A stretch of DNA of 64,000 nt from Pseudolysinimonas sp. Lineage in GTDB: Bacteria; Actinomycetota; Actinomycetes; Actinomycetales; Microbacteriaceae. The notes beneath the pieces were generated by a model. It was not told the origin of the DNA. It searched no databases and worked only from the letters and a program-made list of their open reading frames with translations. The DNA is taken from positions 821 through 64,820 of the forward strand of contig DASTNC010000071.1 of the NCBI GenBank assembly GCA_035721225.1, read 5' to 3'. A program made the translations under genes and the position numbers. Below are positions 1 to 64,000 of the stretch, piece by piece; positions within the stretch are counted from its first letter, which is position 1, and each line of letters starts with the position of its first letter.

Positions 1-171
1 GACGGTGATGTAGCCGGTGGAGGCGACGAACTCGGCGAATTGGGCATTGGTGACGGCGTACCGATCCAACTCGAACGGTTCAACCCATTCTTCGTGGATC
101 GGGCCTTCTTCTGGGTAGAAGTCCGACCCCATCCGGAACGCACCACCCGGCAACGCGACCATGTCATCCAT
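1..171 (-). CDS. Formylglycine-generating enzyme (FGE/SUMF1 sulfatase-modifying factor), 5' part; continues beyond the window
   Basis: Manual translation from ATG at 171 gives MDDMVALPGGAFRMGSDFYPEEGPIHEEWVEPFELDRYAVTNAQFAEFVASTGYITV, a typical FGE N-terminus (GG.F.MGS, YPEE.P, VTNAQFA.FV..TGY). Sulfatases lie nearby. Confidence 0.85.
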   Translation of the reverse strand, partial: MDDMVALPGGAFRMGSDFYPEEGPIHEEWVEPFELDRYAVTNAQFAEFVASTGYITV

Positions 172-211
172 CACCACATCATCGCCCTTCCGGCGGGCTG
201 GCTGTGCAGTA

Positions 212-1693
212 TCACGGTCGGGCCCCTTGGCCGGGGTGGGTGTTGTTCTTGCCGACGGAGAGTATCGCGGCAAGGAAGGCGAGGACTGTCAGCAGTGCCA
301 TAGCGGCGTGGAGTCCTGCAGTCGCGCTGTCGACGGAGGTGAGGTGTGGCCCGGCGGTGGTGATGGTGAGGGCGTATGTGGCGCCGGCGACGGCGACGCC
401 GAGTGATGTGCCGATTCCGCGTGTCATGTTCAGCATTCCGCTGACCATGCCGGCTTGGTGGTCGTGGCCTGCGGCGGCGACGGTGGAGTTGTTGGCGGGG
501 GTGAAGAGTCCGAGTCCGAGTCCTGCCAGTGTCAGGGCGATGGCGATGGTGGGGATCGTGGGTGTGCTGATGGTGAGGAGCAGGAAGCCGGCCGCGGTGA
601 GCGCCATGCCTGCGGTGGTGGGCAGTCGGGCACCTTGACGGTCGGTGATGATCCCGGCGAGGGGGGCGGTGGCACCGAGTGCGACGGGGAGGATGGTGAG
701 GAGCAGTCCGGCTTGTGCGGGGGGGAGTCGGTAGGCGGATTCCAGGAACAGGGGGGTGACGAACAGGGCGCCGAAGAGCACCAGGTAGCTCAGCAGTCCG
801 GTGCTGATTCCGAGGCTGAAGCTGCGTTGTGCAAAGAGTTTCAGATCCACCAGGGGCGAGGCGGATCGTCGTTCGTGCACGACGAAAAGACCACCCATCA
901 CCACTGCACCGGTGAGGAGTCCCAGCACGAGGGGGTTGGCGAAGCCAAGCGATGCGGCTTGGGAGAACGCGAACAGCATTGCCGCGACCGCGGGCAGCAG
1001 AAGCAGCACGCCGGCCGTGTCGAATCGCGATCGGGGTGCGCGGGTTCGGGTTCGGGGGAGCAGGAACCAGCCCAGCAACAATCCGATGATCCCGGCGGGC
1101 ACGTTGACGAAGAACACGAGCCGCCAGCCGCCGACTCCGATGAGGAGACCACCGATCGAGGGGCCGATCGCCAAACCGATCGCTTGGGCGGCGCCTTGCA
1201 GGCCGATGGCCCTGCCCAGTTTGTGGGTGGGCATGCTGGTGCGGATCAGGGCGACACTGTTGGCCTGAAGCATCGCCGCCCCGAGTGCTTGCACGACGCG
1301 GGAAGCGATCAACCATCCCATGCTCGGGGCGAGCGCACAGGCAAGGGATGCGGCGGTGAACACCCCGAAGCCGTAGGTATAGAGCAGCTTCCGTCCCACC
1401 ACATCAGACAGGCGACCCACCGCCGCCACACTGCCGACCAGCACGAGCAGGTACGCGAGGGCGACCCACTCGACCGATGCCAACGGTGCCGCGAAGTCGC
1501 GTTGGATGCTGGGCACTGCCAGTGTGACGATGCTCGCGTCAAGCTGTCCCATGAACGCACCGATGCACACGGTGCCCACCACCAGCCATGGGGCGTGGGG
1601 GTGATCGCGGACCCACTGCGGCCTGCGTGGTTCCGTGAAAATCCTGCGCCAACCACGGGGGGTGGGACCATCGTCCGCGGTTAGTTCGTACAC
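212..1693 (-). CDS. MFS transporter, DHA2 (EmrB/QacA-like, 14 TMS)
   Basis: Motif D1 (FMGQLDASIVTLAVPSI), motif A (GRLSDVVGRK), WRLVFFVNVP and many hydrophobic segments. Confidence 0.9.
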   Translation of the reverse strand: MYELTADDGPTPRGWRRIFTEPRRPQWVRDHPHAPWLVVGTVCIGAFMGQLDASIVTLAVPSIQRDFAAPLASVEWVALAYLLVLVGSVAAVGRLSDVVGRKLLYTYGFGVFTAASLACALAPSMGWLIASRVVQALGAAMLQANSVALIRTSMPTHKLGRAIGLQGAAQAIGLAIGPSIGGLLIGVGGWRLVFFVNVPAGIIGLLLGWFLLPRTRTRAPRSRFDTAGVLLLLPAVAAMLFAFSQAASLGFANPLVLGLLTGAVVMGGLFVVHERRSASPLVDLKLFAQRSFSLGISTGLLSYLVLFGALFVTPLFLESAYRLPPAQAGLLLTILPVALGATAPLAGIITDRQGARLPTTAGMALTAAGFLLLTISTPTIPTIAIALTLAGLGLGLFTPANNSTVAAAGHDHQAGMVSGMLNMTRGIGTSLGVAVAGATYALTITTAGPHLTSVDSATAGLHAAMALLTVLAFLAAILSVGKNNTHPGQGARP

Positions 1694-1737
1694 AGAACTA
1701 GTTTATAGCAGAGCTTTATCTCTCTAGTGTTGAGGGC

Positions 1738-2244
1738 ATGGCAGACGAAGACTCCCTGGGCGGGAATCCACGCCACGATGGCGGGTCAGAGGCGTGGCAA
1801 CTCACCGACGTGATCACCCGTCTGCGCCGTGTGCTGCGCTCCAGCATCCGCACGGATTACCCCTGGGAGACACTGCCGATGGCACAGGTGGAGATCCTGC
1901 AACGCCTCTCCGAAGAACCAGGCCTGCGCGTCAGCGAGCTGGCGCAACGCCACCGGCTCGCCACGAACACCGTCAGCACCCTCATCCAACAGATGGTGGT
2001 CGCCGGACTGGTCACCCGAGATCCGGACGAGGAAGACCGCCGCGCGGTCGTCCTCCACCTGACCGAACTCGGCCACACCAACCTTGCCGGATGGCGCCAC
2101 GCCAACCAACAACGCCTGACAACCGCACTGGAACGACTCACCCGTATCGAGCGTCAATCGATCAGCACGGCTCTCCCCGCCCTCGCCGAACTCGCCAGCC
2201 ACCTCGAACACGAGGAACGCCAGTCACACACCAATGGGTCGTGA
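1738..2244 (+). CDS. MarR family transcriptional regulator
   Basis: wHTH (LRVSELAQRHRLATNTVSTLIQQMVVAGLVTR) and DEEDRR wing motif; divergent from the MFS gene. Confidence 0.9.
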   Translation: MADEDSLGGNPRHDGGSEAWQLTDVITRLRRVLRSSIRTDYPWETLPMAQVEILQRLSEEPGLRVSELAQRHRLATNTVSTLIQQMVVAGLVTRDPDEEDRRAVVLHLTELGHTNLAGWRHANQQRLTTALERLTRIERQSISTALPALAELASHLEHEERQSHTNGS

Positions 2245-2272
2245 GTCGGCGTGAGCGTTCCGGTGCCCAATC

Positions 2273-3511
2273 TCAACCCCGCGGCGGGATGAATCCCCCA
2301 ACCTCTCCGAGGGGATCATCAAAAATGGGCCGAAGCGCCAGTCTCGCCGCGCCGACCACCGAGGCATTGTCACCGTGCCTTGTCGTGACGAATACCTCAG
2401 GTGCGCGTGGCGCATATGTCGACATTGTCCGGAGAAAAGTCTCGAGATAGAGCTCACCGAGTTGAAGCGGGTAACCTCCGATTGTCAGCTTGTTTGGCCC
2501 ACACAGGTTGAGCACCGCGGCCGCGGCTCGCCCCAGCCAGTCGGCGACAGACACAATCGCATTCGTCGCGACCGAGTCACCGTCGTGATGACGCTCAAGG
2601 AGCGCGGCGCAGTAGGCATTCATGGCGCCAGCGTCGCGCGACAGGGGAATGTTGCAGGCCGCTGATGCTCGGACGAGAGCAGGAAAGCCCGCAACGCTGT
2701 CGAGGCAGCCGGTTGCCCCGCACGCGCAGAGAGGGCCGTCCACGGCCAGGGGCAGATGGGCAATTCGCCCGAGTTCTGCGTGCCGTGCGCTATTCAGTAA
2801 CGGTCCATATGCCTCGCCCGCCAGGCCGATGCCGGCACCGATCCCGATCTGAATATGGGCTAGCCGCACCCCGGACGCCTGCGGAAACTCCGTCACGTTC
2901 GCCAAAGCCGCACATTGGGCGACGTCCTCGACCACGATCGGTGGCCACCCGAGTCCCAGCTCGCGTTGCAGCATGCCTGTGAGGGCGATGTCTTCCCAAT
3001 CCAAGTAGAGAGAGTTCAACGTCTTCTCTTTTTCTGAGCCGTAGCTCGCGGGCGCCGACAACCCAATGCCGATGACCGGGAGTCCAACGTGGCGAGAGAC
3101 CCTGTTGATGACCTCCGCCAAACGAGCGACGACCTTCAGGCCAGGCATCGGGCGGAGCTGAGGAAGTTGCTCACGGTAGAGGGTCGCCCCGCTGAAATCC
3201 ACAGACTCGACAACGATCCTGTCCACACGGAAGTCGATCGCGATCACCGACCGCCGACTTGCTTTGATCGCAAGCAAGACACGCGGCCGCCCCGGTGCGG
3301 ATGCCGATTGCGTGGTCTCGTCGAGGTAGTCGAACTCCAGTAAGTCATTCACGATCCGGGTCATTGCAGCGCCGGAAAGTCCAAGCCTCTCGGCCAACTC
3401 TGAGCGCGAGATCGCGCCCACGTCGCGCACTGTTCTCAAGACGAGCGAGAGGTTGTGTCGACGCATGGTCGGTTGCGAGACCGCCCTCGACATCGGCGTT
3501 GCTTCGTTCAC
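2273..3511 (-). CDS. ROK family transcriptional regulator
   Basis: N-terminal HTH (ISRSELAERLGLS), GRP linker, Zn motif CACGATGCL. Confidence 0.88.
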   Translation of the reverse strand: MNEATPMSRAVSQPTMRRHNLSLVLRTVRDVGAISRSELAERLGLSGAAMTRIVNDLLEFDYLDETTQSASAPGRPRVLLAIKASRRSVIAIDFRVDRIVVESVDFSGATLYREQLPQLRPMPGLKVVARLAEVINRVSRHVGLPVIGIGLSAPASYGSEKEKTLNSLYLDWEDIALTGMLQRELGLGWPPIVVEDVAQCAALANVTEFPQASGVRLAHIQIGIGAGIGLAGEAYGPLLNSARHAELGRIAHLPLAVDGPLCACGATGCLDSVAGFPALVRASAACNIPLSRDAGAMNAYCAALLERHHDGDSVATNAIVSVADWLGRAAAAVLNLCGPNKLTIGGYPLQLGELYLETFLRTMSTYAPRAPEVFVTTRHGDNASVVGAARLALRPIFDDPLGEVGGFIPPRG

Positions 3512-3648
3512 GGGAACCTCGCGCTTCTATTTCCGCCGCACTCTTGACTTCCTGCAGGGCGTGAATCCATTATTTACAAATCTGAAGTAATTGTGCTGAA
3601 ACAGGAAATGAATCTCATGCAGAGATGTGTCATGGCGGGAGCTATCAA

Positions 3649-5046
3649 GTGACTGATCACCCTAACGTGGTCCTCATCCTCATCGATGACCTCGGCTGGC
3701 GTGACCTCTCGTGCTACGGCTCTTCCTTCTACGAGACCCCGCGCATCGATGAACTCGCCGCCAACGGGCTGCTCTACCGGAACGCATATGCGGCAGCACC
3801 CGTGTGCTCTCCCACTCGGGCCAGCATCATGAGCGGCAAGTATCCGGCTCGTGTCGGTGTCACCCAGTGGATTGGTGGTCACGGAGTCGGGATTCTGGGC
3901 GATGTGCCGTACTTTCGCGAACTGCCGGAGAACGAATATTCGCTCGCCCGGGCGTTCAGCGCGAACGGCTATGCCACGTGGCACGTCGGGAAATGGCACC
4001 TCGGACCCGAACGCTGTTGGCCCGACAGGCATGGATTCGACGTCAACATCGGTGGTTGTGAGATGGGCAGCCCCAAGTCGTACTTTAGTCCATACAACAT
4101 CCCAACGCTTCCCGACGGACCCGACGGCGAATACCTCACCGACCGTTTGACTGACGAGGCGATCACATTGGTGCGATCGTCAACCGAGACCCCGTTCTTC
4201 CTCAACCTCTGGCATTACGCGGTGCACACACCGATCCAAGGGCCGTCTGACCTCGTTGGGAAGTACCGAGAGAAAGCCTCGCGGCTGGGCTTAGACACCG
4301 ACGCCATCGAAACCGGCGAAGAAATGCCGACGTGGCATCGTGCCGGTCACCACGTCGAGAGACGGACCATCCAGTCGAACCCGGCGTATGCCGCGATGAT
4401 TGAGAACCTGGACACGAATGTCGGGCGGCTTGTCGACGCGCTGGCTGAAACGGGCAAACTCGAGAACACGATCATCGTCTTCACGTCCGACAATGGCGGC
4501 CTCTCGACGGCAGAAGGATCACCGACCTGCAACGCCCCTTTGGCCGAAGGCAAAGGGTGGATGCAGGACGGCGGAGTCCGGGTCCCGTTGATCGTGACGT
4601 GGAATGGGCGGGTCCCCGCAGGCAGCGCCACCGACAGCATGATGACGAGTCCGGATCTCTATCCGACGTTGCTTGCAGCGGCTGGCTTGGAAGGGATTCC
4701 CAAGCAACACGTTGATGGAGTGAACGTGTTGTCAGAGTGGGTCGGTGATGGCCAAGATCGAGGTCCGATCTTTTGGCATTATCCGCACTACTCCAACCAG
4801 GGTGGACGGCCCGGCGCCGCGGTGAGAGAGGGAAACTTCAAACTCGTCCGGTACTTCGAGGACGGCCGTGAGGAGCTCTACGACCTCGACCGCGATACGG
4901 GGGAGACGACGAACCTGGCCCATGAGCTGTCAGACGTTCGGTTTCGCCTCAGTGCGATCCTTTCCGACTGGATGCGCGACGTGCGCGCGGCGATCCCGAC
5001 CGCCAATCCGTGGTCAAGACCTCACGACGCTGACCGGGGGGCTTGA
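3649..5046 (+). CDS. Cys-type (S1) sulfatase
   Basis: PNVVLILIDDLG, CSPTRASIMSGKYP signature, GKWHLG, FTSDNGG; GTG start after GGGAG. Confidence 0.93.
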   Translation: MTDHPNVVLILIDDLGWRDLSCYGSSFYETPRIDELAANGLLYRNAYAAAPVCSPTRASIMSGKYPARVGVTQWIGGHGVGILGDVPYFRELPENEYSLARAFSANGYATWHVGKWHLGPERCWPDRHGFDVNIGGCEMGSPKSYFSPYNIPTLPDGPDGEYLTDRLTDEAITLVRSSTETPFFLNLWHYAVHTPIQGPSDLVGKYREKASRLGLDTDAIETGEEMPTWHRAGHHVERRTIQSNPAYAAMIENLDTNVGRLVDALAETGKLENTIIVFTSDNGGLSTAEGSPTCNAPLAEGKGWMQDGGVRVPLIVTWNGRVPAGSATDSMMTSPDLYPTLLAAAGLEGIPKQHVDGVNVLSEWVGDGQDRGPIFWHYPHYSNQGGRPGAAVREGNFKLVRYFEDGREELYDLDRDTGETTNLAHELSDVRFRLSAILSDWMRDVRAAIPTANPWSRPHDADRGA

Positions 5047-5050
5047 GGCG

Positions 5051-8508
<3,458 letters not shown>

Positions 8509-8518
8509 AAGGTTCGTT

Positions 8519-9520
8519 GTGCTGCAGATCTCTCTCGACGACACCCGAGTGCGGGTGAGTGGGCTCGCTCGTTTGGAGCGGGACGGCGATGGATGGTGGA
8601 CCCCTTGGCGATTGCCGGAGGAGGTCCTCGACTACGTCGGCAACAACGAGTTCGCTCGGGCCCCGCGCAGTCCCACGGGTGCGCGGATTGCGCTTCGGAC
8701 CGATGCATCCGTGATGACGTTCAGCATCGATTGCGAGGTTGGTGACGCGTGCCCGCTTGACCTGATGGTCGACGATCAGCTTGTCGAGAGATGCCCGATC
8801 GCTCAATGCCGGGCAACGTTCACGTGGTCCCTGCCGTTCGGCGAGCACGTCGTCGAACTGTGGCTGCCACAATTCGGCGCGATGCGGCTGGGTCAGATAA
8901 CCCTGAGCGACGCCGCCACTCTCAGCCTTCCTCCTGCCGCGACGGCGCAATGGATCGCCCACGGCAGCTCGATCACCCAGTGCAGCGAAGCATCCGGACC
9001 TTCAGAGGCGTGGCCGACGCTGGTTTCTCGTGCCCACGACTGGGAGCTGACGAATCTTGGGTTCGGCGCGCAGTGCCATCTCGACCAAACGGTGGCGCGG
9101 TACATTCGCGACCACCCGCCAGTCGACCTCATCTTCGTCTGCGCCGGCATCAACATCTACGGGCAAGCGAGTCTGACTGCCCGCAGCCTGCCGTCCGCAT
9201 TGTCCGGGTTCATCCACACCGTCCGCGACGGGCACCCCACGACCCCGATCGTCCTGATGAGCCCGATCCTCGCACCAGAGCGCGAGGACACGCCCAATGC
9301 GGTAGGACTCACCTTGCGCGACGTGCGCGACATCGTGAGTGATATGGGAGAGACTCTCGTCCGCCACAACGACGAGAACCTCACCATCATTGATGGCCTC
9401 ACGGTCTTCGGAGCTGAGGACGCACACCTCCTCGGCGATGGACTGCACCCCACGACGCGCGGCTACCGGCTCATGGCTGAACGTCTCGGACCCAAGCTTG
9501 CACTCGCCATCGAGATGTAG
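8519..9520 (+). CDS. SGNH/GDSL esterase
   Basis: HGSSITQ block I, NLGFG block II, GIN block III, DGLHP block V. Confidence 0.85.
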   Translation: MLQISLDDTRVRVSGLARLERDGDGWWTPWRLPEEVLDYVGNNEFARAPRSPTGARIALRTDASVMTFSIDCEVGDACPLDLMVDDQLVERCPIAQCRATFTWSLPFGEHVVELWLPQFGAMRLGQITLSDAATLSLPPAATAQWIAHGSSITQCSEASGPSEAWPTLVSRAHDWELTNLGFGAQCHLDQTVARYIRDHPPVDLIFVCAGINIYGQASLTARSLPSALSGFIHTVRDGHPTTPIVLMSPILAPEREDTPNAVGLTLRDVRDIVSDMGETLVRHNDENLTIIDGLTVFGAEDAHLLGDGLHPTTRGYRLMAERLGPKLALAIEM

Positions 9521-9671
9521 CTGGCACCCAGTTTTCGTGGATTTTGTCGCGGGAGTCTGACCACCTGATACCCACGGGATCAAGGAGCGGTGCTCTGGCG
9601 CACTGAGCTGAAATCGCGGCTAAGCCCGAACTGCGGCTGCCCGAGCAGGGACGTGACCGGCGGTTCCGGGC

Positions 9672-11243
9672 TCACACGTCTTTCGCTGCTTCGTGAGTGA
9701 CAGCATGCGATTCGCGTCGATATGTCGCTTCATCCAAGCCGCTCAGAGTGGGGTCGTAGATGATCTCGCCGACGTCGTACATCGAGGTCATCCAGTGATA
9801 GAAGTTATCACCGCGGTCGCGCAACACCTGATAAAGACGGTGCATCATGCTGGTACGTACGCCGAGCAGTTCGGGGTGAGCGTATTGATTGACCAGCTCG
9901 TCTGGATCGCATTCAAGGTCATACAGCTCGTTGACCGAGTCCGGGTTGACGACGAGCTTGTATCGGTCGTTGCGGAGCATTCGCTGCGGATACGGGAAGT
10001 GATGTCCGTGGAACTCGCAAACAATATCGTCTTGCCAGTCGACCGGATCATCCGAAGTCAGCGGCAGCAGGCTGCGTGAATCGATGGCGAGCTCAGGGTC
10101 GATTCCGGCGAGGTCCAGGATCGTCGCTGTGCAATCAAGCAAACTGACGAACTCGTTGCGGACGATTCCCGGCTGCTGCCCGGGAATCCGGAGGATGCCC
10201 GGCGTGCGGTAGATGTCCTCATACATCGCCGGCCCCTTGTCGTGCAGGCGGTGTGATCCGGTGAACTCCCCGTGATCACAGGTGAAGAACACCGCGGTCG
10301 AGTCTGTCAGGCCGAGCCTTTCCATCGCCTCCATGACTCTGCCGATCTCGCGGTCGATCATCGCCACGTAGCCCCAGTAGACGGCAATCAGCTTGCGGCT
10401 GACCTCGATGGGCAAAGTGTCGAAGGTCCAGTGCGCGCTGTAGTTGGACTGCACCGGAGGCTTGCCGGCGAAGGTCTCGGCGATGGATCGGGGGAGTTCG
10501 ACGAGATCGGGGTCGATCAGGTCGAAATACTCGTCCGGGACAACGTACGGCAGATGCGGGCCAAAGAAGCTCAGCTCGAGGAAGAAGGGAGTGCCGTCTG
10601 AATGGCGGTCCGTCGCGTATGTCTCCAGGAGCTGAATAGCGCGCGTGGCCAGAAAGTGCTCGAACGTTGCCTCAACGGGTTGCTTCAGCCGGGCGGCGAG
10701 AAGGTTTCCCGGGCCGCCGTTGGGCAGCACACCACGGATCTGATCATGGATCTCGTACGGCGGAAGTTTGTTGTCGGACAGATACTGCAGATATTCCTGA
10801 TGATCGACCGGGTTGTGCCAACCCGGGAAGTCTGGTCCGTCGAAGCCGAAGTCTGCTGCTCGCCGGTGATAGCCGATGTGCCATTTGCCGATCAGGCCAG
10901 TGTTGTAACCGTTCTCCCGCAGCGCTTCACTGAAGACGAACTGGCCTTCTGGGAGATCCTCGATGTATCCGACGTTGCGCTCGTGGTTAGCGAGCAGCTT
11001 GTGGCGAAACGGCGCCTGTCCGGTCAGCAGGCTCGCGCGTGCGGGGGTGCAAATGGCTGTGGGTGTGTACCAGCGGTCGAAACGGGTACCGGTTCGCGCC
11101 AACTCGTCGAGCACGGGGGTGTTCGCAGATGTATTGCCATACACGCCGAGGGTGTCGACACGGTGCTGGTCGGTCATCAGGAACAAGATGTTGGTGCGGC
11201 TGCCGCTCTGTTGCGGGGCAGTGGCCTGGCGTGCGGTGGTCAT
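9672..11243 (-). CDS. Cys-type (S1) sulfatase
   Basis: NILFLMTDQHR, CTPARASLLTG, GKWHIG, GPHLPY, TCDHGE, ELYDL..DP.E. Confidence 0.93.
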   Translation of the reverse strand: MTTARQATAPQQSGSRTNILFLMTDQHRVDTLGVYGNTSANTPVLDELARTGTRFDRWYTPTAICTPARASLLTGQAPFRHKLLANHERNVGYIEDLPEGQFVFSEALRENGYNTGLIGKWHIGYHRRAADFGFDGPDFPGWHNPVDHQEYLQYLSDNKLPPYEIHDQIRGVLPNGGPGNLLAARLKQPVEATFEHFLATRAIQLLETYATDRHSDGTPFFLELSFFGPHLPYVVPDEYFDLIDPDLVELPRSIAETFAGKPPVQSNYSAHWTFDTLPIEVSRKLIAVYWGYVAMIDREIGRVMEAMERLGLTDSTAVFFTCDHGEFTGSHRLHDKGPAMYEDIYRTPGILRIPGQQPGIVRNEFVSLLDCTATILDLAGIDPELAIDSRSLLPLTSDDPVDWQDDIVCEFHGHHFPYPQRMLRNDRYKLVVNPDSVNELYDLECDPDELVNQYAHPELLGVRTSMMHRLYQVLRDRGDNFYHWMTSMYDVGEIIYDPTLSGLDEATYRRESHAVTHEAAKDV

Positions 11244-11275
11244 AGTGATTCCTGCTCTGAGTCGATCGGAAAAGG

Positions 11276-12457
11276 TTAGGCGTCTCGCTTGACGAGCGGA
11301 ACGGTCCCCTCGAGCGCGGCGTGTGCAGCCGCAGCCGCGCCGATGGCGCCGAGAAGGTGGTCGGTTGCCGCGGCTTCAACGACGAGGTCGAGCGTTGCCC
11401 AGCTCGGAGCAGTGGCGCGGGCGATCGTCTCGACCTGCTCGATGAAGCCGGGGAGTGACGCGACGCTGCCGCCGATGACCAGCACACTGGGGTTGACAAC
11501 GGCGAGGACTCCGGCGACGACGCCGGCCGTCGCTCTGGCTGCGGCATTGATTGCGGCGGCGGCCGCAGGATCGCGTGTAGACCGCTCCCGGAGATCGTCG
11601 AGGTCGGTGGCACCTGCGGCGCGAATAACGGCAGGCAGCGCAGCGACGAGCTCCAGGCATCCTCGTCCGCCGCAGAAGCAGGGCTCCCCGTTGAGGTCGA
11701 CCGAGACGTGACCCATCTCGCCTGCGGCGTCCCAGGCGCCAGCTCGCAACTCGCCGCCGGTGACGATTCCGCCGCCGATGCCCTCGTCTACACGGAGGTA
11801 GACCAGGTCATCTGCGGCGAGGCCGGCGTCGCGCCGACGGTCCGCCTCGGCGAGGGCGGTGTAGCGGGTGTTGTTGCCGACGGAGACTGGAGCGACGAAC
11901 TGGCGGCTGACCACCTCCGCGACGAGGGCTCTCTCGCGCGAAAGTCGCGCGAGCGACACGTCGGTTGCCGTCTGGCCTTCTGGACGGCGATACCGCGGGC
12001 CGGGCGTGCCGACGGCGATACCGCGGAGCTTTCCGAGTTCGACGCGCGCTTGTCTGGTCTGGTTGATGACGAAGGCGAGTGCTTCGCTAGCGTGGTCAAC
12101 CAACGACGAGACCGAGTTGGTTTCGAGGGACGCCGACAGCACGACACGCCCAGAGATGTCCGTGATGGCGAACGCGACGTGACGTCGGCCGAGCTCGATT
12201 CCGAGGGTGTCGGCGCGACGTGAACTGAGCCGCACGAGATGGGACGGTCGGCCTCGACCGGTGTAGTCACCGTCCTTAACTTGCTCAATTGCACCGTCGC
12301 GCAACAGCATCGTGACGGTCCGCGACACGGTCGGGCGAGATAGTCCTGCATCCGCCATGATCTCGGCGCGCGTACTGGGCCCATGAGCGAGTAACGCCTG
12401 CATGATCGCGCTCACCGTGGCGTCCGTCACCTCGCCGGCTTCTCTATCCCGCGCCAT
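11276..12457 (-). CDS. ROK family transcriptional regulator (start uncertain, 12457 or 12505)
   Basis: HTH (TRAEIMADAGLSRPTVS), GIGGGIV, AGEMGH, CFCGGRGCLE. Confidence 0.9.
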   Translation of the reverse strand: MARDREAGEVTDATVSAIMQALLAHGPSTRAEIMADAGLSRPTVSRTVTMLLRDGAIEQVKDGDYTGRGRPSHLVRLSSRRADTLGIELGRRHVAFAITDISGRVVLSASLETNSVSSLVDHASEALAFVINQTRQARVELGKLRGIAVGTPGPRYRRPEGQTATDVSLARLSRERALVAEVVSRQFVAPVSVGNNTRYTALAEADRRRDAGLAADDLVYLRVDEGIGGGIVTGGELRAGAWDAAGEMGHVSVDLNGEPCFCGGRGCLELVAALPAVIRAAGATDLDDLRERSTRDPAAAAAINAAARATAGVVAGVLAVVNPSVLVIGGSVASLPGFIEQVETIARATAPSWATLDLVVEAAATDHLLGAIGAAAAAHAALEGTVPLVKRDA

Positions 12458-12698
12458 TTTTGCACCTCGTCCGCGTCGCCGTCTGGCGATCGGCGCCATC
12501 TCCACTCCGGAGAGTAACTAGCGTAGCCAATTTGCGTCAATACATATCGCATAAGTCGTGAAATGGGCGATTCTTGCATTGCCCAATGGACAATCGAGCA
12601 TGAATTGGTTTAGTAACGATGCTTGACATAACACCTCAGATCGTCAATGCTGGCTCTCGTTAACTTGCACAGCAGGTCGGTCACGAGGAGGTGATGAG

Positions 12699-15053
12699 GT
12701 GGGCGTGAAGAATGCGACCGGGATTCGAAGTTCGACTTCGGATGCCATCCGCCTCGACCGTTGGCGGGTATCGGCGGACGGGGTGATGCCGCGCGACGTG
12801 ATTGTTCCGGGTGCTGCAGTCCCGCTCGGATGGTCGGATTGGGAGGAGACCGCCTGGGAGACGATCTGGACCTGGACGACCAACGTCGAGGTGGACACGA
12901 TTCCCTCGCACGCCGAGCTGGAAGTCGGCGCTGTATTAGGTGCCATCGTGGTGTACGTCAACGGCCAACAGGTCGGCGCCGCAGAGTCCGGATTCCTCCC
13001 CTGCGTCTTCGACGTGGTCTCGGCGCTGCACACTGGTCCCAACGCGATCGAGATCGTCGAGGATGCTCGCTGGCGGCCCGTGCCGCCGATGGGCTCGCCA
13101 CTCGGCGCCTCCGATGTCGATTTCTTCCTTCCGGCTGGTATTCACCGTCCCGTTGTGTTGCGGGTCTCCGAGGTCGCAACGCTGCGAGGCGTCTCGGTGC
13201 GCTCCAGCCAGCTGCTCACCGATAACCCGGTCGTGACGGTGACCGTGCCACTGCCCGTGGGCATTCCGGTCGGGGCAATCGCGTCGGCACGCATCGTTCG
13301 CGACCACGACGGCGGCCTCGTCGCCGAAACCAAGCAGAGCCTCGTCAGCGGGCACGGTGAGATCTCGTTGTTGCTCCAGCCCGGTACGCCCCTCGGGCTC
13401 TGGTCGCCTGAGGATCCGGTACTTCACCGCGTCGAGACCCTCATCGAGGTCGATGGCGACAAACTCGCGGCAGGCGAGCTCCGCACCGGGTTCCGCGAGG
13501 TGTCGTGGCTCCGCGACGGGCTCTATATTAACGGCGAAAGCCGCCGGCTCATCGGTCTGAACCGTCACGAGCTCTTCCCTTTCGTCGGTTTCGCAGCCTC
13601 TGAACGCGCTCAACGCAATGACGCACGCATTCTGAAGCAGGAGCTCGGCGTTGACCTTGTCCGCTGCTCTCATTACCCGCAGTCCGAAGCCTTCCTCGAC
13701 GCCTGCGACGAACTCGGGCTCCTCGTGTTCGAGGAGGCGCCTGGCTGGCAGTACGCCGGCACCGCCCAACGCGATCCGGTCTACGACGACCCCTGGCGAC
13801 CGGTACCTCTCGAGGATCGCGATTCCGATTTCGAGCGGCAGCACCTCGACCAGTTCTGCCGAATGATCAAGCGCGACCGGCACAGGCCGAGCGTCGTCAT
13901 CTGGGGCGCCTTCCTCAACGAGACGCGCGCATTCATGCCGGATCTGTGGGACGAAGTGATCGCCGAGGGTCGCGCCCTCGATCCGGATCGGCCGCTAAGC
14001 GGTGCGACCCGGTATCGCCGGGACGGTCATGAAGGAGCCCGCTTCGATAGCGCCCACGATGCGCTAGGTCGCAAGGTCTGGCCGTTCGACGTGTTCGGGT
14101 ACAACGACTACCGCCTGGCTTCCGATGATCGACCGGACTTCATGGAGCCAGTTGCCGACTACCCGTACCTGGTCACGGAGGCGATCGGGCAGATGCCTCG
14201 CTTCCAGGAGTGGTTCACCCGCAGTGGAGCAGCAGATGCGCTTTCCCGCCAGGCGCTCTACCACGCTGAGGCGATCGAGTTTGCCTTCACCAAGAACGTC
14301 ATCGGAGTGATCGGCTGGGTCGCGTTCGACTACCCGAGCCCATGCGGCTCACTCTGGGGATCCGACGATCCAGCGCTCGGCCGCCGTGGCCACTCGCTCA
14401 AGACCCCAGGCGTCGTCGATTTCTTCCGCATCCCGAAGCCGGCCGCTGCCATTTATCGCGCCCAGCGCAACCCGACCGAGAAGATCGTGCTCGATGCCGC
14501 GTTCGTCTGGGACACCAACGCGACGGACGCCCAGCCGCTCCGGTTCGCCTCGAACTGCGAGGAACTCGTGGTGACGGTCGATACGGGCCAGCCGATCACA
14601 CTCGTTCCTGATCGCGCGAATTTTCCGCGCACCCCCCATCCGCTCTTTGTCCTTCCGCGTCCCTCGGACGACGCCGTTGAGCTTCACGTGCGCGGTCGGA
14701 TTGGCGGTCGAGACGTGGCTGAGCTTCACCTGACGCGTTGCGCCTCGCTCGATAGCTTCGAGGTCCGGGTCGACGACACTCGGCTCGTCGGTGACGGTGT
14801 CGACAGCACCCGTGTGCAGTTCCAGGTCTCGGACGGGTTCGGCAACCTCCGCGCTTCCGCGTCCGGGCCAGTGCGCATTCATGTCGAAGGTCCTGGCGAA
14901 CTGATCGGGCCAGACGTGATCGACCTCCCCGGATCCGCTGGGGCCGTTTGGATACGGACCTTGCCCGGCGCCGAGGGCACCATTCTGCTTCACCTGCGTC
15001 ACCCAACCGCGGGAGAGGGCAGCGTCGTGATCGATGTCTGCCCTGCCCCCTGA
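12699..15053 (+). CDS. GH2 glycoside hydrolase
   Basis: GLNRHE, VRCSHYPQS..FLDACDELGLLV, R.R.RPSVVIWG..LNE, LVTE; C-terminal Ig-like domain. Confidence 0.88.
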   Translation: MGVKNATGIRSSTSDAIRLDRWRVSADGVMPRDVIVPGAAVPLGWSDWEETAWETIWTWTTNVEVDTIPSHAELEVGAVLGAIVVYVNGQQVGAAESGFLPCVFDVVSALHTGPNAIEIVEDARWRPVPPMGSPLGASDVDFFLPAGIHRPVVLRVSEVATLRGVSVRSSQLLTDNPVVTVTVPLPVGIPVGAIASARIVRDHDGGLVAETKQSLVSGHGEISLLLQPGTPLGLWSPEDPVLHRVETLIEVDGDKLAAGELRTGFREVSWLRDGLYINGESRRLIGLNRHELFPFVGFAASERAQRNDARILKQELGVDLVRCSHYPQSEAFLDACDELGLLVFEEAPGWQYAGTAQRDPVYDDPWRPVPLEDRDSDFERQHLDQFCRMIKRDRHRPSVVIWGAFLNETRAFMPDLWDEVIAEGRALDPDRPLSGATRYRRDGHEGARFDSAHDALGRKVWPFDVFGYNDYRLASDDRPDFMEPVADYPYLVTEAIGQMPRFQEWFTRSGAADALSRQALYHAEAIEFAFTKNVIGVIGWVAFDYPSPCGSLWGSDDPALGRRGHSLKTPGVVDFFRIPKPAAAIYRAQRNPTEKIVLDAAFVWDTNATDAQPLRFASNCEELVVTVDTGQPITLVPDRANFPRTPHPLFVLPRPSDDAVELHVRGRIGGRDVAELHLTRCASLDSFEVRVDDTRLVGDGVDSTRVQFQVSDGFGNLRASASGPVRIHVEGPGELIGPDVIDLPGSAGAVWIRTLPGAEGTILLHLRHPTAGEGSVVIDVCPAP

Positions 15054-15071
15054 ACAACTGGAGTCATTGCC

Positions 15072-16373
15072 ATGAATCGCATGTCCAAACGGTCCCGTGT
15101 CGTGAGCCTGGTCGCGGCGGGAGCAGTCGCGGCGCTCGCGCTCGCGGGGTGCTCGAGCCCTGCGCCGAAACCCTCTCGCCCCGCGCATGTAACGATCAAT
15201 TTCTGGTCAGGAGCGGCTGGCATGAACGTGCTGGTCGACGCATTCAACCAGACCCACAAGGACGTCACGGTCAAGCTCGGTGCGGTCCCGGGTGGTCAAG
15301 CCGCGTACGAGAAGATCCAGACGGCGGTGAAGGCAGGCGTAGGGCCGGATGTCGCGATGGTCGAGTACCAGGAGATCCCGACCCTGGCTGCCGCGGGAGT
15401 GCTCCAAGACGTGACCTCGCTGACCTCGAAGTACAAGGCGGAGTTCCAGCCTGCGGCCTGGAAGGAAGCCGGATTCCTTGGAAAGCAGTACGGACTCCCA
15501 CACGACCTCGGCCCGATGGTCATGTACTACAACAACTCGCTGTTCCAGAAAGCAGGCATCCCAGTGCCCACCACCTGGGCTGAGTTCCAGTCAGAGGCCG
15601 CCACTCTGAAGCAGAAGACGGGAGCTGCAATGGGTTCCTATCTCAACTACGGGCTCTTCCTCGAAGCCATATCCGCCCAGGCAGGCGCGCACTGGTTCGG
15701 TACCGCCGGCAATTCATGGCAGGTTGCGATCAACGACGCTTCGAGTAAGAAGGCACTCAACTACTGGACCGATCTGACAACCAGCGGAGAGGCCATCATG
15801 GACAAGGGTTTCAACGCGGGGTATTGGAGCGATCTTGACTCCGGCAAAATCGCAACCTACATCACTGGCGCGTGGGGTTACCGTGGCCTGGAGGGAAACC
15901 TCAAGGCCACATCGGGGGACTGGAAGGTCGCACTCGTGCCTCAGTGGGATGCTTCCCACCCGGTGAACGCCAGCATTGGCGGCTCGGTCACAGCCGTGAT
16001 GAAGGGGGCCAAATACCCTGATGCTGCTATCGAGTTCGCGAAGTGGCTGACCACCGACCCCGCCGCATTCAAGCTCGCCTACCAGAACTCAGGGTTCTAC
16101 CCGGCGACCGTTAACGGGGCAAGCCTTCCCGAGTACTCCACGCCCGATCCGTTCCTCGGAGGCCAGAAGGTCGGAGCGGTGTATGCCAAGGCAGCCAGCC
16201 AGGTCGACTCCTCCTGGCAGTGGGGTCCCGTCATGACGTCACTCAACTTGCAACTTCAGGATGCGCTTCCGAAGTCACTTCAGGCGGGAAGCGCGAACTC
16301 CATGCTCGACACGATCCAGAACCAGACAGTGTCTGACATGAAGGCGGCAGGGTTTGGCGTGACTAAGGGATGA
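15072..16373 (+). CDS. Sugar ABC transporter substrate-binding lipoprotein (CUT1)
   Basis: Lipobox LALAGC, GPDVAMVEY, YGLPHDLGPM. Confidence 0.92.
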   Translation: MNRMSKRSRVVSLVAAGAVAALALAGCSSPAPKPSRPAHVTINFWSGAAGMNVLVDAFNQTHKDVTVKLGAVPGGQAAYEKIQTAVKAGVGPDVAMVEYQEIPTLAAAGVLQDVTSLTSKYKAEFQPAAWKEAGFLGKQYGLPHDLGPMVMYYNNSLFQKAGIPVPTTWAEFQSEAATLKQKTGAAMGSYLNYGLFLEAISAQAGAHWFGTAGNSWQVAINDASSKKALNYWTDLTTSGEAIMDKGFNAGYWSDLDSGKIATYITGAWGYRGLEGNLKATSGDWKVALVPQWDASHPVNASIGGSVTAVMKGAKYPDAAIEFAKWLTTDPAAFKLAYQNSGFYPATVNGASLPEYSTPDPFLGGQKVGAVYAKAASQVDSSWQWGPVMTSLNLQLQDALPKSLQAGSANSMLDTIQNQTVSDMKAAGFGVTKG

Positions 16374-17278
16374 CGACCTCGACCGCGACGTTTGTGAGTG
16401 AAAGGCGGGCAGCCTGGGTGCTGCTCGCCCCCCTCACCTTCTTCTTCGCCATCTTCTTCGCCCTGCCCATCGTTCTGGCCGCTGTCCAAAGCTTTCAGGA
16501 GACGAAGGTATCCGGGGGCTTAGGCATTGGAGGGGTAAGCACCGTCTTCGCTGGATTCGACAACTACGTTGCCGTACTCACCGATGGAGCAATCCTGCAA
16601 GGCTTCCTTCGGGTGCTGCTTCTCGGCGTCATTCAGGTGCCCGTGATGATGGCGATCGCGATCCTCATGGCCCTGTTGTTCGACGCCGGCATCATCTGGG
16701 GAAGACAATTTTTCCAGACAGCTGCCTTCCTGCCGCACGCTATCCCCGGTGTGATCGCCGCTCTGATCTGGGGTGGGCTCTACCTGCCCCAGATCAGTCC
16801 GATCGTCAAAGGACTGGCCGCCCTCGGAATAAAGGCTGACTTCCTCGGGAACACCACGGTGCTGTTCTCCGTGATGAATATCACCACGTGGGAATGGATC
16901 GGCTACAACATGATCATCCTCTACGCAGCGTTGCAGTCAGTCCCAAGGGAGATCCTCGAATCGGCGCGCGTCGAGGGTGCAGGCGGGATACGGATCGCCC
17001 TCAGCATCAAACTGCCGTTGATCGTCCCCGCGCTCGTGATCAGCCTCGCCTTCTCCATCATCGGCTCGATTCAACAGTTCGCGAGCCCCGTGGTTTTGAG
17101 CACGTTCACGAGCAATATCGACTCGAAGTTCACGCCGAACATGGCAGTCTTCACGTTGGCAGGCGGAGACGGCGTCCCTCAGAGGGCCTATGCGCTCGCC
17201 ATGGTGATTGCGCTGCTGGCCTTCGTGCTTTCGTTTGCTGTACTGAGAATCAGGGACAGAACGGAGTCCAACCGATGA
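16370..17278 (+). CDS. Sugar ABC transporter permease
   Basis: EAA-type loop (ESARVEGA), TM helices, ATGA coupling. Confidence 0.92.
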   Translation: MTTSTATFVSERRAAWVLLAPLTFFFAIFFALPIVLAAVQSFQETKVSGGLGIGGVSTVFAGFDNYVAVLTDGAILQGFLRVLLLGVIQVPVMMAIAILMALLFDAGIIWGRQFFQTAAFLPHAIPGVIAALIWGGLYLPQISPIVKGLAALGIKADFLGNTTVLFSVMNITTWEWIGYNMIILYAALQSVPREILESARVEGAGGIRIALSIKLPLIVPALVISLAFSIIGSIQQFASPVVLSTFTSNIDSKFTPNMAVFTLAGGDGVPQRAYALAMVIALLAFVLSFAVLRIRDRTESNR

Positions 17279-18207
17279 CGCTCGAGGGTCTGCGACAGGG
17301 AGACGGAACCGACACCCGGCCCGAAACTGTTCTGAAGCCGCAAAATCGGCCCAATCGGCGTCGGGCTGGAACGCGCCTCCCCGTCGTCATCGGCATGGCG
17401 ATCATCATCGTGCTCACGGTCTACTGCCTGTTCCCGATCTACTGGACTGTTATTGCCTCGACGAAATCGACCAACGAGCTCGCCTCCACAAGCGGCGTTT
17501 GGTTCAGTTTTCCGATCCATCTCGTCCAGAACATCCGCAGTTTGTTCAGTGTCGATGGCGGTCTCTTTGGTCGATGGATGCTTAACTCCGTGCTGTACGC
17601 CGCTGTCGGTGGCGTCGGGTGCATGCTGATCAGTGGAGCCGCTGGCTATGCGCTCGCGATGCTGAGGTTCCGCGGCTCGCGCGGCGCATCGGCAATCATT
17701 CTGGTCGGTACGATGCTGCCGGCGACAGTCCTCGCATTCCCTCAGTTCCTGGTGCTCACGAACCTCGGGCTCGTGAACACCTACTGGGCCGTACTCCTCC
17801 CCAGCCTCATCAGTCCGTTCTCCGTCTTCTTGGCCCGGATGTTCGCCATCCAGTCCGTTCCCAGAGATCTGATCGAGGCGGCTCGCATCGACGGGGCCGG
17901 AGAGTTTCGGATCGCGCGGACTCTCGGCGCGACCCTGATGGCACCGGGTCTGGTCACGATCCTGCTGATACATGTCGTGGCGATCTGGAACAACTTCTTC
18001 CTGCCGCTGTTGGTGCTGAACGCCGCCGACAAGCTCCCGGCGACGGTGGGCCTCTACCTATGGAATGGGAAGGTCACCCAAAACCCCGACTATCAGAGTC
18101 TTGTGATCATCGGTTCGCTGGTTAGCGCGATCCCACTCATCGTGCTGTTCCTCACCCTGCAGCGGTACTGGCGCTCGGGGCTCGCGACCGGCGCGGTGAA
18201 GGCCTAG
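17275..18207 (+). CDS. Sugar ABC transporter permease
   Basis: EAARIDGAGE, WNNFFLPL, C-terminal LQRYWRSGL..GAVK. Confidence 0.92.
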   Translation: MTLEGLRQGDGTDTRPETVLKPQNRPNRRRAGTRLPVVIGMAIIIVLTVYCLFPIYWTVIASTKSTNELASTSGVWFSFPIHLVQNIRSLFSVDGGLFGRWMLNSVLYAAVGGVGCMLISGAAGYALAMLRFRGSRGASAIILVGTMLPATVLAFPQFLVLTNLGLVNTYWAVLLPSLISPFSVFLARMFAIQSVPRDLIEAARIDGAGEFRIARTLGATLMAPGLVTILLIHVVAIWNNFFLPLLVLNAADKLPATVGLYLWNGKVTQNPDYQSLVIIGSLVSAIPLIVLFLTLQRYWRSGLATGAVKA

Positions 18208-18260
18208 AGCTTTGTCGAGGAGACGCTCGCGCCGGAGCCAACATGCGATGCATGCGCGCG

Positions 18261-18430
18261 TGACAACACCGTGACAACAAACGAGCAGTGCCGTACTGAT
18301 CGAGGACGGGTCTACCGCTCCCGAAGAAGCCCGGAATCACGGCGATCTCCAGGTGAGGCTTGTGGGAGCAACGAATTCAAATCCCACCGGTACCGCCATG
18401 AAAAACCCCTGTCTGATCAGGGGTTTTTCT
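18261..18430 (+). repeat. att-like repeat, copy 1: TGACAAC x2, spacer, tRNA 3' fragment TTCAAATCCCACCGGTACCGCCA (18376-18398), terminator
   Basis: Co-linear similarity to 29719-29889. The fragment reads as T-loop, T-stem, acceptor strand, discriminator G and CCA. Confidence 0.85.
18401..18430 (+). terminator. Intrinsic (bidirectional-type) terminator after the tRNA fragment
   Basis: AAAAACCCCTG-tctgat-CAGGGGTTTTT. Confidence 0.85.
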
Positions 18431-18930
18431 TTTACGCTGACATTCGCATATGGCCAATGACAACAACACGGCATCACTACGACACGGTTTGAATCATTGC
18501 GGCCTGTTTTCGATTGTTGTCACCTGGCCGTTGCACGAAGAAGGTCAGCGGTCGCGGCCAGCTATGAGACATGAACGAGAGACCTTCGCACGTGTATCCC
18601 GATGCCCACGTCACCATCGAGCGCGTGAATGCTTTCGTGGAGGCGCCCCGTCAGATACAACTGATCGCCTTGACCCAGCTGCGGAAGAAGGTGCGCGATG
18701 GTGGTCTGATAGTCCACCAAGGGACTCCGGGAAAGCGACGCCAGCCGCCCCCCCCGGCTTCCCAGACACTCTCTCGTCATGACAGAGCCCGCGGAGCTTT
18801 CTCCTAACGATCAGGTGTCGTTTCTGGATTGGACGCGCCGATCCGGCTCACGGTCTTCGCGGATCTGGAGGGCAACCAGTTCCAGCTAGCAACGGTAGAC
18901 GCGCAGTAGGCCTGTCGATCGACGATAGGA

Positions 18931-18965
18931 GGGTGGCTCCGGACACCCCGGGCCCGGAGCCACCC
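18931..18965 (-). terminator. Stem-loop downstream of the GH5-CBM32 gene
   Basis: GGGTGGCTCCGG...CCGGAGCCACCC, 12-bp stem, 10 bp beyond the stop. Confidence 0.7.
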
Positions 18966-18975
18966 GGCTACTGCA

Positions 18976-21810
18976 TCAGTAGGACGACCAGATCGTCACT
19001 TCATCGATCGACCACCATTGCGGTGCGACTCCGGTCTGCGTGATGCGCACGTAGCGCGCGGTCACAGGCGCTACCTCGATCGGGCGCTTCCAGCCGTATG
19101 CCATGCCCGTGCCGACCGTTGTCCAGCTCGTGCCGTTGGTCGAAACCTGGAGGGTGTACCCGCGCGGGTAGTCCCACAGGGCGTTCGACGGAGTCTGCAC
19201 GGTGACCATGGCGACGGTGTGGTTGGTGCCCATGTCGATCTGGTACCACTCGCCGCCAGCCTGTGCCTGACCGCTGTTCCAGCGCGTCGAGCTGTTCCCG
19301 TCGATTCCACCGGACGTGGTCGAGCCGGGTCCAGTAGACGACGCGGTCGCCGTCCAGCCCGAGGTCGAGATCGCGCTGGGCGAGTAGGTGGACAGGCCGC
19401 CCGCGTACTTCGTGACGTCGGCGATCAGGTTGGTGTTGGCCGTGAAGTTGGACGTGCCGAACCGATCGATCTTCTGGATGTAGGTGGCCGAGTCATCGGA
19501 GTTGATGACGGGCACCGGTGCCGGGTCTCCGTAGTAGAAGCCCCAGTAGCTGAACCCGTCGGTCGCCGAGCCGCGGACTTTGTAGCTCCAGTTCGACCAC
19601 GACACGTTCTGCGCGTTGAGCCCGGCCATGAACTTCGACCAGACGTCGTCGTTGTAGTACAGGGAATACTCGCCGTAGAGGATCGGCACGCCTGGGCTCG
19701 AGAGCTTGGCTGACAGCCCGGATAGTTGGGTGTTCACCAAATTGTCCTGCGCCGTCCAGTCCTTCGACTCGGGCATGTCGTAGGGATGCAGCTGGTACAC
19801 CACGTTGGTCCACCCGTAGGTGCTCGGTGCAGCGATCGCGTTGTAGTCGAAGAACGCGCCGAGGAAAATCGTGTGGTCGGCGTCGATCGCGCGAACATCG
19901 TTGTAGAGGGTGTTGTACACATCGCTCTTCTGCGTGACGTCAGCCGAGTCCTCGCCGTAGTCGATCAGCGGCTCATTCATCAGGTCGTAGCCGGCGACGC
20001 CGGCATTACCGACGTAGCGGGTCGCGATCGCCTTCCAGATGTTCTCGACCCAGCCCTGGTAGGTGGTGTTCCCCCAGAAAGCGGCCGGGTTGGGTCCGAC
20101 CCGGCCGCAACTGCCCCATGGGCAGTCGCCGCCCGGAACAGTGTGGAGGTCGATCAGCACGTACATCCCGCGCGCGCTTGCCTGGTTGATGATCCAGTCG
20201 ATCTTCGTCCAGGGGCTCGACTTCCAAGTGCCGTCGAGGTTGAGGAAGGTGTTCCACCCGATCGGCACGCGCAAGAAGTTGATGCCCACCGACTGGAGGT
20301 TGTCGAGGTCGGTCGTCGTGATCCAGGTGTTCTGGTGCTCATCGATGACCGATTGCGCGCCCGAAGTCCCGAAACGGTCGGCCATCGTCTCCTGAAGCGA
20401 GTAGTCGTCGTTGTACAACGCAGCCGTGATCTCGCCGATCGACCACCACGACGTCGACGACGCGGTCAGCGTCATCTTGATGTACCTGGCACTTCGCGCT
20501 GTGAAGTCGATCGTCGTCGCCTTGCGCTCGCCGACTCCGGTCGCGACCTGGGTCCAGGTCGTGCCGTTCGTGGAGAGCTCGACCTTGTAGCCGCGTGCGT
20601 AGTCCTGCTCCGATGTGGAGTTCTTCTCGGTGTCGATGGTCAGGTTGTTGACCGTGATGAGGGCACCCATGTCGATCTGGTACCACTGCCCGCTCGCCTG
20701 TGCAACGCCGGTGGTCCACCGGGTCGTCACGTCGCCGTCGATCGCGTTGGCGGCACCGGTTGAGGACGCCGTCACTGCCCACCCGCCCCGGTCGAGAGAC
20801 GTGCCGGAGTAGATCGAAACTTCCGCGATCGTCCACCAGTTCGCCGCGGTCCCGTTGGAGGCCAGACGCAGATAGCGGACGGTCTTCGACCCTTGGAAGT
20901 CAGCGAGAACCGTTCGGTTGCTCCCGTATCCCGTGGCGATCTCGGTGTAGTTCGTACCATCCGTCGAGCCGAGGACGTCCCAGACACGGGGATAGTCGTT
21001 CGGTGCGCCGGCTCCTGAGTCGAACAGCACCTTGTCAAGGTCCTTGTTCTTTCCGAGGTCGATCGTGAAGGTCTGGCCGGGCACCTGGGCGGTCCCGCTG
21101 TTCCAGGAGGTCGTCTCGTTGCCGTCGATTCCGGCGCCTGCGGTGGTGCCGGATCCGGTCGAGGAGGCGCTCGCCGAGCTCGTCCCATTGAAGAGCACCG
21201 GGTCGTCGTAGAGGTTGAACTCGCCCACCGACCACCAGTTCGCGGCGGTGCCCAACTGAGCGATCCGGACATACCGATCGACCTGAGCCGGGAACTTCGC
21301 CATGACAACGTCTGCGGTGTTCGTCGCCTTCGCCACGCTCACCCAGGTGGTCCCGTTGGCGGACACGCTGACCTCGTACTGCCGCGGGAAGTCGCCCGCG
21401 AAGTCCGTGCTGTTGACGGAAAGCCGGTTGAAGAGGGTCGGGGCGCCGAGATCCATCTGGAGCCACTCGGTACCCGCCTGGGCGGCTCCCGTCGTCCATC
21501 TAGTGGTGTCACTGCCGTCGATCGCGCTCCCCGTCGAGGCACCGGATGAGGCGCTGGCGCTCCATCCGGTGCGGTCGACGGCGTACTCGCCGAGTGGGGA
21601 CATCCAATCCTCCTGGGTGAGCCAGCCGCCGAGATTCGTCCCGCGGAGGTTCACAGTGGATCCGGTCCCCGAGTTGTTCTTGAGCACTGCCCCGTTGGCC
21701 TTGAGGAAGTCGGAGCTTCCGAGTGCGGCCGCGTGGGCTGCGGGTGCACTGAGCAAGGCGGCAACACACGCAGCGATCGCTATCGCTGCGACAGACCATC
21801 TCTTCTTCAT
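18976..21810 (-). CDS. Secreted GH5 glycoside hydrolase with four F5/8 type C (discoidin/CBM32) domains, three inserted in the catalytic barrel
   Basis: Signal peptide MKKRWSVAAIA...AHA; GH5 motifs LRGTNLGGWL, NFLRVPIGW, LIDLH..PG, YDLMNEP, LHPY, LYGEY; repeated W.A.AS...AIDGD.TTRW...W.Q.D.G...RY..I...WWSI.E units. Confidence 0.9.
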   Translation of the reverse strand: MKKRWSVAAIAIAACVAALLSAPAAHAAALGSSDFLKANGAVLKNNSGTGSTVNLRGTNLGGWLTQEDWMSPLGEYAVDRTGWSASASSGASTGSAIDGSDTTRWTTGAAQAGTEWLQMDLGAPTLFNRLSVNSTDFAGDFPRQYEVSVSANGTTWVSVAKATNTADVVMAKFPAQVDRYVRIAQLGTAANWWSVGEFNLYDDPVLFNGTSSASASSTGSGTTAGAGIDGNETTSWNSGTAQVPGQTFTIDLGKNKDLDKVLFDSGAGAPNDYPRVWDVLGSTDGTNYTEIATGYGSNRTVLADFQGSKTVRYLRLASNGTAANWWTIAEVSIYSGTSLDRGGWAVTASSTGAANAIDGDVTTRWTTGVAQASGQWYQIDMGALITVNNLTIDTEKNSTSEQDYARGYKVELSTNGTTWTQVATGVGERKATTIDFTARSARYIKMTLTASSTSWWSIGEITAALYNDDYSLQETMADRFGTSGAQSVIDEHQNTWITTTDLDNLQSVGINFLRVPIGWNTFLNLDGTWKSSPWTKIDWIINQASARGMYVLIDLHTVPGGDCPWGSCGRVGPNPAAFWGNTTYQGWVENIWKAIATRYVGNAGVAGYDLMNEPLIDYGEDSADVTQKSDVYNTLYNDVRAIDADHTIFLGAFFDYNAIAAPSTYGWTNVVYQLHPYDMPESKDWTAQDNLVNTQLSGLSAKLSSPGVPILYGEYSLYYNDDVWSKFMAGLNAQNVSWSNWSYKVRGSATDGFSYWGFYYGDPAPVPVINSDDSATYIQKIDRFGTSNFTANTNLIADVTKYAGGLSTYSPSAISTSGWTATASSTGPGSTTSGGIDGNSSTRWNSGQAQAGGEWYQIDMGTNHTVAMVTVQTPSNALWDYPRGYTLQVSTNGTSWTTVGTGMAYGWKRPIEVAPVTARYVRITQTGVAPQWWSIDEVTIWSSY

Positions 21811-21911
21811 GAAGACACTTTCTCGTCGTTGAGATCCGCCGCCGGGGTCGCGGGTGGACAGAGCTGTCCACAGCAGCATTGTGGCCTGATCGCGTCGTCT
21901 TTGTCTAGAGC

Positions 21912-21987
21912 TTTTGATAAGTATTGAAAATATTGTGGACGTGTCGGGTGGACTTCGGGCGATAGTTATGATAAATCTTGAGATAAC
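21912..21987. promoter_or_regulatory. Two similar AT-rich ~21-bp sites, probable ROK operators, in the divergent GH5/GH1 promoter
   Basis: TTTTGATAAGTATTGAAAATA (21912-21932) and TTATGATAAATCTTGAGATAA (21966-21986). Confidence 0.55.
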
Positions 21988-22021
21988 CCAACCCGGCCTC
22001 ACCTGAAGAGAACGATCGACG

Positions 22022-23410
22022 ATGACCGACTCGCATGCAGACCCGTCCGCCTTTCCCGAGGGATTCCGGTGGGGCGTCGCGACGGCCGCGTACCAGATCG
22101 AGGGCGGCGCACGCGAGGGCGGGCGCGGCCCCAGCATTTGGGACACGTTCGCTCACACGCCCGGACTCACGCGAGACGGCGACACGGGCGATATCGCCTG
22201 CGATCACTTCCACCGGTGGGAGTCGGACCTCGACCTGCTCGCCAACCTGGGCGTGACGGACTACCGGATGTCGGTCTCGTGGTCGCGGCTGCAGCCGGCC
22301 GGGAGCGGTCCCCTGAATCCGGCGGCGGTCGAGTACTACGTGCGGATCCTGTCGGGCTTGCGCGATCGCGGCATCCGGCCGTTGGTCACGCTGTACCACT
22401 GGGACCTTCCCCAGCCGCTCGAGGACAAGGGTGGCTGGCCGCGACGCGCGACCGCCGAACGATTCGCCGACTACGCCGTCGCGGTGGTGGACGCTCTCGG
22501 GCATCTCACCGCCGATTGGGTGACTCTCAACGAAGCCTGGTGCAGCTCGTTCCTCGGCTACGGCAGCGGGGCGCACGCACCCGGCCGCAAGGACTACCGG
22601 GACGCGGTCGCGGCCGCGCACCACCTGAACCTCGCGCACGGCCTCGCGCTCGCCGGAATACGCCGGGCTCATCCGGCGGCCCGGGTCGGGATCGCCCACA
22701 TCGTGACAGATGTGCTGCCGGGATCGGATTCGCCAGCGGATCGAGCGGCGGCCGATCGCCTGGACGCGGTCAGCAACCGGGTCTTCCTCGACCCGCTCGC
22801 GCTGGGCCGCTATTCCGATGAGGTGCGGGCGGCCCTCCTGCCGTTCGGCCTCGACCGGGTCGTCCGCGGTGGCGATCTGGAGCTGATCGGGGCTCCGATC
22901 GACTTTCTCGGCGTGAACCATTACCAGCGCATCATCGCCCGCGACGCACCAGACGCCGCGCCGTTCGGGGTCGCCGAACGCGCAGCCGAGCCTGCGTCGA
23001 CGTCGTTCGGGTGGTCGGTCATTCCCGAATCGCTCACCGCCGTGCTGATCAGAGTGCAGCGCGAGTTCGGCGACCTGCCTCTCCTCGTGACCGAGAACGG
23101 CGCGAGCTTCGACGATGTCGTGGGCCCCGACGGCGAGGTCGACGACCACGAACGCGTCGCCTATCTGGACGGTTACCTTGCCGCGGCAGCCTGGGCGATC
23201 GCGTTCGGCGTCAACCTGCGCGGCTACTACGCCTGGTCGTTCCTCGATAACTTCGAGTGGGCGGAGGGCTACAGCAAGCGGTTCGGCATCGTCTTCGTCG
23301 ACTATGCGACGCAGGCGCGCATCCTCAAGCGGAGCGCGCATTGGTATCGGCGCCTCATCTCCGATCACACAGACCTCGTGCGCACAGAACAGAGCACGAG
23401 CACCCGGTAA
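22022..23410 (+). CDS. GH1 beta-glucosidase
   Basis: FRWGVATAAYQIEG, TLYHWDLPQ, TLNE, VTENG, DNFEWAEGY. Confidence 0.95.
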   Translation: MTDSHADPSAFPEGFRWGVATAAYQIEGGAREGGRGPSIWDTFAHTPGLTRDGDTGDIACDHFHRWESDLDLLANLGVTDYRMSVSWSRLQPAGSGPLNPAAVEYYVRILSGLRDRGIRPLVTLYHWDLPQPLEDKGGWPRRATAERFADYAVAVVDALGHLTADWVTLNEAWCSSFLGYGSGAHAPGRKDYRDAVAAAHHLNLAHGLALAGIRRAHPAARVGIAHIVTDVLPGSDSPADRAAADRLDAVSNRVFLDPLALGRYSDEVRAALLPFGLDRVVRGGDLELIGAPIDFLGVNHYQRIIARDAPDAAPFGVAERAAEPASTSFGWSVIPESLTAVLIRVQREFGDLPLLVTENGASFDDVVGPDGEVDDHERVAYLDGYLAAAAWAIAFGVNLRGYYAWSFLDNFEWAEGYSKRFGIVFVDYATQARILKRSAHWYRRLISDHTDLVRTEQSTSTR

Positions 23411-23487
23411 CACACAGAGGATCTCCCGCCGGAACGGAAGATCCCCAAGTCTCCGTATCCCTAGCATCGAGAAAAGGAAACTCAACG

Positions 23488-24738
23488 ATGAGAATATCCA
23501 AGAAGGTCCTCGCGCCCGTCGCGGCGATCGGTTTGGCCGTCGCCCTCGTGGCGTGCAGTGGCAATGCCTCCCCCAGTTCGACGAAGGACGCGAGCGGCCC
23601 GCTCACGGTCTGGGTGATGGGCGACTCGAGCAAGAACTTCGAGAAGCTGATCGCGCCGTTCGTGAAGTCGAGCGGTCAGAAGGTGGATGTCGTCGCCATC
23701 CCATGGGACAGCATCGATCAGAAGCTCACGACGTCGGTGGCTTCCGGCACCGGACCGGATGTCGTCGAGATCGGTCTGAGCAAGCTGCGCACCTTCGCCG
23801 ACTCGGGGGCATTGCTCCCCCTCGACGGCAAGCTCGCGGCCTATCCGGATCTGGCCTCGTCGAAGTTCGCCGACGGGGTCGGAGGCGCCGCCACCGCGGT
23901 GAACGGGAAGATCGTCAGCGTCCCGTGGGTCAGCGACACGCGGGTGCTCTTCTACCGTTCCGACATTCTCGCGGCCAGCGGCATCGACAAGCCGCCAGCC
24001 ACCTGGGACGAGCTCAGGGCCGACGCGAAGACCCTCGCCGAACGCGGAGCGGGCAAGTACGGCTACTACATCCCGCAATGGGACAACGCGCTCCCGGTCG
24101 AGATGACCTGGGACTTCGGCGGTGACGTCGTCAACTCGAAGGGCGAGCTCGACTTCGACACCTCGGCCTTCCACAAGGCGGTCGATCTGTACACGGGTCT
24201 CTATGCCGACAAGAGCGTGCCGACAAACTCGGACTTCGACCAGACGCAGGGCTTCGTGTCCGGTGTCGCCCCGATGCTGGTCAGCGGCCCGTATCTCGCG
24301 GCTTCGATCAACGCGGCGGCCCCTGACCTGGCGGGCAAGTGGAACGTCACCACGCTGCCGTCCGCCAAGAAGGGCACCTCGCTGTTCGCCGGCTCGAACC
24401 TCGGGATCTTCAAGAACTCGAAGCACCAGACCGGATCGCTGAAGCTGCTCGACTACCTCGCGAAGCCCAGCACTCAGTTGAACTGGTACAAGATCAACGG
24501 CACCCTGCCGACGGTCAAGGCGGCCCTGAACGACCCGTCGTTCACGTCCGACCCGCTGGTGAAGGTCTACACGAAGCAGCTCGCCGACGCGAAGGTCATC
24601 CCTCTGGTCTCCAACTGGGATGGCGGGGTCGGGGCGAACCTGCTCAAGGCCCTGAACTCGATCGCGCTCACCAACGCCGATCCGTCCAGCACATTGAGCG
24701 CGTTCTACGCCTCGACCGCGGGACTGACCGTCAAGTAG
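23488..24738 (+). CDS. Sugar ABC transporter substrate-binding lipoprotein
   Basis: ATG after AAAGGA; lipobox LVAC; GPDVVEIG; VPWVSDTRVLFYR. Confidence 0.92.
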   Translation: MRISKKVLAPVAAIGLAVALVACSGNASPSSTKDASGPLTVWVMGDSSKNFEKLIAPFVKSSGQKVDVVAIPWDSIDQKLTTSVASGTGPDVVEIGLSKLRTFADSGALLPLDGKLAAYPDLASSKFADGVGGAATAVNGKIVSVPWVSDTRVLFYRSDILAASGIDKPPATWDELRADAKTLAERGAGKYGYYIPQWDNALPVEMTWDFGGDVVNSKGELDFDTSAFHKAVDLYTGLYADKSVPTNSDFDQTQGFVSGVAPMLVSGPYLAASINAAAPDLAGKWNVTTLPSAKKGTSLFAGSNLGIFKNSKHQTGSLKLLDYLAKPSTQLNWYKINGTLPTVKAALNDPSFTSDPLVKVYTKQLADAKVIPLVSNWDGGVGANLLKALNSIALTNADPSSTLSAFYASTAGLTVK

Positions 24739-24741
24739 ACG

Positions 24742-24776
24742 TGCGGTGGGTCGCTTCCTGAAAGCGACCCACCGCA
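24742..24776 (+). terminator. Intercistronic stem-loop after the SBP gene (partial terminator or mRNA stabiliser)
   Basis: TGCGGTGGGTCGCTT-cctga-AAGCGACCCACCGCA, 15-bp stem. Confidence 0.7.
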
Positions 24777-24795
24777 TCCCTCTCGAAGGATCATC

Positions 24796-25743
24796 ATGGC
24801 TGTCTCTCAGATCACCGGCGAGGTGATCGTGCGCCCGGTGCGCGACGCGCGGACGGCGCGCACGCGACAGGGCCGCATCGTGCCCTACCTCTTCATCTCG
24901 CCCGCGATGCTGCTGCTTCTCGCCTTCGGGGTGTTCCCGATCCTGGTTGCGGCCGTGGTGAGTCTCACCGACATGAACATCTCGGGGCTGGGGGACTGGA
25001 GCAACGTCAAGTTCATCGGGATCGGCAACTACTCCAAGCTGTTCGCCGATCCGAGCTTCTGGCAGGCGCTCGGCAACACGGCGTTCTTCGCTCTGATCGG
25101 GGTGCCTTCCGTCGTTCTGGTGTCGCTCGCGGTGGCCCTGCTGCTCAACAGGAGCGGCAACCGATTCTTCCGCGCGCTCCGCGCCTTCTACTTCGTTCCG
25201 GCCATCACCGCGATCGTTGCGATCTCGCTGATCTGGGGCTACCTCTACAACACGCAGTTCGGGTTGCTCAACTGGCTTCTCTCGCTCGTCCACATCCCGC
25301 AGGTGCAGTGGCTGTCCGACCCGATCCTTGCCAAGTTCTCGGTCGCGCTCGTCGCCATCTGGCGCGGGACCGGCCTGAACATCATCATCTTCCTCGCCGC
25401 GCTGCAGGGGGTGCCGAAGGAGTACCTCGAGGCAGCGGCTCTCGATGGAGCGGGCGGTTGGCGCACGACGCGATCGATCGTCATTCCGCTCCTGCGATTC
25501 GCGATCTTCTTCGTCACCGTGACGACCGTGATCTCTTGGCTGCAGTTCTTCGACGAGGCCTACGTGCTCACCAACGGCGGTCCCCTGGGGGCGACGACCT
25601 CGATCTCGATCTTTCTGTACCAACAGGGCTTCCAGCAGAGCCAGTTCGGCTATGCCAGCGCGGGGTCGCTCATCCTTTTCGTCATCATCGCGATCGTGAC
25701 CATCGCGCAACTCCGGGCGAGAAGAGCCGACGATGACAACTGA
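24796..25743 (+). CDS. Sugar ABC transporter permease
   Basis: EAAALDGA, QFFDE.YVLT.GGP. Confidence 0.92.
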   Translation: MAVSQITGEVIVRPVRDARTARTRQGRIVPYLFISPAMLLLLAFGVFPILVAAVVSLTDMNISGLGDWSNVKFIGIGNYSKLFADPSFWQALGNTAFFALIGVPSVVLVSLAVALLLNRSGNRFFRALRAFYFVPAITAIVAISLIWGYLYNTQFGLLNWLLSLVHIPQVQWLSDPILAKFSVALVAIWRGTGLNIIIFLAALQGVPKEYLEAAALDGAGGWRTTRSIVIPLLRFAIFFVTVTTVISWLQFFDEAYVLTNGGPLGATTSISIFLYQQGFQQSQFGYASAGSLILFVIIAIVTIAQLRARRADDDN

Positions 25744-26590
25744 CACGCACGTGCTGCGGCCGCGGCCCGTCCGCGCGAGCGGGCGGCGCCTTACCGCCCT
25801 GATCGGTGCCGCGCTCGCCGTCGGTGCGATCGTCACCGCGTTCCCGTTCATCTGGATGCTGGGCACGTCGATCAAGCCGCAGGCGGAGTCGCTCAACTAC
25901 CCGCCGACGCTGTTTCCCCTGAAGCCGACGCTCCAGTACTTCCAGACTCTCTTCACCGACTTGGACTTCGGTCAGTACCTCGCCAACACCGTGATCGTGG
26001 TCCTCATCGGAGGAGTCGGGATCCTGCTGATGGCGATGGCCGGCTACGCCTTCGCCAAGTTCGACTTCCGCGGCAAGCAATGGATGTTCTTCCTGGTGCT
26101 GGCCACCATGATGATCCCGGTCCAGGTGACGATGATCCCGACCTACCTCATCTTGAACGGGATGAAGCTGACGAACACCCTGCTCGGGATCGCTCTCCCG
26201 ACGCTGGTCAGCGGGTTCAGCATCTTCCTGTTCCGGCAGTTCATGAGCACGATCCCGACCGAGATGCTCGAAGCCGCGCGGATCGACGGGGCCGGGGAGT
26301 TCCGCACGTTCCTGCTCATCGTGCTGCCGCTGTCCAAGCCGATCCTGGCCGTGCAGGCGGTCCTGACTTTCATCGCGGGGTGGAACAGCTTCCTCTGGCC
26401 TCTCGTCATCGCCAACGACCAGCATCTCTACACGCTCTCGGTCGGGCTCTCACTGCTCAACAAGGAGATCGCTGTGAATCCCTCTCTGCAAATGGCGGCG
26501 GCTTCGGTGATGGTCGTCCCGATCCTCATCGTGTTCATCGTCTTCCAGCGCTATGTCATTCAGGGCTTCGCCTTGTCGGGGCTGAAATGA
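25733..26590 (+). CDS. Sugar ABC transporter permease
   Basis: EAARIDGAGE, WNSFLWPL. Confidence 0.92.
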   Translation: MTTDTHVLRPRPVRASGRRLTALIGAALAVGAIVTAFPFIWMLGTSIKPQAESLNYPPTLFPLKPTLQYFQTLFTDLDFGQYLANTVIVVLIGGVGILLMAMAGYAFAKFDFRGKQWMFFLVLATMMIPVQVTMIPTYLILNGMKLTNTLLGIALPTLVSGFSIFLFRQFMSTIPTEMLEAARIDGAGEFRTFLLIVLPLSKPILAVQAVLTFIAGWNSFLWPLVIANDQHLYTLSVGLSLLNKEIAVNPSLQMAAASVMVVPILIVFIVFQRYVIQGFALSGLK

Positions 26591-28113
26591 GAGCCTCGTT
26601 CGACGGTTACGTCCGCGCCCAGGACGCGCATCTTGTCGACGGCGGCGGCAGGCGACTGCTGCTGCGGGGCGTGGGTCTCGGCAACTGGCTGCTGCCCGAG
26701 GGGTACATGTGGCGCTTCGGTGAAGGGGCCGAGTCGCCGCGTCAGATCGAGGCTCTGGTCGAACGATTGCTCGGACCTGGTGAGGCTGCGTCGTTCTGGG
26801 AGCGATTCCGCGACGGATTCATCACCGAGGCCGACATCGCGTCGATCGCGGGGAGCGGATTCGATCACGTCCGCCTCCCGATCAACTCCCGCGTCATTCA
26901 GGACGACGACGGCGAGCCGATCGAGGCCGGCTACCTGCTGATCGACCGCCTCATCGAGTGGTGCAGGACCCACGGTCTGTGGGTGCTGCTCGACCTGCAC
27001 GGCGCGCCCGGTGGCCAGACCGGGACGAACATCGATGACTCGCCCCGGGGCCTCCCCGAACTCTTCATGAACGACCGCTACCGCGAGCTGACGGTCCGGC
27101 TCTGGAGGGATCTCGCCGCGCGCTACGGGGGTGAGACCGTCGTGCTGGGCTATGACCTGCTGAACGAGCCCATTCCGAACGAGTGGCAAGACGTTTACGG
27201 AACCGATCTCGCAGCCCTGTACCGTGAGCTCACCACGGTGATCCGGGCGGTCGATCCTGACCACTTGATCATGTACGAGGGATCGCACTGGGCCACGAAC
27301 TGGAGCATCTTCACCGAGGTGTGGGACGAGAACTGCTGCCTGCAATTCCACAAGTACTGGTCGTCGCCGGATGCGGAGAGCATCGCGACCTTCCTCGAGG
27401 CACGCGACCGCCTGGGACTCCCGATCTACATGGGCGAGGGCGGCGAGAACACCTTGGAGTGGATCTATGCCGCCTTCCGGATGTATGAGGCGCACGACAT
27501 CGGCTGGAACCTCTGGACCTGGAAGAAGATCGCGACCGTCACCTCTCCAGTTTCGATCGTGGCACCGGACGGCTGGGAGAAGGTGATCGCGAGCATCGAC
27601 GATCCACGGGCCATCACTCACGATGAGGCTGCCCGCGTCTTCGACGACCTCCTGGCCGCGGTCCGCATCGAGAACGCCGTTGCCCGGCCCGGCGTGATCG
27701 CGGCGGCGCTCGGGACGCGGCCCGCCGTCATCCCGGCGTGGGGATACGGCTATCGCGGCGCCGGACAGTCGTATTCCGTGCGCGGCGGGCGACCCCTTCC
27801 CGGTGTGCGTGAGGATGAAGCGGTTTCGATCGCCTGGCGGAACCCGGGCGAGAACCCGGCGAACCCTTTCGAGCAGTCCGATGGCCGTGCCTATCGTCCC
27901 GCGGAGGAGTTGGTGGTGCACCTCGAGCCGGGCGACTGGCTCGAATACGAGCTGACCGCAGGCGCAGAGCACCTGCAGGCCATCGACGCGAAAGGCGAGA
28001 ACGCGCCCGTAGAGATTACCGCGTCGGAGCGAGGGCTTCGCGTCACGGCGACGGCTCCAACTTCCCTGCTCCGACTTCGCCCGGCCGAGCCTTCACAGGG
28101 AGGCTCGGCTTGA
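26587..28113 (+). CDS. Cytoplasmic GH5 glycoside hydrolase
   Basis: ATGA overlap; LRGVGLGNWLLPEGYM, DHVRLP, LDLHGAPGGQ, YDLLNEP, FHKYW, YMGEGG; no signal peptide. Confidence 0.9.
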   Translation: MRASFDGYVRAQDAHLVDGGGRRLLLRGVGLGNWLLPEGYMWRFGEGAESPRQIEALVERLLGPGEAASFWERFRDGFITEADIASIAGSGFDHVRLPINSRVIQDDDGEPIEAGYLLIDRLIEWCRTHGLWVLLDLHGAPGGQTGTNIDDSPRGLPELFMNDRYRELTVRLWRDLAARYGGETVVLGYDLLNEPIPNEWQDVYGTDLAALYRELTTVIRAVDPDHLIMYEGSHWATNWSIFTEVWDENCCLQFHKYWSSPDAESIATFLEARDRLGLPIYMGEGGENTLEWIYAAFRMYEAHDIGWNLWTWKKIATVTSPVSIVAPDGWEKVIASIDDPRAITHDEAARVFDDLLAAVRIENAVARPGVIAAALGTRPAVIPAWGYGYRGAGQSYSVRGGRPLPGVREDEAVSIAWRNPGENPANPFEQSDGRAYRPAEELVVHLEPGDWLEYELTAGAEHLQAIDAKGENAPVEITASERGLRVTATAPTSLLRLRPAEPSQGGSA

Positions 28114-28127
28114 TAGGTTCTCGGAAC

Positions 28128-29378
28128 ATGACGGGTCTCGCTGCATCGACCAGCACGGGAAACGGTGGACTCGGCCCGGCGACGGTCAGCGACGTTCGGC
28201 AGCGCAACCGTCGACAGGCGTTGCGCAGCATCATCCTGGCGGGACAGACCTCACGTGCGGCGCTCGCGAAGGAGTCTGGGCTCTCGATCGGCTCGGTGAC
28301 GAACCTGGTGACCGAGCTCATCGCCGAGGGTCTCGTCATGGAAGCCGGAGTGGTCGCCTCGCGAGGCGGCCGGCCGGTCAACATACTGGCGCCCAACCCT
28401 TCTGGCGCGTACCTTCTCGGGGCCGACGTCGGCGAGCGAGGGGTAGCGGTCGAGTTGTTCGACCTGGCGATGAACCGTGTCGACCGGGAGTTCCGCGGAG
28501 GACACGAGGGCGAGAATCTTGCAGGCATCACAGCCGATCTTCAGGGTGCGATCGAGACACTCCGCGAGCGCAACAGCGACGCCTGGGAGCACCTGGTCGG
28601 CATCGGTCTGGGTCTGCCGGGTCTCGTCGAGTCGGATGCGGCGGGTGGGCAGGTCCTTCATGCGCAGAGTCTGGGCTGGCCGGCTGTGGCGATCGCCGAC
28701 ATGGTCCCCGGCGACATCCCGGTATATGCCGAGAATGGGGCAAAGACCCTCGCGATGGCGGAGATGTGGAACGGTGCGGCCAAGGACGTCGACGAGGCGC
28801 TCGTGGTACTGCTCGGTCGGGGCGTCGGGCTGGGCATCGTCAGCGACGGGCAGCTGCGTCACGGATACGCCAGCAGCGCGGGCGAGTGGGGCCACCTGAA
28901 GATCGTCCGCAACGGCAAGCAGTGCCGTTGCGGAGGTCACGGTTGCGTCGAGGCCTACCTCGGCGCCGATGCCATCCTCGACTCCTGGCGCCAAGCCGGC
29001 GGGGCCTTCGAAGGCTCGGGATGGCGCGCCATCGGCGCGCTTCTCGACGCGGATCAGGCGGGCGACTCGATTGCCGTCGCGGTCGTGAATGATGTCGTCG
29101 AGACGCTGGGCTCAGCGCTCGGCGGTCTGGTCAACTTGACCAACCCCCATCGCGTGATCATCGGCGGCTGGGTCGGACTGCGCCTCATGGAAACGCTCGC
29201 TGCCCGGATCGAGTCGGCCACCCGGGCAGAGTCGCTCGATCGCCCCGGCAGCCAGTTCGAAATGGTCCCGTGCCGCTTCGGAGGCGACACCGTCGCGCTG
29301 GGCGCGGCCATGATGCCGCTCGGGGCCCTGCTTAGCGAGCCCCCGCTGGACAGCCGAAGCTCTCACACGTCCCGTTAG
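28128..29378 (+). CDS. ROK family transcriptional regulator
   Basis: HTH, GGRP, GVGLGIV, AGEWGH, CRCGGHGCVE. Confidence 0.92.
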   Translation: MTGLAASTSTGNGGLGPATVSDVRQRNRRQALRSIILAGQTSRAALAKESGLSIGSVTNLVTELIAEGLVMEAGVVASRGGRPVNILAPNPSGAYLLGADVGERGVAVELFDLAMNRVDREFRGGHEGENLAGITADLQGAIETLRERNSDAWEHLVGIGLGLPGLVESDAAGGQVLHAQSLGWPAVAIADMVPGDIPVYAENGAKTLAMAEMWNGAAKDVDEALVVLLGRGVGLGIVSDGQLRHGYASSAGEWGHLKIVRNGKQCRCGGHGCVEAYLGADAILDSWRQAGGAFEGSGWRAIGALLDADQAGDSIAVAVVNDVVETLGSALGGLVNLTNPHRVIIGGWVGLRLMETLAARIESATRAESLDRPGSQFEMVPCRFGGDTVALGAAMMPLGALLSEPPLDSRSSHTSR

Positions 29379-29718
29379 CCGGCCCGGGTTCATGAACGAC
29401 GGCTTGGGCGGGCGGTCATTTGAAACTCTTTCGCGCCGCTTGCGCCGAGAAGCCGCTGGCACAAAGGATCACCGAGTCGCAGAGGTTTCGTGGCCGAGCC
29501 GCCGTTCGGCAAGTCTGGATTGAAGGGTCTCGGGTGCGCGTCGTCCCGTTTCGGTCTACGACGAATCGCTGAACGAGTGGGCTACCGATCCGGCCGTTGG
29601 CTTGCCCGACTTGTAGCCCGCGACAATCCGCCCCATCAATCCATCGTCGAGTCTGCGTCGCATCGATCGCCCGTCCCGCCAACTACTTTCGGTGACCACG
29701 ACGCTGTGTCTGCTGCGC

Positions 29719-29889
29719 TGACAACGGCGTGACAACAAACGAGGCCTGCCGTACTGATTGAGAACGGGTCTGCCGTTCCCGGAAAAGCCCGGAAATGACG
29801 GCGGTCTTCAAACACGGCCTGTGGGAGCAACGATTTCAAATCCCACCGGTACCGCTCAGAAAAACCCCTGTCTGATCAGGGGTTTTTCT
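29719..29889 (+). repeat. att-like repeat, copy 2 (probable attR): TGACAAC x2, tRNA 3' fragment TTCAAATCCCACCGGTACCGC (29835-29855), terminator
   Basis: Same organisation as 18261-18430, with an identical hairpin AAAAACCCCTGTCTGATCAGGGGTTTTTCT. Confidence 0.85.
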
Positions 29890-30012
29890 GCTTTCCATGG
29901 GCGCAACCCGGCTGGATCAGATGTCACCCGACCGTGCGGCAGACCCGGAAGTTCGCCGTCGGGTGTGCCTCGGCCTCCGTCTTCCCGCACTAGCTACTGC
30001 TACTGCAGGGAC

Positions 30013-30054
30013 TATGAAACCTCATATGCTGAGGCCAATTATGAAACCTCATAT
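30013..30054. promoter_or_regulatory. Tandem 15-bp direct repeat TATGAAACCTCATAT, an orphan operator-like pair
   Basis: Exact copies at 30013-30027 and 30040-30054. Confidence 0.5.
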
Positions 30055-30135
30055 TCGGTCGCGTGTGGCGCGGAGGGCGTTCGTGTTCGCAACCGCTCGG
30101 GACTGCTGACGGTTGAGGTGACTCCTGATGCGGGG

Positions 30136-30870
30136 TCAGCTCGCCTGCGCAGCGCTCCACATCGTCACGTTGGTTGTCCGCACGCGACGGGGCTGCCGGA
30201 GCGTCTGAACGATGGAGCCCGCGACGTCTTCGGGCGTGAGCACATCCTCCAGCCAGGCCTCGCCCTCGCTGCGTCCGTGGCCGAAGGCGAACTCGGTGCT
30301 GACGGCGGCGGGGCAGATGGTGGTGACGCGGATCCCCGACTCGCGGAGTTCGCGGTCGATGGCACCGGCGAAGATGACTTGGGCGCCCTTGGTCCCTGCA
30401 TAGACGGCCTCGTCTGCGCCGCCGCGCAGTCCCGCGACGGAGCTGACAACGATGATGTCTCCGCCTCCGCCGGCGAGCAGTGCGGGGACGGCGGCGCGGA
30501 CTCCCCAGACGGTGCCGGTGAAGTTGGTGTCGATCATCTCTTTCATCTCGTCATCCGACCCGTCGACGATGCCGCCGTACATCCCGATGCCGGCGGATGC
30601 GACGAATGAGTCGAGCCTGCCGAATCGGGTCACCGCGAGGTCGACGAGTTCGACGCTGGTCGCGGGGTCGGAGATGTTGCCGGCGACCCAGGCGACCGAG
30701 TCAGACCCGAGTTCTGCCTCGAGCGCGTGGAGCCGCTCCGTGCGGCGTCCGGTCAGCACCACGCGTGCGCCGGCCTCGACGAGTTGGCGGGCGACGGCTC
30801 GACCGATTCCGGAGGTCGCGCCCGTGACGGCGACGACGGTATCGGTGAGCGACCTGGATTCTGCAGACAT
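30136..30870 (-). CDS. SDR oxidoreductase (polyol/sugar dehydrogenase-like)
   Basis: TGATSGIG, SSVAG, YAGTK catalytic motif. Confidence 0.9.
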   Translation of the reverse strand: MSAESRSLTDTVVAVTGATSGIGRAVARQLVEAGARVVLTGRRTERLHALEAELGSDSVAWVAGNISDPATSVELVDLAVTRFGRLDSFVASAGIGMYGGIVDGSDDEMKEMIDTNFTGTVWGVRAAVPALLAGGGGDIIVVSSVAGLRGGADEAVYAGTKGAQVIFAGAIDRELRESGIRVTTICPAAVSTEFAFGHGRSEGEAWLEDVLTPEDVAGSIVQTLRQPRRVRTTNVTMWSAAQAS

Positions 30871-30896
30871 GGTGGGCCTTCTGTTGTGAGCCGGGA

Positions 30897-30914
30897 TTGG
30901 CAAACGTTTGCCAA
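30897..30914. promoter_or_regulatory. LacI-type operator
   Basis: Perfect 18-bp palindrome TTGGCAAACGTTTGCCAA with central AACGTT, between the divergent SDR and LacI genes. Confidence 0.85.
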
Positions 30915-30947
30915 GAGGTAATGTAGCACCCCAGCTAACGCGAGGAC

Positions 30948-31943
30948 ATGATCATGAGGCCACTCCGGGATCGGGTCACGATCCGTGAGGTCGCCGCGGA
31001 CGCCGGGCTCTCGATCTCGACCGTGTCGCGGGCGCTCAGCGGGGCCCGCCCCGTGACACCCGGGATCGCCGAGAAGGTGCGGGAGTCGGCAGAGAGGCTC
31101 GGGTACCGGGTCGATTCGATCGGAAGGTCGCTGAGAACCCAGCGGACCGACACGCTCGGACTGGTGATCCCGGACATCACCAATCCGTTCTTCCCCGCGC
31201 TCATTCAAGCAATCGAGCACGCTGCGCGAGCCAGAGGTCTCGGGATCGTGATCGCGGATGCCGACAACGATCCGCAGATCGAGCGCATCGCGCTTCGCAC
31301 TCTCATCGATCAACGCGTCGACGCGGTGCTGATCTCCCCGACCGACCTCACGGCGAGCCTCGACGGGCTGCGCGACGCCGCGGGGCGCATCCCCGTCATC
31401 CAGGTCGACCGGGTCATCGACGAGGAACTGCCTCACATCCGAATCGATCAGACCTCGCCCATCGAGCAACTGGTCGCGCACTTGCGCGCCTCAGGGCGCC
31501 GGCATCTCACCTTCGTGGGGCAGCAGCCGACCGTTGCCACCTCGCTCGAGCGCGAACGAGCGTTCGCGCGGGTGATGGCGGACGCGTTCCCCCGTGAGCC
31601 GCTTCGCATCCTGCCGGGTGGCACGTCTGCCCTGTCAGGCAGAGAGGCCGCCCGGCAGGTCGTCGAGCAGTGGCCGCTGACCGATGCCATCGTCTGCGCG
31701 AACGACCTCATCGGCGTGGGTGTTCTTCAAGAGCTGGGCGCCGAACCGGGGCGACGCGCCATCGCGGTCTCGGGGTTCGACGACACCCTGCTCGCTCACG
31801 CCGTGCAGCTGACCTCGGTGAAACAACCCGTCGACGAGCTCGCACGCGCCGCCGTGTCAGCGGCGGTGGGAGCTCGACAGGATGGCGAGCCCGTGCGGGC
31901 GGTCTTCACGTCCGAGGTGGTCTTTCGGCGAAGCACCGAGTAG
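30948..31943 (+). CDS. LacI family transcriptional regulator
   Basis: TIREVAADAGLSISTVSRAL, PDITNPFF, CANDLI, VSGFDD. Confidence 0.93.
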   Translation: MIMRPLRDRVTIREVAADAGLSISTVSRALSGARPVTPGIAEKVRESAERLGYRVDSIGRSLRTQRTDTLGLVIPDITNPFFPALIQAIEHAARARGLGIVIADADNDPQIERIALRTLIDQRVDAVLISPTDLTASLDGLRDAAGRIPVIQVDRVIDEELPHIRIDQTSPIEQLVAHLRASGRRHLTFVGQQPTVATSLERERAFARVMADAFPREPLRILPGGTSALSGREAARQVVEQWPLTDAIVCANDLIGVGVLQELGAEPGRRAIAVSGFDDTLLAHAVQLTSVKQPVDELARAAVSAAVGARQDGEPVRAVFTSEVVFRRSTE

Positions 31944-31978
31944 TCCCCTCGCCGACAGCCTCGTGACACCGGGTGTCG

Positions 31979-32845
31979 TCACAGCTCGGGACCTTGCGCT
32001 GCTGCGCCGAGTTTGCGAGACAGGTCTTCGGCGGCGGCCGCCACATAGCGCCCGAGATTGTCGAGGCGTTCGCCGATCCGGCCCTTGGGCGCGCTCACGT
32101 TGATCGCCGCCACGATCCTTCCGTTCAGATCCCGCACCGGCGCTGATGCGCCAACCACGCCCGACTCCAGCTCTTCGTCCAGGGTCGCATACCCCCGCGA
32201 ACGGATGCGCGCCAGCTCCTCCAGCAGGCTCTCGAAGTCGTTCACGATGGCCTTGTCCTCCGGGGGAACGGGCAACACCGAGAAGCCGGAGGCCGCCATC
32301 ACCGGATCGCTCGGGCCGACGATGGGCAGGTCGTGACCGTGCTCGTCGTACCAGCGCGCGAGAGAGATGCGGTCCCAGTCGCTGAGCAGCACGCGGCCTG
32401 ACGGCGTCCGCCAGGCCGCCGTCGTCACTCCCTCCCACCCGGTCGTGCGGAACTCGTGGGGGCTCAGCTCGCTCAGGATCGTCAGCACGTTCCCCCCCCG
32501 GAGCACGCACAGGTGCGTGGTCTCACGCGTCGAGAGGGCAACCTGTCGCAGGTGCGAGCGGGCCTGCGACGCCAGGCGGCTCTCGGACGTTCGGGCGGCA
32601 AGCGCATACAGGCGCGAGCCCAGGCGATACGTCAGTGTCGTCTCGTCCCGATCGAGCAAGCCGGCGTCGGCGAGGGTGGCCAACGATCGCGACACGACCG
32701 CCTTGTCCCGCCCGGTCAGTTGCGCCACCCGAACAACCCCGAGCCCTTGGTTCTGCGCGGCTTCCGGCCCGCCCAAGAGCTCGAGAATCTCGACATCCCT
32801 GGTCAGCCCCGACCTGTTGCGTCTGGGTTCGGTGTGCTCCGCCAC
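31979..32845 (-). CDS. IclR family transcriptional regulator
   Basis: HTH (VVRVAQLTGRDKAVVSRSL), RETTHL, IRSRGYA.LDEELESG, AAINVSAP. Confidence 0.92.
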   Translation of the reverse strand: MAEHTEPRRNRSGLTRDVEILELLGGPEAAQNQGLGVVRVAQLTGRDKAVVSRSLATLADAGLLDRDETTLTYRLGSRLYALAARTSESRLASQARSHLRQVALSTRETTHLCVLRGGNVLTILSELSPHEFRTTGWEGVTTAAWRTPSGRVLLSDWDRISLARWYDEHGHDLPIVGPSDPVMAASGFSVLPVPPEDKAIVNDFESLLEELARIRSRGYATLDEELESGVVGASAPVRDLNGRIVAAINVSAPKGRIGERLDNLGRYVAAAAEDLSRKLGAAAQGPEL

Positions 32846-32865
32846 GCCTTAAGCATAATAACGCT

Positions 32866-32882
32866 GTTGCCATATATACAAC
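32866..32882. promoter_or_regulatory. Probable IclR operator
   Basis: GTTG-ccatatata-CAAC in the AT-rich divergent spacer. Confidence 0.5.
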
Positions 32883-32958
32883 GAACCTTGTCAAAGTGTC
32901 ATCGCCCGGCCGTAGGGTGGTGCTACTGAGCCCACTCAAGGACGAGAAGGGATGGTTC

Positions 32959-33627
32959 ATGGACACCGGCTTCAACTTCGCCCAGCTCGCCCTGTTTCTG
33001 AGTGACCGGTGGGGCGAGATCATCAACCTCACGGTTCAGCACATCTCCGTTGTCGCGATCTCCTTGGTGATCGCGTTGGTCGTGGGGGTCGCGATCGGCG
33101 TCGCGGTGTGGAACAAGCCCATCTCGCGGGCCACCGCCCTTGCCGCCGCAGGAATCGCCATCACGATTCCGTCGCTGGCGCTGCTCGCGCTCCTCTCACC
33201 GCTTCTCGGTCTCGGCTGGGGGCCGACCATTGTCGCCCTCGTCTTCTACTCTCTGCTGCCGATCATCCGGAACACGGTCGTGGGACTGCGCGAAGTCCCC
33301 GCGGGGGTCCTCGAGTCGGCGCGGGGCATGGGCATGAGCCGCGCGAGGGTGATGCTGACGACGCAGCTGCCCATCGCCTGGCCGGTGATCCTCACCGGCG
33401 TGCGGGTTGCCGCGCAGCTCACCATCGGGATCGCGGCCATCGCCGCCTATGTGGCGGGTCCCGGGCTCGGGCAATACATCTTCACCGGGCTGTCGTCGAT
33501 CGGCTCGCGCAACGCCATCAACTACGCGTTGGTCGGAACGGTCCTGGTGATCGTTCTCGCCCTCCTCGTCGATGGCGCGTTCGTCTTCATCACCCGGTTC
33601 ACAACATCGAGGGGTCTTCGTGGCTGA
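32959..33627 (+). CDS. Osmoprotectant/betaine-type (OpuB/C-like) ABC permease
   Basis: TIPSLALLA, YSLLPIIRNT, ESARGMGM, GPGLG. Confidence 0.92.
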   Translation: MDTGFNFAQLALFLSDRWGEIINLTVQHISVVAISLVIALVVGVAIGVAVWNKPISRATALAAAGIAITIPSLALLALLSPLLGLGWGPTIVALVFYSLLPIIRNTVVGLREVPAGVLESARGMGMSRARVMLTTQLPIAWPVILTGVRVAAQLTIGIAAIAAYVAGPGLGQYIFTGLSSIGSRNAINYALVGTVLVIVLALLVDGAFVFITRFTTSRGLRG

Positions 33628-34645
33628 AATCACCAACACCGGCTTTCTGACTGCCATCTCGGAGCAGTCAGCCGGCGTGAGCATCGAGCTGGACAACGTC
33701 ACGAAGGTCTACCCGGGCCAATCGGCCCCGGCGGTCGAGAACTTCTCGATGAGCATCGAGCCGGGAGAGTTCGTCGTGTTCGTCGGGCCGAGCGGGTGCG
33801 GCAAGACGACGACCATGAAGATGATCAACCGCATCATCGAGCCGACCTCGGGAAGCATCCGGATCGACGGCAAGGACGTCCTGTCGCTTGACCCGAACGC
33901 GCTGCGCCGTCACATCGGATACGTCATCCAGCAGATCGGGCTGTTCCCCCACCGGACGATTGCCGAGAACATCGGCACCGTGCCGAGGATGCTGGGCTGG
34001 TCCAAGAGCAAGGTCGCTGAGCGCGTCGACGAGCTGCTGCGCACGGTGCAGCTCGACCCCGCGGACTTCGCCAAGCGGTACCCGAAGCAGCTGTCCGGGG
34101 GGCAGCAGCAGCGTGCGGGTGTCGCGCGTGCGCTTGCGGCCAACCCGCCGGTGATGCTGATGGACGAACCGTTCGGCGCCACCGACCCGATCACCCGGGA
34201 GAAGCTGCAGGCGGAGTTCCTGCGGCTGCAGGCCGAGCTGGGCAAGACCATCATCTTCGTCACCCACGACTTCGACGAGGCGATCCGCCTCGGCGACCGG
34301 ATCGCGGTGATGAGCGAGCGCAGCAAGATCGAGCAGTTCGACACTCCCGCGAACATCCTCGCCGCGCCGGCCAACGACTACGTGGCCTCGTTCATCGGAC
34401 AGGGCGCGGCGATCAAGCGGCTGACGCTGATCCCCGTGACCGCGGCGCGGCTCTTGCCGGTCGCCGAAGGCAGCCCCGGCATCCCCGCCGATGGCTCGCT
34501 GCGTGATGCGCTCGACCTCATCGTGCTCACCGGCAGCCGCGCGATCAACGTCGTCGACGCGGACGGGCGGCCGATGGGATCCCTCGACCACGCGACGATC
34601 TCGGCGGTGCTGGGCACTCCGTCGAAACGGGGAGGCAGGGGATGA
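33620..34645 (+). CDS. Betaine-type ABC transporter ATP-binding protein
   Basis: GPSGCGKT, GYVIQQIGLFPH, LSGGQQQR, LMDEPFGA; degenerate CBS tail. Confidence 0.93.
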   Translation: MAEITNTGFLTAISEQSAGVSIELDNVTKVYPGQSAPAVENFSMSIEPGEFVVFVGPSGCGKTTTMKMINRIIEPTSGSIRIDGKDVLSLDPNALRRHIGYVIQQIGLFPHRTIAENIGTVPRMLGWSKSKVAERVDELLRTVQLDPADFAKRYPKQLSGGQQQRAGVARALAANPPVMLMDEPFGATDPITREKLQAEFLRLQAELGKTIIFVTHDFDEAIRLGDRIAVMSERSKIEQFDTPANILAAPANDYVASFIGQGAAIKRLTLIPVTAARLLPVAEGSPGIPADGSLRDALDLIVLTGSRAINVVDADGRPMGSLDHATISAVLGTPSKRGGRG

Positions 34646-35430
34646 GCACCGCGACCGCCGATCCTGTCGACTGGAGCACCGGAGAGGTCACCCGGTTCCG
34701 CGACCGCAGCGCAATGGTCGCGCGGTGGGCGGCGGCGCCCGCGTTCGTCGCCGTCGCGCTGATCGCCACCTTCGCTTTCGTCTCCGCGCTGCAGCTCGAC
34801 TCGATCGAGCAGCGAACGCTCAACCCCGACTACATCACCGCGCGCATCCGTGAGCACATCGTCCTGACGATCGTGGCATCCGCACTGGTGGCGGTGCTGG
34901 CGATCCCCGCCGGGATCCTGGTGCACCGCGTCCAGTCGAGGATCTTCCGAGGCATCGTGCTGACCATCGGCAACATCGGGCAAGCCACCCCGGCCATCGG
35001 TGTCGTCATTCTGCTGGCGATCGTCTGGCAGACCGGATTCGCGACCGCGGTGGTCGCGCTCGTTGCCTATTCCTTCCTCCCCGTCTTGCGGAACACGATG
35101 ATCGGCCTCGAACAGGTGAGCCCCGAGGCCAAGGAGGCCGCCCGTGGAATGGGGATGACCCCCGGGCAGGTACTGCGGCACATCGAGCTCCCCCTCGCCA
35201 CGCCGACGATCCTCGCCGGGCTGCGCACCTCATTGGTGTTCGCCGTCGGGGTGGCAACGGTGGCGACCTTCATCAACGCCGGTGGTCTGGGCGACATGAT
35301 CGTGAACGGCCTGAAGCTGCAGCGGTTCCCTGTCCTGCTCGTCGGCGCCGTGCTGGTGGCGGCCATCGCCATCCTCATCGACTGGCTGGCCGGAATCGTC
35401 GAAGACCTCGTCCGCCCGAAGGGGCTCTAG
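34642..35430 (+). CDS. Betaine-type ABC permease
   Basis: LPVLRNT, EAARGMGM, IELPLA, AGGLG. Confidence 0.92.
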   Translation: MSTATADPVDWSTGEVTRFRDRSAMVARWAAAPAFVAVALIATFAFVSALQLDSIEQRTLNPDYITARIREHIVLTIVASALVAVLAIPAGILVHRVQSRIFRGIVLTIGNIGQATPAIGVVILLAIVWQTGFATAVVALVAYSFLPVLRNTMIGLEQVSPEAKEAARGMGMTPGQVLRHIELPLATPTILAGLRTSLVFAVGVATVATFINAGGLGDMIVNGLKLQRFPVLLVGAVLVAAIAILIDWLAGIVEDLVRPKGL

Positions 35431-35541
35431 GCGATCCGGCAGCACAGGCACCCGACTTCCTCTCCTCAATCACCCCCGCAACACCCCGTCTCGCGTCGGC
35501 GCCTTGACGTGCCCCGCGACCATCAAGAAAGAAGGAACACC

Positions 35542-36480
35542 ATGTTTACCAAGAGGCAGATTTCAGGAGTGGCGCTCGCCGCAGCGGCCGTCCTGCTCTT
35601 CACAGGATGCGCCAGCTCCAACGGTTCCACCGCGACCAGCAAGGGTGACGAGCTCAAGGGCCTGACGGGGCAGATCGGGTCCAAGGACTTCTCGGAGCAG
35701 TACATCCTGGCTTACCTGACCACCGACATCCTCAACGCTCACGGGGCGAAGCTGACCGCCAACACCAAGTTGGTCGGCTCGGCGAACGTGCGTCAGGCGC
35801 TGGTCAACAAGCAGTTCGTCGGCTACTGGGAGTACACCGGAACGGCCTGGATCACCTACCAGGGCAACACCAAGCCGATCACCGACCCGAAGGCCCAGTT
35901 CGACGCGGTGAAGAAGGCCGACGAGGCGAACGGCATCGCCTGGCTCGACCCGGCTCCGCTGAACAACACCTACGCCTTCGCGGTCCGCAGCGACGAGGCG
36001 AAGAAGCTGGGAGTGACGAGCCTGAGTGATGTGGCGAAGCTGCCGCAGAAGGATCAGACGTTCTGCATCGAGAGCGAGTTCTCTACGCGCGACGACGGAT
36101 GGCCGGGCCTCAAGAAGGCCTACGGGATCACCGTTCCCGACTCGAACGTGAAGCTGCTCGACACCGGCATCATCTACACGGCCACCCAGAAGGGGCAGGA
36201 CTGCAACTTCGGCGAGGTCTTCGCGACGGATGGCCGCATCAAGGCACTCGACCTGACCGTGATGAAGGACGACAAGAACTTCTTCCCGGTCTACCAGGGT
36301 GCGTTCTCGCTGCAGGCGCCGATCCTGAAGAAGTACCCCGCCATCGCCGACGTCATCGCCAAGCTGTCGCCGCTGCTCACCACCGAGCAGATGCAGAAGC
36401 TCAACGCCCAGGTCGATGTCGACGGCCGTGAGCCGGCGACGGTGGCCGAGGAGTTCCTGAAGGCCAACGGTCTCATCTGA
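35542..36480 (+). CDS. Betaine/choline-type (OpuAC/OsmF-like) substrate-binding lipoprotein
   Basis: Lipobox FTGC; GSKDFSEQ, YWEYTGT, NNTYA, EF..R.DG, FATDGRI, FFPVY. Confidence 0.92.
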   Translation: MFTKRQISGVALAAAAVLLFTGCASSNGSTATSKGDELKGLTGQIGSKDFSEQYILAYLTTDILNAHGAKLTANTKLVGSANVRQALVNKQFVGYWEYTGTAWITYQGNTKPITDPKAQFDAVKKADEANGIAWLDPAPLNNTYAFAVRSDEAKKLGVTSLSDVAKLPQKDQTFCIESEFSTRDDGWPGLKKAYGITVPDSNVKLLDTGIIYTATQKGQDCNFGEVFATDGRIKALDLTVMKDDKNFFPVYQGAFSLQAPILKKYPAIADVIAKLSPLLTTEQMQKLNAQVDVDGREPATVAEEFLKANGLI

Positions 36481-36995
36481 TGTCGGAGGTCATCGCACTG
36501 CAGATCGGCGAGAGCTTCGTGGGTGATGGGGTGAATGCTGCCCACATCAATACGGTGCTGGGCGACCGGAGCGGCCCTGCTGGAGTTGCCTGGGCGACCG
36601 CCCTTGCGTCTCCGAGTGCCGGCCACGTGCCCTTCGTCGCGATCCTGCAGCCGTCCCTGCCGGTCAAGCCCATCACCCTGTTCGTGACCAAGTCGGCGCC
36701 TGAGGGCGACGTGCACGGCAACATGATCTGGGGTCCGGCCCAGGCGGGAGTGGCGGCGGGGGTTGCAGATGCGGTGGCCGACGGGATCATCCCGGAGAGT
36801 GCCACCCAGACGGCCGCGCTCATCGCGGCCGTCTGGGTGAACCCGGGAGCGGACGACGCGGATGCCGTCTACGTCAACAATCGACGGGCGACCGCCACGG
36901 CGCTCAGGAACGGCGCGACCGGCGAGCCGGCACTCGAGCGCATCCTCGCAGCTCGCCACCACCCCAGCAACCCGTTCTACACCAGCCCGGATTAG
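36480..36995 (+). CDS. fae: Formaldehyde-activating enzyme (Fae) family protein
   Basis: IGESFVGDG...AHI..VLG, GH.PF, KP.TL.V.K, GPAQAGVA.GVADAV.DG.IP, NN..AT. Confidence 0.85.
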   Translation: MSEVIALQIGESFVGDGVNAAHINTVLGDRSGPAGVAWATALASPSAGHVPFVAILQPSLPVKPITLFVTKSAPEGDVHGNMIWGPAQAGVAAGVADAVADGIIPESATQTAALIAAVWVNPGADDADAVYVNNRRATATALRNGATGEPALERILAARHHPSNPFYTSPD

Positions 36996-37034
36996 CGTCA
37001 TCGCGACGACCAGGCACCTCGAGAAGGAACAGAA

Positions 37035-37979
37035 ATGACAACACAGGACATGCCGACGGTCGGCTTCATCGGTCTCGGGAGCATGGGTGCCGGCATGACC
37101 CGCAACCTGCAGAAAGCGGGCTACCCACTGGTCGTCAACGATCTCCGTCCCGAGTCTGCTGAGGATCTCGTGAAGGGGGGAGCGACCTGGGCGGCCACCG
37201 CTGCCGAGGTCGCTGCCGCGAGCGACCTGGTGATCACCATGCTGCCGACCCCTCGGCACGTTGCCGACGCGGTCTCGGGTCCGGGAGGCGTGCTCGAGGG
37301 CATCGCGGACGGGGGAACGTGGATCGACATGTCGACCTCGGTGCCCGAGGTGGCGAACGCTGTTCGCCTCGCGACCGAGTCACGTGGACTGCACATCCTC
37401 GACGCGCCGGTCAGCGGCATGTCGATCGGGGCGGCGAAGGGCATGCTGCAGATCTTCATCGGGGGCGACGCCGCCGACGTGGAGCGGCTCCGTCCCGTCT
37501 TCGAGGCGATGGGCGACCCCGAGCGCATCCTGCATGTCGGAGCGCACGGGGCTGGCTATGCCGTGAAGCTCATGATCAACCAGTTGTGGTTCTCGCACCT
37601 GGTTGCGACGGCCGAGGTGCTGGCGACCGGGGTGTCGGCGGGCGTCGACCTCCGGGTGCTGCGCGACGCGCTGGTCGCCAGCCCGGCGAACAGCAACTTC
37701 GTGGAGCACGACGTGCTGTCCATCCTCGAAGCCGGGGATTACGACGAAGGCTTCGCTCTCGCCCTGGCCTGCAAGGATCTGGGGCTCTCGATCGACCTCT
37801 CGCGTTCGGTCGGGGTGTCGGTGGAGCTGTCGGCGCTCGTCGAGCAGGTCTTCCGGCGGGCGCGCAACGCCTATGGCGATCGCGCGGGTGAGATGACGCC
37901 GTTCCGCCTGTACGAAGATCTGGTGGGGCGGCCGCTGCGTCTGGTCGCCGAGGAATCGGGCGAGGTGACGGCACGGTGA
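37035..37979 (+). CDS. NAD(P)-dependent beta-hydroxyacid dehydrogenase (3-hydroxyisobutyrate DH family)
   Basis: GFIGLGSMG, DMSTS, DAPVSG, catalytic Lys in AVKLMIN, KDL. Confidence 0.9.
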   Translation: MTTQDMPTVGFIGLGSMGAGMTRNLQKAGYPLVVNDLRPESAEDLVKGGATWAATAAEVAAASDLVITMLPTPRHVADAVSGPGGVLEGIADGGTWIDMSTSVPEVANAVRLATESRGLHILDAPVSGMSIGAAKGMLQIFIGGDAADVERLRPVFEAMGDPERILHVGAHGAGYAVKLMINQLWFSHLVATAEVLATGVSAGVDLRVLRDALVASPANSNFVEHDVLSILEAGDYDEGFALALACKDLGLSIDLSRSVGVSVELSALVEQVFRRARNAYGDRAGEMTPFRLYEDLVGRPLRLVAEESGEVTAR

Positions 37980-39481
37980 CCCCCGTGACCGTGACCGACG
38001 AGCAGCTGGTGCTGAGCCGGATTCGGACGGAGCTCTTCATCGACGGCGAGTGGCGCCCGGCATCCTCGGGCCGCACCTTCTCCGTCACCGATCCCTCGAC
38101 GGGTGGCACCCTGGCCGAGGTGGCCGACGCGACCCCCGAGGACGGCCAGGCCGCTCTCGACGCAGCGCATCGGGCCCAACGCGGCTGGGCCAAGACGGCG
38201 CCCCGCGCTCGCGCCGAGATCCTGCGCCGCGCCTTCGAGTCGGTGACCGCTCGGGCCGACGAGTTCGCCATGACCATGACGCTGGAGATGGGCAAGCCGC
38301 TGGCCGAGTCCCACGGCGAAGTCGCCTACGGAGCGGAGTTCCTGCGCTGGTTCTCGGAAGAAGCTCCGCGCATCTCCGGCCGCTACGCGACGGCTCCTGA
38401 CGGCGCCAATCGGCTTCTGGTGGTGAAGCGCCCGGTCGGGCCGTGCCTGTTCATCACGCCCTGGAACTTCCCGCTCGCGATGGCCACGCGCAAGATCGCG
38501 CCGGCGATCGCCGCCGGCTGCACCATGGTGCTGAAGCCCGCCGCCCTCACGCCTCTGACCGCGCTGCTGTTGACGCAGGTGTTCGAGGAAGCCGGGCTGC
38601 CCGCTGGCGTGCTCAATGTCATCCCGACCACCACCGCGGGGCAGGTCACCGGGCCTCTGATCACCGACTCCCGGCTGCGCAAACTGTCGTTCACCGGATC
38701 CACCGAGGTGGGGCGGCGTCTGATCGCCGATTCTGCCGAGCAGGTGCTGCGCGTCTCGATGGAGCTCGGCGGCAACGCGCCCTTCATCGTCTTCGAGGAT
38801 GCTGACATCCCCGCCGCCGTGGCCGGCGGCATTCTCGCCAAGATGCGCAACGGCGGGGAGGCGTGCGTCGCCGCCAACCGCTTCCTGGTTCACGAGTCGG
38901 TCGCCGAGGAGTTCACGGCGGCATTCGTGGAGCGAATGGCCGGCTTCACCGTCGCCCGCGGGACCGAACCCGGATCGACCGTCGGCCCGCTGGTCGACGA
39001 GCCGACGCGTGACAAGGTCGCCTCGCTGGTCGCGGGTGCGATCGAGGACGGCGCGCACCTGGCGCTGGGCGGGTCGGCCATCCCCGGCGCCGGATACTTC
39101 TACCAGCCGACCGTGTTGACGAACGTGCCCGCCGGGGCGCGCATCCTCGAGGAGGAGATCTTCGGCCCGGTCGCACCCATCACCACGTTCCGCACCGAGG
39201 CCGAGGCCATCGAGCTGGCGAACGCCACGCCGTTCGGGCTCGTCTGCTTCGCGTTCACCTCCGATCTGAACCGGGCGCTGCGACTCGCGGAGGAACTCGA
39301 CACCGGCATGCTGGGCATCAACGCCGGCGTCGTCTCCAATCCCGCGGCGCCGTTCGGGGGAGTCAAGCAGTCGGGCCTGGGCCGAGAGGGAGGCTTCGAG
39401 GGCATCGACGAATACCTGGAGACTCGCTACGTCGGCATTGCCGACCCCTTCGCACCAGCCCACGATTCCGAGGACCACTGA
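37976..39481 (+). CDS. gabD: Succinate-semialdehyde dehydrogenase-like aldehyde dehydrogenase
   Basis: ITPWNFP, SFTGSTEVG, MELGGNAP, KMRNGGEACVAANR, EEIFGP, APFGGVKQSG. Confidence 0.85.
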   Translation: MTPVTVTDEQLVLSRIRTELFIDGEWRPASSGRTFSVTDPSTGGTLAEVADATPEDGQAALDAAHRAQRGWAKTAPRARAEILRRAFESVTARADEFAMTMTLEMGKPLAESHGEVAYGAEFLRWFSEEAPRISGRYATAPDGANRLLVVKRPVGPCLFITPWNFPLAMATRKIAPAIAAGCTMVLKPAALTPLTALLLTQVFEEAGLPAGVLNVIPTTTAGQVTGPLITDSRLRKLSFTGSTEVGRRLIADSAEQVLRVSMELGGNAPFIVFEDADIPAAVAGGILAKMRNGGEACVAANRFLVHESVAEEFTAAFVERMAGFTVARGTEPGSTVGPLVDEPTRDKVASLVAGAIEDGAHLALGGSAIPGAGYFYQPTVLTNVPAGARILEEEIFGPVAPITTFRTEAEAIELANATPFGLVCFAFTSDLNRALRLAEELDTGMLGINAGVVSNPAAPFGGVKQSGLGREGGFEGIDEYLETRYVGIADPFAPAHDSEDH

Positions 39482-39483
39482 CG

Positions 39484-40260
39484 ATGGACATCACCGAGTT
39501 CACAACGGACTTCTTCTCGCTGACGGGTCGCCGCGCGATCGTCACGGGCGGCAACTCCGGACTGGGGCGGGCCTTCGTGGTCGCGCTCGCTGCCGCAGGG
39601 GCCGACGTCTTCGTCCCGAGCCTCGCTCCCGACGACGGCACGACGGCCCGACTGGTGGAGGAGCGCGGGGGGCGGTACGAGTTCCTCGAAGCCGACATCA
39701 CGCAGGCCGGCGTGCCGGCGCAGGTGGTGGCCGCGTGCGCAGAGCGCCTCGGCGGAGTCGACATCCTGGTCAACTCGGCCGGCATCTGCCTGCTCGACGA
39801 CGTGGTGGCCTTCGACCGGAGCAAGTGGGACCCGATGATCTCGGTCAACCTCACCGCGGCGTTCGACCTCGCCCACGAGGCCGGCAAGCTGATGATCGCG
39901 CAGCGCTCGGGCAAGATCATCAACATCGCCTCGCTGTTCTCGTTCCTGGGCGGGCGGATGTCGCCCGCGTACGCGGCGACGAAAGCCGGCATCGTCGGGT
40001 TCACCAAGGCGTATGCCGATGAACTGGGCGAGCACGGCATTCAGGTCAACGCCCTCGCGCCCGGGTATTTCGCGACCGCCATCACCGAGCAGACCAGGTC
40101 GGATGCGGACGCCAGCCGCCGCATCCTCGAACACATCCCCGCGAACCGGTGGGGAGATCCCGCCGATCTGATGGGCGCGGTGGTGTTCCTGTCCAGCCGA
40201 GCATCCGACTACGTCAACGGCCACACGCTCGTCGTCGACGGCGGCTACCTCGTGCGATGA
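39484..40260 (+). CDS. ygcW: SDR oxidoreductase, YgcW-like (KduD-related)
   Basis: DFFSL.G..AIVTGGNSGLG.AF, SLFSFLGG..SPAY.ATK, HIPANRWG, VVDGGYLVR match the recalled E. coli YgcW sequence. Confidence 0.8.
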   Translation: MDITEFTTDFFSLTGRRAIVTGGNSGLGRAFVVALAAAGADVFVPSLAPDDGTTARLVEERGGRYEFLEADITQAGVPAQVVAACAERLGGVDILVNSAGICLLDDVVAFDRSKWDPMISVNLTAAFDLAHEAGKLMIAQRSGKIINIASLFSFLGGRMSPAYAATKAGIVGFTKAYADELGEHGIQVNALAPGYFATAITEQTRSDADASRRILEHIPANRWGDPADLMGAVVFLSSRASDYVNGHTLVVDGGYLVR

Positions 40261-40318
40261 ACGCGTTCACGCCCCCCCGTCACGTCGCATCCATTCGTCC
40301 GCATCACCAGGAGCAGCC

Positions 40319-41782
40319 ATGACCTCATCCCGATCCCCTCTGAGCCGTGAGCAGATCGTGTCGGCCGTCGTCGACCTTCTCGGCGCCGACGACATCGATA
40401 CCGACGAGACCGCTCTGCGAGAGGCCAGCGTCGACCGGTTCAAGAAGTACACGGCGGCGAACGGCATCTTCGACGGACCCTTCCCCTCCGTGATCGCCTA
40501 CCCCCGGACGGCGCAGCAGGTGGCCGAGGTGCTGCGCTTCGCCAATGACAACCTGGTCGCCGTCGTTCCACGGACCGGGCGCACGGCCACCGAGGGCGGC
40601 CTCGAGACGGTCGTGGCCGACTCCATCGTGCTCGACGGTTCGCGGATGAACGCGATCCTGTCGATCGACCCTGTCGACATGATGGCCACCGTCCAGTGCG
40701 GCGTCCCGCTGCAGGTGCTCGAAGACGAACTGCGCGCCAGGGGGCTCACGACCGGGCATTCGCCGCAGTCCAAGCCGCTGGCGCAGTACGGAGGCCTCAC
40801 GGCAACCCGCTCGATCGGACAGTTCTCGACCCTGTACGGAGGCATCGAGGACATGGTGGTGGGCCTGGAGGCGGTGTTCCCCGATGGGTCGATCAGCCGC
40901 ATCAAGAATGTCCCCCGTCGTGCCGCAGGCCCCGACATCCGGCACATCGTGATCGGCAACGAGGGGGCGCTGTGCTTCATCACCGAGGTCACAGTCAAGG
41001 TCTTCACCTACCAGCCCCAGAACAACCGGTTCTTCGGCTTCTTGCTCGACGACTTCGGGCAGGGCGTCGATGCCCTGCGGGAGTTGATCACGTCGGGCTA
41101 CCGCCCGTCGATCTGCCGCCTGTACTCGCCGGAGGATGCGCGTCAGCACTTCTCGCACTTCGCGAAGGGCAAGAACGTGGTGGTGCTGATGGCGGAGGGC
41201 CCGGCGCCGATCGCCGACGCCACGGCCACGGCCATCGAAGGACTGTTCGCGCGCCGCCCGCATGAGCGCGTCGATTCGGCTCTCATCGAGGACTGGTTCG
41301 ACCACCTCAACTGGGACCAGCGCTCGATCGATGCCGAGAAGGCCACGATGATCGCCGACGCGCACCTCGGCTACACGACCGAAGTGTCGATCGACTGGTC
41401 CCGGGTCAACGATCTCTACGAAGCCGTGATGACGCGTGTGCGCGAGGAGTTCGCGCGCGCCGCAGATCTGACGATGCTCGGCGCCCATTCCTCGCACAGC
41501 TACCAGACCGGCACGAACCTCTACTTCGTGTACGACTACTCGATCAACTGCGAACCCCGCGACGAGATCACCGAATACCATGAGCCGATCAACGCCCTCA
41601 TCGTGGAGGAGGCGCTGCGGCTGGGAGGTTCGATGGTCCACCATCACGGCATCGGCAAGTACCGCACCCCGTGGACCGAGATCGAGCACGGAAGCGCGTA
41701 CGGCATCCTGCAGAAGTTGAAGAGCGCATTCGACCCCAACGGGGTCATGAACCCGGGAACGATCTTCCCGCTCAACCACTGA
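40319..41782 (+). CDS. ygcU: FAD-linked oxidoreductase, YgcU-like (VAO / alkyl-DHAP synthase-related)
   Basis: ATEGGLETVV, TTGHSPQSKPLAQ, TRSIGQFSTLYG, IKNVPRRAAGPDIRHI, HSSHSYQ.GTN, GGSMVHHHGIGK match the recalled E. coli YgcU sequence. Confidence 0.85.
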   Translation: MTSSRSPLSREQIVSAVVDLLGADDIDTDETALREASVDRFKKYTAANGIFDGPFPSVIAYPRTAQQVAEVLRFANDNLVAVVPRTGRTATEGGLETVVADSIVLDGSRMNAILSIDPVDMMATVQCGVPLQVLEDELRARGLTTGHSPQSKPLAQYGGLTATRSIGQFSTLYGGIEDMVVGLEAVFPDGSISRIKNVPRRAAGPDIRHIVIGNEGALCFITEVTVKVFTYQPQNNRFFGFLLDDFGQGVDALRELITSGYRPSICRLYSPEDARQHFSHFAKGKNVVVLMAEGPAPIADATATAIEGLFARRPHERVDSALIEDWFDHLNWDQRSIDAEKATMIADAHLGYTTEVSIDWSRVNDLYEAVMTRVREEFARAADLTMLGAHSSHSYQTGTNLYFVYDYSINCEPRDEITEYHEPINALIVEEALRLGGSMVHHHGIGKYRTPWTEIEHGSAYGILQKLKSAFDPNGVMNPGTIFPLNH

Positions 41783-41800
41783 CGGGGCGCGGCTGCTCGC

Positions 41801-43234
41801 GTGAAGTACATCGTCGCCATCGACAACGGGTCGCAGAGCACCAAGGTGTCGATCGTGGATGCGGAGGGCCGCATCCACGCACGCGCTCGAGTCGGCCTCG
41901 CGCCGTATGCGAGCCCGGAGGCGGGCCACGTCGTCCATCCGGACGACGACGTCTGGGATTCGATCGCGTCGGCCTGCCGCGCGGCCCTCTCCCGCTTCAC
42001 GGGCGACCCCTCGGAGATCGCCGCGGTCGGGCTCTGCACGATCCGCTTCTGCCGCGCGATCCTCGACCAGGACGGGCGGCTTGTCGAGCCGATGCTCAGC
42101 TGGATGGACGCGCGAGTGGGCCTGCCCTATGCGCGGACCACCGAGCGGGCTCGGTACGTCACCACGTCATCCGGCTACATCACCCACCGACTCACCGGCG
42201 CGTTCCGGGACACCGCGGCCAACTATCAGGGTGTCTGGCCGATCGACACGCGGACCTGGCGCTGGTCCGCGGACGCCGACGCGTTCGCCGCGACGGGGAT
42301 GCCCCGCGAGATGCTCTTCGATCTGGTGGACCCCGGCGACCAGCTGGGAACCGTGACCGAACGCGCGGCCCACGTCACCGGCCTCCCGGTCGGTGTCGCC
42401 GTGTACGCGACGGCGAACGACAAGGCCGTCGAGGCGCTCGGAGCAGGTCTTCGCTCCGAATCGGAGCTGCTGCTCTCGCTGGGGACCTACATCTCGTCGA
42501 TGACCATCGGCTCAGAGGTCCGCGATTCCGATGCCTACTGGGTGAACTTCGGCGCGCAGCCGGGTCGGTACCTCTATGAGAGTGACGGGATCCGCCGCGG
42601 GATGTGGACGGTCAGCTGGTTCCGTTCGCTGCTGGAGTCGGAGAACCCGGAGGCGGGTGACGGCGATGGAGACCGCCTGTACGAACTCGAAGGCCGGCTG
42701 AACATCGGTGCCGCCGAGGTGCCTCCCGGCAGCAACGGACTCATGACGGTGCTCGACTGGCTGGCGCCCGCCGACGCTCCGTATCGGCGCGGGGCGCTGC
42801 TCGGCTTCGACGGCAGCCACGGGCGGTTCCACATCCACCGCTCGATCCTGGAGGGCATCGCCTTCACCATGGCCGACCATGCGGCCGCGATGGCGTCTGC
42901 CCTCCACCGCGAGTTCGACACCGTGATCCTCTCGGGCGGGGGAGCACGCTCCGACCTCATGGCGGAGATCGTTGCGAACGTGTTCGGAGTTCGCGTGGTG
43001 CGCACCGAGACCGACGACGCTGCCGGGATGGGCGCCGCCATCTGCGCGGCTGTCGGCAGCGGGATGCACTCCTCGTGGGAGGATGCGTCGGCACGCATGG
43101 TGCGCCATGTCTCGTCGGTGCAGCCGACGGCCGAGACCTCCCGGGCCTACGAGAGCTACCACACGGTGCACACCGAACTGCGGGCGCGGACCTCAGAGCT
43201 CTTCCGCTGGGTCTCGTCGACCCTGGCGTCTTAG
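41801..43234 (+). CDS. ygcE: FGGY family kinase, YgcE-like
   Basis: ID.GSQSTKV, HPDDD.W, DK.VEALGAGL, SLGTYI, GIR.GMWTVSW, GLMTVLDWL. Confidence 0.82.
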   Translation: MKYIVAIDNGSQSTKVSIVDAEGRIHARARVGLAPYASPEAGHVVHPDDDVWDSIASACRAALSRFTGDPSEIAAVGLCTIRFCRAILDQDGRLVEPMLSWMDARVGLPYARTTERARYVTTSSGYITHRLTGAFRDTAANYQGVWPIDTRTWRWSADADAFAATGMPREMLFDLVDPGDQLGTVTERAAHVTGLPVGVAVYATANDKAVEALGAGLRSESELLLSLGTYISSMTIGSEVRDSDAYWVNFGAQPGRYLYESDGIRRGMWTVSWFRSLLESENPEAGDGDGDRLYELEGRLNIGAAEVPPGSNGLMTVLDWLAPADAPYRRGALLGFDGSHGRFHIHRSILEGIAFTMADHAAAMASALHREFDTVILSGGGARSDLMAEIVANVFGVRVVRTETDDAAGMGAAICAAVGSGMHSSWEDASARMVRHVSSVQPTAETSRAYESYHTVHTELRARTSELFRWVSSTLAS

Positions 43235-43275
43235 CGGCGGCCGCACCGATGGTTCGCTGACGGCCCGGGGCCGGA

Positions 43276-44424
43276 TCAGCCGGTCGTGGCCAGCGCCTGC
43301 TCGAGGTCGGCGATCAGGTCGTCGACGTGCTCGATGCCGACCGAGAGCCGCAGCAGATCGAGCGGCGCCGGGGTGCCGGCGCCCTCGGCGCTCGCGCGGT
43401 GCTCGATGAGACTCTCGACGCCGCCGAGCGAGGTGGCGCGCTTCCACAGCATCGTGTTCGCGGCGACCGCGATGGCGGCCTGCTCGCCGCCGGCGGCGCG
43501 GATCGACAGCATCCCCCCGAATCCGCCCTGCATCTGGCGCGACGCGATCGCGTGGCCCTGACTGCTCGGCAGCCCCGGGTAGAGCACCTCGGCCACGCGG
43601 TCGTGCCCGTGGAGATGCTCGGCGATCCGCAGGGCCGACGCGCTCGCGGTGCGCACCCGCAGGTAGAGCGTGCGCATCCCGCGCAGCAGCAGCCACGACT
43701 CCATCGACCCCAGCGTGCCGCCGATCTGCGCCCGAACGGATCGCACCCGTTGCCAGTACTCGCTGTCGGCGCCCGTGGTGAGGGTGCCGGCGGTGAGATC
43801 CGAGTGGCCGTTGAGGTACTTGGTGGCCGAGTGCATGACCAGGTCGGCGCCGAGGTCGAGCGGCTGCGAGAGCACGGGGCTGGCGGGGGTGGAGTCGACG
43901 GCCAGCAGCGCGCCGGCCGCGTGCGCGACCTCGGCGGTGGCCGCGATGTCGGTGATGGTCCAGAGCGGATTCGCGGGGGTCTCGACCCAGACCAGCTTCG
44001 TCGCTCCGGGCCGGATGGCAGCCTGAACCGCAGCGGCATCCGTCATGTCGATCAGCTCGACGTCGAGGCCCCACGACGCGGCGAAGCCCACCAACCAGTT
44101 GCGCAGACTCCAGTACATGACCTTCGGCGCGAGCACGTGGTCACCGGGGTGCAGCGCCTGGAACACGGCGGTCGCCGCAGCCATCCCGCTGGCGAAGAGC
44201 AGGGTCTCGTGACCGTGCTCGAGCTCGGTGATGAGCGCCTCGGCCTGGTCGAAGGCCGGGTTCTGATCGCGCATGTAGATGCGGCCCGACCGGTAGCCAT
44301 TGTCCGGATCGCGCAGAAAGGTGCTCGACATGGCGATGGGCGGGGTGATCGCTCGGGTCGCCTCGTCCACCCACCCGAGTCCCTGTGCTGCGAGGCTTTC
44401 GGGATGGAAGTCAGCGTCGGTCAT
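43276..44424 (-). CDS. PLP-dependent trans-sulfuration enzyme (cystathionine gamma-synthase/lyase family)
   Basis: FASGMAA, WVETPANP, HSATKYLNGHSD, ATSLGGVESL, RLSVGIE. Confidence 0.9.
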   Translation of the reverse strand: MTDADFHPESLAAQGLGWVDEATRAITPPIAMSSTFLRDPDNGYRSGRIYMRDQNPAFDQAEALITELEHGHETLLFASGMAAATAVFQALHPGDHVLAPKVMYWSLRNWLVGFAASWGLDVELIDMTDAAAVQAAIRPGATKLVWVETPANPLWTITDIAATAEVAHAAGALLAVDSTPASPVLSQPLDLGADLVMHSATKYLNGHSDLTAGTLTTGADSEYWQRVRSVRAQIGGTLGSMESWLLLRGMRTLYLRVRTASASALRIAEHLHGHDRVAEVLYPGLPSSQGHAIASRQMQGGFGGMLSIRAAGGEQAAIAVAANTMLWKRATSLGGVESLIEHRASAEGAGTPAPLDLLRLSVGIEHVDDLIADLEQALATTG

Positions 44425-44431
44425 ACCCGAT

Positions 44432-44475
44432 GCTAGAACGCCGAGAGGCCCGTCAGTTCGCGTCCGAGCACGAGC
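44432..44475 (+). repeat. 44-bp direct repeat, left copy (duplicate of the acyl-CoA dehydrogenase 3' end)
   Basis: GCTAGAACGCCGAGAGGCCCGTCAGTTCGCGTCCGAGCACGAGC, identical to 56595-56638. Confidence 0.95.
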
Positions 44476-44521
44476 GGGCGTCACGTGCGGATGCGGTGGT
44501 CCTGCCCATTTGGGGGTTTCT

Positions 44522-44535
44522 AATACATCACATGT
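44522..44535. promoter_or_regulatory. Probable FadR/GntR operator
   Basis: AATACATCACATGT, identical at 49921-49934; core ACATCACATG also at 48697-48706. Confidence 0.7.
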
Positions 44536-44608
44536 GTGATCTACTACTGGTACCCCATCAGTCGTTGGGCAATTGTCGTCAACGACGCCGACCAGAAAAG
44601 GACGCGAA

Positions 44609-45988
44609 ATGTCACCACAGCAACACCGTCATCCTTCCCATCGTCTGACCCGGCTCCTCGCGGCTACCGCGGTCGCCGCGACCTTCGCGCTCGTGGCTAG
44701 CGGCTGCACGTCGAACGGCGCAGGCGCGATCGACAGCAAGTACGGATTCGCCGCCGCCAAGCAGGTTCCCGGCAGCAAGATCACGGTGCTCGTCGACACG
44801 ACCCGCCAGCCGCTCGCCCTCGCGTTCCAGAAGGAGCACCCTGAGGTGCCGATCGTCATCGACACCTACGATGGAAACCCGGGCGGCAGCGGAAGCCTCC
44901 AGGCCAAGATCGCGCTCGACGACCAGGCCGGCAGCGGATGGCCGGATGTGGTGTTCTCCAGCCAGACCAACGACACAGCGTGGGCCGGCAAGGAGACCAA
45001 CGGAGTGCAGCCCTACGCCGCCGCGCTCAACAAGGGCCTGCTCGACCAGTCGTTCCTCGATGGTTTCGCCAAGGGAGCGAACGACCCCATGACCGTCGAC
45101 GGGACCGTGTACGGTCTTCGCAACGACCTCGCCCCCACAGTGCTGTGGTACGACAAGTCGCTCTTCGACCAGTTCGGCTACCAGATTCCGACCACCTGGG
45201 AAGACTTCCAGGCGCTGAGCGACCAGCTCGCGAAAGACCACCCGGGTTACATCATGGGCTCCGTCGGTGGCGGGTTCATGGCGGTCGACGCCTACTACTG
45301 GGCAGCAGCTGCTCCGGTCTTCCAGGTGAAGGGCAACAAGTTTACCACCAACATGTCGGACCCCAACTCGGTGGCGATGACCAAGCTCATCGATCACATG
45401 CTGGCGAACGGCACACTGACGAACAAGAACGTCTTCGATCCCGCCTTCATCAAGAACTACAAGGGCAAGGTCTTGGCGATGCCCGGGCCGGCATGGTTCG
45501 CGGGCGTGATCTTCCAGAACCCCGACAGCCTCGGTTCCGCACCCGGCACCGTCGGCGCGGCCAACCCGCTGTTCTGGAAGGGCCAGAAGGAGGTCACCGG
45601 TGACGTCGGCGGTGGCGTCTGGTACGCGTCGAGCCACTCCACGAACCTCAAGGCAGTCGCCGAGGTGCTCAAGTACGTGACGAGCTCCGACCAGGCTGTG
45701 AAGCTTGCCTCCGGCCTGCCCGGATACAAGGCGGCGGCTGACGCCTGGCTCGACCAGCAATCCTCGGGCGGCTTCTTCGTCGGTGACTTCAAGGGAGCCA
45801 TGACCAAGGCGGCCGCAAGTGTGTGGACCGGGTTCGGCTTCGCAACCTTCAGCAGTGAAACCGCCTGGGACACGAAGGTCAACCCCGTCATCGAGAGCGG
45901 TGGCACGGTGGCCAGTGCGGTCCCGGCGTGGCAGCAGGAGTTGAAGAACGAAGCCGCGATTCACGGCTACACCGTGACCTCCAAATAA
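44609..45988 (+). CDS. Sugar ABC transporter substrate-binding lipoprotein
   Basis: ATG after AAAGGA; lipobox ASGC; WPDVVF, YGLRNDLAP.VLWY. Confidence 0.9.
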   Translation: MSPQQHRHPSHRLTRLLAATAVAATFALVASGCTSNGAGAIDSKYGFAAAKQVPGSKITVLVDTTRQPLALAFQKEHPEVPIVIDTYDGNPGGSGSLQAKIALDDQAGSGWPDVVFSSQTNDTAWAGKETNGVQPYAAALNKGLLDQSFLDGFAKGANDPMTVDGTVYGLRNDLAPTVLWYDKSLFDQFGYQIPTTWEDFQALSDQLAKDHPGYIMGSVGGGFMAVDAYYWAAAAPVFQVKGNKFTTNMSDPNSVAMTKLIDHMLANGTLTNKNVFDPAFIKNYKGKVLAMPGPAWFAGVIFQNPDSLGSAPGTVGAANPLFWKGQKEVTGDVGGGVWYASSHSTNLKAVAEVLKYVTSSDQAVKLASGLPGYKAAADAWLDQQSSGGFFVGDFKGAMTKAAASVWTGFGFATFSSETAWDTKVNPVIESGGTVASAVPAWQQELKNEAAIHGYTVTSK

Positions 45989-46014
45989 GGAGCATCACCA
46001 TTTCCACCGAAACC

Positions 46015-46929
46015 ATGCTGCCCCCCGTCGGCTCCCGCCGGCGGGGGGCAGCCCTCCGGCGTCGCAGTGACAGCGGCCAGCGCACGATGGGGTACGTCTT
46101 CGTCATCGGCTACGGCATCCTGCTTGCGGCGTTCGGGGTCTTCCCCACCGCGTATGCCTTCTATCTCTCCTTCACGAGGACGGGCGCCTTCGTCGGCGTC
46201 GACAATTTCAGCCGCGTCTTCCAGGACTACCGGTTCCTTCCCGCCGTCCAGGCGGTTGCGCTCTACCTGATCGTCATGGTGTTGACGCTGACGGTCCTGG
46301 TGGTGGTGATCGCATTGGTGGTGCATGCCATCAGGAAGCGCTGGCTGTCGACGACGCTGCGCTTCCTCTACTACCTCCCCGGCGCGCTCGCGGGGGTCGC
46401 CAGCGTCCTGCTCTGGTCGTTCATGCTCAACCCCGAGTTGAGCCCGATCAGCGGGATCTTCACCTCCCTCGGCTTCTCGACGGGCGTGTCGCTCGTCACC
46501 GGAGGCAACCTCCCGGTGATCTTCACGCTGATCACCTTCTGGACGGGAGCAGGGGGATGGATCGTCATCATGTACGGCGCGCTCAACAACATCAGCGACG
46601 ACATCATGGAGGCCGCCCGGATCGACGGAGCCAACGCCCTGCAGATGGCGGGCTACATCCAGATCCCGATGCTGCGCAAGTGGATCGCCTACATGGGCCT
46701 GCTGACGATCGCCGGCGGGACACAGCTCTTCGTCGAGCCCCAGCTTCTCGCCGGCGTCTCGCACGGTGCCATCCCGCCGCAGTACTCGCTTCTTCAGCTG
46801 GCCTATTCGTACGCCTTCCAACAGGCCGACTTCAGCGAATCCGCCGCACTGTCGCTGCTGCTCCTGCTCGTCACCGCGGGCTTCGCGGCCATCATCGTCT
46901 TCCGAGGGGGACTCTTTGACCGAGACTAG
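46015..46929 (+). CDS. Sugar ABC transporter permease (start may be ATT at 46000)
   Basis: EAARIDGA, QLFVEP, TM helices. Confidence 0.9.
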   Translation: MLPPVGSRRRGAALRRRSDSGQRTMGYVFVIGYGILLAAFGVFPTAYAFYLSFTRTGAFVGVDNFSRVFQDYRFLPAVQAVALYLIVMVLTLTVLVVVIALVVHAIRKRWLSTTLRFLYYLPGALAGVASVLLWSFMLNPELSPISGIFTSLGFSTGVSLVTGGNLPVIFTLITFWTGAGGWIVIMYGALNNISDDIMEAARIDGANALQMAGYIQIPMLRKWIAYMGLLTIAGGTQLFVEPQLLAGVSHGAIPPQYSLLQLAYSYAFQQADFSESAALSLLLLLVTAGFAAIIVFRGGLFDRD

Positions 46930-47824
46930 ATCGTCTGCCCCAACTCGGACGTCAGCCGACCCGGCCCGCTGGCTGGGCAAGGCACTCGCCGGCCTTCTTC
47001 TGGCCTTCTTCGTCGTCTTCTTCACGCTTCCGGTGATCTGGCTCGTGCTCGCACCCGCGAAGTCGGCACACCAGCTCTACTTCGACAACCCCCTGGGTAT
47101 CGGCAACGTGAACTCCCTGATCGACAACTGGAACCAGCTGCTCGGCTTCCAACAGGGGCAGTTCTTCGTCTGGATGGGCGACTCCGTCATGTATTCCGGG
47201 GCAGCGCTTGTGATCACCCTCTTCGTGACCATCCCCGCGGGATACGCACTCGCGACGTCGACCTTCCGCCTGCGTCGGCCGCTGCTCATCACGACGCTCA
47301 TCGTCATGCTGATTCCGGGTACCGCGCTGGTGCTGCCGACCTTCCTCGAGCTCAATGCCGCGAGGCTGATCGGGTCACCGCTCGCGGTGATCATGCCGTT
47401 CTCCTTCTTCCCGTTCGGGGTCTATCTCACCTACATCTACTTCTCCACCAACGTCTCGCGCGACCTGCTCGATGCGGCGCGCATCGACGGCGCGACCGAG
47501 TTGCGCGTCTTCGGGCGGATCGCATTGCCGCTGGCGACACCGGTCGTCGCACTGGTCGGCTTCTTCAGCGTGGTGGGCACCTGGAACAACTACTTCTTGC
47601 CGTTTCTGGTGCTTCCGTCCCGCATCACGACGGTGCAGGTCGGCCTATCGCAGATGATGTCGAACGTGCGGCAGCTCAGGCCGACATCGCTCGGATCCAT
47701 CGCGATCGACCTGCCGGTGATGAGTGACGCGATCCTGCTCTCTGTCGCACCGGTTCTGCTGATCTTCCTCTTCTCGCAGCGCTTTCTGATCACCGGGCTG
47801 ACCGCCGGCGGCAGCAAGGAGTGA
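46916..47824 (+). CDS. Sugar ABC transporter permease
   Basis: TTG start; DAARIDGA, WNNYFLP, SQRFL..GL. Confidence 0.9.
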   Translation: MTETRSSAPTRTSADPARWLGKALAGLLLAFFVVFFTLPVIWLVLAPAKSAHQLYFDNPLGIGNVNSLIDNWNQLLGFQQGQFFVWMGDSVMYSGAALVITLFVTIPAGYALATSTFRLRRPLLITTLIVMLIPGTALVLPTFLELNAARLIGSPLAVIMPFSFFPFGVYLTYIYFSTNVSRDLLDAARIDGATELRVFGRIALPLATPVVALVGFFSVVGTWNNYFLPFLVLPSRITTVQVGLSQMMSNVRQLRPTSLGSIAIDLPVMSDAILLSVAPVLLIFLFSQRFLITGLTAGGSKE

Positions 47825-47832
47825 GTCCCGAG

Positions 47833-47871
47833 CGGCCCCGTGACCGTGCACGGGCACGGTTCACGGGGCCG
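47833..47871. terminator. Hairpin between convergent genes
   Basis: CGGCCCCGTGACCGTGC...GCACGGTTCACGGGGCCG. Confidence 0.65.
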
Positions 47872-47903
47872 GCCGCGCTCGAGCGCTGAGCTGCGGAGTC
47901 AGG

Positions 47904-48677
47904 TCAGGGCAGGCGTGGCGCCGCGTATCCGCGTCGCCGTTCCCACGCATCGATGATGTGCGACCGCATGCGTGCTTCGGCATCGGCCGGGTGGCCGGCG
48001 GCGATCGCCTCCAGCACGCCCTGATGCTCACTGAGCGACAGCGCGAAGGCAGCCTCGGTGGCGTTCCCGGTGAAGCGCGCGCTCTCCCGCGCGCGGTCGA
48101 ACAGGATCTTGGTCATGCTCGCGGCCAGGAGGTTGCCCGACATGGTCATGACCAGGCCATGGAAATCGGCGTCGGCCTGCTGAAAGGCGTCCCTGTCGTG
48201 AAGGGACGTCCTCATCCTCTCCAAGGCCGTCGTCAGCTCAGCGAGCTGGGCATCGGTGCGCAGGGTCGCCGCTTGGGCGCTCATCGACCCCTCGAGCGCG
48301 GTGCGCACGACCGCGAGCTGGTCGAGGAAACCGAGTGAGTCGTCGTTGTCGGCCAACGCGGACAGGACGACCGGGTCGAGGATGTTCCAGCTCGTCGAGG
48401 GCTGCACGGTCGTCCCCCGCCCGTGCTCGACCCGGACGAGGCCCTTCTCTTCGATGCGCTTGACCGACTCGCGGATCACCGTTCGGCTGACTCCGAAGTG
48501 GGTGCAGAGGTCGCCCTCCGGCGGCAGGAACGAGCCGGCCGCGACTTCCCCCGTGACGATCGCGCTCACGAGGTCGCGAACGACGGCGACGCCCAGCCGC
48601 GCTGCGGGCGGCCGCGCATCGCCGGTCGCCAGGAAGGTCTGCGGGGATACCAGGGCGTCGGACTCTGCTCCGGTCAT
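47904..48677 (-). CDS. FadR/GntR family transcriptional regulator
   Basis: LPPEGDLCTHFGVSRTVIRE, GRGT, FCD domain (ADADFH, SGN, EH, MRSHI). Confidence 0.93.
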   Translation of the reverse strand: MTGAESDALVSPQTFLATGDARPPAARLGVAVVRDLVSAIVTGEVAAGSFLPPEGDLCTHFGVSRTVIRESVKRIEEKGLVRVEHGRGTTVQPSTSWNILDPVVLSALADNDDSLGFLDQLAVVRTALEGSMSAQAATLRTDAQLAELTTALERMRTSLHDRDAFQQADADFHGLVMTMSGNLLAASMTKILFDRARESARFTGNATEAAFALSLSEHQGVLEAIAAGHPADAEARMRSHIIDAWERRRGYAAPRLP

Positions 48678-48740
48678 ACCACCACCTTAACGTCCGACAT
48701 CACATGGCGCATCATGCGGGTGCGGCTCAGGCTCGAGCGC

Positions 48741-49877
48741 CTAGATGCTCAGCTTCAATCCGGCGCGGAGCGGTCTGGTGTGCGGCCCGTTCTCGACCGG
48801 GGAGGTCTCGCCCTGCGGCATCGCGACGAGCGCCGACTCATCGACGGAGATGCCGCTTCCCGGCTGGTTGCCCAGCACGATCCCGCCGTCGGTGATCTCC
48901 TGATCGATCGAGATGCCGAGCGGTGCCGCGAGGTCTTGCACCTCGGTGGAGAGGTGGTTGGGAATGGCGGCGGCGGCGTGCGCGACGGCGCGGCAGCTCG
49001 TGAGCCCGATCGGGCTGACGGGCAGGTTGCGCGCATGCGCCGCGGCCGCCACTCGAAGAAGGTGGGTGATGCCCCACATGCCGCCGACCTGCACGACATC
49101 CACGGAGCCCTGGTCGAACAGGGGAGCGAACTGCTCGAGGCCGGTCAGGTTCTCGCCGGTGGCGACCGCGGCATTGATGGACCGGCTGAGTGCGGCGTGC
49201 CCCGGGGCATCCCATCGCCGCAGCGGCTCTTCGATCCACGTCAGGTCGCGGGACTGCTCGATGCGACTGATGTAGCGAACGGCTTGCTTGAGGTTCCACG
49301 ACTCATTGGCATCGAGCATGAGAGCGGGGCGGGGGGCGTTTGCCTGAAGCTCCGACTCGAGGATCTCGAGTCGCGCCAGGTCGCGATCCACATCGAGGCC
49401 GCCCTTGAGCTTGCCGCTCGAGAATCCGCGCTCGGCCATCGTCCGGTAGAAGGCCGAGAGCTCGTCGTCGGTCAGTGCGATGTCGAGGCCGGAGGCATAT
49501 CCCGGCACGAAGCGGTCTCGAGCCCCGAGCAGGCGCCAGAGCGGCTCGCCGGCGAGCTTCGCCTTGATGTCCCAGAGAGCCATATCGATGACTCCGATCC
49601 CTCCGAAGACATCGCCGTTGTGCCCCGACTTGAAGACGCTCGACAGCATCCGGTCGTAGAGGGCGGTGACCGAGCGGGGATCCTCGCCCTCGATGGCGCG
49701 GAACAGATGATCGACGCCGAAATCGGAGCCGACACCCACCCCCGTGACGCCCTCGTCGGTGTCGATCATGACGATATCGACCTCCGTCAGCCCCGAGGCG
49801 ATGACGCCATTCGCATCTCCGATACGGCGCCGCCAATCGTGAACGGTGTGCAGACAGCGGTAGCCGGTGATCTTCAT
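48741..49877 (-). CDS. Enolase superfamily (MR/MLE-like) protein, probable sugar-acid dehydratase
   Basis: IDMALWDIKAK, KLK, metal ligands in DANE / WIEEP / TGEN. Confidence 0.88.
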   Translation of the reverse strand: MKITGYRCLHTVHDWRRRIGDANGVIASGLTEVDIVMIDTDEGVTGVGVGSDFGVDHLFRAIEGEDPRSVTALYDRMLSSVFKSGHNGDVFGGIGVIDMALWDIKAKLAGEPLWRLLGARDRFVPGYASGLDIALTDDELSAFYRTMAERGFSSGKLKGGLDVDRDLARLEILESELQANAPRPALMLDANESWNLKQAVRYISRIEQSRDLTWIEEPLRRWDAPGHAALSRSINAAVATGENLTGLEQFAPLFDQGSVDVVQVGGMWGITHLLRVAAAAHARNLPVSPIGLTSCRAVAHAAAAIPNHLSTEVQDLAAPLGISIDQEITDGGIVLGNQPGSGISVDESALVAMPQGETSPVENGPHTRPLRAGLKLSI

Positions 49878-49920
49878 GTCATCCTTGCCGGGGCGGGAGG
49901 CGCGGTCCGCGCAGACACAG

Positions 49921-49934
49921 AATACATCACATGT
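49921..49934. promoter_or_regulatory. Probable FadR/GntR operator in a divergent promoter
   Basis: AATACATCACATGT, identical to 44522-44535. Confidence 0.7.
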
Positions 49935-49974
49935 CTCTTGTAATGCGACAGAAGTTTCTGGCATGCTCGGGCAG

Positions 49975-50322
49975 ATGATCGCAGGCTTTCGAACGACTCT
50001 GAGGCGGGATGCTGCGAACGATTACCTTCGGACTCATCAGCGGATTCCGGAATCCGTCGCCGACGTCATGCTCGAGGAGGGGCTCGTCTCGTGGCGCATC
50101 TGGATCGACGGCTCCACGGTCTTCCACATGATCGAGACGCGTGACGGCCTCGAGGAGCTGTTCCGTCGCCTCGCGGCACGCGGGTCCATCGATGCGGAGT
50201 GGGATGCGGTCCTCCACGAGCTGGTGGACGATGATCCCGACTCGAGCGCGATCCTGCCGCTGGTCTGGGGCATGGATCGATCGCGGCAGTGGCACCTGGC
50301 CGACTGCGACCCCGCGTCGTGA
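49975..50322 (+). CDS. L-rhamnose mutarotase-like protein
   Basis: ~115 aa with Y...H..IP, G..SW.I..DG..VF, W; GTGA-coupled to GH78. Confidence 0.7.
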   Translation: MIAGFRTTLRRDAANDYLRTHQRIPESVADVMLEEGLVSWRIWIDGSTVFHMIETRDGLEELFRRLAARGSIDAEWDAVLHELVDDDPDSSAILPLVWGMDRSRQWHLADCDPAS

Positions 50323-52601
50323 GCGACCCATCGGCGCAGTTCATCACCCCGGAGGTGGAGCCCGACAGCGCCCCGCTCTTCCGGCGTGACATCGAACTCG
50401 ATCAGGGCCACGGCCCCCTGGTATCGGCGAGCCTCACCCTCAGCGCCCTCGGGATCGCCGAGGCGTGGATCAATGGCATCGCCGTCAGCCCCGATCTGCT
50501 GGCGCCGGGCTGGACGAGTTACGAGTGGCGGCTGCACTGCGTCGTTCACGACGTGACGGAGTTGATGGCGCAGCACTCGACGATCGGCATCGCCGTCGGC
50601 AACGGCTGGTATCGGGGGCGTCTCGGGTGGGTTCCGACGCGGCGCTACGGCGACCGGCTCGCCGCCTTCGCGGAGCTCCGTCTGGTCTTCGCCGACGCGC
50701 ATGTGCAGGTGGTCGTGACCGACGAGACCTGGCAGGCCGGCCCCAGCGCCATCACCGCCGACGATTTCTATGACGGCCAGAGCATCGACGCGCGCCGAGT
50801 CGACGACGCCTGGAAGCATCCCGGCTACCAGAGCGCCCTCTGGAGCGCTGTGCGGCCGGTCGACTACGACGGGGAGCTCACGCCTGACCCCGTCGCGCCG
50901 GTCCGTCGCATCGTCGAGCTCGCACCTCAGCGGGTGTGGCGCAGCGAGTCGGGGTCGATCATGCTCGACTTCGGCCAGAACATCGTGGGCTTTCTGCGTC
51001 TGACGGTGCGCGGCGAGCGCGGTGCCGTCGTGACTGCACGGCATGCCGAGGTGCTGGATCAGGGCAGCCTCGCGACACGACCGTTGCGCACGGCCGAAGC
51101 CACCGACCGCTTCACGCTCAGCGGCAGCGACGACACCTTCGAGCCCACCTTCACCTTTCACGGCTTCCGCTACGCCGAGTTGGAGGGCTGGCCCGGTGAG
51201 CCGGGCGACGTCGAGCGTGCGGTGCGCGCCATCGTCATCAGCACCGACCTCCAGCGCACCGGATTCTTCGAGTGCTCCGTCGACGAACTGAACCAGTTGC
51301 ATGACAACGTCGTCCGCGGGATGCAGGGCAACTTCATCGACCTGCCGACCGACTGCCCGCAGCGCGACGAGCGACTGGGGTGGACGGGCGACATCTCGGC
51401 CTTCGCCCCGACGGCGGCCTTCCTGTTCGACGTCCGGGGCTTCCTCTCGGATTGGCTGGTCGACCTGGGGCTCGAGCAGTCGCATCACGATGGCGTCGTG
51501 CCGTACGTGGTGCCCGACATCCTCAAGTACGCGGAGGATCCGCCGCTGGGCGCAGGTTCACCCGAAGCCGTTGCGTTCTGGAGCGACGCCTCGGTGTGGG
51601 TGCCCTGGGCCCTGTGGGAGGCGTACGGCGACCCGGAGGTGCTCCGGGCGGCGTGGGACTCGATGGTGGCCCACGGGCGGCGGGTGCGCTCGCTCCTGTC
51701 GCCATCGGGCGTTTGGGATGCCGGGTTCCAGCTCGGCGACTGGCTTGATCCCGATGCGCCCCCCGAGCGCCCCGGCGCCGCGAAAGCCGATCCCGGAGTG
51801 GTGGCGACGGCCTGCGCCTACCGCTCTGCGCGGCGGATCAGCGCCGCGGCCGCCGTTCTGGGGCGCACCGCCGAGCAGGCGGAATTCGCGCGGATGTCGG
51901 ACGCCCTGCGCGCGTCGTTCCAGCGGGAGTACGTGCACGGCAGCCGCATCCACAGCGATTGCACGACCGTCTACTCGCTGGCCATCGTCTTCGGGCTGCT
52001 CGACCCGGAGCAGACCGAATGGGCCGGTGCGCGGCTCGCCGAACTCGTCGCCGACAGCGGGTATCGCATCTCGACCGGGTTCGCCGGCACGCCCTTCATC
52101 ACCGATGCGCTGACGATCACCGGGCACGTCGACATCGCCTACCGTCTGCTGTTGCAACGGGAGTGCCCCTCGTGGCTCTACCCGATCACGAGGGGGGCCA
52201 CGACCATCTGGGAGCGCTGGGATTCCCTGCTTCCCGATGGCCGCATCAATCCGGGTGGCATGACCAGCTTCAATCACTACGCGCTGGGCGCGGTCGCCGA
52301 CTGGCTTCACCGCTGCATCGGCGGGCTGGCGCCGCTGGAGCCCGGCTATCGCCGGATCCGGATTGCGCCCCAGATCGGCGACGGCATCGAGTGGTCGACC
52401 ACGCGCCTGATGACGCCCTTCGGCCTGGCCATGGTGCGGTGGGAGAAGCAGGGCGCCGTCGTCCGCCTTCGGGCAACCGTCCCCGAAGGCGCGTCGGCGG
52501 TCGTCGTCTGGCCCGGCAGCCCCGACGTCGAACTGGGTTCGGGGTCACACGAGCTGCTGCTGCCGAGCGGCGGCGGCCTCAGCGCCGGGGCAGATCGGTG
52601 A
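50319..52601 (+). CDS. GH78 alpha-L-rhamnosidase-like glycosidase
   Basis: LAPGWTSY, DFGQNIVG, FTFHGFRY, PTDCPQRDERLGWTGD, ATTIWERW, MTSFNHYALG. Confidence 0.93.
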   Translation: MSDPSAQFITPEVEPDSAPLFRRDIELDQGHGPLVSASLTLSALGIAEAWINGIAVSPDLLAPGWTSYEWRLHCVVHDVTELMAQHSTIGIAVGNGWYRGRLGWVPTRRYGDRLAAFAELRLVFADAHVQVVVTDETWQAGPSAITADDFYDGQSIDARRVDDAWKHPGYQSALWSAVRPVDYDGELTPDPVAPVRRIVELAPQRVWRSESGSIMLDFGQNIVGFLRLTVRGERGAVVTARHAEVLDQGSLATRPLRTAEATDRFTLSGSDDTFEPTFTFHGFRYAELEGWPGEPGDVERAVRAIVISTDLQRTGFFECSVDELNQLHDNVVRGMQGNFIDLPTDCPQRDERLGWTGDISAFAPTAAFLFDVRGFLSDWLVDLGLEQSHHDGVVPYVVPDILKYAEDPPLGAGSPEAVAFWSDASVWVPWALWEAYGDPEVLRAAWDSMVAHGRRVRSLLSPSGVWDAGFQLGDWLDPDAPPERPGAAKADPGVVATACAYRSARRISAAAAVLGRTAEQAEFARMSDALRASFQREYVHGSRIHSDCTTVYSLAIVFGLLDPEQTEWAGARLAELVADSGYRISTGFAGTPFITDALTITGHVDIAYRLLLQRECPSWLYPITRGATTIWERWDSLLPDGRINPGGMTSFNHYALGAVADWLHRCIGGLAPLEPGYRRIRIAPQIGDGIEWSTTRLMTPFGLAMVRWEKQGAVVRLRATVPEGASAVVVWPGSPDVELGSGSHELLLPSGGGLSAGADR

Positions 52602-53673
52602 GCGGCACGGCGGCCGGCCGGGCCACGGTGCTGGCCACCTCGATCGTCGTGCCCTGAGCCACCGCGGTGAGGATCGACTCCATGACGTCGAGCACGTGGA
52701 AGCCGAGTGCACCGCCCGCCCGCGGCTCGGAGCCGGGGGCCGTGCGTGCGAGGTCGGCCAGACCGATGCCTCGGCCGCCGTTGGTGTAGCCCGCGCTCGG
52801 CGCCAGCGTGCTCCACTCGTCATCGCCGAGCCGCAGCAGGTCGACGTCGCCGACGAAGAAGTTGGGGTCGGGCACCGCAAGAGTGCCGCGCTCGCCGTGC
52901 ACCTCGATGTTGGCCGAGCGGGTGCCGACCGCGTCGAATGACACGATCAGGGTGCTGATTGCTCCGCCGGCATGGCGAAGCAATGCCGTGGCGTGCGAGT
53001 CGACGTTGACGGGCACCACCGTGCCCGCGCGCTCGCCGGTGGCGATCGTGCGAGTGCTGCGCATCCTGCTGGCCATGCCGGTCACCGCCGTGATGGGCCC
53101 GAGGAGCGTGATGAGCGCCGACAGGTAATACGGACCCATGTCGAACAGGGGCCCGCCCCCCGGCTGGTAGTAGAAATCGGGCGCCGGATGCCAGCGCTCG
53201 TGACCGGGCGTCACCATGGTGGCGCTGGCCGCGATGGGCGTCCCGATGATGCCGTCATCGATCGCCTTGCGGGCCGTCTGGATGCCCGTGCCGAGCACGG
53301 TGTCGGGCGCGCAGCCGATGGGCAGCCCGGCCGCGGCGGCGGCGTCGAGGATGCGTCGTCCGTCGACGGTGTTCGTGGCGAGGGGCTTCTCGCCGTAGAC
53401 GCCCCGCCCCGCCGCGAGGGCGGCGAGGGCCAGGTCCGCGTGCTCGGCCGGCGTCGTGAGGTTGAGCACCACATCGATGTCGTCACGCGCCAGCAGCTGA
53501 TCGGTGGGCAGCGCGACGACACCCGGCCGCTCTGCGGCCGCTCGTTCGGCGCGCTGGGGGTCCAGGTCGCTCACCGCCACCAGCTGCACCTCGGCGAGCG
53601 AATCGATGTTCGTCAGGTACTGCCCCGAGATCGTGCCGATCCCGACGATTCCAACAGTCAACGGCTTGCCCAC
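52579..53673 (-). CDS. Gfo/Idh/MocA family oxidoreductase
   Basis: GIVGIG, YGEKPL, CAPDTVLG, GHERWHP.PDFYY..GGGPLFDMGPYY. Confidence 0.92.
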   Translation of the reverse strand: MGKPLTVGIVGIGTISGQYLTNIDSLAEVQLVAVSDLDPQRAERAAAERPGVVALPTDQLLARDDIDVVLNLTTPAEHADLALAALAAGRGVYGEKPLATNTVDGRRILDAAAAAGLPIGCAPDTVLGTGIQTARKAIDDGIIGTPIAASATMVTPGHERWHPAPDFYYQPGGGPLFDMGPYYLSALITLLGPITAVTGMASRMRSTRTIATGERAGTVVPVNVDSHATALLRHAGGAISTLIVSFDAVGTRSANIEVHGERGTLAVPDPNFFVGDVDLLRLGDDEWSTLAPSAGYTNGGRGIGLADLARTAPGSEPRAGGALGFHVLDVMESILTAVAQGTTIEVASTVARPAAVPLTDLPRR

Positions 53674-54347
53674 AGCAGGCCCCTTTCAATGATGGTGCGA
53701 ACGTTCGGATTGTCGAGCACCTCGATCCGATGGCCGGCGGTGCAGACGAAGATGCGGCCGTCTCCCCATTGGCGGGTCCAGACCGACGGGCTGACGACCG
53801 GCCTCCTCCAGGCGTCGAAGGGCCGCGCGGCGACCGTGGTGGTCGCGAGCACGTCGTTGTACGAGTCGCTGAGCACCCAGTACTGCTCGGTGGTGAGCTC
53901 GAAGTCGTCGATGCCCGCGACGATCGGGTGCTCGCGCTTGTCCGGCGCGATGTTGATCGTGTAGGTCAGGTAGTTGTCCGACTGCTGGCCGATGCGCTTC
54001 TCGGGCTCGATGCCGGCGTGATGGGCGAACTGTCCGCCGACCATGTGCAGGTAGTCGGAACTGTTGCGGTAGGAGTCGGCGATGCCGCCGTGCCAGCCCG
54101 CCATCCCCGTGCCGTTGCGCACGGCCGCGATCAGCCCGGCAAGGTGGGCGGGATCGATCGTGTTCATGGTGTTGGCCTGCATCACGAGGTCGACCGTGGC
54201 CATGTACTTGGCGTCGGCGTACACCTCGGTGGACTCCTCGACGCGGATCGCATACCCGTGGCGGGTGAGGTGCGGAATGAAGCGCTCGGTGGCTTCTTTC
54301 GGCTGGTGGCCGTCCCATCCGCCGCGGACGACGAGAGCGGTCTTCAT
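53658..54347 (-). CDS. ThuA-like domain protein
   Basis: ALVVRGGWDGHQP, GWHGGIADSYR, GGQFA.H, EQYW, WGDGRIF...GH. Confidence 0.85.
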   Translation of the reverse strand: MKTALVVRGGWDGHQPKEATERFIPHLTRHGYAIRVEESTEVYADAKYMATVDLVMQANTMNTIDPAHLAGLIAAVRNGTGMAGWHGGIADSYRNSSDYLHMVGGQFAHHAGIEPEKRIGQQSDNYLTYTINIAPDKREHPIVAGIDDFELTTEQYWVLSDSYNDVLATTTVAARPFDAWRRPVVSPSVWTRQWGDGRIFVCTAGHRIEVLDNPNVRTIIERGLLWASR

Positions 54348-54457
54348 GAGGCCGCCGTGGCTGACTGGCGCTGGTGCATGATCGGGACGTCCTTCTGGCT
54401 CGGTTGTGGTCAGACTAGGAGTACGGGCGCGGGCTGCACCCCCGGGTCGGCCGGCTT

Positions 54458-54471
54458 GGAAATGTTTTCGG
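54458..54471. promoter_or_regulatory. Possible LacI operator upstream of the ThuA gene
   Basis: GGAAATGTTTTCGG; a related site TCGGGAAAGGTTTCCGA lies at 55557-55573, upstream of the LacI gene. Confidence 0.5.
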
Positions 54472-54494
54472 AACGAGGGCACTCCTCTCACCCC

Positions 54495-55535
54495 CTAACC
54501 GACGGGCGGCGGGGCGGTACTGCCGCGCTCGACGAGGGCCACATCCAGGGTGAGGCGCGACACCGCGAGGGGGCGCCCTGCGATCAGGGTGAACAGCATC
54601 CTGGCGCCCTGCTCGGCCATCTGCACGACCGGTTGCCGCACCGTCGTGAGGGGCGGCGCCAGCCACTCGGCGGTCGGGATGTCGTCGTAGCCCACGATCG
54701 AGATGTCGTCGGGAACGCGCAGGCCGAGCTGTCGAGCTGCTTCGTACAGTCCCACCGCCTGAAGGTCGGTGCTGGCGACGATCGCGGTCGGACGCGGGGT
54801 CATCGAGAGCAGACGCAGTCCGGCCGAGATGCCGTCCTCTCGCCCTGAGCTGGTCGAGATGATCAGAGCAGGGTCGATCTCGACTCCGGTTTCTTCCAGC
54901 GCCGCTCGGTAGCCCGAGAGTCGCGCGCGGGCGAACAGCAACGAGGTCGGCATCGTGACGGCGGCGATGCGACGGTGCCCGAGCCCGATGAGATGGCGCG
55001 TCGCGATCCATCCGCCCTCCCAGTTGGCCGACGCGACGGCGGGGGAGTCATCATCGGGCAGTGCTGCAGGGTCGACGATCACAAAAGGCACTCTGCGCAC
55101 CTGCAACTGCCGCTTCGCCTCCGCAGAAAGCTGCGAGAGCGCAAGGATGATGCCGCGCGGGTGGCGCTGAATGACGCCGCCGATCCAGTCCTCACCGGGG
55201 TCGCGTCGTGCGCGTTCGGTCAGGATGATCGCCGTGCGGTGTTCGAGAGCCACCGCCTGAACGCCGCGAAAGACGTCGAGCGACCACTGACTGCTCATCC
55301 GATCGACGACGAGTTCGATGAGCGAGCCGGGTGCTGCGTCGCCTCCCCTTCTGCTGTAGCCCAGCTGGTGGAGGCTGGACTCGACGCGGGCCCGCAGGTC
55401 CGCGGCCACCCCCGGTCGGCCGTTCAGCACTTTCGAGACGGTCGACTCCGCGACCGAGGCATGCCGGGCGACGTCGGCAAGGGTCGCGCGCGGGGGCTGG
55501 TCGGCGGGCTGGGCACGCTCCGGGGCGCCCGTCAC
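54495..55535 (-). CDS. LacI family transcriptional regulator (start estimated at GTG 55535)
   Basis: TLADVARHASVAESTVSKVLNG, GHRRIA, VPDDISIVGYDD, PPLTTVRQP. Confidence 0.92.
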   Translation of the reverse strand: MTGAPERAQPADQPPRATLADVARHASVAESTVSKVLNGRPGVAADLRARVESSLHQLGYSRRGGDAAPGSLIELVVDRMSSQWSLDVFRGVQAVALEHRTAIILTERARRDPGEDWIGGVIQRHPRGIILALSQLSAEAKRQLQVRRVPFVIVDPAALPDDDSPAVASANWEGGWIATRHLIGLGHRRIAAVTMPTSLLFARARLSGYRAALEETGVEIDPALIISTSSGREDGISAGLRLLSMTPRPTAIVASTDLQAVGLYEAARQLGLRVPDDISIVGYDDIPTAEWLAPPLTTVRQPVVQMAEQGARMLFTLIAGRPLAVSRLTLDVALVERGSTAPPPVG

Positions 55536-55758
55536 GGTCGCGGGACCTCGAGAGCATCGGGAAAGGTTTCCGACCGGAGGCCGCTCGGTGGGCGATCCCT
55601 CGCCCACGTCAGAACCCACGGGTCGGCTGTCCCCAGCGTCCGTGACATCTGCCCATGATAAGATAAGACGTCTCATATCTTGAATGTCCGGGCCGCAGAG
55701 ACCGGATCCGTCGACCGCCTCGCGGGGCGAGCTGTCGCGACGAGAAGGGCTGGCGCCC

Positions 55759-56583
55759 ATGACACGGCTGATCGACAGCCATGTGCACGTGTGGGACCCC
55801 GCGGTCAACCATTACGACTGGTTGAGCGGCGAGCTCGCCCGGTCGTACCTGCCCGACGAATACCGCGCGGGTGCGCCCCAGGCCACAGGCGCGATCTGTG
55901 TCGAGGCGGGCGCGGGAGACGGCCTTGCCGAGGCGCGCTGGGTTGCGTCGTTGCTCTGGCCAGAGCTCCTGGGCTTCGTCGCCCATGCACCCCTCGAGCG
56001 CGGCGTCGCCGTGGCGGATCCTCTCGATCGGCTGCAGGAGTCCGGCGGGGTCGTCGGCATCCGGCGCATGCTGCAGGATCAGCCGCTCGCCTTCTTCGAC
56101 GACCCCGGCCTGCTCGCCGGGTTGCGCGTGCTCGCGACCCGCGGGCTGCCCTTCGACGCCTGCGTGCGGCACGCTCAGCTGCCCGCTCTGACCTCGCTGC
56201 TCGCGCAGGTCCCCGACCTTCCGGTCGTGCTCGATCATCTCGGCAAGCCGCCGGTCGCCCACGGCGACGACGGCACCTGGGCGCGCAACGTGCGCGCGCT
56301 CGCGACGCTGCCGCAGGTGCGCATCAAACTCTCGGGCATTGCGCCTGAGGGGTCTGCCGACCGTGCGATCCGAGAGCAGGCAAGGAGTTGGCTGGTCGCC
56401 GCGGTGGAGGTCTTCGGCCCGGAGCGCTGCATGCTGGGCAGCGATTGGCCGGTGTCGGCCGGTGGTCCGTCGCGCGAAGCCGCCGGCGCGTGGCTGGAGC
56501 ACGTGGTGAGCGATGTGGGAGCGAGCGACAGCGACCGGGACTGGCTGATGTGGCGGACGGCATCCACCTTCTACGGCGTCTGA
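55759..56583 (+). CDS. Amidohydrolase-2 family sugar lactonase (L-fucono/L-rhamnono-lactonase-like)
   Basis: IDSHVHVWD, GIRR..Q, VLDHLGKP, KLSG, FGPERCMLGSDWPV. Confidence 0.88.
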   Translation: MTRLIDSHVHVWDPAVNHYDWLSGELARSYLPDEYRAGAPQATGAICVEAGAGDGLAEARWVASLLWPELLGFVAHAPLERGVAVADPLDRLQESGGVVGIRRMLQDQPLAFFDDPGLLAGLRVLATRGLPFDACVRHAQLPALTSLLAQVPDLPVVLDHLGKPPVAHGDDGTWARNVRALATLPQVRIKLSGIAPEGSADRAIREQARSWLVAAVEVFGPERCMLGSDWPVSAGGPSREAAGAWLEHVVSDVGASDSDRDWLMWRTASTFYGV

Positions 56584-56594
56584 GCACGGGACGC

Positions 56595-56638
56595 GCTAGA
56601 ACGCCGAGAGGCCCGTCAGTTCGCGTCCGAGCACGAGC
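56595..56638 (+). repeat. 44-bp direct repeat, right copy (forms the 3' end of the acyl-CoA dehydrogenase gene)
   Basis: Identical to 44432-44475; encodes LVLGRELTGLSAF* on the minus strand. Confidence 0.95.
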
Positions 56639-57792
56639 TGGTGGATTTCGTCTGTCCCCTCGTAGGTGCGCACCGATTCGAGGTTGGCCAGGTGGCGCAT
56701 CACCGGGAACTCGCTCGTGATCCCGTCTCCGCCCAGGATCGCCCGCGCCTGCTGCGCGATCTTCAGCGCTTCCCGCACGTTGTTGAGCTTGCCGACGCTG
56801 ATCTGCGCGGGAGTGAGCGCGTCGCGCTCCTTCAGGCGGCCCAGGTGCAGCGCGAGCAGCAGGCCCTTCTCGTATTCGACGAACATGTCGGCGAGATGGC
56901 CCTGGATGAGCTGCCGGCTTCCGATCGGATGCCCGAAGACCTCGCGGCTGCGGGCGCGGCCGATCGCGGCCTCGAGGCAGCTGCGCGCGGCGCCCATCGC
57001 GCCCCAGACGATTCCGAACCGCGCCTCGTTGAGGCAGGCGAACGGCCCGGAGAGCCCGCGGGCGCGCGGAAGCAGGGCGGAATCCGGAACCCGCACACCC
57101 TCCAGCACCACGTCGCACTGGATGGAGGCGCGCATCGAGAGCTTTCCGGCGATCGGCGTCGCCGCGAAACCGGGCGTCGAGGTGGGCACCAGGAATCCGC
57201 GCACCGTGCCGTCGGCCGCATCCTTCGCCCAGACGACCGCGACATCGGCGACGCTGGCAAGGCCGATCCAGCGCTTGCTGCCGTCGAGGATCCAGTCGTC
57301 GCCGTCGCGTCGTGCGGTCGTCTGCATGGCGGCCGGGTCGCTGCCGCCGCTCGGCTCGGTGAGGCAGAAGCATCCGATCGCCTCGCCGCGGGCCAGGCGC
57401 GGCAGCCACTCGGCCTTCTGCTCCTCGGAGCCGTGCCGGTGGATCGCCGTCATCGCCAACGAGCCCTGCACCGAGACGAAGGTGCGCCAGCTGCTGTCGG
57501 CCGCCTCGAGTTCGAGGCAGACCAGGCCGTAGGCGACGGGACCGGCTCCCGCGCAGCCGTAGCCGGTGAGCTGCATGCCGAGGAAGCCGGCGGCCCCGAG
57601 TGCGCCGACCAGCTCGCGCCGGAAGAAGGCGTTCTCGACGTCGTCGTCGATCACCGGAAGGATGCGCTCGGTCGCGAACGCGCGCGCCGCACGCTGCCAG
57701 GCGCGCTCCTCGTCGGTGATCAGCTCATCGAGGGGGAACAGCGCGTCGACACGGGGTTCGCCATCGGGTGCGTCGTCGTCGTTCGTGCTCAT
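56596..57792 (-). CDS. Acyl-CoA dehydrogenase, glutaryl-CoA dehydrogenase-like
   Basis: SVQGSL.M, CF.LTEP..GSDP, K.SMRAS, LGGDGI, NLESV.TYEGT. Confidence 0.9.
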   Translation of the reverse strand: MSTNDDDAPDGEPRVDALFPLDELITDEERAWQRAARAFATERILPVIDDDVENAFFRRELVGALGAAGFLGMQLTGYGCAGAGPVAYGLVCLELEAADSSWRTFVSVQGSLAMTAIHRHGSEEQKAEWLPRLARGEAIGCFCLTEPSGGSDPAAMQTTARRDGDDWILDGSKRWIGLASVADVAVVWAKDAADGTVRGFLVPTSTPGFAATPIAGKLSMRASIQCDVVLEGVRVPDSALLPRARGLSGPFACLNEARFGIVWGAMGAARSCLEAAIGRARSREVFGHPIGSRQLIQGHLADMFVEYEKGLLLALHLGRLKERDALTPAQISVGKLNNVREALKIAQQARAILGGDGITSEFPVMRHLANLESVRTYEGTDEIHQLVLGRELTGLSAF

Positions 57793-57924
57793 GACTGCCT
57801 TCCGCCTGGGTGATCACACGATCTCACACCCGCCGGCGCCTTCGGATGCCCCGCTGTTGTCGACGGCGGGCTTCCTGCAAGATGGAGAGGCGCGGGCGCC
57901 GACGGCCGCGCCGAGAGGGTCACC

Positions 57925-58689
57925 ATGGACAAGCCCATCGCCAGCGCGGACGACGCAGTCGCCGACATCCCGAATGGCGCCTCCCTCGCCGTCGGCGGGT
58001 TCGGCCTGGTCGGGGTGCCGATCACCCTGATCCGGGCGCTGCTGGCCCGCGGCACCTCCGACCTCTCGGTGGTGTCGAACAACTGCGGTGTGGACGGCTG
58101 GGGTCTGGGCCTGCTGCTGGATGCGCACCGCATCCGCCGCGTGACCGCCTCGTACGTCGGCGAGAACAAGGAGTTCGCGCGGCAGTACCTGGCCGGCGAA
58201 CTCGAAGTGGAGCTGACCCCTCAAGGCACGCTGGCCGAGCGGCTGCGCGCCGGAGGGGCGGGCATCCCGGCCTTCTACACGGCGACCGGGGTCGGCACGG
58301 TGGTGGCCGACGGCGGGATGCCGATCAGGTACGCGGCAGACGGCTCGGTCGAGCTGGCCTCCGGCCCGAAGGAGGTGCGGGAGTTCTCGACGTTCGGCGG
58401 GTCGAACTCGTATGTGCTGGAGCCGTCGATCGTGACCGACTACGCCCTGGTGCGGGCCGCGATCGGCGACCGCGCGGGCAACCTGCGCTTCGAGGAGTCG
58501 GCCCGCAACTTCAATCCGCCCGCCGCGATGGCGGGCAGGATCACCATCGCCGAGGTGGACCGCCTGGTCGACGTGGGCGAGCTCGCCCCCGACGACATCC
58601 ACCTGCCCGGGATCTTCGTCGACCGCGTCGTCGCGCTCACGGCCGAGCAATCCGCAGAACTGCCGATCGAGAAGGTCACGACCCGCTGA
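57925..58689 (+). CDS. scoA: 3-oxoacid CoA-transferase subunit A
   Basis: [41 protein letters not shown]. Confidence 0.9.
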
Positions 58690-59333
58690 TGGCACTCACT
58701 CGCGAGGAGATGGCCGCCCGCGCCGCGCTCGAACTGCGCGACGGCAGCTACGTCAACCTCGGCATCGGTCTGCCCACGCTCATCCCGAGCCACCTGCCCC
58801 CGGGCATCGACGTGGTGCTCCATTCCGAGAACGGCGTGCTGGGCGTCGGGCCGTATCCGCACGAGGGCGAGGTCGACCCGAAGCTGATCAATGCCGGCAA
58901 GGAGACCGTGACCGTCATCCCGGGCGCCAGCTTCTTCGACTCCTCGCTCAGCTTCGCGATGATCCGCGGCGGGCGGGTGCAGACGGCCATCCTCGGGGCG
59001 ATGCAGGTCTCGGTGCGCGGCGACATCGCGAACTGGGCGGTGCCCGGCAAGCTCGTCAAGGGCATGGGCGGCGCGATGGACCTGGTCAACGGCGCGGAGC
59101 GCGTCATCGTCTTGATGGAGCACGTCGCCAAAGACGGCACCGCCAAGATCGTCGACGAGTGCAGCCTGCCGTTGACCGGCGTCGGATGCGTCGATCGGAT
59201 CATCACCGACCTCGCCGTCATCGACGTGACCGGCTCGGGTCTGGTGCTCGTCGAGACCGCGCCGGGCGTCTCGGTCGATGAAGTGCTCGCCGCCACGGGG
59301 GCCCCGCTGCGGGTGGAGCTCGCGGCCAGGTAG
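58689..59333 (+). CDS. scoB: 3-oxoacid CoA-transferase subunit B
   Basis: [10 protein letters not shown], catalytic SENG motif, [10 protein letters not shown]. Confidence 0.92.
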
Positions 59334-59396
59334 ATTGGCCGATGGAGCGCCGGGAAGTCTGGTCGGCAACACGTTCGCTGCGACCAGAAGGCGCCC

Positions 59397-60857
59397 ATGA
59401 CTGAGTTCGACTTCACCCTCGTCGTTCTGAGTTGCGCCGCCGCCGTGGTCGCTGCCGTGTTCTCGAATCGGCTGACCCGGCTGCTGCGGGTCCCGACGCC
59501 CGCGCTCTTCCTGGTGCTCGCGGCGATCGCCGCCCTGTTCCTGCCCCCGTTCAGCGACGGCTCCCGGGTCGTCGATCAGCGGGTCGTCAGCATCGCCCTG
59601 GTGTTCGTCCTCTTCGACGGCGGCATGCACATCGGGTGGTCCCGCTTTCGCACGTCGCTCGGCCCGATCGCCTGGATCGGGATCGCCGGCACCGCGGTGA
59701 CCGCCGGCGCCATCGCGGCGGCCTCGCACTTCGTGTTCGGGTTCGAGTGGCAGGCATCGCTGCTGCTGGGAGCGGCGCTCGCTCCGACGGACCCGGCCGT
59801 GGTGTTCTCGGTGCTCGGCCGACGACAGATCTCCGGTCGATCGGGCACCATCCTCGAGGGGGAGTCGGGCGCGAACGATCCGGTGGGCATCGCGCTGATG
59901 CTGACTCTGCTCGGGGTGACCGGCTCGGGCTGGCAGGCGGTGGGCAGCGGTGTCGCCGAGTTCGCGCTGCAACTCGCGATCGGCGCGGTCGTCGGCATCG
60001 GGGGAGGTCTGGCGCTGACGTGGCTGCTGCAACACAGCCGACTGGCTGACGGAGCGCTCAGTGCGATCCTGGCCGTGGCCGCCGCCGTGCTGCTCTACGG
60101 CGCCGCAACCGCTCTCGGAGGCTCGGGATTCCTGGCGGCGTTCCTCGCGGGCATCCTGGTCGGCGACGTGCGGGCGCCCTACAAGCAGGAGGTCGAGCGC
60201 TTCAGCTCGGGACTCGCGAGCTTGGCCGAGATCGCGGTGTTCATCCTGCTCGGGCTCAGCATCCGGCTCGGCGACGTGCTGCGGCCCGACGTGCTGCTGA
60301 CCGGGCTCGCGATCGCCGGGCTGCTCATCTTCGTGATCAGGCCGGTTCTCGTAGGGGTGCTGATCGCGCCGATCCGGCTGCGGCTCGGAGAGCGCGCCTT
60401 CGTGCTGTGGGCCGGACTGAAGGGCGCCGTGCCGATCCTGCTGGGGATGTTCATCCTCGGGTCGGGCGTGGCCGGCGCCCATCGGCTCTACGCGATCATC
60501 TTCATCGTGGTGCTGGTCTCCGTCCTGCTGCAGGGCGGCCTGGTCCCCGTGCTGGCGCGGGCGTTCCGGGTGCCGACCCGGGCGGTTCCGGTGCGGCCGT
60601 GGTCGCTCGATATCCGATTCGCCGACGAGCCGAACGGCCTGCACCGGCACATCGTCGCGGCGGGATCACCGGCCGACGGTCGCACGGTCGCCGAGGTCTC
60701 GGCGGGCGAAGACAGCTGGATCAGCCTGATCAGCCGTTCGGGGCGCAACATCCCGGTGCGCAACAGCACGCGACTCCAGTCGGGTGACGTCGTGCTGACG
60801 CAGGCGGACGGCGACGGCCTCCTGGCCTCGCAGTTCATGCCGCGCGAGCAGGCGTGA
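59397..60857 (+). CDS. Cation/H+ antiporter (CPA1, CvrA/NhaP2-like) with C-terminal TrkA-C domain
   Basis: LFDGG, APTDPA.VFS, ESGANDP, GLKGAVP. Confidence 0.9.
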   Translation: MTEFDFTLVVLSCAAAVVAAVFSNRLTRLLRVPTPALFLVLAAIAALFLPPFSDGSRVVDQRVVSIALVFVLFDGGMHIGWSRFRTSLGPIAWIGIAGTAVTAGAIAAASHFVFGFEWQASLLLGAALAPTDPAVVFSVLGRRQISGRSGTILEGESGANDPVGIALMLTLLGVTGSGWQAVGSGVAEFALQLAIGAVVGIGGGLALTWLLQHSRLADGALSAILAVAAAVLLYGAATALGGSGFLAAFLAGILVGDVRAPYKQEVERFSSGLASLAEIAVFILLGLSIRLGDVLRPDVLLTGLAIAGLLIFVIRPVLVGVLIAPIRLRLGERAFVLWAGLKGAVPILLGMFILGSGVAGAHRLYAIIFIVVLVSVLLQGGLVPVLARAFRVPTRAVPVRPWSLDIRFADEPNGLHRHIVAAGSPADGRTVAEVSAGEDSWISLISRSGRNIPVRNSTRLQSGDVVLTQADGDGLLASQFMPREQA

Positions 60858-60871
60858 GCGGCGGCGCACAA

Positions 60872-60914
60872 ACGCCCGGCCGAGTGCGATCCGCACGTCG
60901 CGTCGGCCGGGCGT
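60872..60914. terminator. Hairpin between the convergent antiporter and acs genes
   Basis: ACGCCCGGCCGA...TCGGCCGGGCGT. Confidence 0.65.
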
Positions 60915-60925
60915 AAGCGTGAGCA

Positions 60926-62908
<1,983 letters not shown>

Positions 62909-62923
62909 GAGTTGCTTCCTTCC

Positions 62924-63514
62924 TTAGCGCGGGGCGCCGACGGGCAGCACGGTGCGCTTCCACGTCGAGTTGATCACGGACGCTGCCGAGCCGTACCAGG
63001 CGAGCACCGCGGTGATGAGACCGAGGTAGCCGCCGATCTGCCCGATCGCCGCGACGCCGCTGAATGCGTGGATGGTGAGCAGCAGGAAGGTGATCGTCAG
63101 GGCGATGAACACCAACAGCACGATCCGGCTCGACTTGACGGCGCCGATGGTCATGTAGGCGGTGAAAATCGTCCAGGCCAGCAGGAACGCTCCGACTCCG
63201 GGCCCACCGGCCTTCTCGGCGCCTCCCGTGGTGAGGAGGAACCAGAAGGCGAGCCAGAACGCGCCGTACGAGCTGAAGGCGACAGCGCCGAAGGTGTTGC
63301 CCTTCACGAACTCCCACATGCCGGCAGCCAGTTGGGCGAGACCGCCGTAGAACAGTGCCAGGCCCAGCACCGCAACCCCGGCCCCCGCGATGAGTCCCGC
63401 GTTGGCGAGGCTCAGAACGAAGGTGGTCATGGCGAAGCCGGCCAGGCCGAGTGCGGCGGGGTCGGCCACGGTCGTGGCAAAGCGCGGTGCTGAGGTTTCT
63501 TGGGTCGAACTCAT
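62924..63514 (-). CDS. satP: Acetate uptake transporter (GPR1/FUN34/YaaH, SatP family)
   Basis: ADPAALGLAGFAMTT, FYGG, GNTFG..AF.SYGAFW; immediately upstream of acs. Confidence 0.9.
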   Translation of the reverse strand: MSSTQETSAPRFATTVADPAALGLAGFAMTTFVLSLANAGLIAGAGVAVLGLALFYGGLAQLAAGMWEFVKGNTFGAVAFSSYGAFWLAFWFLLTTGGAEKAGGPGVGAFLLAWTIFTAYMTIGAVKSSRIVLLVFIALTITFLLLTIHAFSGVAAIGQIGGYLGLITAVLAWYGSAASVINSTWKRTVLPVGAPR

Positions 63515-63662
63515 CGGATAGCACTCCTTTGTGTTAGTGGATGAAGCGTGCCGGCGGTGATGGCTTGGTGACTTCCTCCGGCGCCGACGGCCGAAAGTTT
63601 CGGGTCTCGCGGGGCGAATCGGCCCTGCTAGCATGCAGGCTACGGACACGCTGAAGTGCCCA

Positions 63663-63684
63663 ACTACCATCCGAAGTAGGTAGT
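63663..63684. promoter_or_regulatory. Inverted repeat, probable binding site of the adjacent regulator
   Basis: ACTACC-N10-GGTAGT. Confidence 0.55.
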
Positions 63685-63686
63685 CA

Positions 63687-64000
63687 TTGCCCCAGTCAGT
63701 CGCCACATCCGAGCACGATCTTCTTCATCGAAGCGTCAAAGAACTCACCAGGCTCACCGGATGCTCGGTAGCCTTCGGCGGGCTGACCTCTGCCGAGGGC
63801 ACGCCCCTGACGGCCTTCTGGGGGGCGAAAGCGCACAGTCTCGATGGAGTGCTCATCGAGCCCGCACACGGCTGCGGCGGGCTCGCGGCCGTGGATCGCA
63901 AACCCGTCGCAGCCACGAACTACCGTGAGTCGTCGATCATCACCCACGACTACGACCGAGAGGTGACCGCAGAGGGGATCGTGTCCCTGCTCGCGGTGCC
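63687..64000 (+). CDS. GAF-domain (RamA-like, probably GAF-LuxR) regulator, 5' part; continues beyond the window
   Basis: Manual translation from TTG: MPQSVATSEHDLLHRSVKELTRLTGCSVAFGG...GCGGLA...NYRESSIITHDYDREVTAEGIVSLLAV; divergent from satP-acs. Confidence 0.75.
   Translation, partial: MPQSVATSEHDLLHRSVKELTRLTGCSVAFGGLTSAEGTPLTAFWGAKAHSLDGVLIEPAHGCGGLAAVDRKPVAATNYRESSIITHDYDREVTAEGIVSLLAV

What the first reader, a model, noticed from the sequence alone, without database searches (positions are those of the whole stretch)
31979..43234. Candidate undescribed pathway: betaine-type importer + Fae + beta-HAD + GabD + YgcW/YgcU/YgcE in one operon
Seen: ten co-directional genes (32959-43234) with overlapping or short junctions and no obvious terminator, divergent from IclR. 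Established: Opu-type ABC systems bind quaternary-ammonium compounds; YgcU belongs to the flavoprotein group of alkyl-DHAP synthase (ether chemistry on DHAP); FGGY kinases phosphorylate glycerol and polyols; beta-HAD family members include 4-hydroxybutyrate dehydrogenases and GabD oxidises 4-carbon semialdehydes; the E. coli ygc genes have no settled function to my knowledge. Speculative inference: the substrate is an N-methylated glycerol ether, e.g. glyceryl-trimethylhomoserine, the deacylated head group of the betaine lipid DGTS. Kinase plus SDR would give an alkyl-DHAP, YgcU would cleave the ether, beta-HAD and GabD would oxidise the released 4-hydroxy acid, and Fae would handle C1/methylamine products.
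Basis: partly seen in the sequence, partly recalled or inferred. Interest (0 to 1): 0.85.

Follow-up and report, generated by a model that had tools for sequence, protein, structure and literature searches.

The report
Betaine-lipid head-group breakdown operon
A ten-gene operon conserved across many actinobacteria likely imports the head group of the widespread algal membrane lipid DGTS and is predicted to cut its ether bond and release trimethylamine, which would supply a missing breakdown pathway and a job for three unassigned E. coli genes.

Summary
The operon is real. Ten tightly joined genes face away from an IclR gene, with a conserved operator at 32866-32882. The same order recurs in 28 of 80 named genomes, and W/U/E are orthologues of E. 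coli YgcW/U/E.

Relatives reveal two swappable modules. The glycerol module is either YgcE/W/U (kinase, SDR, alkyl-DHAP-synthase relative) or Fe-ADH/ALDH/enolase-family eliminase. The betaine module is either ADH + Fae + GabD or ADH + ALDH + an aspartase relative whose amino pocket is rebuilt while its dicarboxylate sites are kept. All four combinations occur, with Opu or BCCT betaine transporters.

The best fit is glyceryl-trimethylhomoserine (deacylated DGTS), giving DHAP + fumarate + trimethylamine (about 0.6; no biochemistry). Fae here is likely the trimethylamine-eliminating enzyme, not a formaldehyde handler; two methanopterin marker genes were not found in 5 genomes.

A 2023 review says no DGTS ether-cleaving enzyme is known; ten library searches found no description. 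This scan noted the same operon and several part-modules earlier on other genomes, without a substrate.

The parts
31979..32845 (-). IclR-family regulator, divergent; likely repressor
   Evidence: Pfam HTH_IclR and IclR_C; conserved beside both operon types
32866..32882 (.). Palindromic operator GTTG-N9-CAAC, predicted IclR site, just downstream of a CATAAT -10-like hexamer (32854-32859, read by eye)
   Evidence: Exact motif upstream of 57 of 74 IclR homologues versus 0.011 expected per 240 bp; single exact match to the tighter consensus in the genome
32959..33627 (+). Opu/ProW-type ABC permease 1
33620..34645 (+). ProV-like ABC ATPase
   Evidence: TIGR01186 319.7 bits, cut-off 326.6
34642..35430 (+). 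Opu/ProW-type ABC permease 2
35542..36480 (+). OpuAC-family binding lipoprotein; Y98, Y144, Y212, F227 (aromatic cage) and K48, T101, R183 (carboxylate contacts) invariant; residue roles recalled from ProX/OpuBC structures
   Evidence: PF04069; PDB relatives OpuBC, EgtU, ProX; 69 of 69 sequences, window included, keep these residues
36480..36995 (+). Fae homologue; likely trimethylamine-eliminating lyase
   Evidence: TIGR03126 144.9 bits, above cut-off; Fae fold TM 0.79; Mch and MptG not found; swaps with an aspartase-like lyase
37035..37979 (+). beta-hydroxyacid dehydrogenase; likely oxidises the freed 4-OH; replaced by Zn-ADH or AKR elsewhere
   Evidence: substitutions
37976..39481 (+). GabD/SSADH-like aldehyde dehydrogenase
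   Evidence: best family TIGR01780 534.7 bits, below cut-off 646; tree
39484..40260 (+). YgcW orthologue, KduD-like SDR; likely oxidises glycerol C2
   Evidence: 63% to E. coli YgcW
40319..41782 (+). YgcU orthologue, alkyl-DHAP-synthase-like flavoprotein; likely ether-cleaving step. R267, Y402 and H441-443 align with AGPS R419, Y578 and H615-617
   Evidence: 59% to YgcU; best PDB hits AGPS 2uuu and 4bby, E about 1e-48; invariant in 7 of 7
41801..43234 (+). YgcE orthologue, FGGY kinase
   Evidence: 43% to YgcE; Pfam FGGY_N/C

Best explanation
This IclR-linked ten-gene operon likely imports glyceryl-O-trimethylhomoserine, the deacylated head group of the betaine lipid DGTS, and is predicted to break it into DHAP, fumarate and trimethylamine. 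Inferred steps: (1) the Opu ABC system imports the betaine; (2) YgcE phosphorylates and YgcW oxidises the glycerol part to an alkyl-DHAP (order of the two open); (3) YgcU runs alkyl-DHAP-synthase chemistry backwards through a flavin adduct, freeing trimethylhomoserine (whether turnover is hydrolytic or oxidative is open); (4) beta-HAD oxidises the freed C4 alcohol to the semialdehyde; (5) the Fae homologue eliminates trimethylamine; (6) GabD oxidises the C4 aldehyde, giving fumarate (order of 5 and 6 open). Shown: gene content, orthology, conserved residues, the operator motif and the module swaps. Not shown: substrate, every reaction, co-transcription.
For: Two glycerol modules with one shared chemistry. 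Of 19 family genomes with a Fae hit and no YgcU, 17 carry the same IclR-Opu-Fae-HAD front (GabD also, except one locus where it was not seen) with Fe-ADH + ALDH + MR-subgroup enolase instead. That enolase keeps the metal ligands (41-42 of 43) and the His292/Asp265 pair, and has Arg at the Lys general-base position (42 of 43). Its best PDB hit is 5OLC, DauB, which converts 3,6-anhydro-galactonate to the 2-keto-3-deoxy acid (PMC5698469, passages), i.e. opens an ether. Both types share the operator and SBP residues.

Two betaine modules. Next to WUE in Vibrio pelagius and Priestia megaterium, Fae is absent and an aspartase-family lyase + ALDH stand there, with a BCCT in Vibrio. In 120 homologues the amine-contacting H188 and N142 (PMC11744663, passages) are replaced: H188 by Cys in 120, N142 by S/A/T in 118, T101 by I/V in 118, and the loop gains F/F(Y). 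S318, T187, K324, N326 and S140 are kept in 120. One homologue is fused to a BCCT.

All four combinations occur. Among 78 of 79 lyase loci scored: 45 have the partner ALDH, 39 an ADH/AKR, 12 enolase + Fe-ADH, 4 WUE, 12 BCCT, 8 Opu, 0 Fae. Among 119 YgcU/Fae loci, the 2 lyase-family hits keep the canonical SS-loop and Asn motifs. One 2OG-oxygenase family sits beside the lyase in 16 loci and beside Fae in 2. Fumarase or malic enzyme lies in the same cluster in 2 lyase loci. Enterococcus gilvus links YgcU to an osmoprotectant ABC.
Against: No biochemical, growth or expression data. The C4/trimethylamine inference rests on the lyase in other phyla, not on this window.

The type-B Fe-ADH orthologue was not found in the genomes searched for L065, L072, L110 and L152 (L288's genome not searched), so the enolase's role may not be only ether cleavage.

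The ALDH tree does not assign roles cleanly: GabD-type enzymes also accompany the enolase in lyase loci. H188C also occurs in a second aspartase paralogue that keeps N142 and the normal loop. The SSFF loop in the metagenome loci was part of the search pattern.

ETF genes beside YgcU in E. coli, Ilyobacter and Enterococcus hint at net redox chemistry. No deacylating lipase is conserved in the cluster. In a 400-genome phylum sample, Fae (11) and YgcU (2) were never co-located, so the full form is patchy. SBP and AGPS residue roles are recalled, not cited.
Confidence: 0.62

Rival explanations
1. Same architecture, different onium glyceryl ether: the DGTA head group (hydroxymethyl-trimethyl-beta-alanine), a partly methylated homoserine ether, or a sulfonium analogue releasing DMS.
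For: The transporter, ether-cleaving modules and altered amino pocket need only a bulky onium carboxylate. beta-HAD's nearest structures include 3-hydroxyisobutyrate and 2-hydroxymethylglutarate dehydrogenases, which resemble the DGTA alcohol.
Against: The lyase keeps both C4-dicarboxylate sites, and Fae-linked ALDHs are SSADH-type, which suits a linear C4 chain; DGTA would give a branched malonate. I know no natural sulfonium analogue (own knowledge).
Confidence: 0.18
2. The substrate is a glycerol conjugate that is not a lipid-derived betaine (N- or S-linked, or an unknown metabolite); the lyase or Fae removes some other substituted amine.
For: The E. coli-type loci use MFS carriers and GlpP with no betaine module (22 of 80 with glpP). 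ETF linkage suggests YgcU may be an oxidoreductase.
Against: Opu and BCCT carriers recur in three phyla. GlpP-type WUE loci also carry the lyase module (L210, L253, L264). An N-linked aspartate would not need ADH + ALDH.
Confidence: 0.1
3. One reading: Fae handles formaldehyde or C1 units from N-demethylation, perhaps on folate or mycothiol.
For: Passes the TIGR03126 cut-off and keeps H22, K71 and Q88; same fold; pairs with a 2OG oxygenase in some genomes.
Against: No formaldehyde source in the cluster. Mch and MptG not found in 5 of 5 genomes. Never seen with the aspartase-like lyase, which shares its partners.
Confidence: 0.06
4. Two unrelated units side by side: an osmolyte importer with betaine enzymes, and a polyol pathway.
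For: Each half occurs alone, and they are 294 kb apart on a S. clavuligerus plasmid.
Against: gabD/HAD-to-ygcW gaps are 30 nt or less in 34 of 39 loci. The genes stay together through rearrangements, and the same pairing is rebuilt from non-homologous parts in other phyla.
Confidence: 0.04

Closest known systems
E. coli K-12 ygc cluster (ygcNOP, ygcQRS, ygcUW, yqcE-ygcE), all annotated 'putative'
   Same: Orthologous YgcW, YgcU and YgcE (63/59/43%). E. coli YgcS is 35-39% identical to the MFS found with betaine-module loci.
   Different: E. coli has MFS carriers, GlpP and ETF/Fix genes, and no Fae/HAD/GabD in the cluster. The window has an Opu ABC, IclR and the betaine module.
Alkyl-DHAP synthase (AGPS, EC 2.5.1.26; PDB 2UUU, 4BBY)
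   Same: Best structural relative of YgcU; phosphate-binding Arg, Tyr and HHH motif aligned.
   Different: Distant (E about 1e-48); no acyltransferase partner; sits with a kinase, an SDR and an importer, so likely runs as cleavage of a soluble ether.
Fae of Methylorubrum extorquens (EC 4.2.1.147; PDB 1Y5Y)
   Same: Fold, HMM membership, and H22/K71/Q88.
   Different: Methanopterin markers not found; subfamily-specific H49, W119, W38, W84; interchangeable with a C-N lyase type.
Aspartase AspB of Bacillus sp. YM55-1 (PDB 1J3U), as model for the module that replaces Fae
   Same: Catalytic Ser318 and carboxylate-binding residues kept.
   Different: T101, N142 and H188 replaced and aromatic residues added to the loop; linked or fused to BCCT.
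DauA/DauB 3,6-anhydro-D-galactose route (PMC5698469)
   Same: Aldehyde oxidation followed by enolase-family opening of an ether to a 2-keto acid, as proposed for the alternative glycerol module.
   Different: Distant homologue (E 1e-33); sugar substrate; Lys166 base replaced by Arg here.

Membership tests
Formaldehyde-activating enzyme (Fae) | TIGR03126/PF08714 above cut-off and Fae fold | tested here: met
Formaldehyde-activating enzyme (Fae) | H4MPT pathway in the genome (Mch, MptG) | tested here: not met
   0 of 5 genomes, four of them at least 99% complete; controls positive
Formaldehyde-activating enzyme (Fae) | Condenses formaldehyde with H4MPT | not testable with these tools
   needs assay
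Alkyl-DHAP synthase (AGPS) | FAD_binding_4 + FAD-oxidase_C with Arg419/Tyr578/His615-617 equivalents | tested here: met
   residue roles recalled (one search found no paper)
Alkyl-DHAP synthase (AGPS) | Ether-lipid synthesis context (acyltransferase, fatty-alcohol supply) | tested here: not met
   none among recurring neighbours of 80 loci; W in 78, E in 77
E. coli ygc cluster | YgcW, YgcU, YgcE orthologues together | tested here: met
E. coli ygc cluster | GlpP, YqcE/YgcS carriers, ETF/Fix genes | tested here: not met
   absent from the window cluster; glpP and YqcE-like queries gave no tblastn hit in the 81%-complete genome; ETF not searched genome-wide
OpuAC-type quaternary-ammonium importer | PF04069 SBP with aromatic cage and Lys/Thr/Arg | tested here: met
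   roles recalled
OpuAC-type quaternary-ammonium importer | Ligand identity; salt induction | not testable with these tools
   no RNA run listed
GabD succinate-semialdehyde dehydrogenase | TIGR01780 above cut-off | tested here: not met
   534.7 vs 646.35 bits; still the best family
KduD | TIGR01832/NF005390 above cut-off | tested here: not met
   271.7 vs 338.85 and 314.2 vs 369 bits

The most novel reading that the evidence does not exclude
This is the missing bacterial pathway for the DGTS head group and for the osmolyte homoserine betaine. It has two independent ether-cleaving chemistries (reverse alkyl-DHAP synthase; enolase-family elimination) and two independent trimethylamine lyases (a repurposed Fae; a remodelled aspartase). 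E. coli's ygcEWU would harvest the glycerol and leave the betaine for cross-feeders, and gut and marine bacteria would have an unrecognised trimethylamine source.
Probability: 0.55. Interest if true: 0.93.

Novelty: new variant of a known kind. Interest (0 to 1): 0.86.

Why it matters
A 2023 review states that enzymes able to break the DGTS ether bond have not been identified (PMC9892843, passage). A 2021 preprint states that the fate of trimethylhomoserine is unknown and suspects it as a trimethylamine source (10.1101/2021.03.10.434842, passage). Homoserine betaine is a measured dissolved metabolite on reefs (PMC13403184, passages).

This operon and its swaps give named, purifiable enzymes for both gaps. 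They also give a testable function for E. coli ygcE/W/U and a non-methanopterin function for a large Fae branch (3028 proteins at E<=1e-20, a count that includes canonical Fae).

Tried and rejected
Literature: ten searches found no description of this pathway or a YgcU function. PMC13012123 (passages) only reports 1.69-fold induction by D-serine and no effect of deletion on its phenotype. PMC10132767 (passages) treats DGTS only as a remodelling lipid. The library lacks most subscription journals, and no supplements were read, so a published assignment cannot be excluded.

Expression: no RNA holder was listed for 35500-43234; no reads were laid.

An apparent gabD-ygcW fusion in L104 was a script artefact; the genes are 18 nt apart. 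L112 (-71) was dropped unresolved from the junction count.

G074's weak Fae hit (E 3.6e-4) was not reproduced. G303's YgcU hit is a 34% paralogue.

No wider regulon was found: one exact operator in the own genome. In 5 relatives the strict pattern gave the expected site in G027 and one unexamined site in G007.

The genome's two aspartase/fumarase-family genes show the canonical SS-loop and Asn motifs. The sigma-70 scan found no promoter. The AlphaFold model (pLDDT 74.7) only confirmed the Fae fold. No complex prediction was run.

Carnitine and DHPS were considered and set aside: no CoA-dependent steps, and the betaine transporters and aspartase-type lyase do not fit them. A racemase role for the enolase is disfavoured by loss of the Lys base.
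Full report
OBSERVATION. Four junctions overlap, and the gap between the two halves (gabD stop 39481, ygcW ATG 39484) is 2 nt. No terminator-like site falls between genes. The last three genes are orthologues of E. coli K-12 YgcW, YgcU and YgcE (63, 59, 43%). The host genome is 81% complete; its close Fae relatives are named as Microbacteriaceae. A palindrome GTTG-N9-CAAC at 32866-32882 recurs exactly upstream of 57 of 74 IclR homologues, against 0.011 expected per 240 bp: a predicted operator.

THE HALVES TRAVEL TOGETHER. In 350 family genomes, 36 had a Fae hit and 27 a YgcU hit. In 15 the two lie within 10 kb, one has them on separate contigs in different clusters, and one is split over two short contigs. 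Among the best 80 of 580 confirmed GTDB YgcU loci (Microbacteriaceae, Lentzea, Umezawaea, Terrabacter, Nocardioides, Streptomyces and others), 44 have Fae plus an alcohol dehydrogenase, 41 add GabD, 39 add the Opu importer and 28 have the window's exact order. Twenty-two have GlpP as in E. coli, only one of them with Fae; 14 loci are cut short upstream. Junctions into ygcW are 30 nt or less in 34 of 39 loci (40 measured, one dropped, one corrected by hand). These genomes are kin, so the counts describe and do not test. Across the phylum the system is rare: Fae in 11 and YgcU in 2 of 400 genomes, never together.

FIRST SWAP: THE GLYCEROL MODULE. Of the 19 family genomes with a Fae hit and no YgcU, 17 carry the same IclR, Opu, Fae and beta-HAD (and GabD, not seen in one), with an enolase-superfamily protein, a second ALDH and an Fe-ADH in place of W/U/E. 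One has only Zn-ADH, Fae, IclR, GabD and an MFS; one hit was spurious. Operator and SBP residues are shared, so inducer and cargo are probably the same. YgcU's closest solved relatives are alkyl-DHAP synthases, with R267, Y402 and H441-443 aligned to R419, Y578 and H615-617 (roles recalled). A kinase and an SDR would make its natural type of substrate, a 1-O-substituted DHAP. The enolase's closest structures are 5OLC and 4GGB; 5OLC is DauB, which turns 3,6-anhydro-galactonate into the 2-keto-3-deoxy acid (PMC5698469, passages). The enolase keeps the metal ligands and His292/Asp265 but has Arg where the Lys base lies (42 of 43), which fits elimination better than racemisation (inference). ADH + ALDH + eliminase would convert X-O-glycerol to X-OH + pyruvate; kinase + SDR + YgcU would give X-OH + DHAP. 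Both modules are thus explained by one substrate class, a glyceryl ether.

SECOND SWAP: THE X MODULE. beta-HAD is replaced by Zn-ADH (Mycetocola, Acidimicrobiia) or an aldo-keto reductase (Burkholderia and Caballeronia: fae-AKR-SSADH-MFS), so this slot oxidises an alcohol. Beside WUE in Vibrio pelagius and Priestia megaterium there is no Fae but an aspartase-family lyase with an ALDH; Vibrio adds an AKR and a BCCT. In the 120 best homologues of this lyase, numbered on AspB, catalytic S318 and carboxylate-binding T187, K324, N326 and S140 are kept in 120. His188 and Asn142, which contact the amine (PMC11744663, passages), become Cys (120) and Ser/Ala/Thr (118); T101 becomes Ile/Val (118); I320 and M321 become Phe and Phe/Tyr (120). 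That is the change expected for a leaving group that is bulky, cationic and needs no proton, i.e. N,N,N-trimethylaspartate to fumarate + trimethylamine (inference). In 78 of 79 metagenome loci scored, it lies with its own ALDH (45; one clade in the 15 sampled), an ADH/AKR (39), BCCT (12) or Opu (8), and with either enolase + Fe-ADH (12) or WUE (4), never with Fae. Several of these loci are near-duplicates. All four module combinations therefore exist. A 2OG oxygenase family pairs with the lyase (16) and with Fae (2), a third shared partner; an earlier scan note on a Fae/oxygenase pair prompted that check.

WHAT X IS. X must carry a betaine-type onium, have an alcohol that is masked as a glyceryl ether, and oxidise to a C4 dicarboxylate that eliminates the onium group. 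N,N,N-trimethylhomoserine meets all three. Its glyceryl ether is the DGTS head group, and it also occurs free as the Trichodesmium osmolyte (10.1101/2021.03.10.434842, passages), which would explain the X-only clusters. The E. coli-type clusters would take only the glycerol. I put this at 0.62, a related onium ether at 0.18 and other readings at 0.20.

FAE. It passes the family cut-off and has the fold, with H22, K71 and Q88 kept and a set of near-invariant aromatic and His residues (F13, W38, H49, F52, H79, W84, W119, F166; at least 97% of 120). Mch and MptG were not found in 5 genomes, and no GmaS passed its cut-off. Nothing in the cluster makes formaldehyde. Its interchange with the lyase makes trimethylamine elimination the likeliest role. 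Whether it acts on the semialdehyde or the acid is open; the ALDH tree does not settle it.

AGAINST. Nothing is assayed. The enolase survives beside WUE in four genomes, without its Fe-ADH in those searched. A second paralogue shares H188C. The SSFF motif was a search pattern for the metagenome loci, though not for the 120 proteins. ETF beside YgcU in anaerobes suggests redox turnover. No conserved lipase accompanies the cluster.

NOVELTY. Ten searches of the open library found no account of the pathway. A 2023 review says the ether-cleaving enzymes are unidentified (PMC9892843, passage). I read passages only, no supplements, and subscription journals are not covered. Earlier scan notes describe the same operon (e1-5281154), the enolase form (e1-5259580), Fae pairs (e1-2431495, e1-3571202) and the E. 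coli cluster (e1-014612) on other DNA, with no substrate in the lines shown; they are not counted as evidence.

VERDICT. A real, conserved, apparently undescribed catabolic system with a specific and cheaply testable substrate prediction. It is a new variant of a known kind (an inducible catabolic operon with repurposed enzymes); interest 0.86.

Noticed in passing
L226:8379-9326; L221:9142-9978; L274:8781-9557; L275:8671-9501: A HalD-like Fe/2OG oxygenase (HFD motif in the one protein translated) sits beside the remodelled aspartase in 16 of 78 loci and beside Fae in 2. It could be a third, oxidative way to open the ether directly to the semialdehyde.
   Followed up: partly
L188:9998-12556 (Peribacillus sp. 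R9-11 plasmid): One annotated 852-aa ORF fuses the remodelled aspartase to a BCCT transporter; a frameshift artefact was not excluded.
   Followed up: no
L213, L217, L223, L224, L227, L242, L244, L246, L247, L259: A second aspartase-like gene with Cys at H188 but the normal loop (and Asn142 where read) follows the lyase module; role unknown.
   Followed up: no
L223, L224, L242: Loci (L223 labelled human-gut metagenome) with lyase + Zn-ADH + BCCT; L223 also has malic enzyme and an aldehyde:ferredoxin oxidoreductase in place of the NAD-ALDH. Candidate anaerobic trimethylamine source.
   Followed up: partly
L102:12964-13491; L144:12866-13396; L276-L281: A divergent Fae subgroup (33-35% to the window's) fills the same slot, often flanked by two alcohol dehydrogenases and the enolase.
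   Followed up: partly
window 32846-32865: IclR may be leaderless: a TATGCT hexamer lies 6 nt before its GTG on the minus strand (read by eye).
   Followed up: no
window 212-29378 and 44693-55535: The operon sits in a carbohydrate-catabolism island: two sulfatases, GH1, two GH2, two GH5, alpha-L-rhamnosidase, a GDSL hydrolase (8612-9520), three sugar ABC systems and ROK/LacI/GntR regulators.
   Followed up: no
G007:C1:409426-409442: An operator-like site far from the operon in a type-B genome.
   Followed up: no
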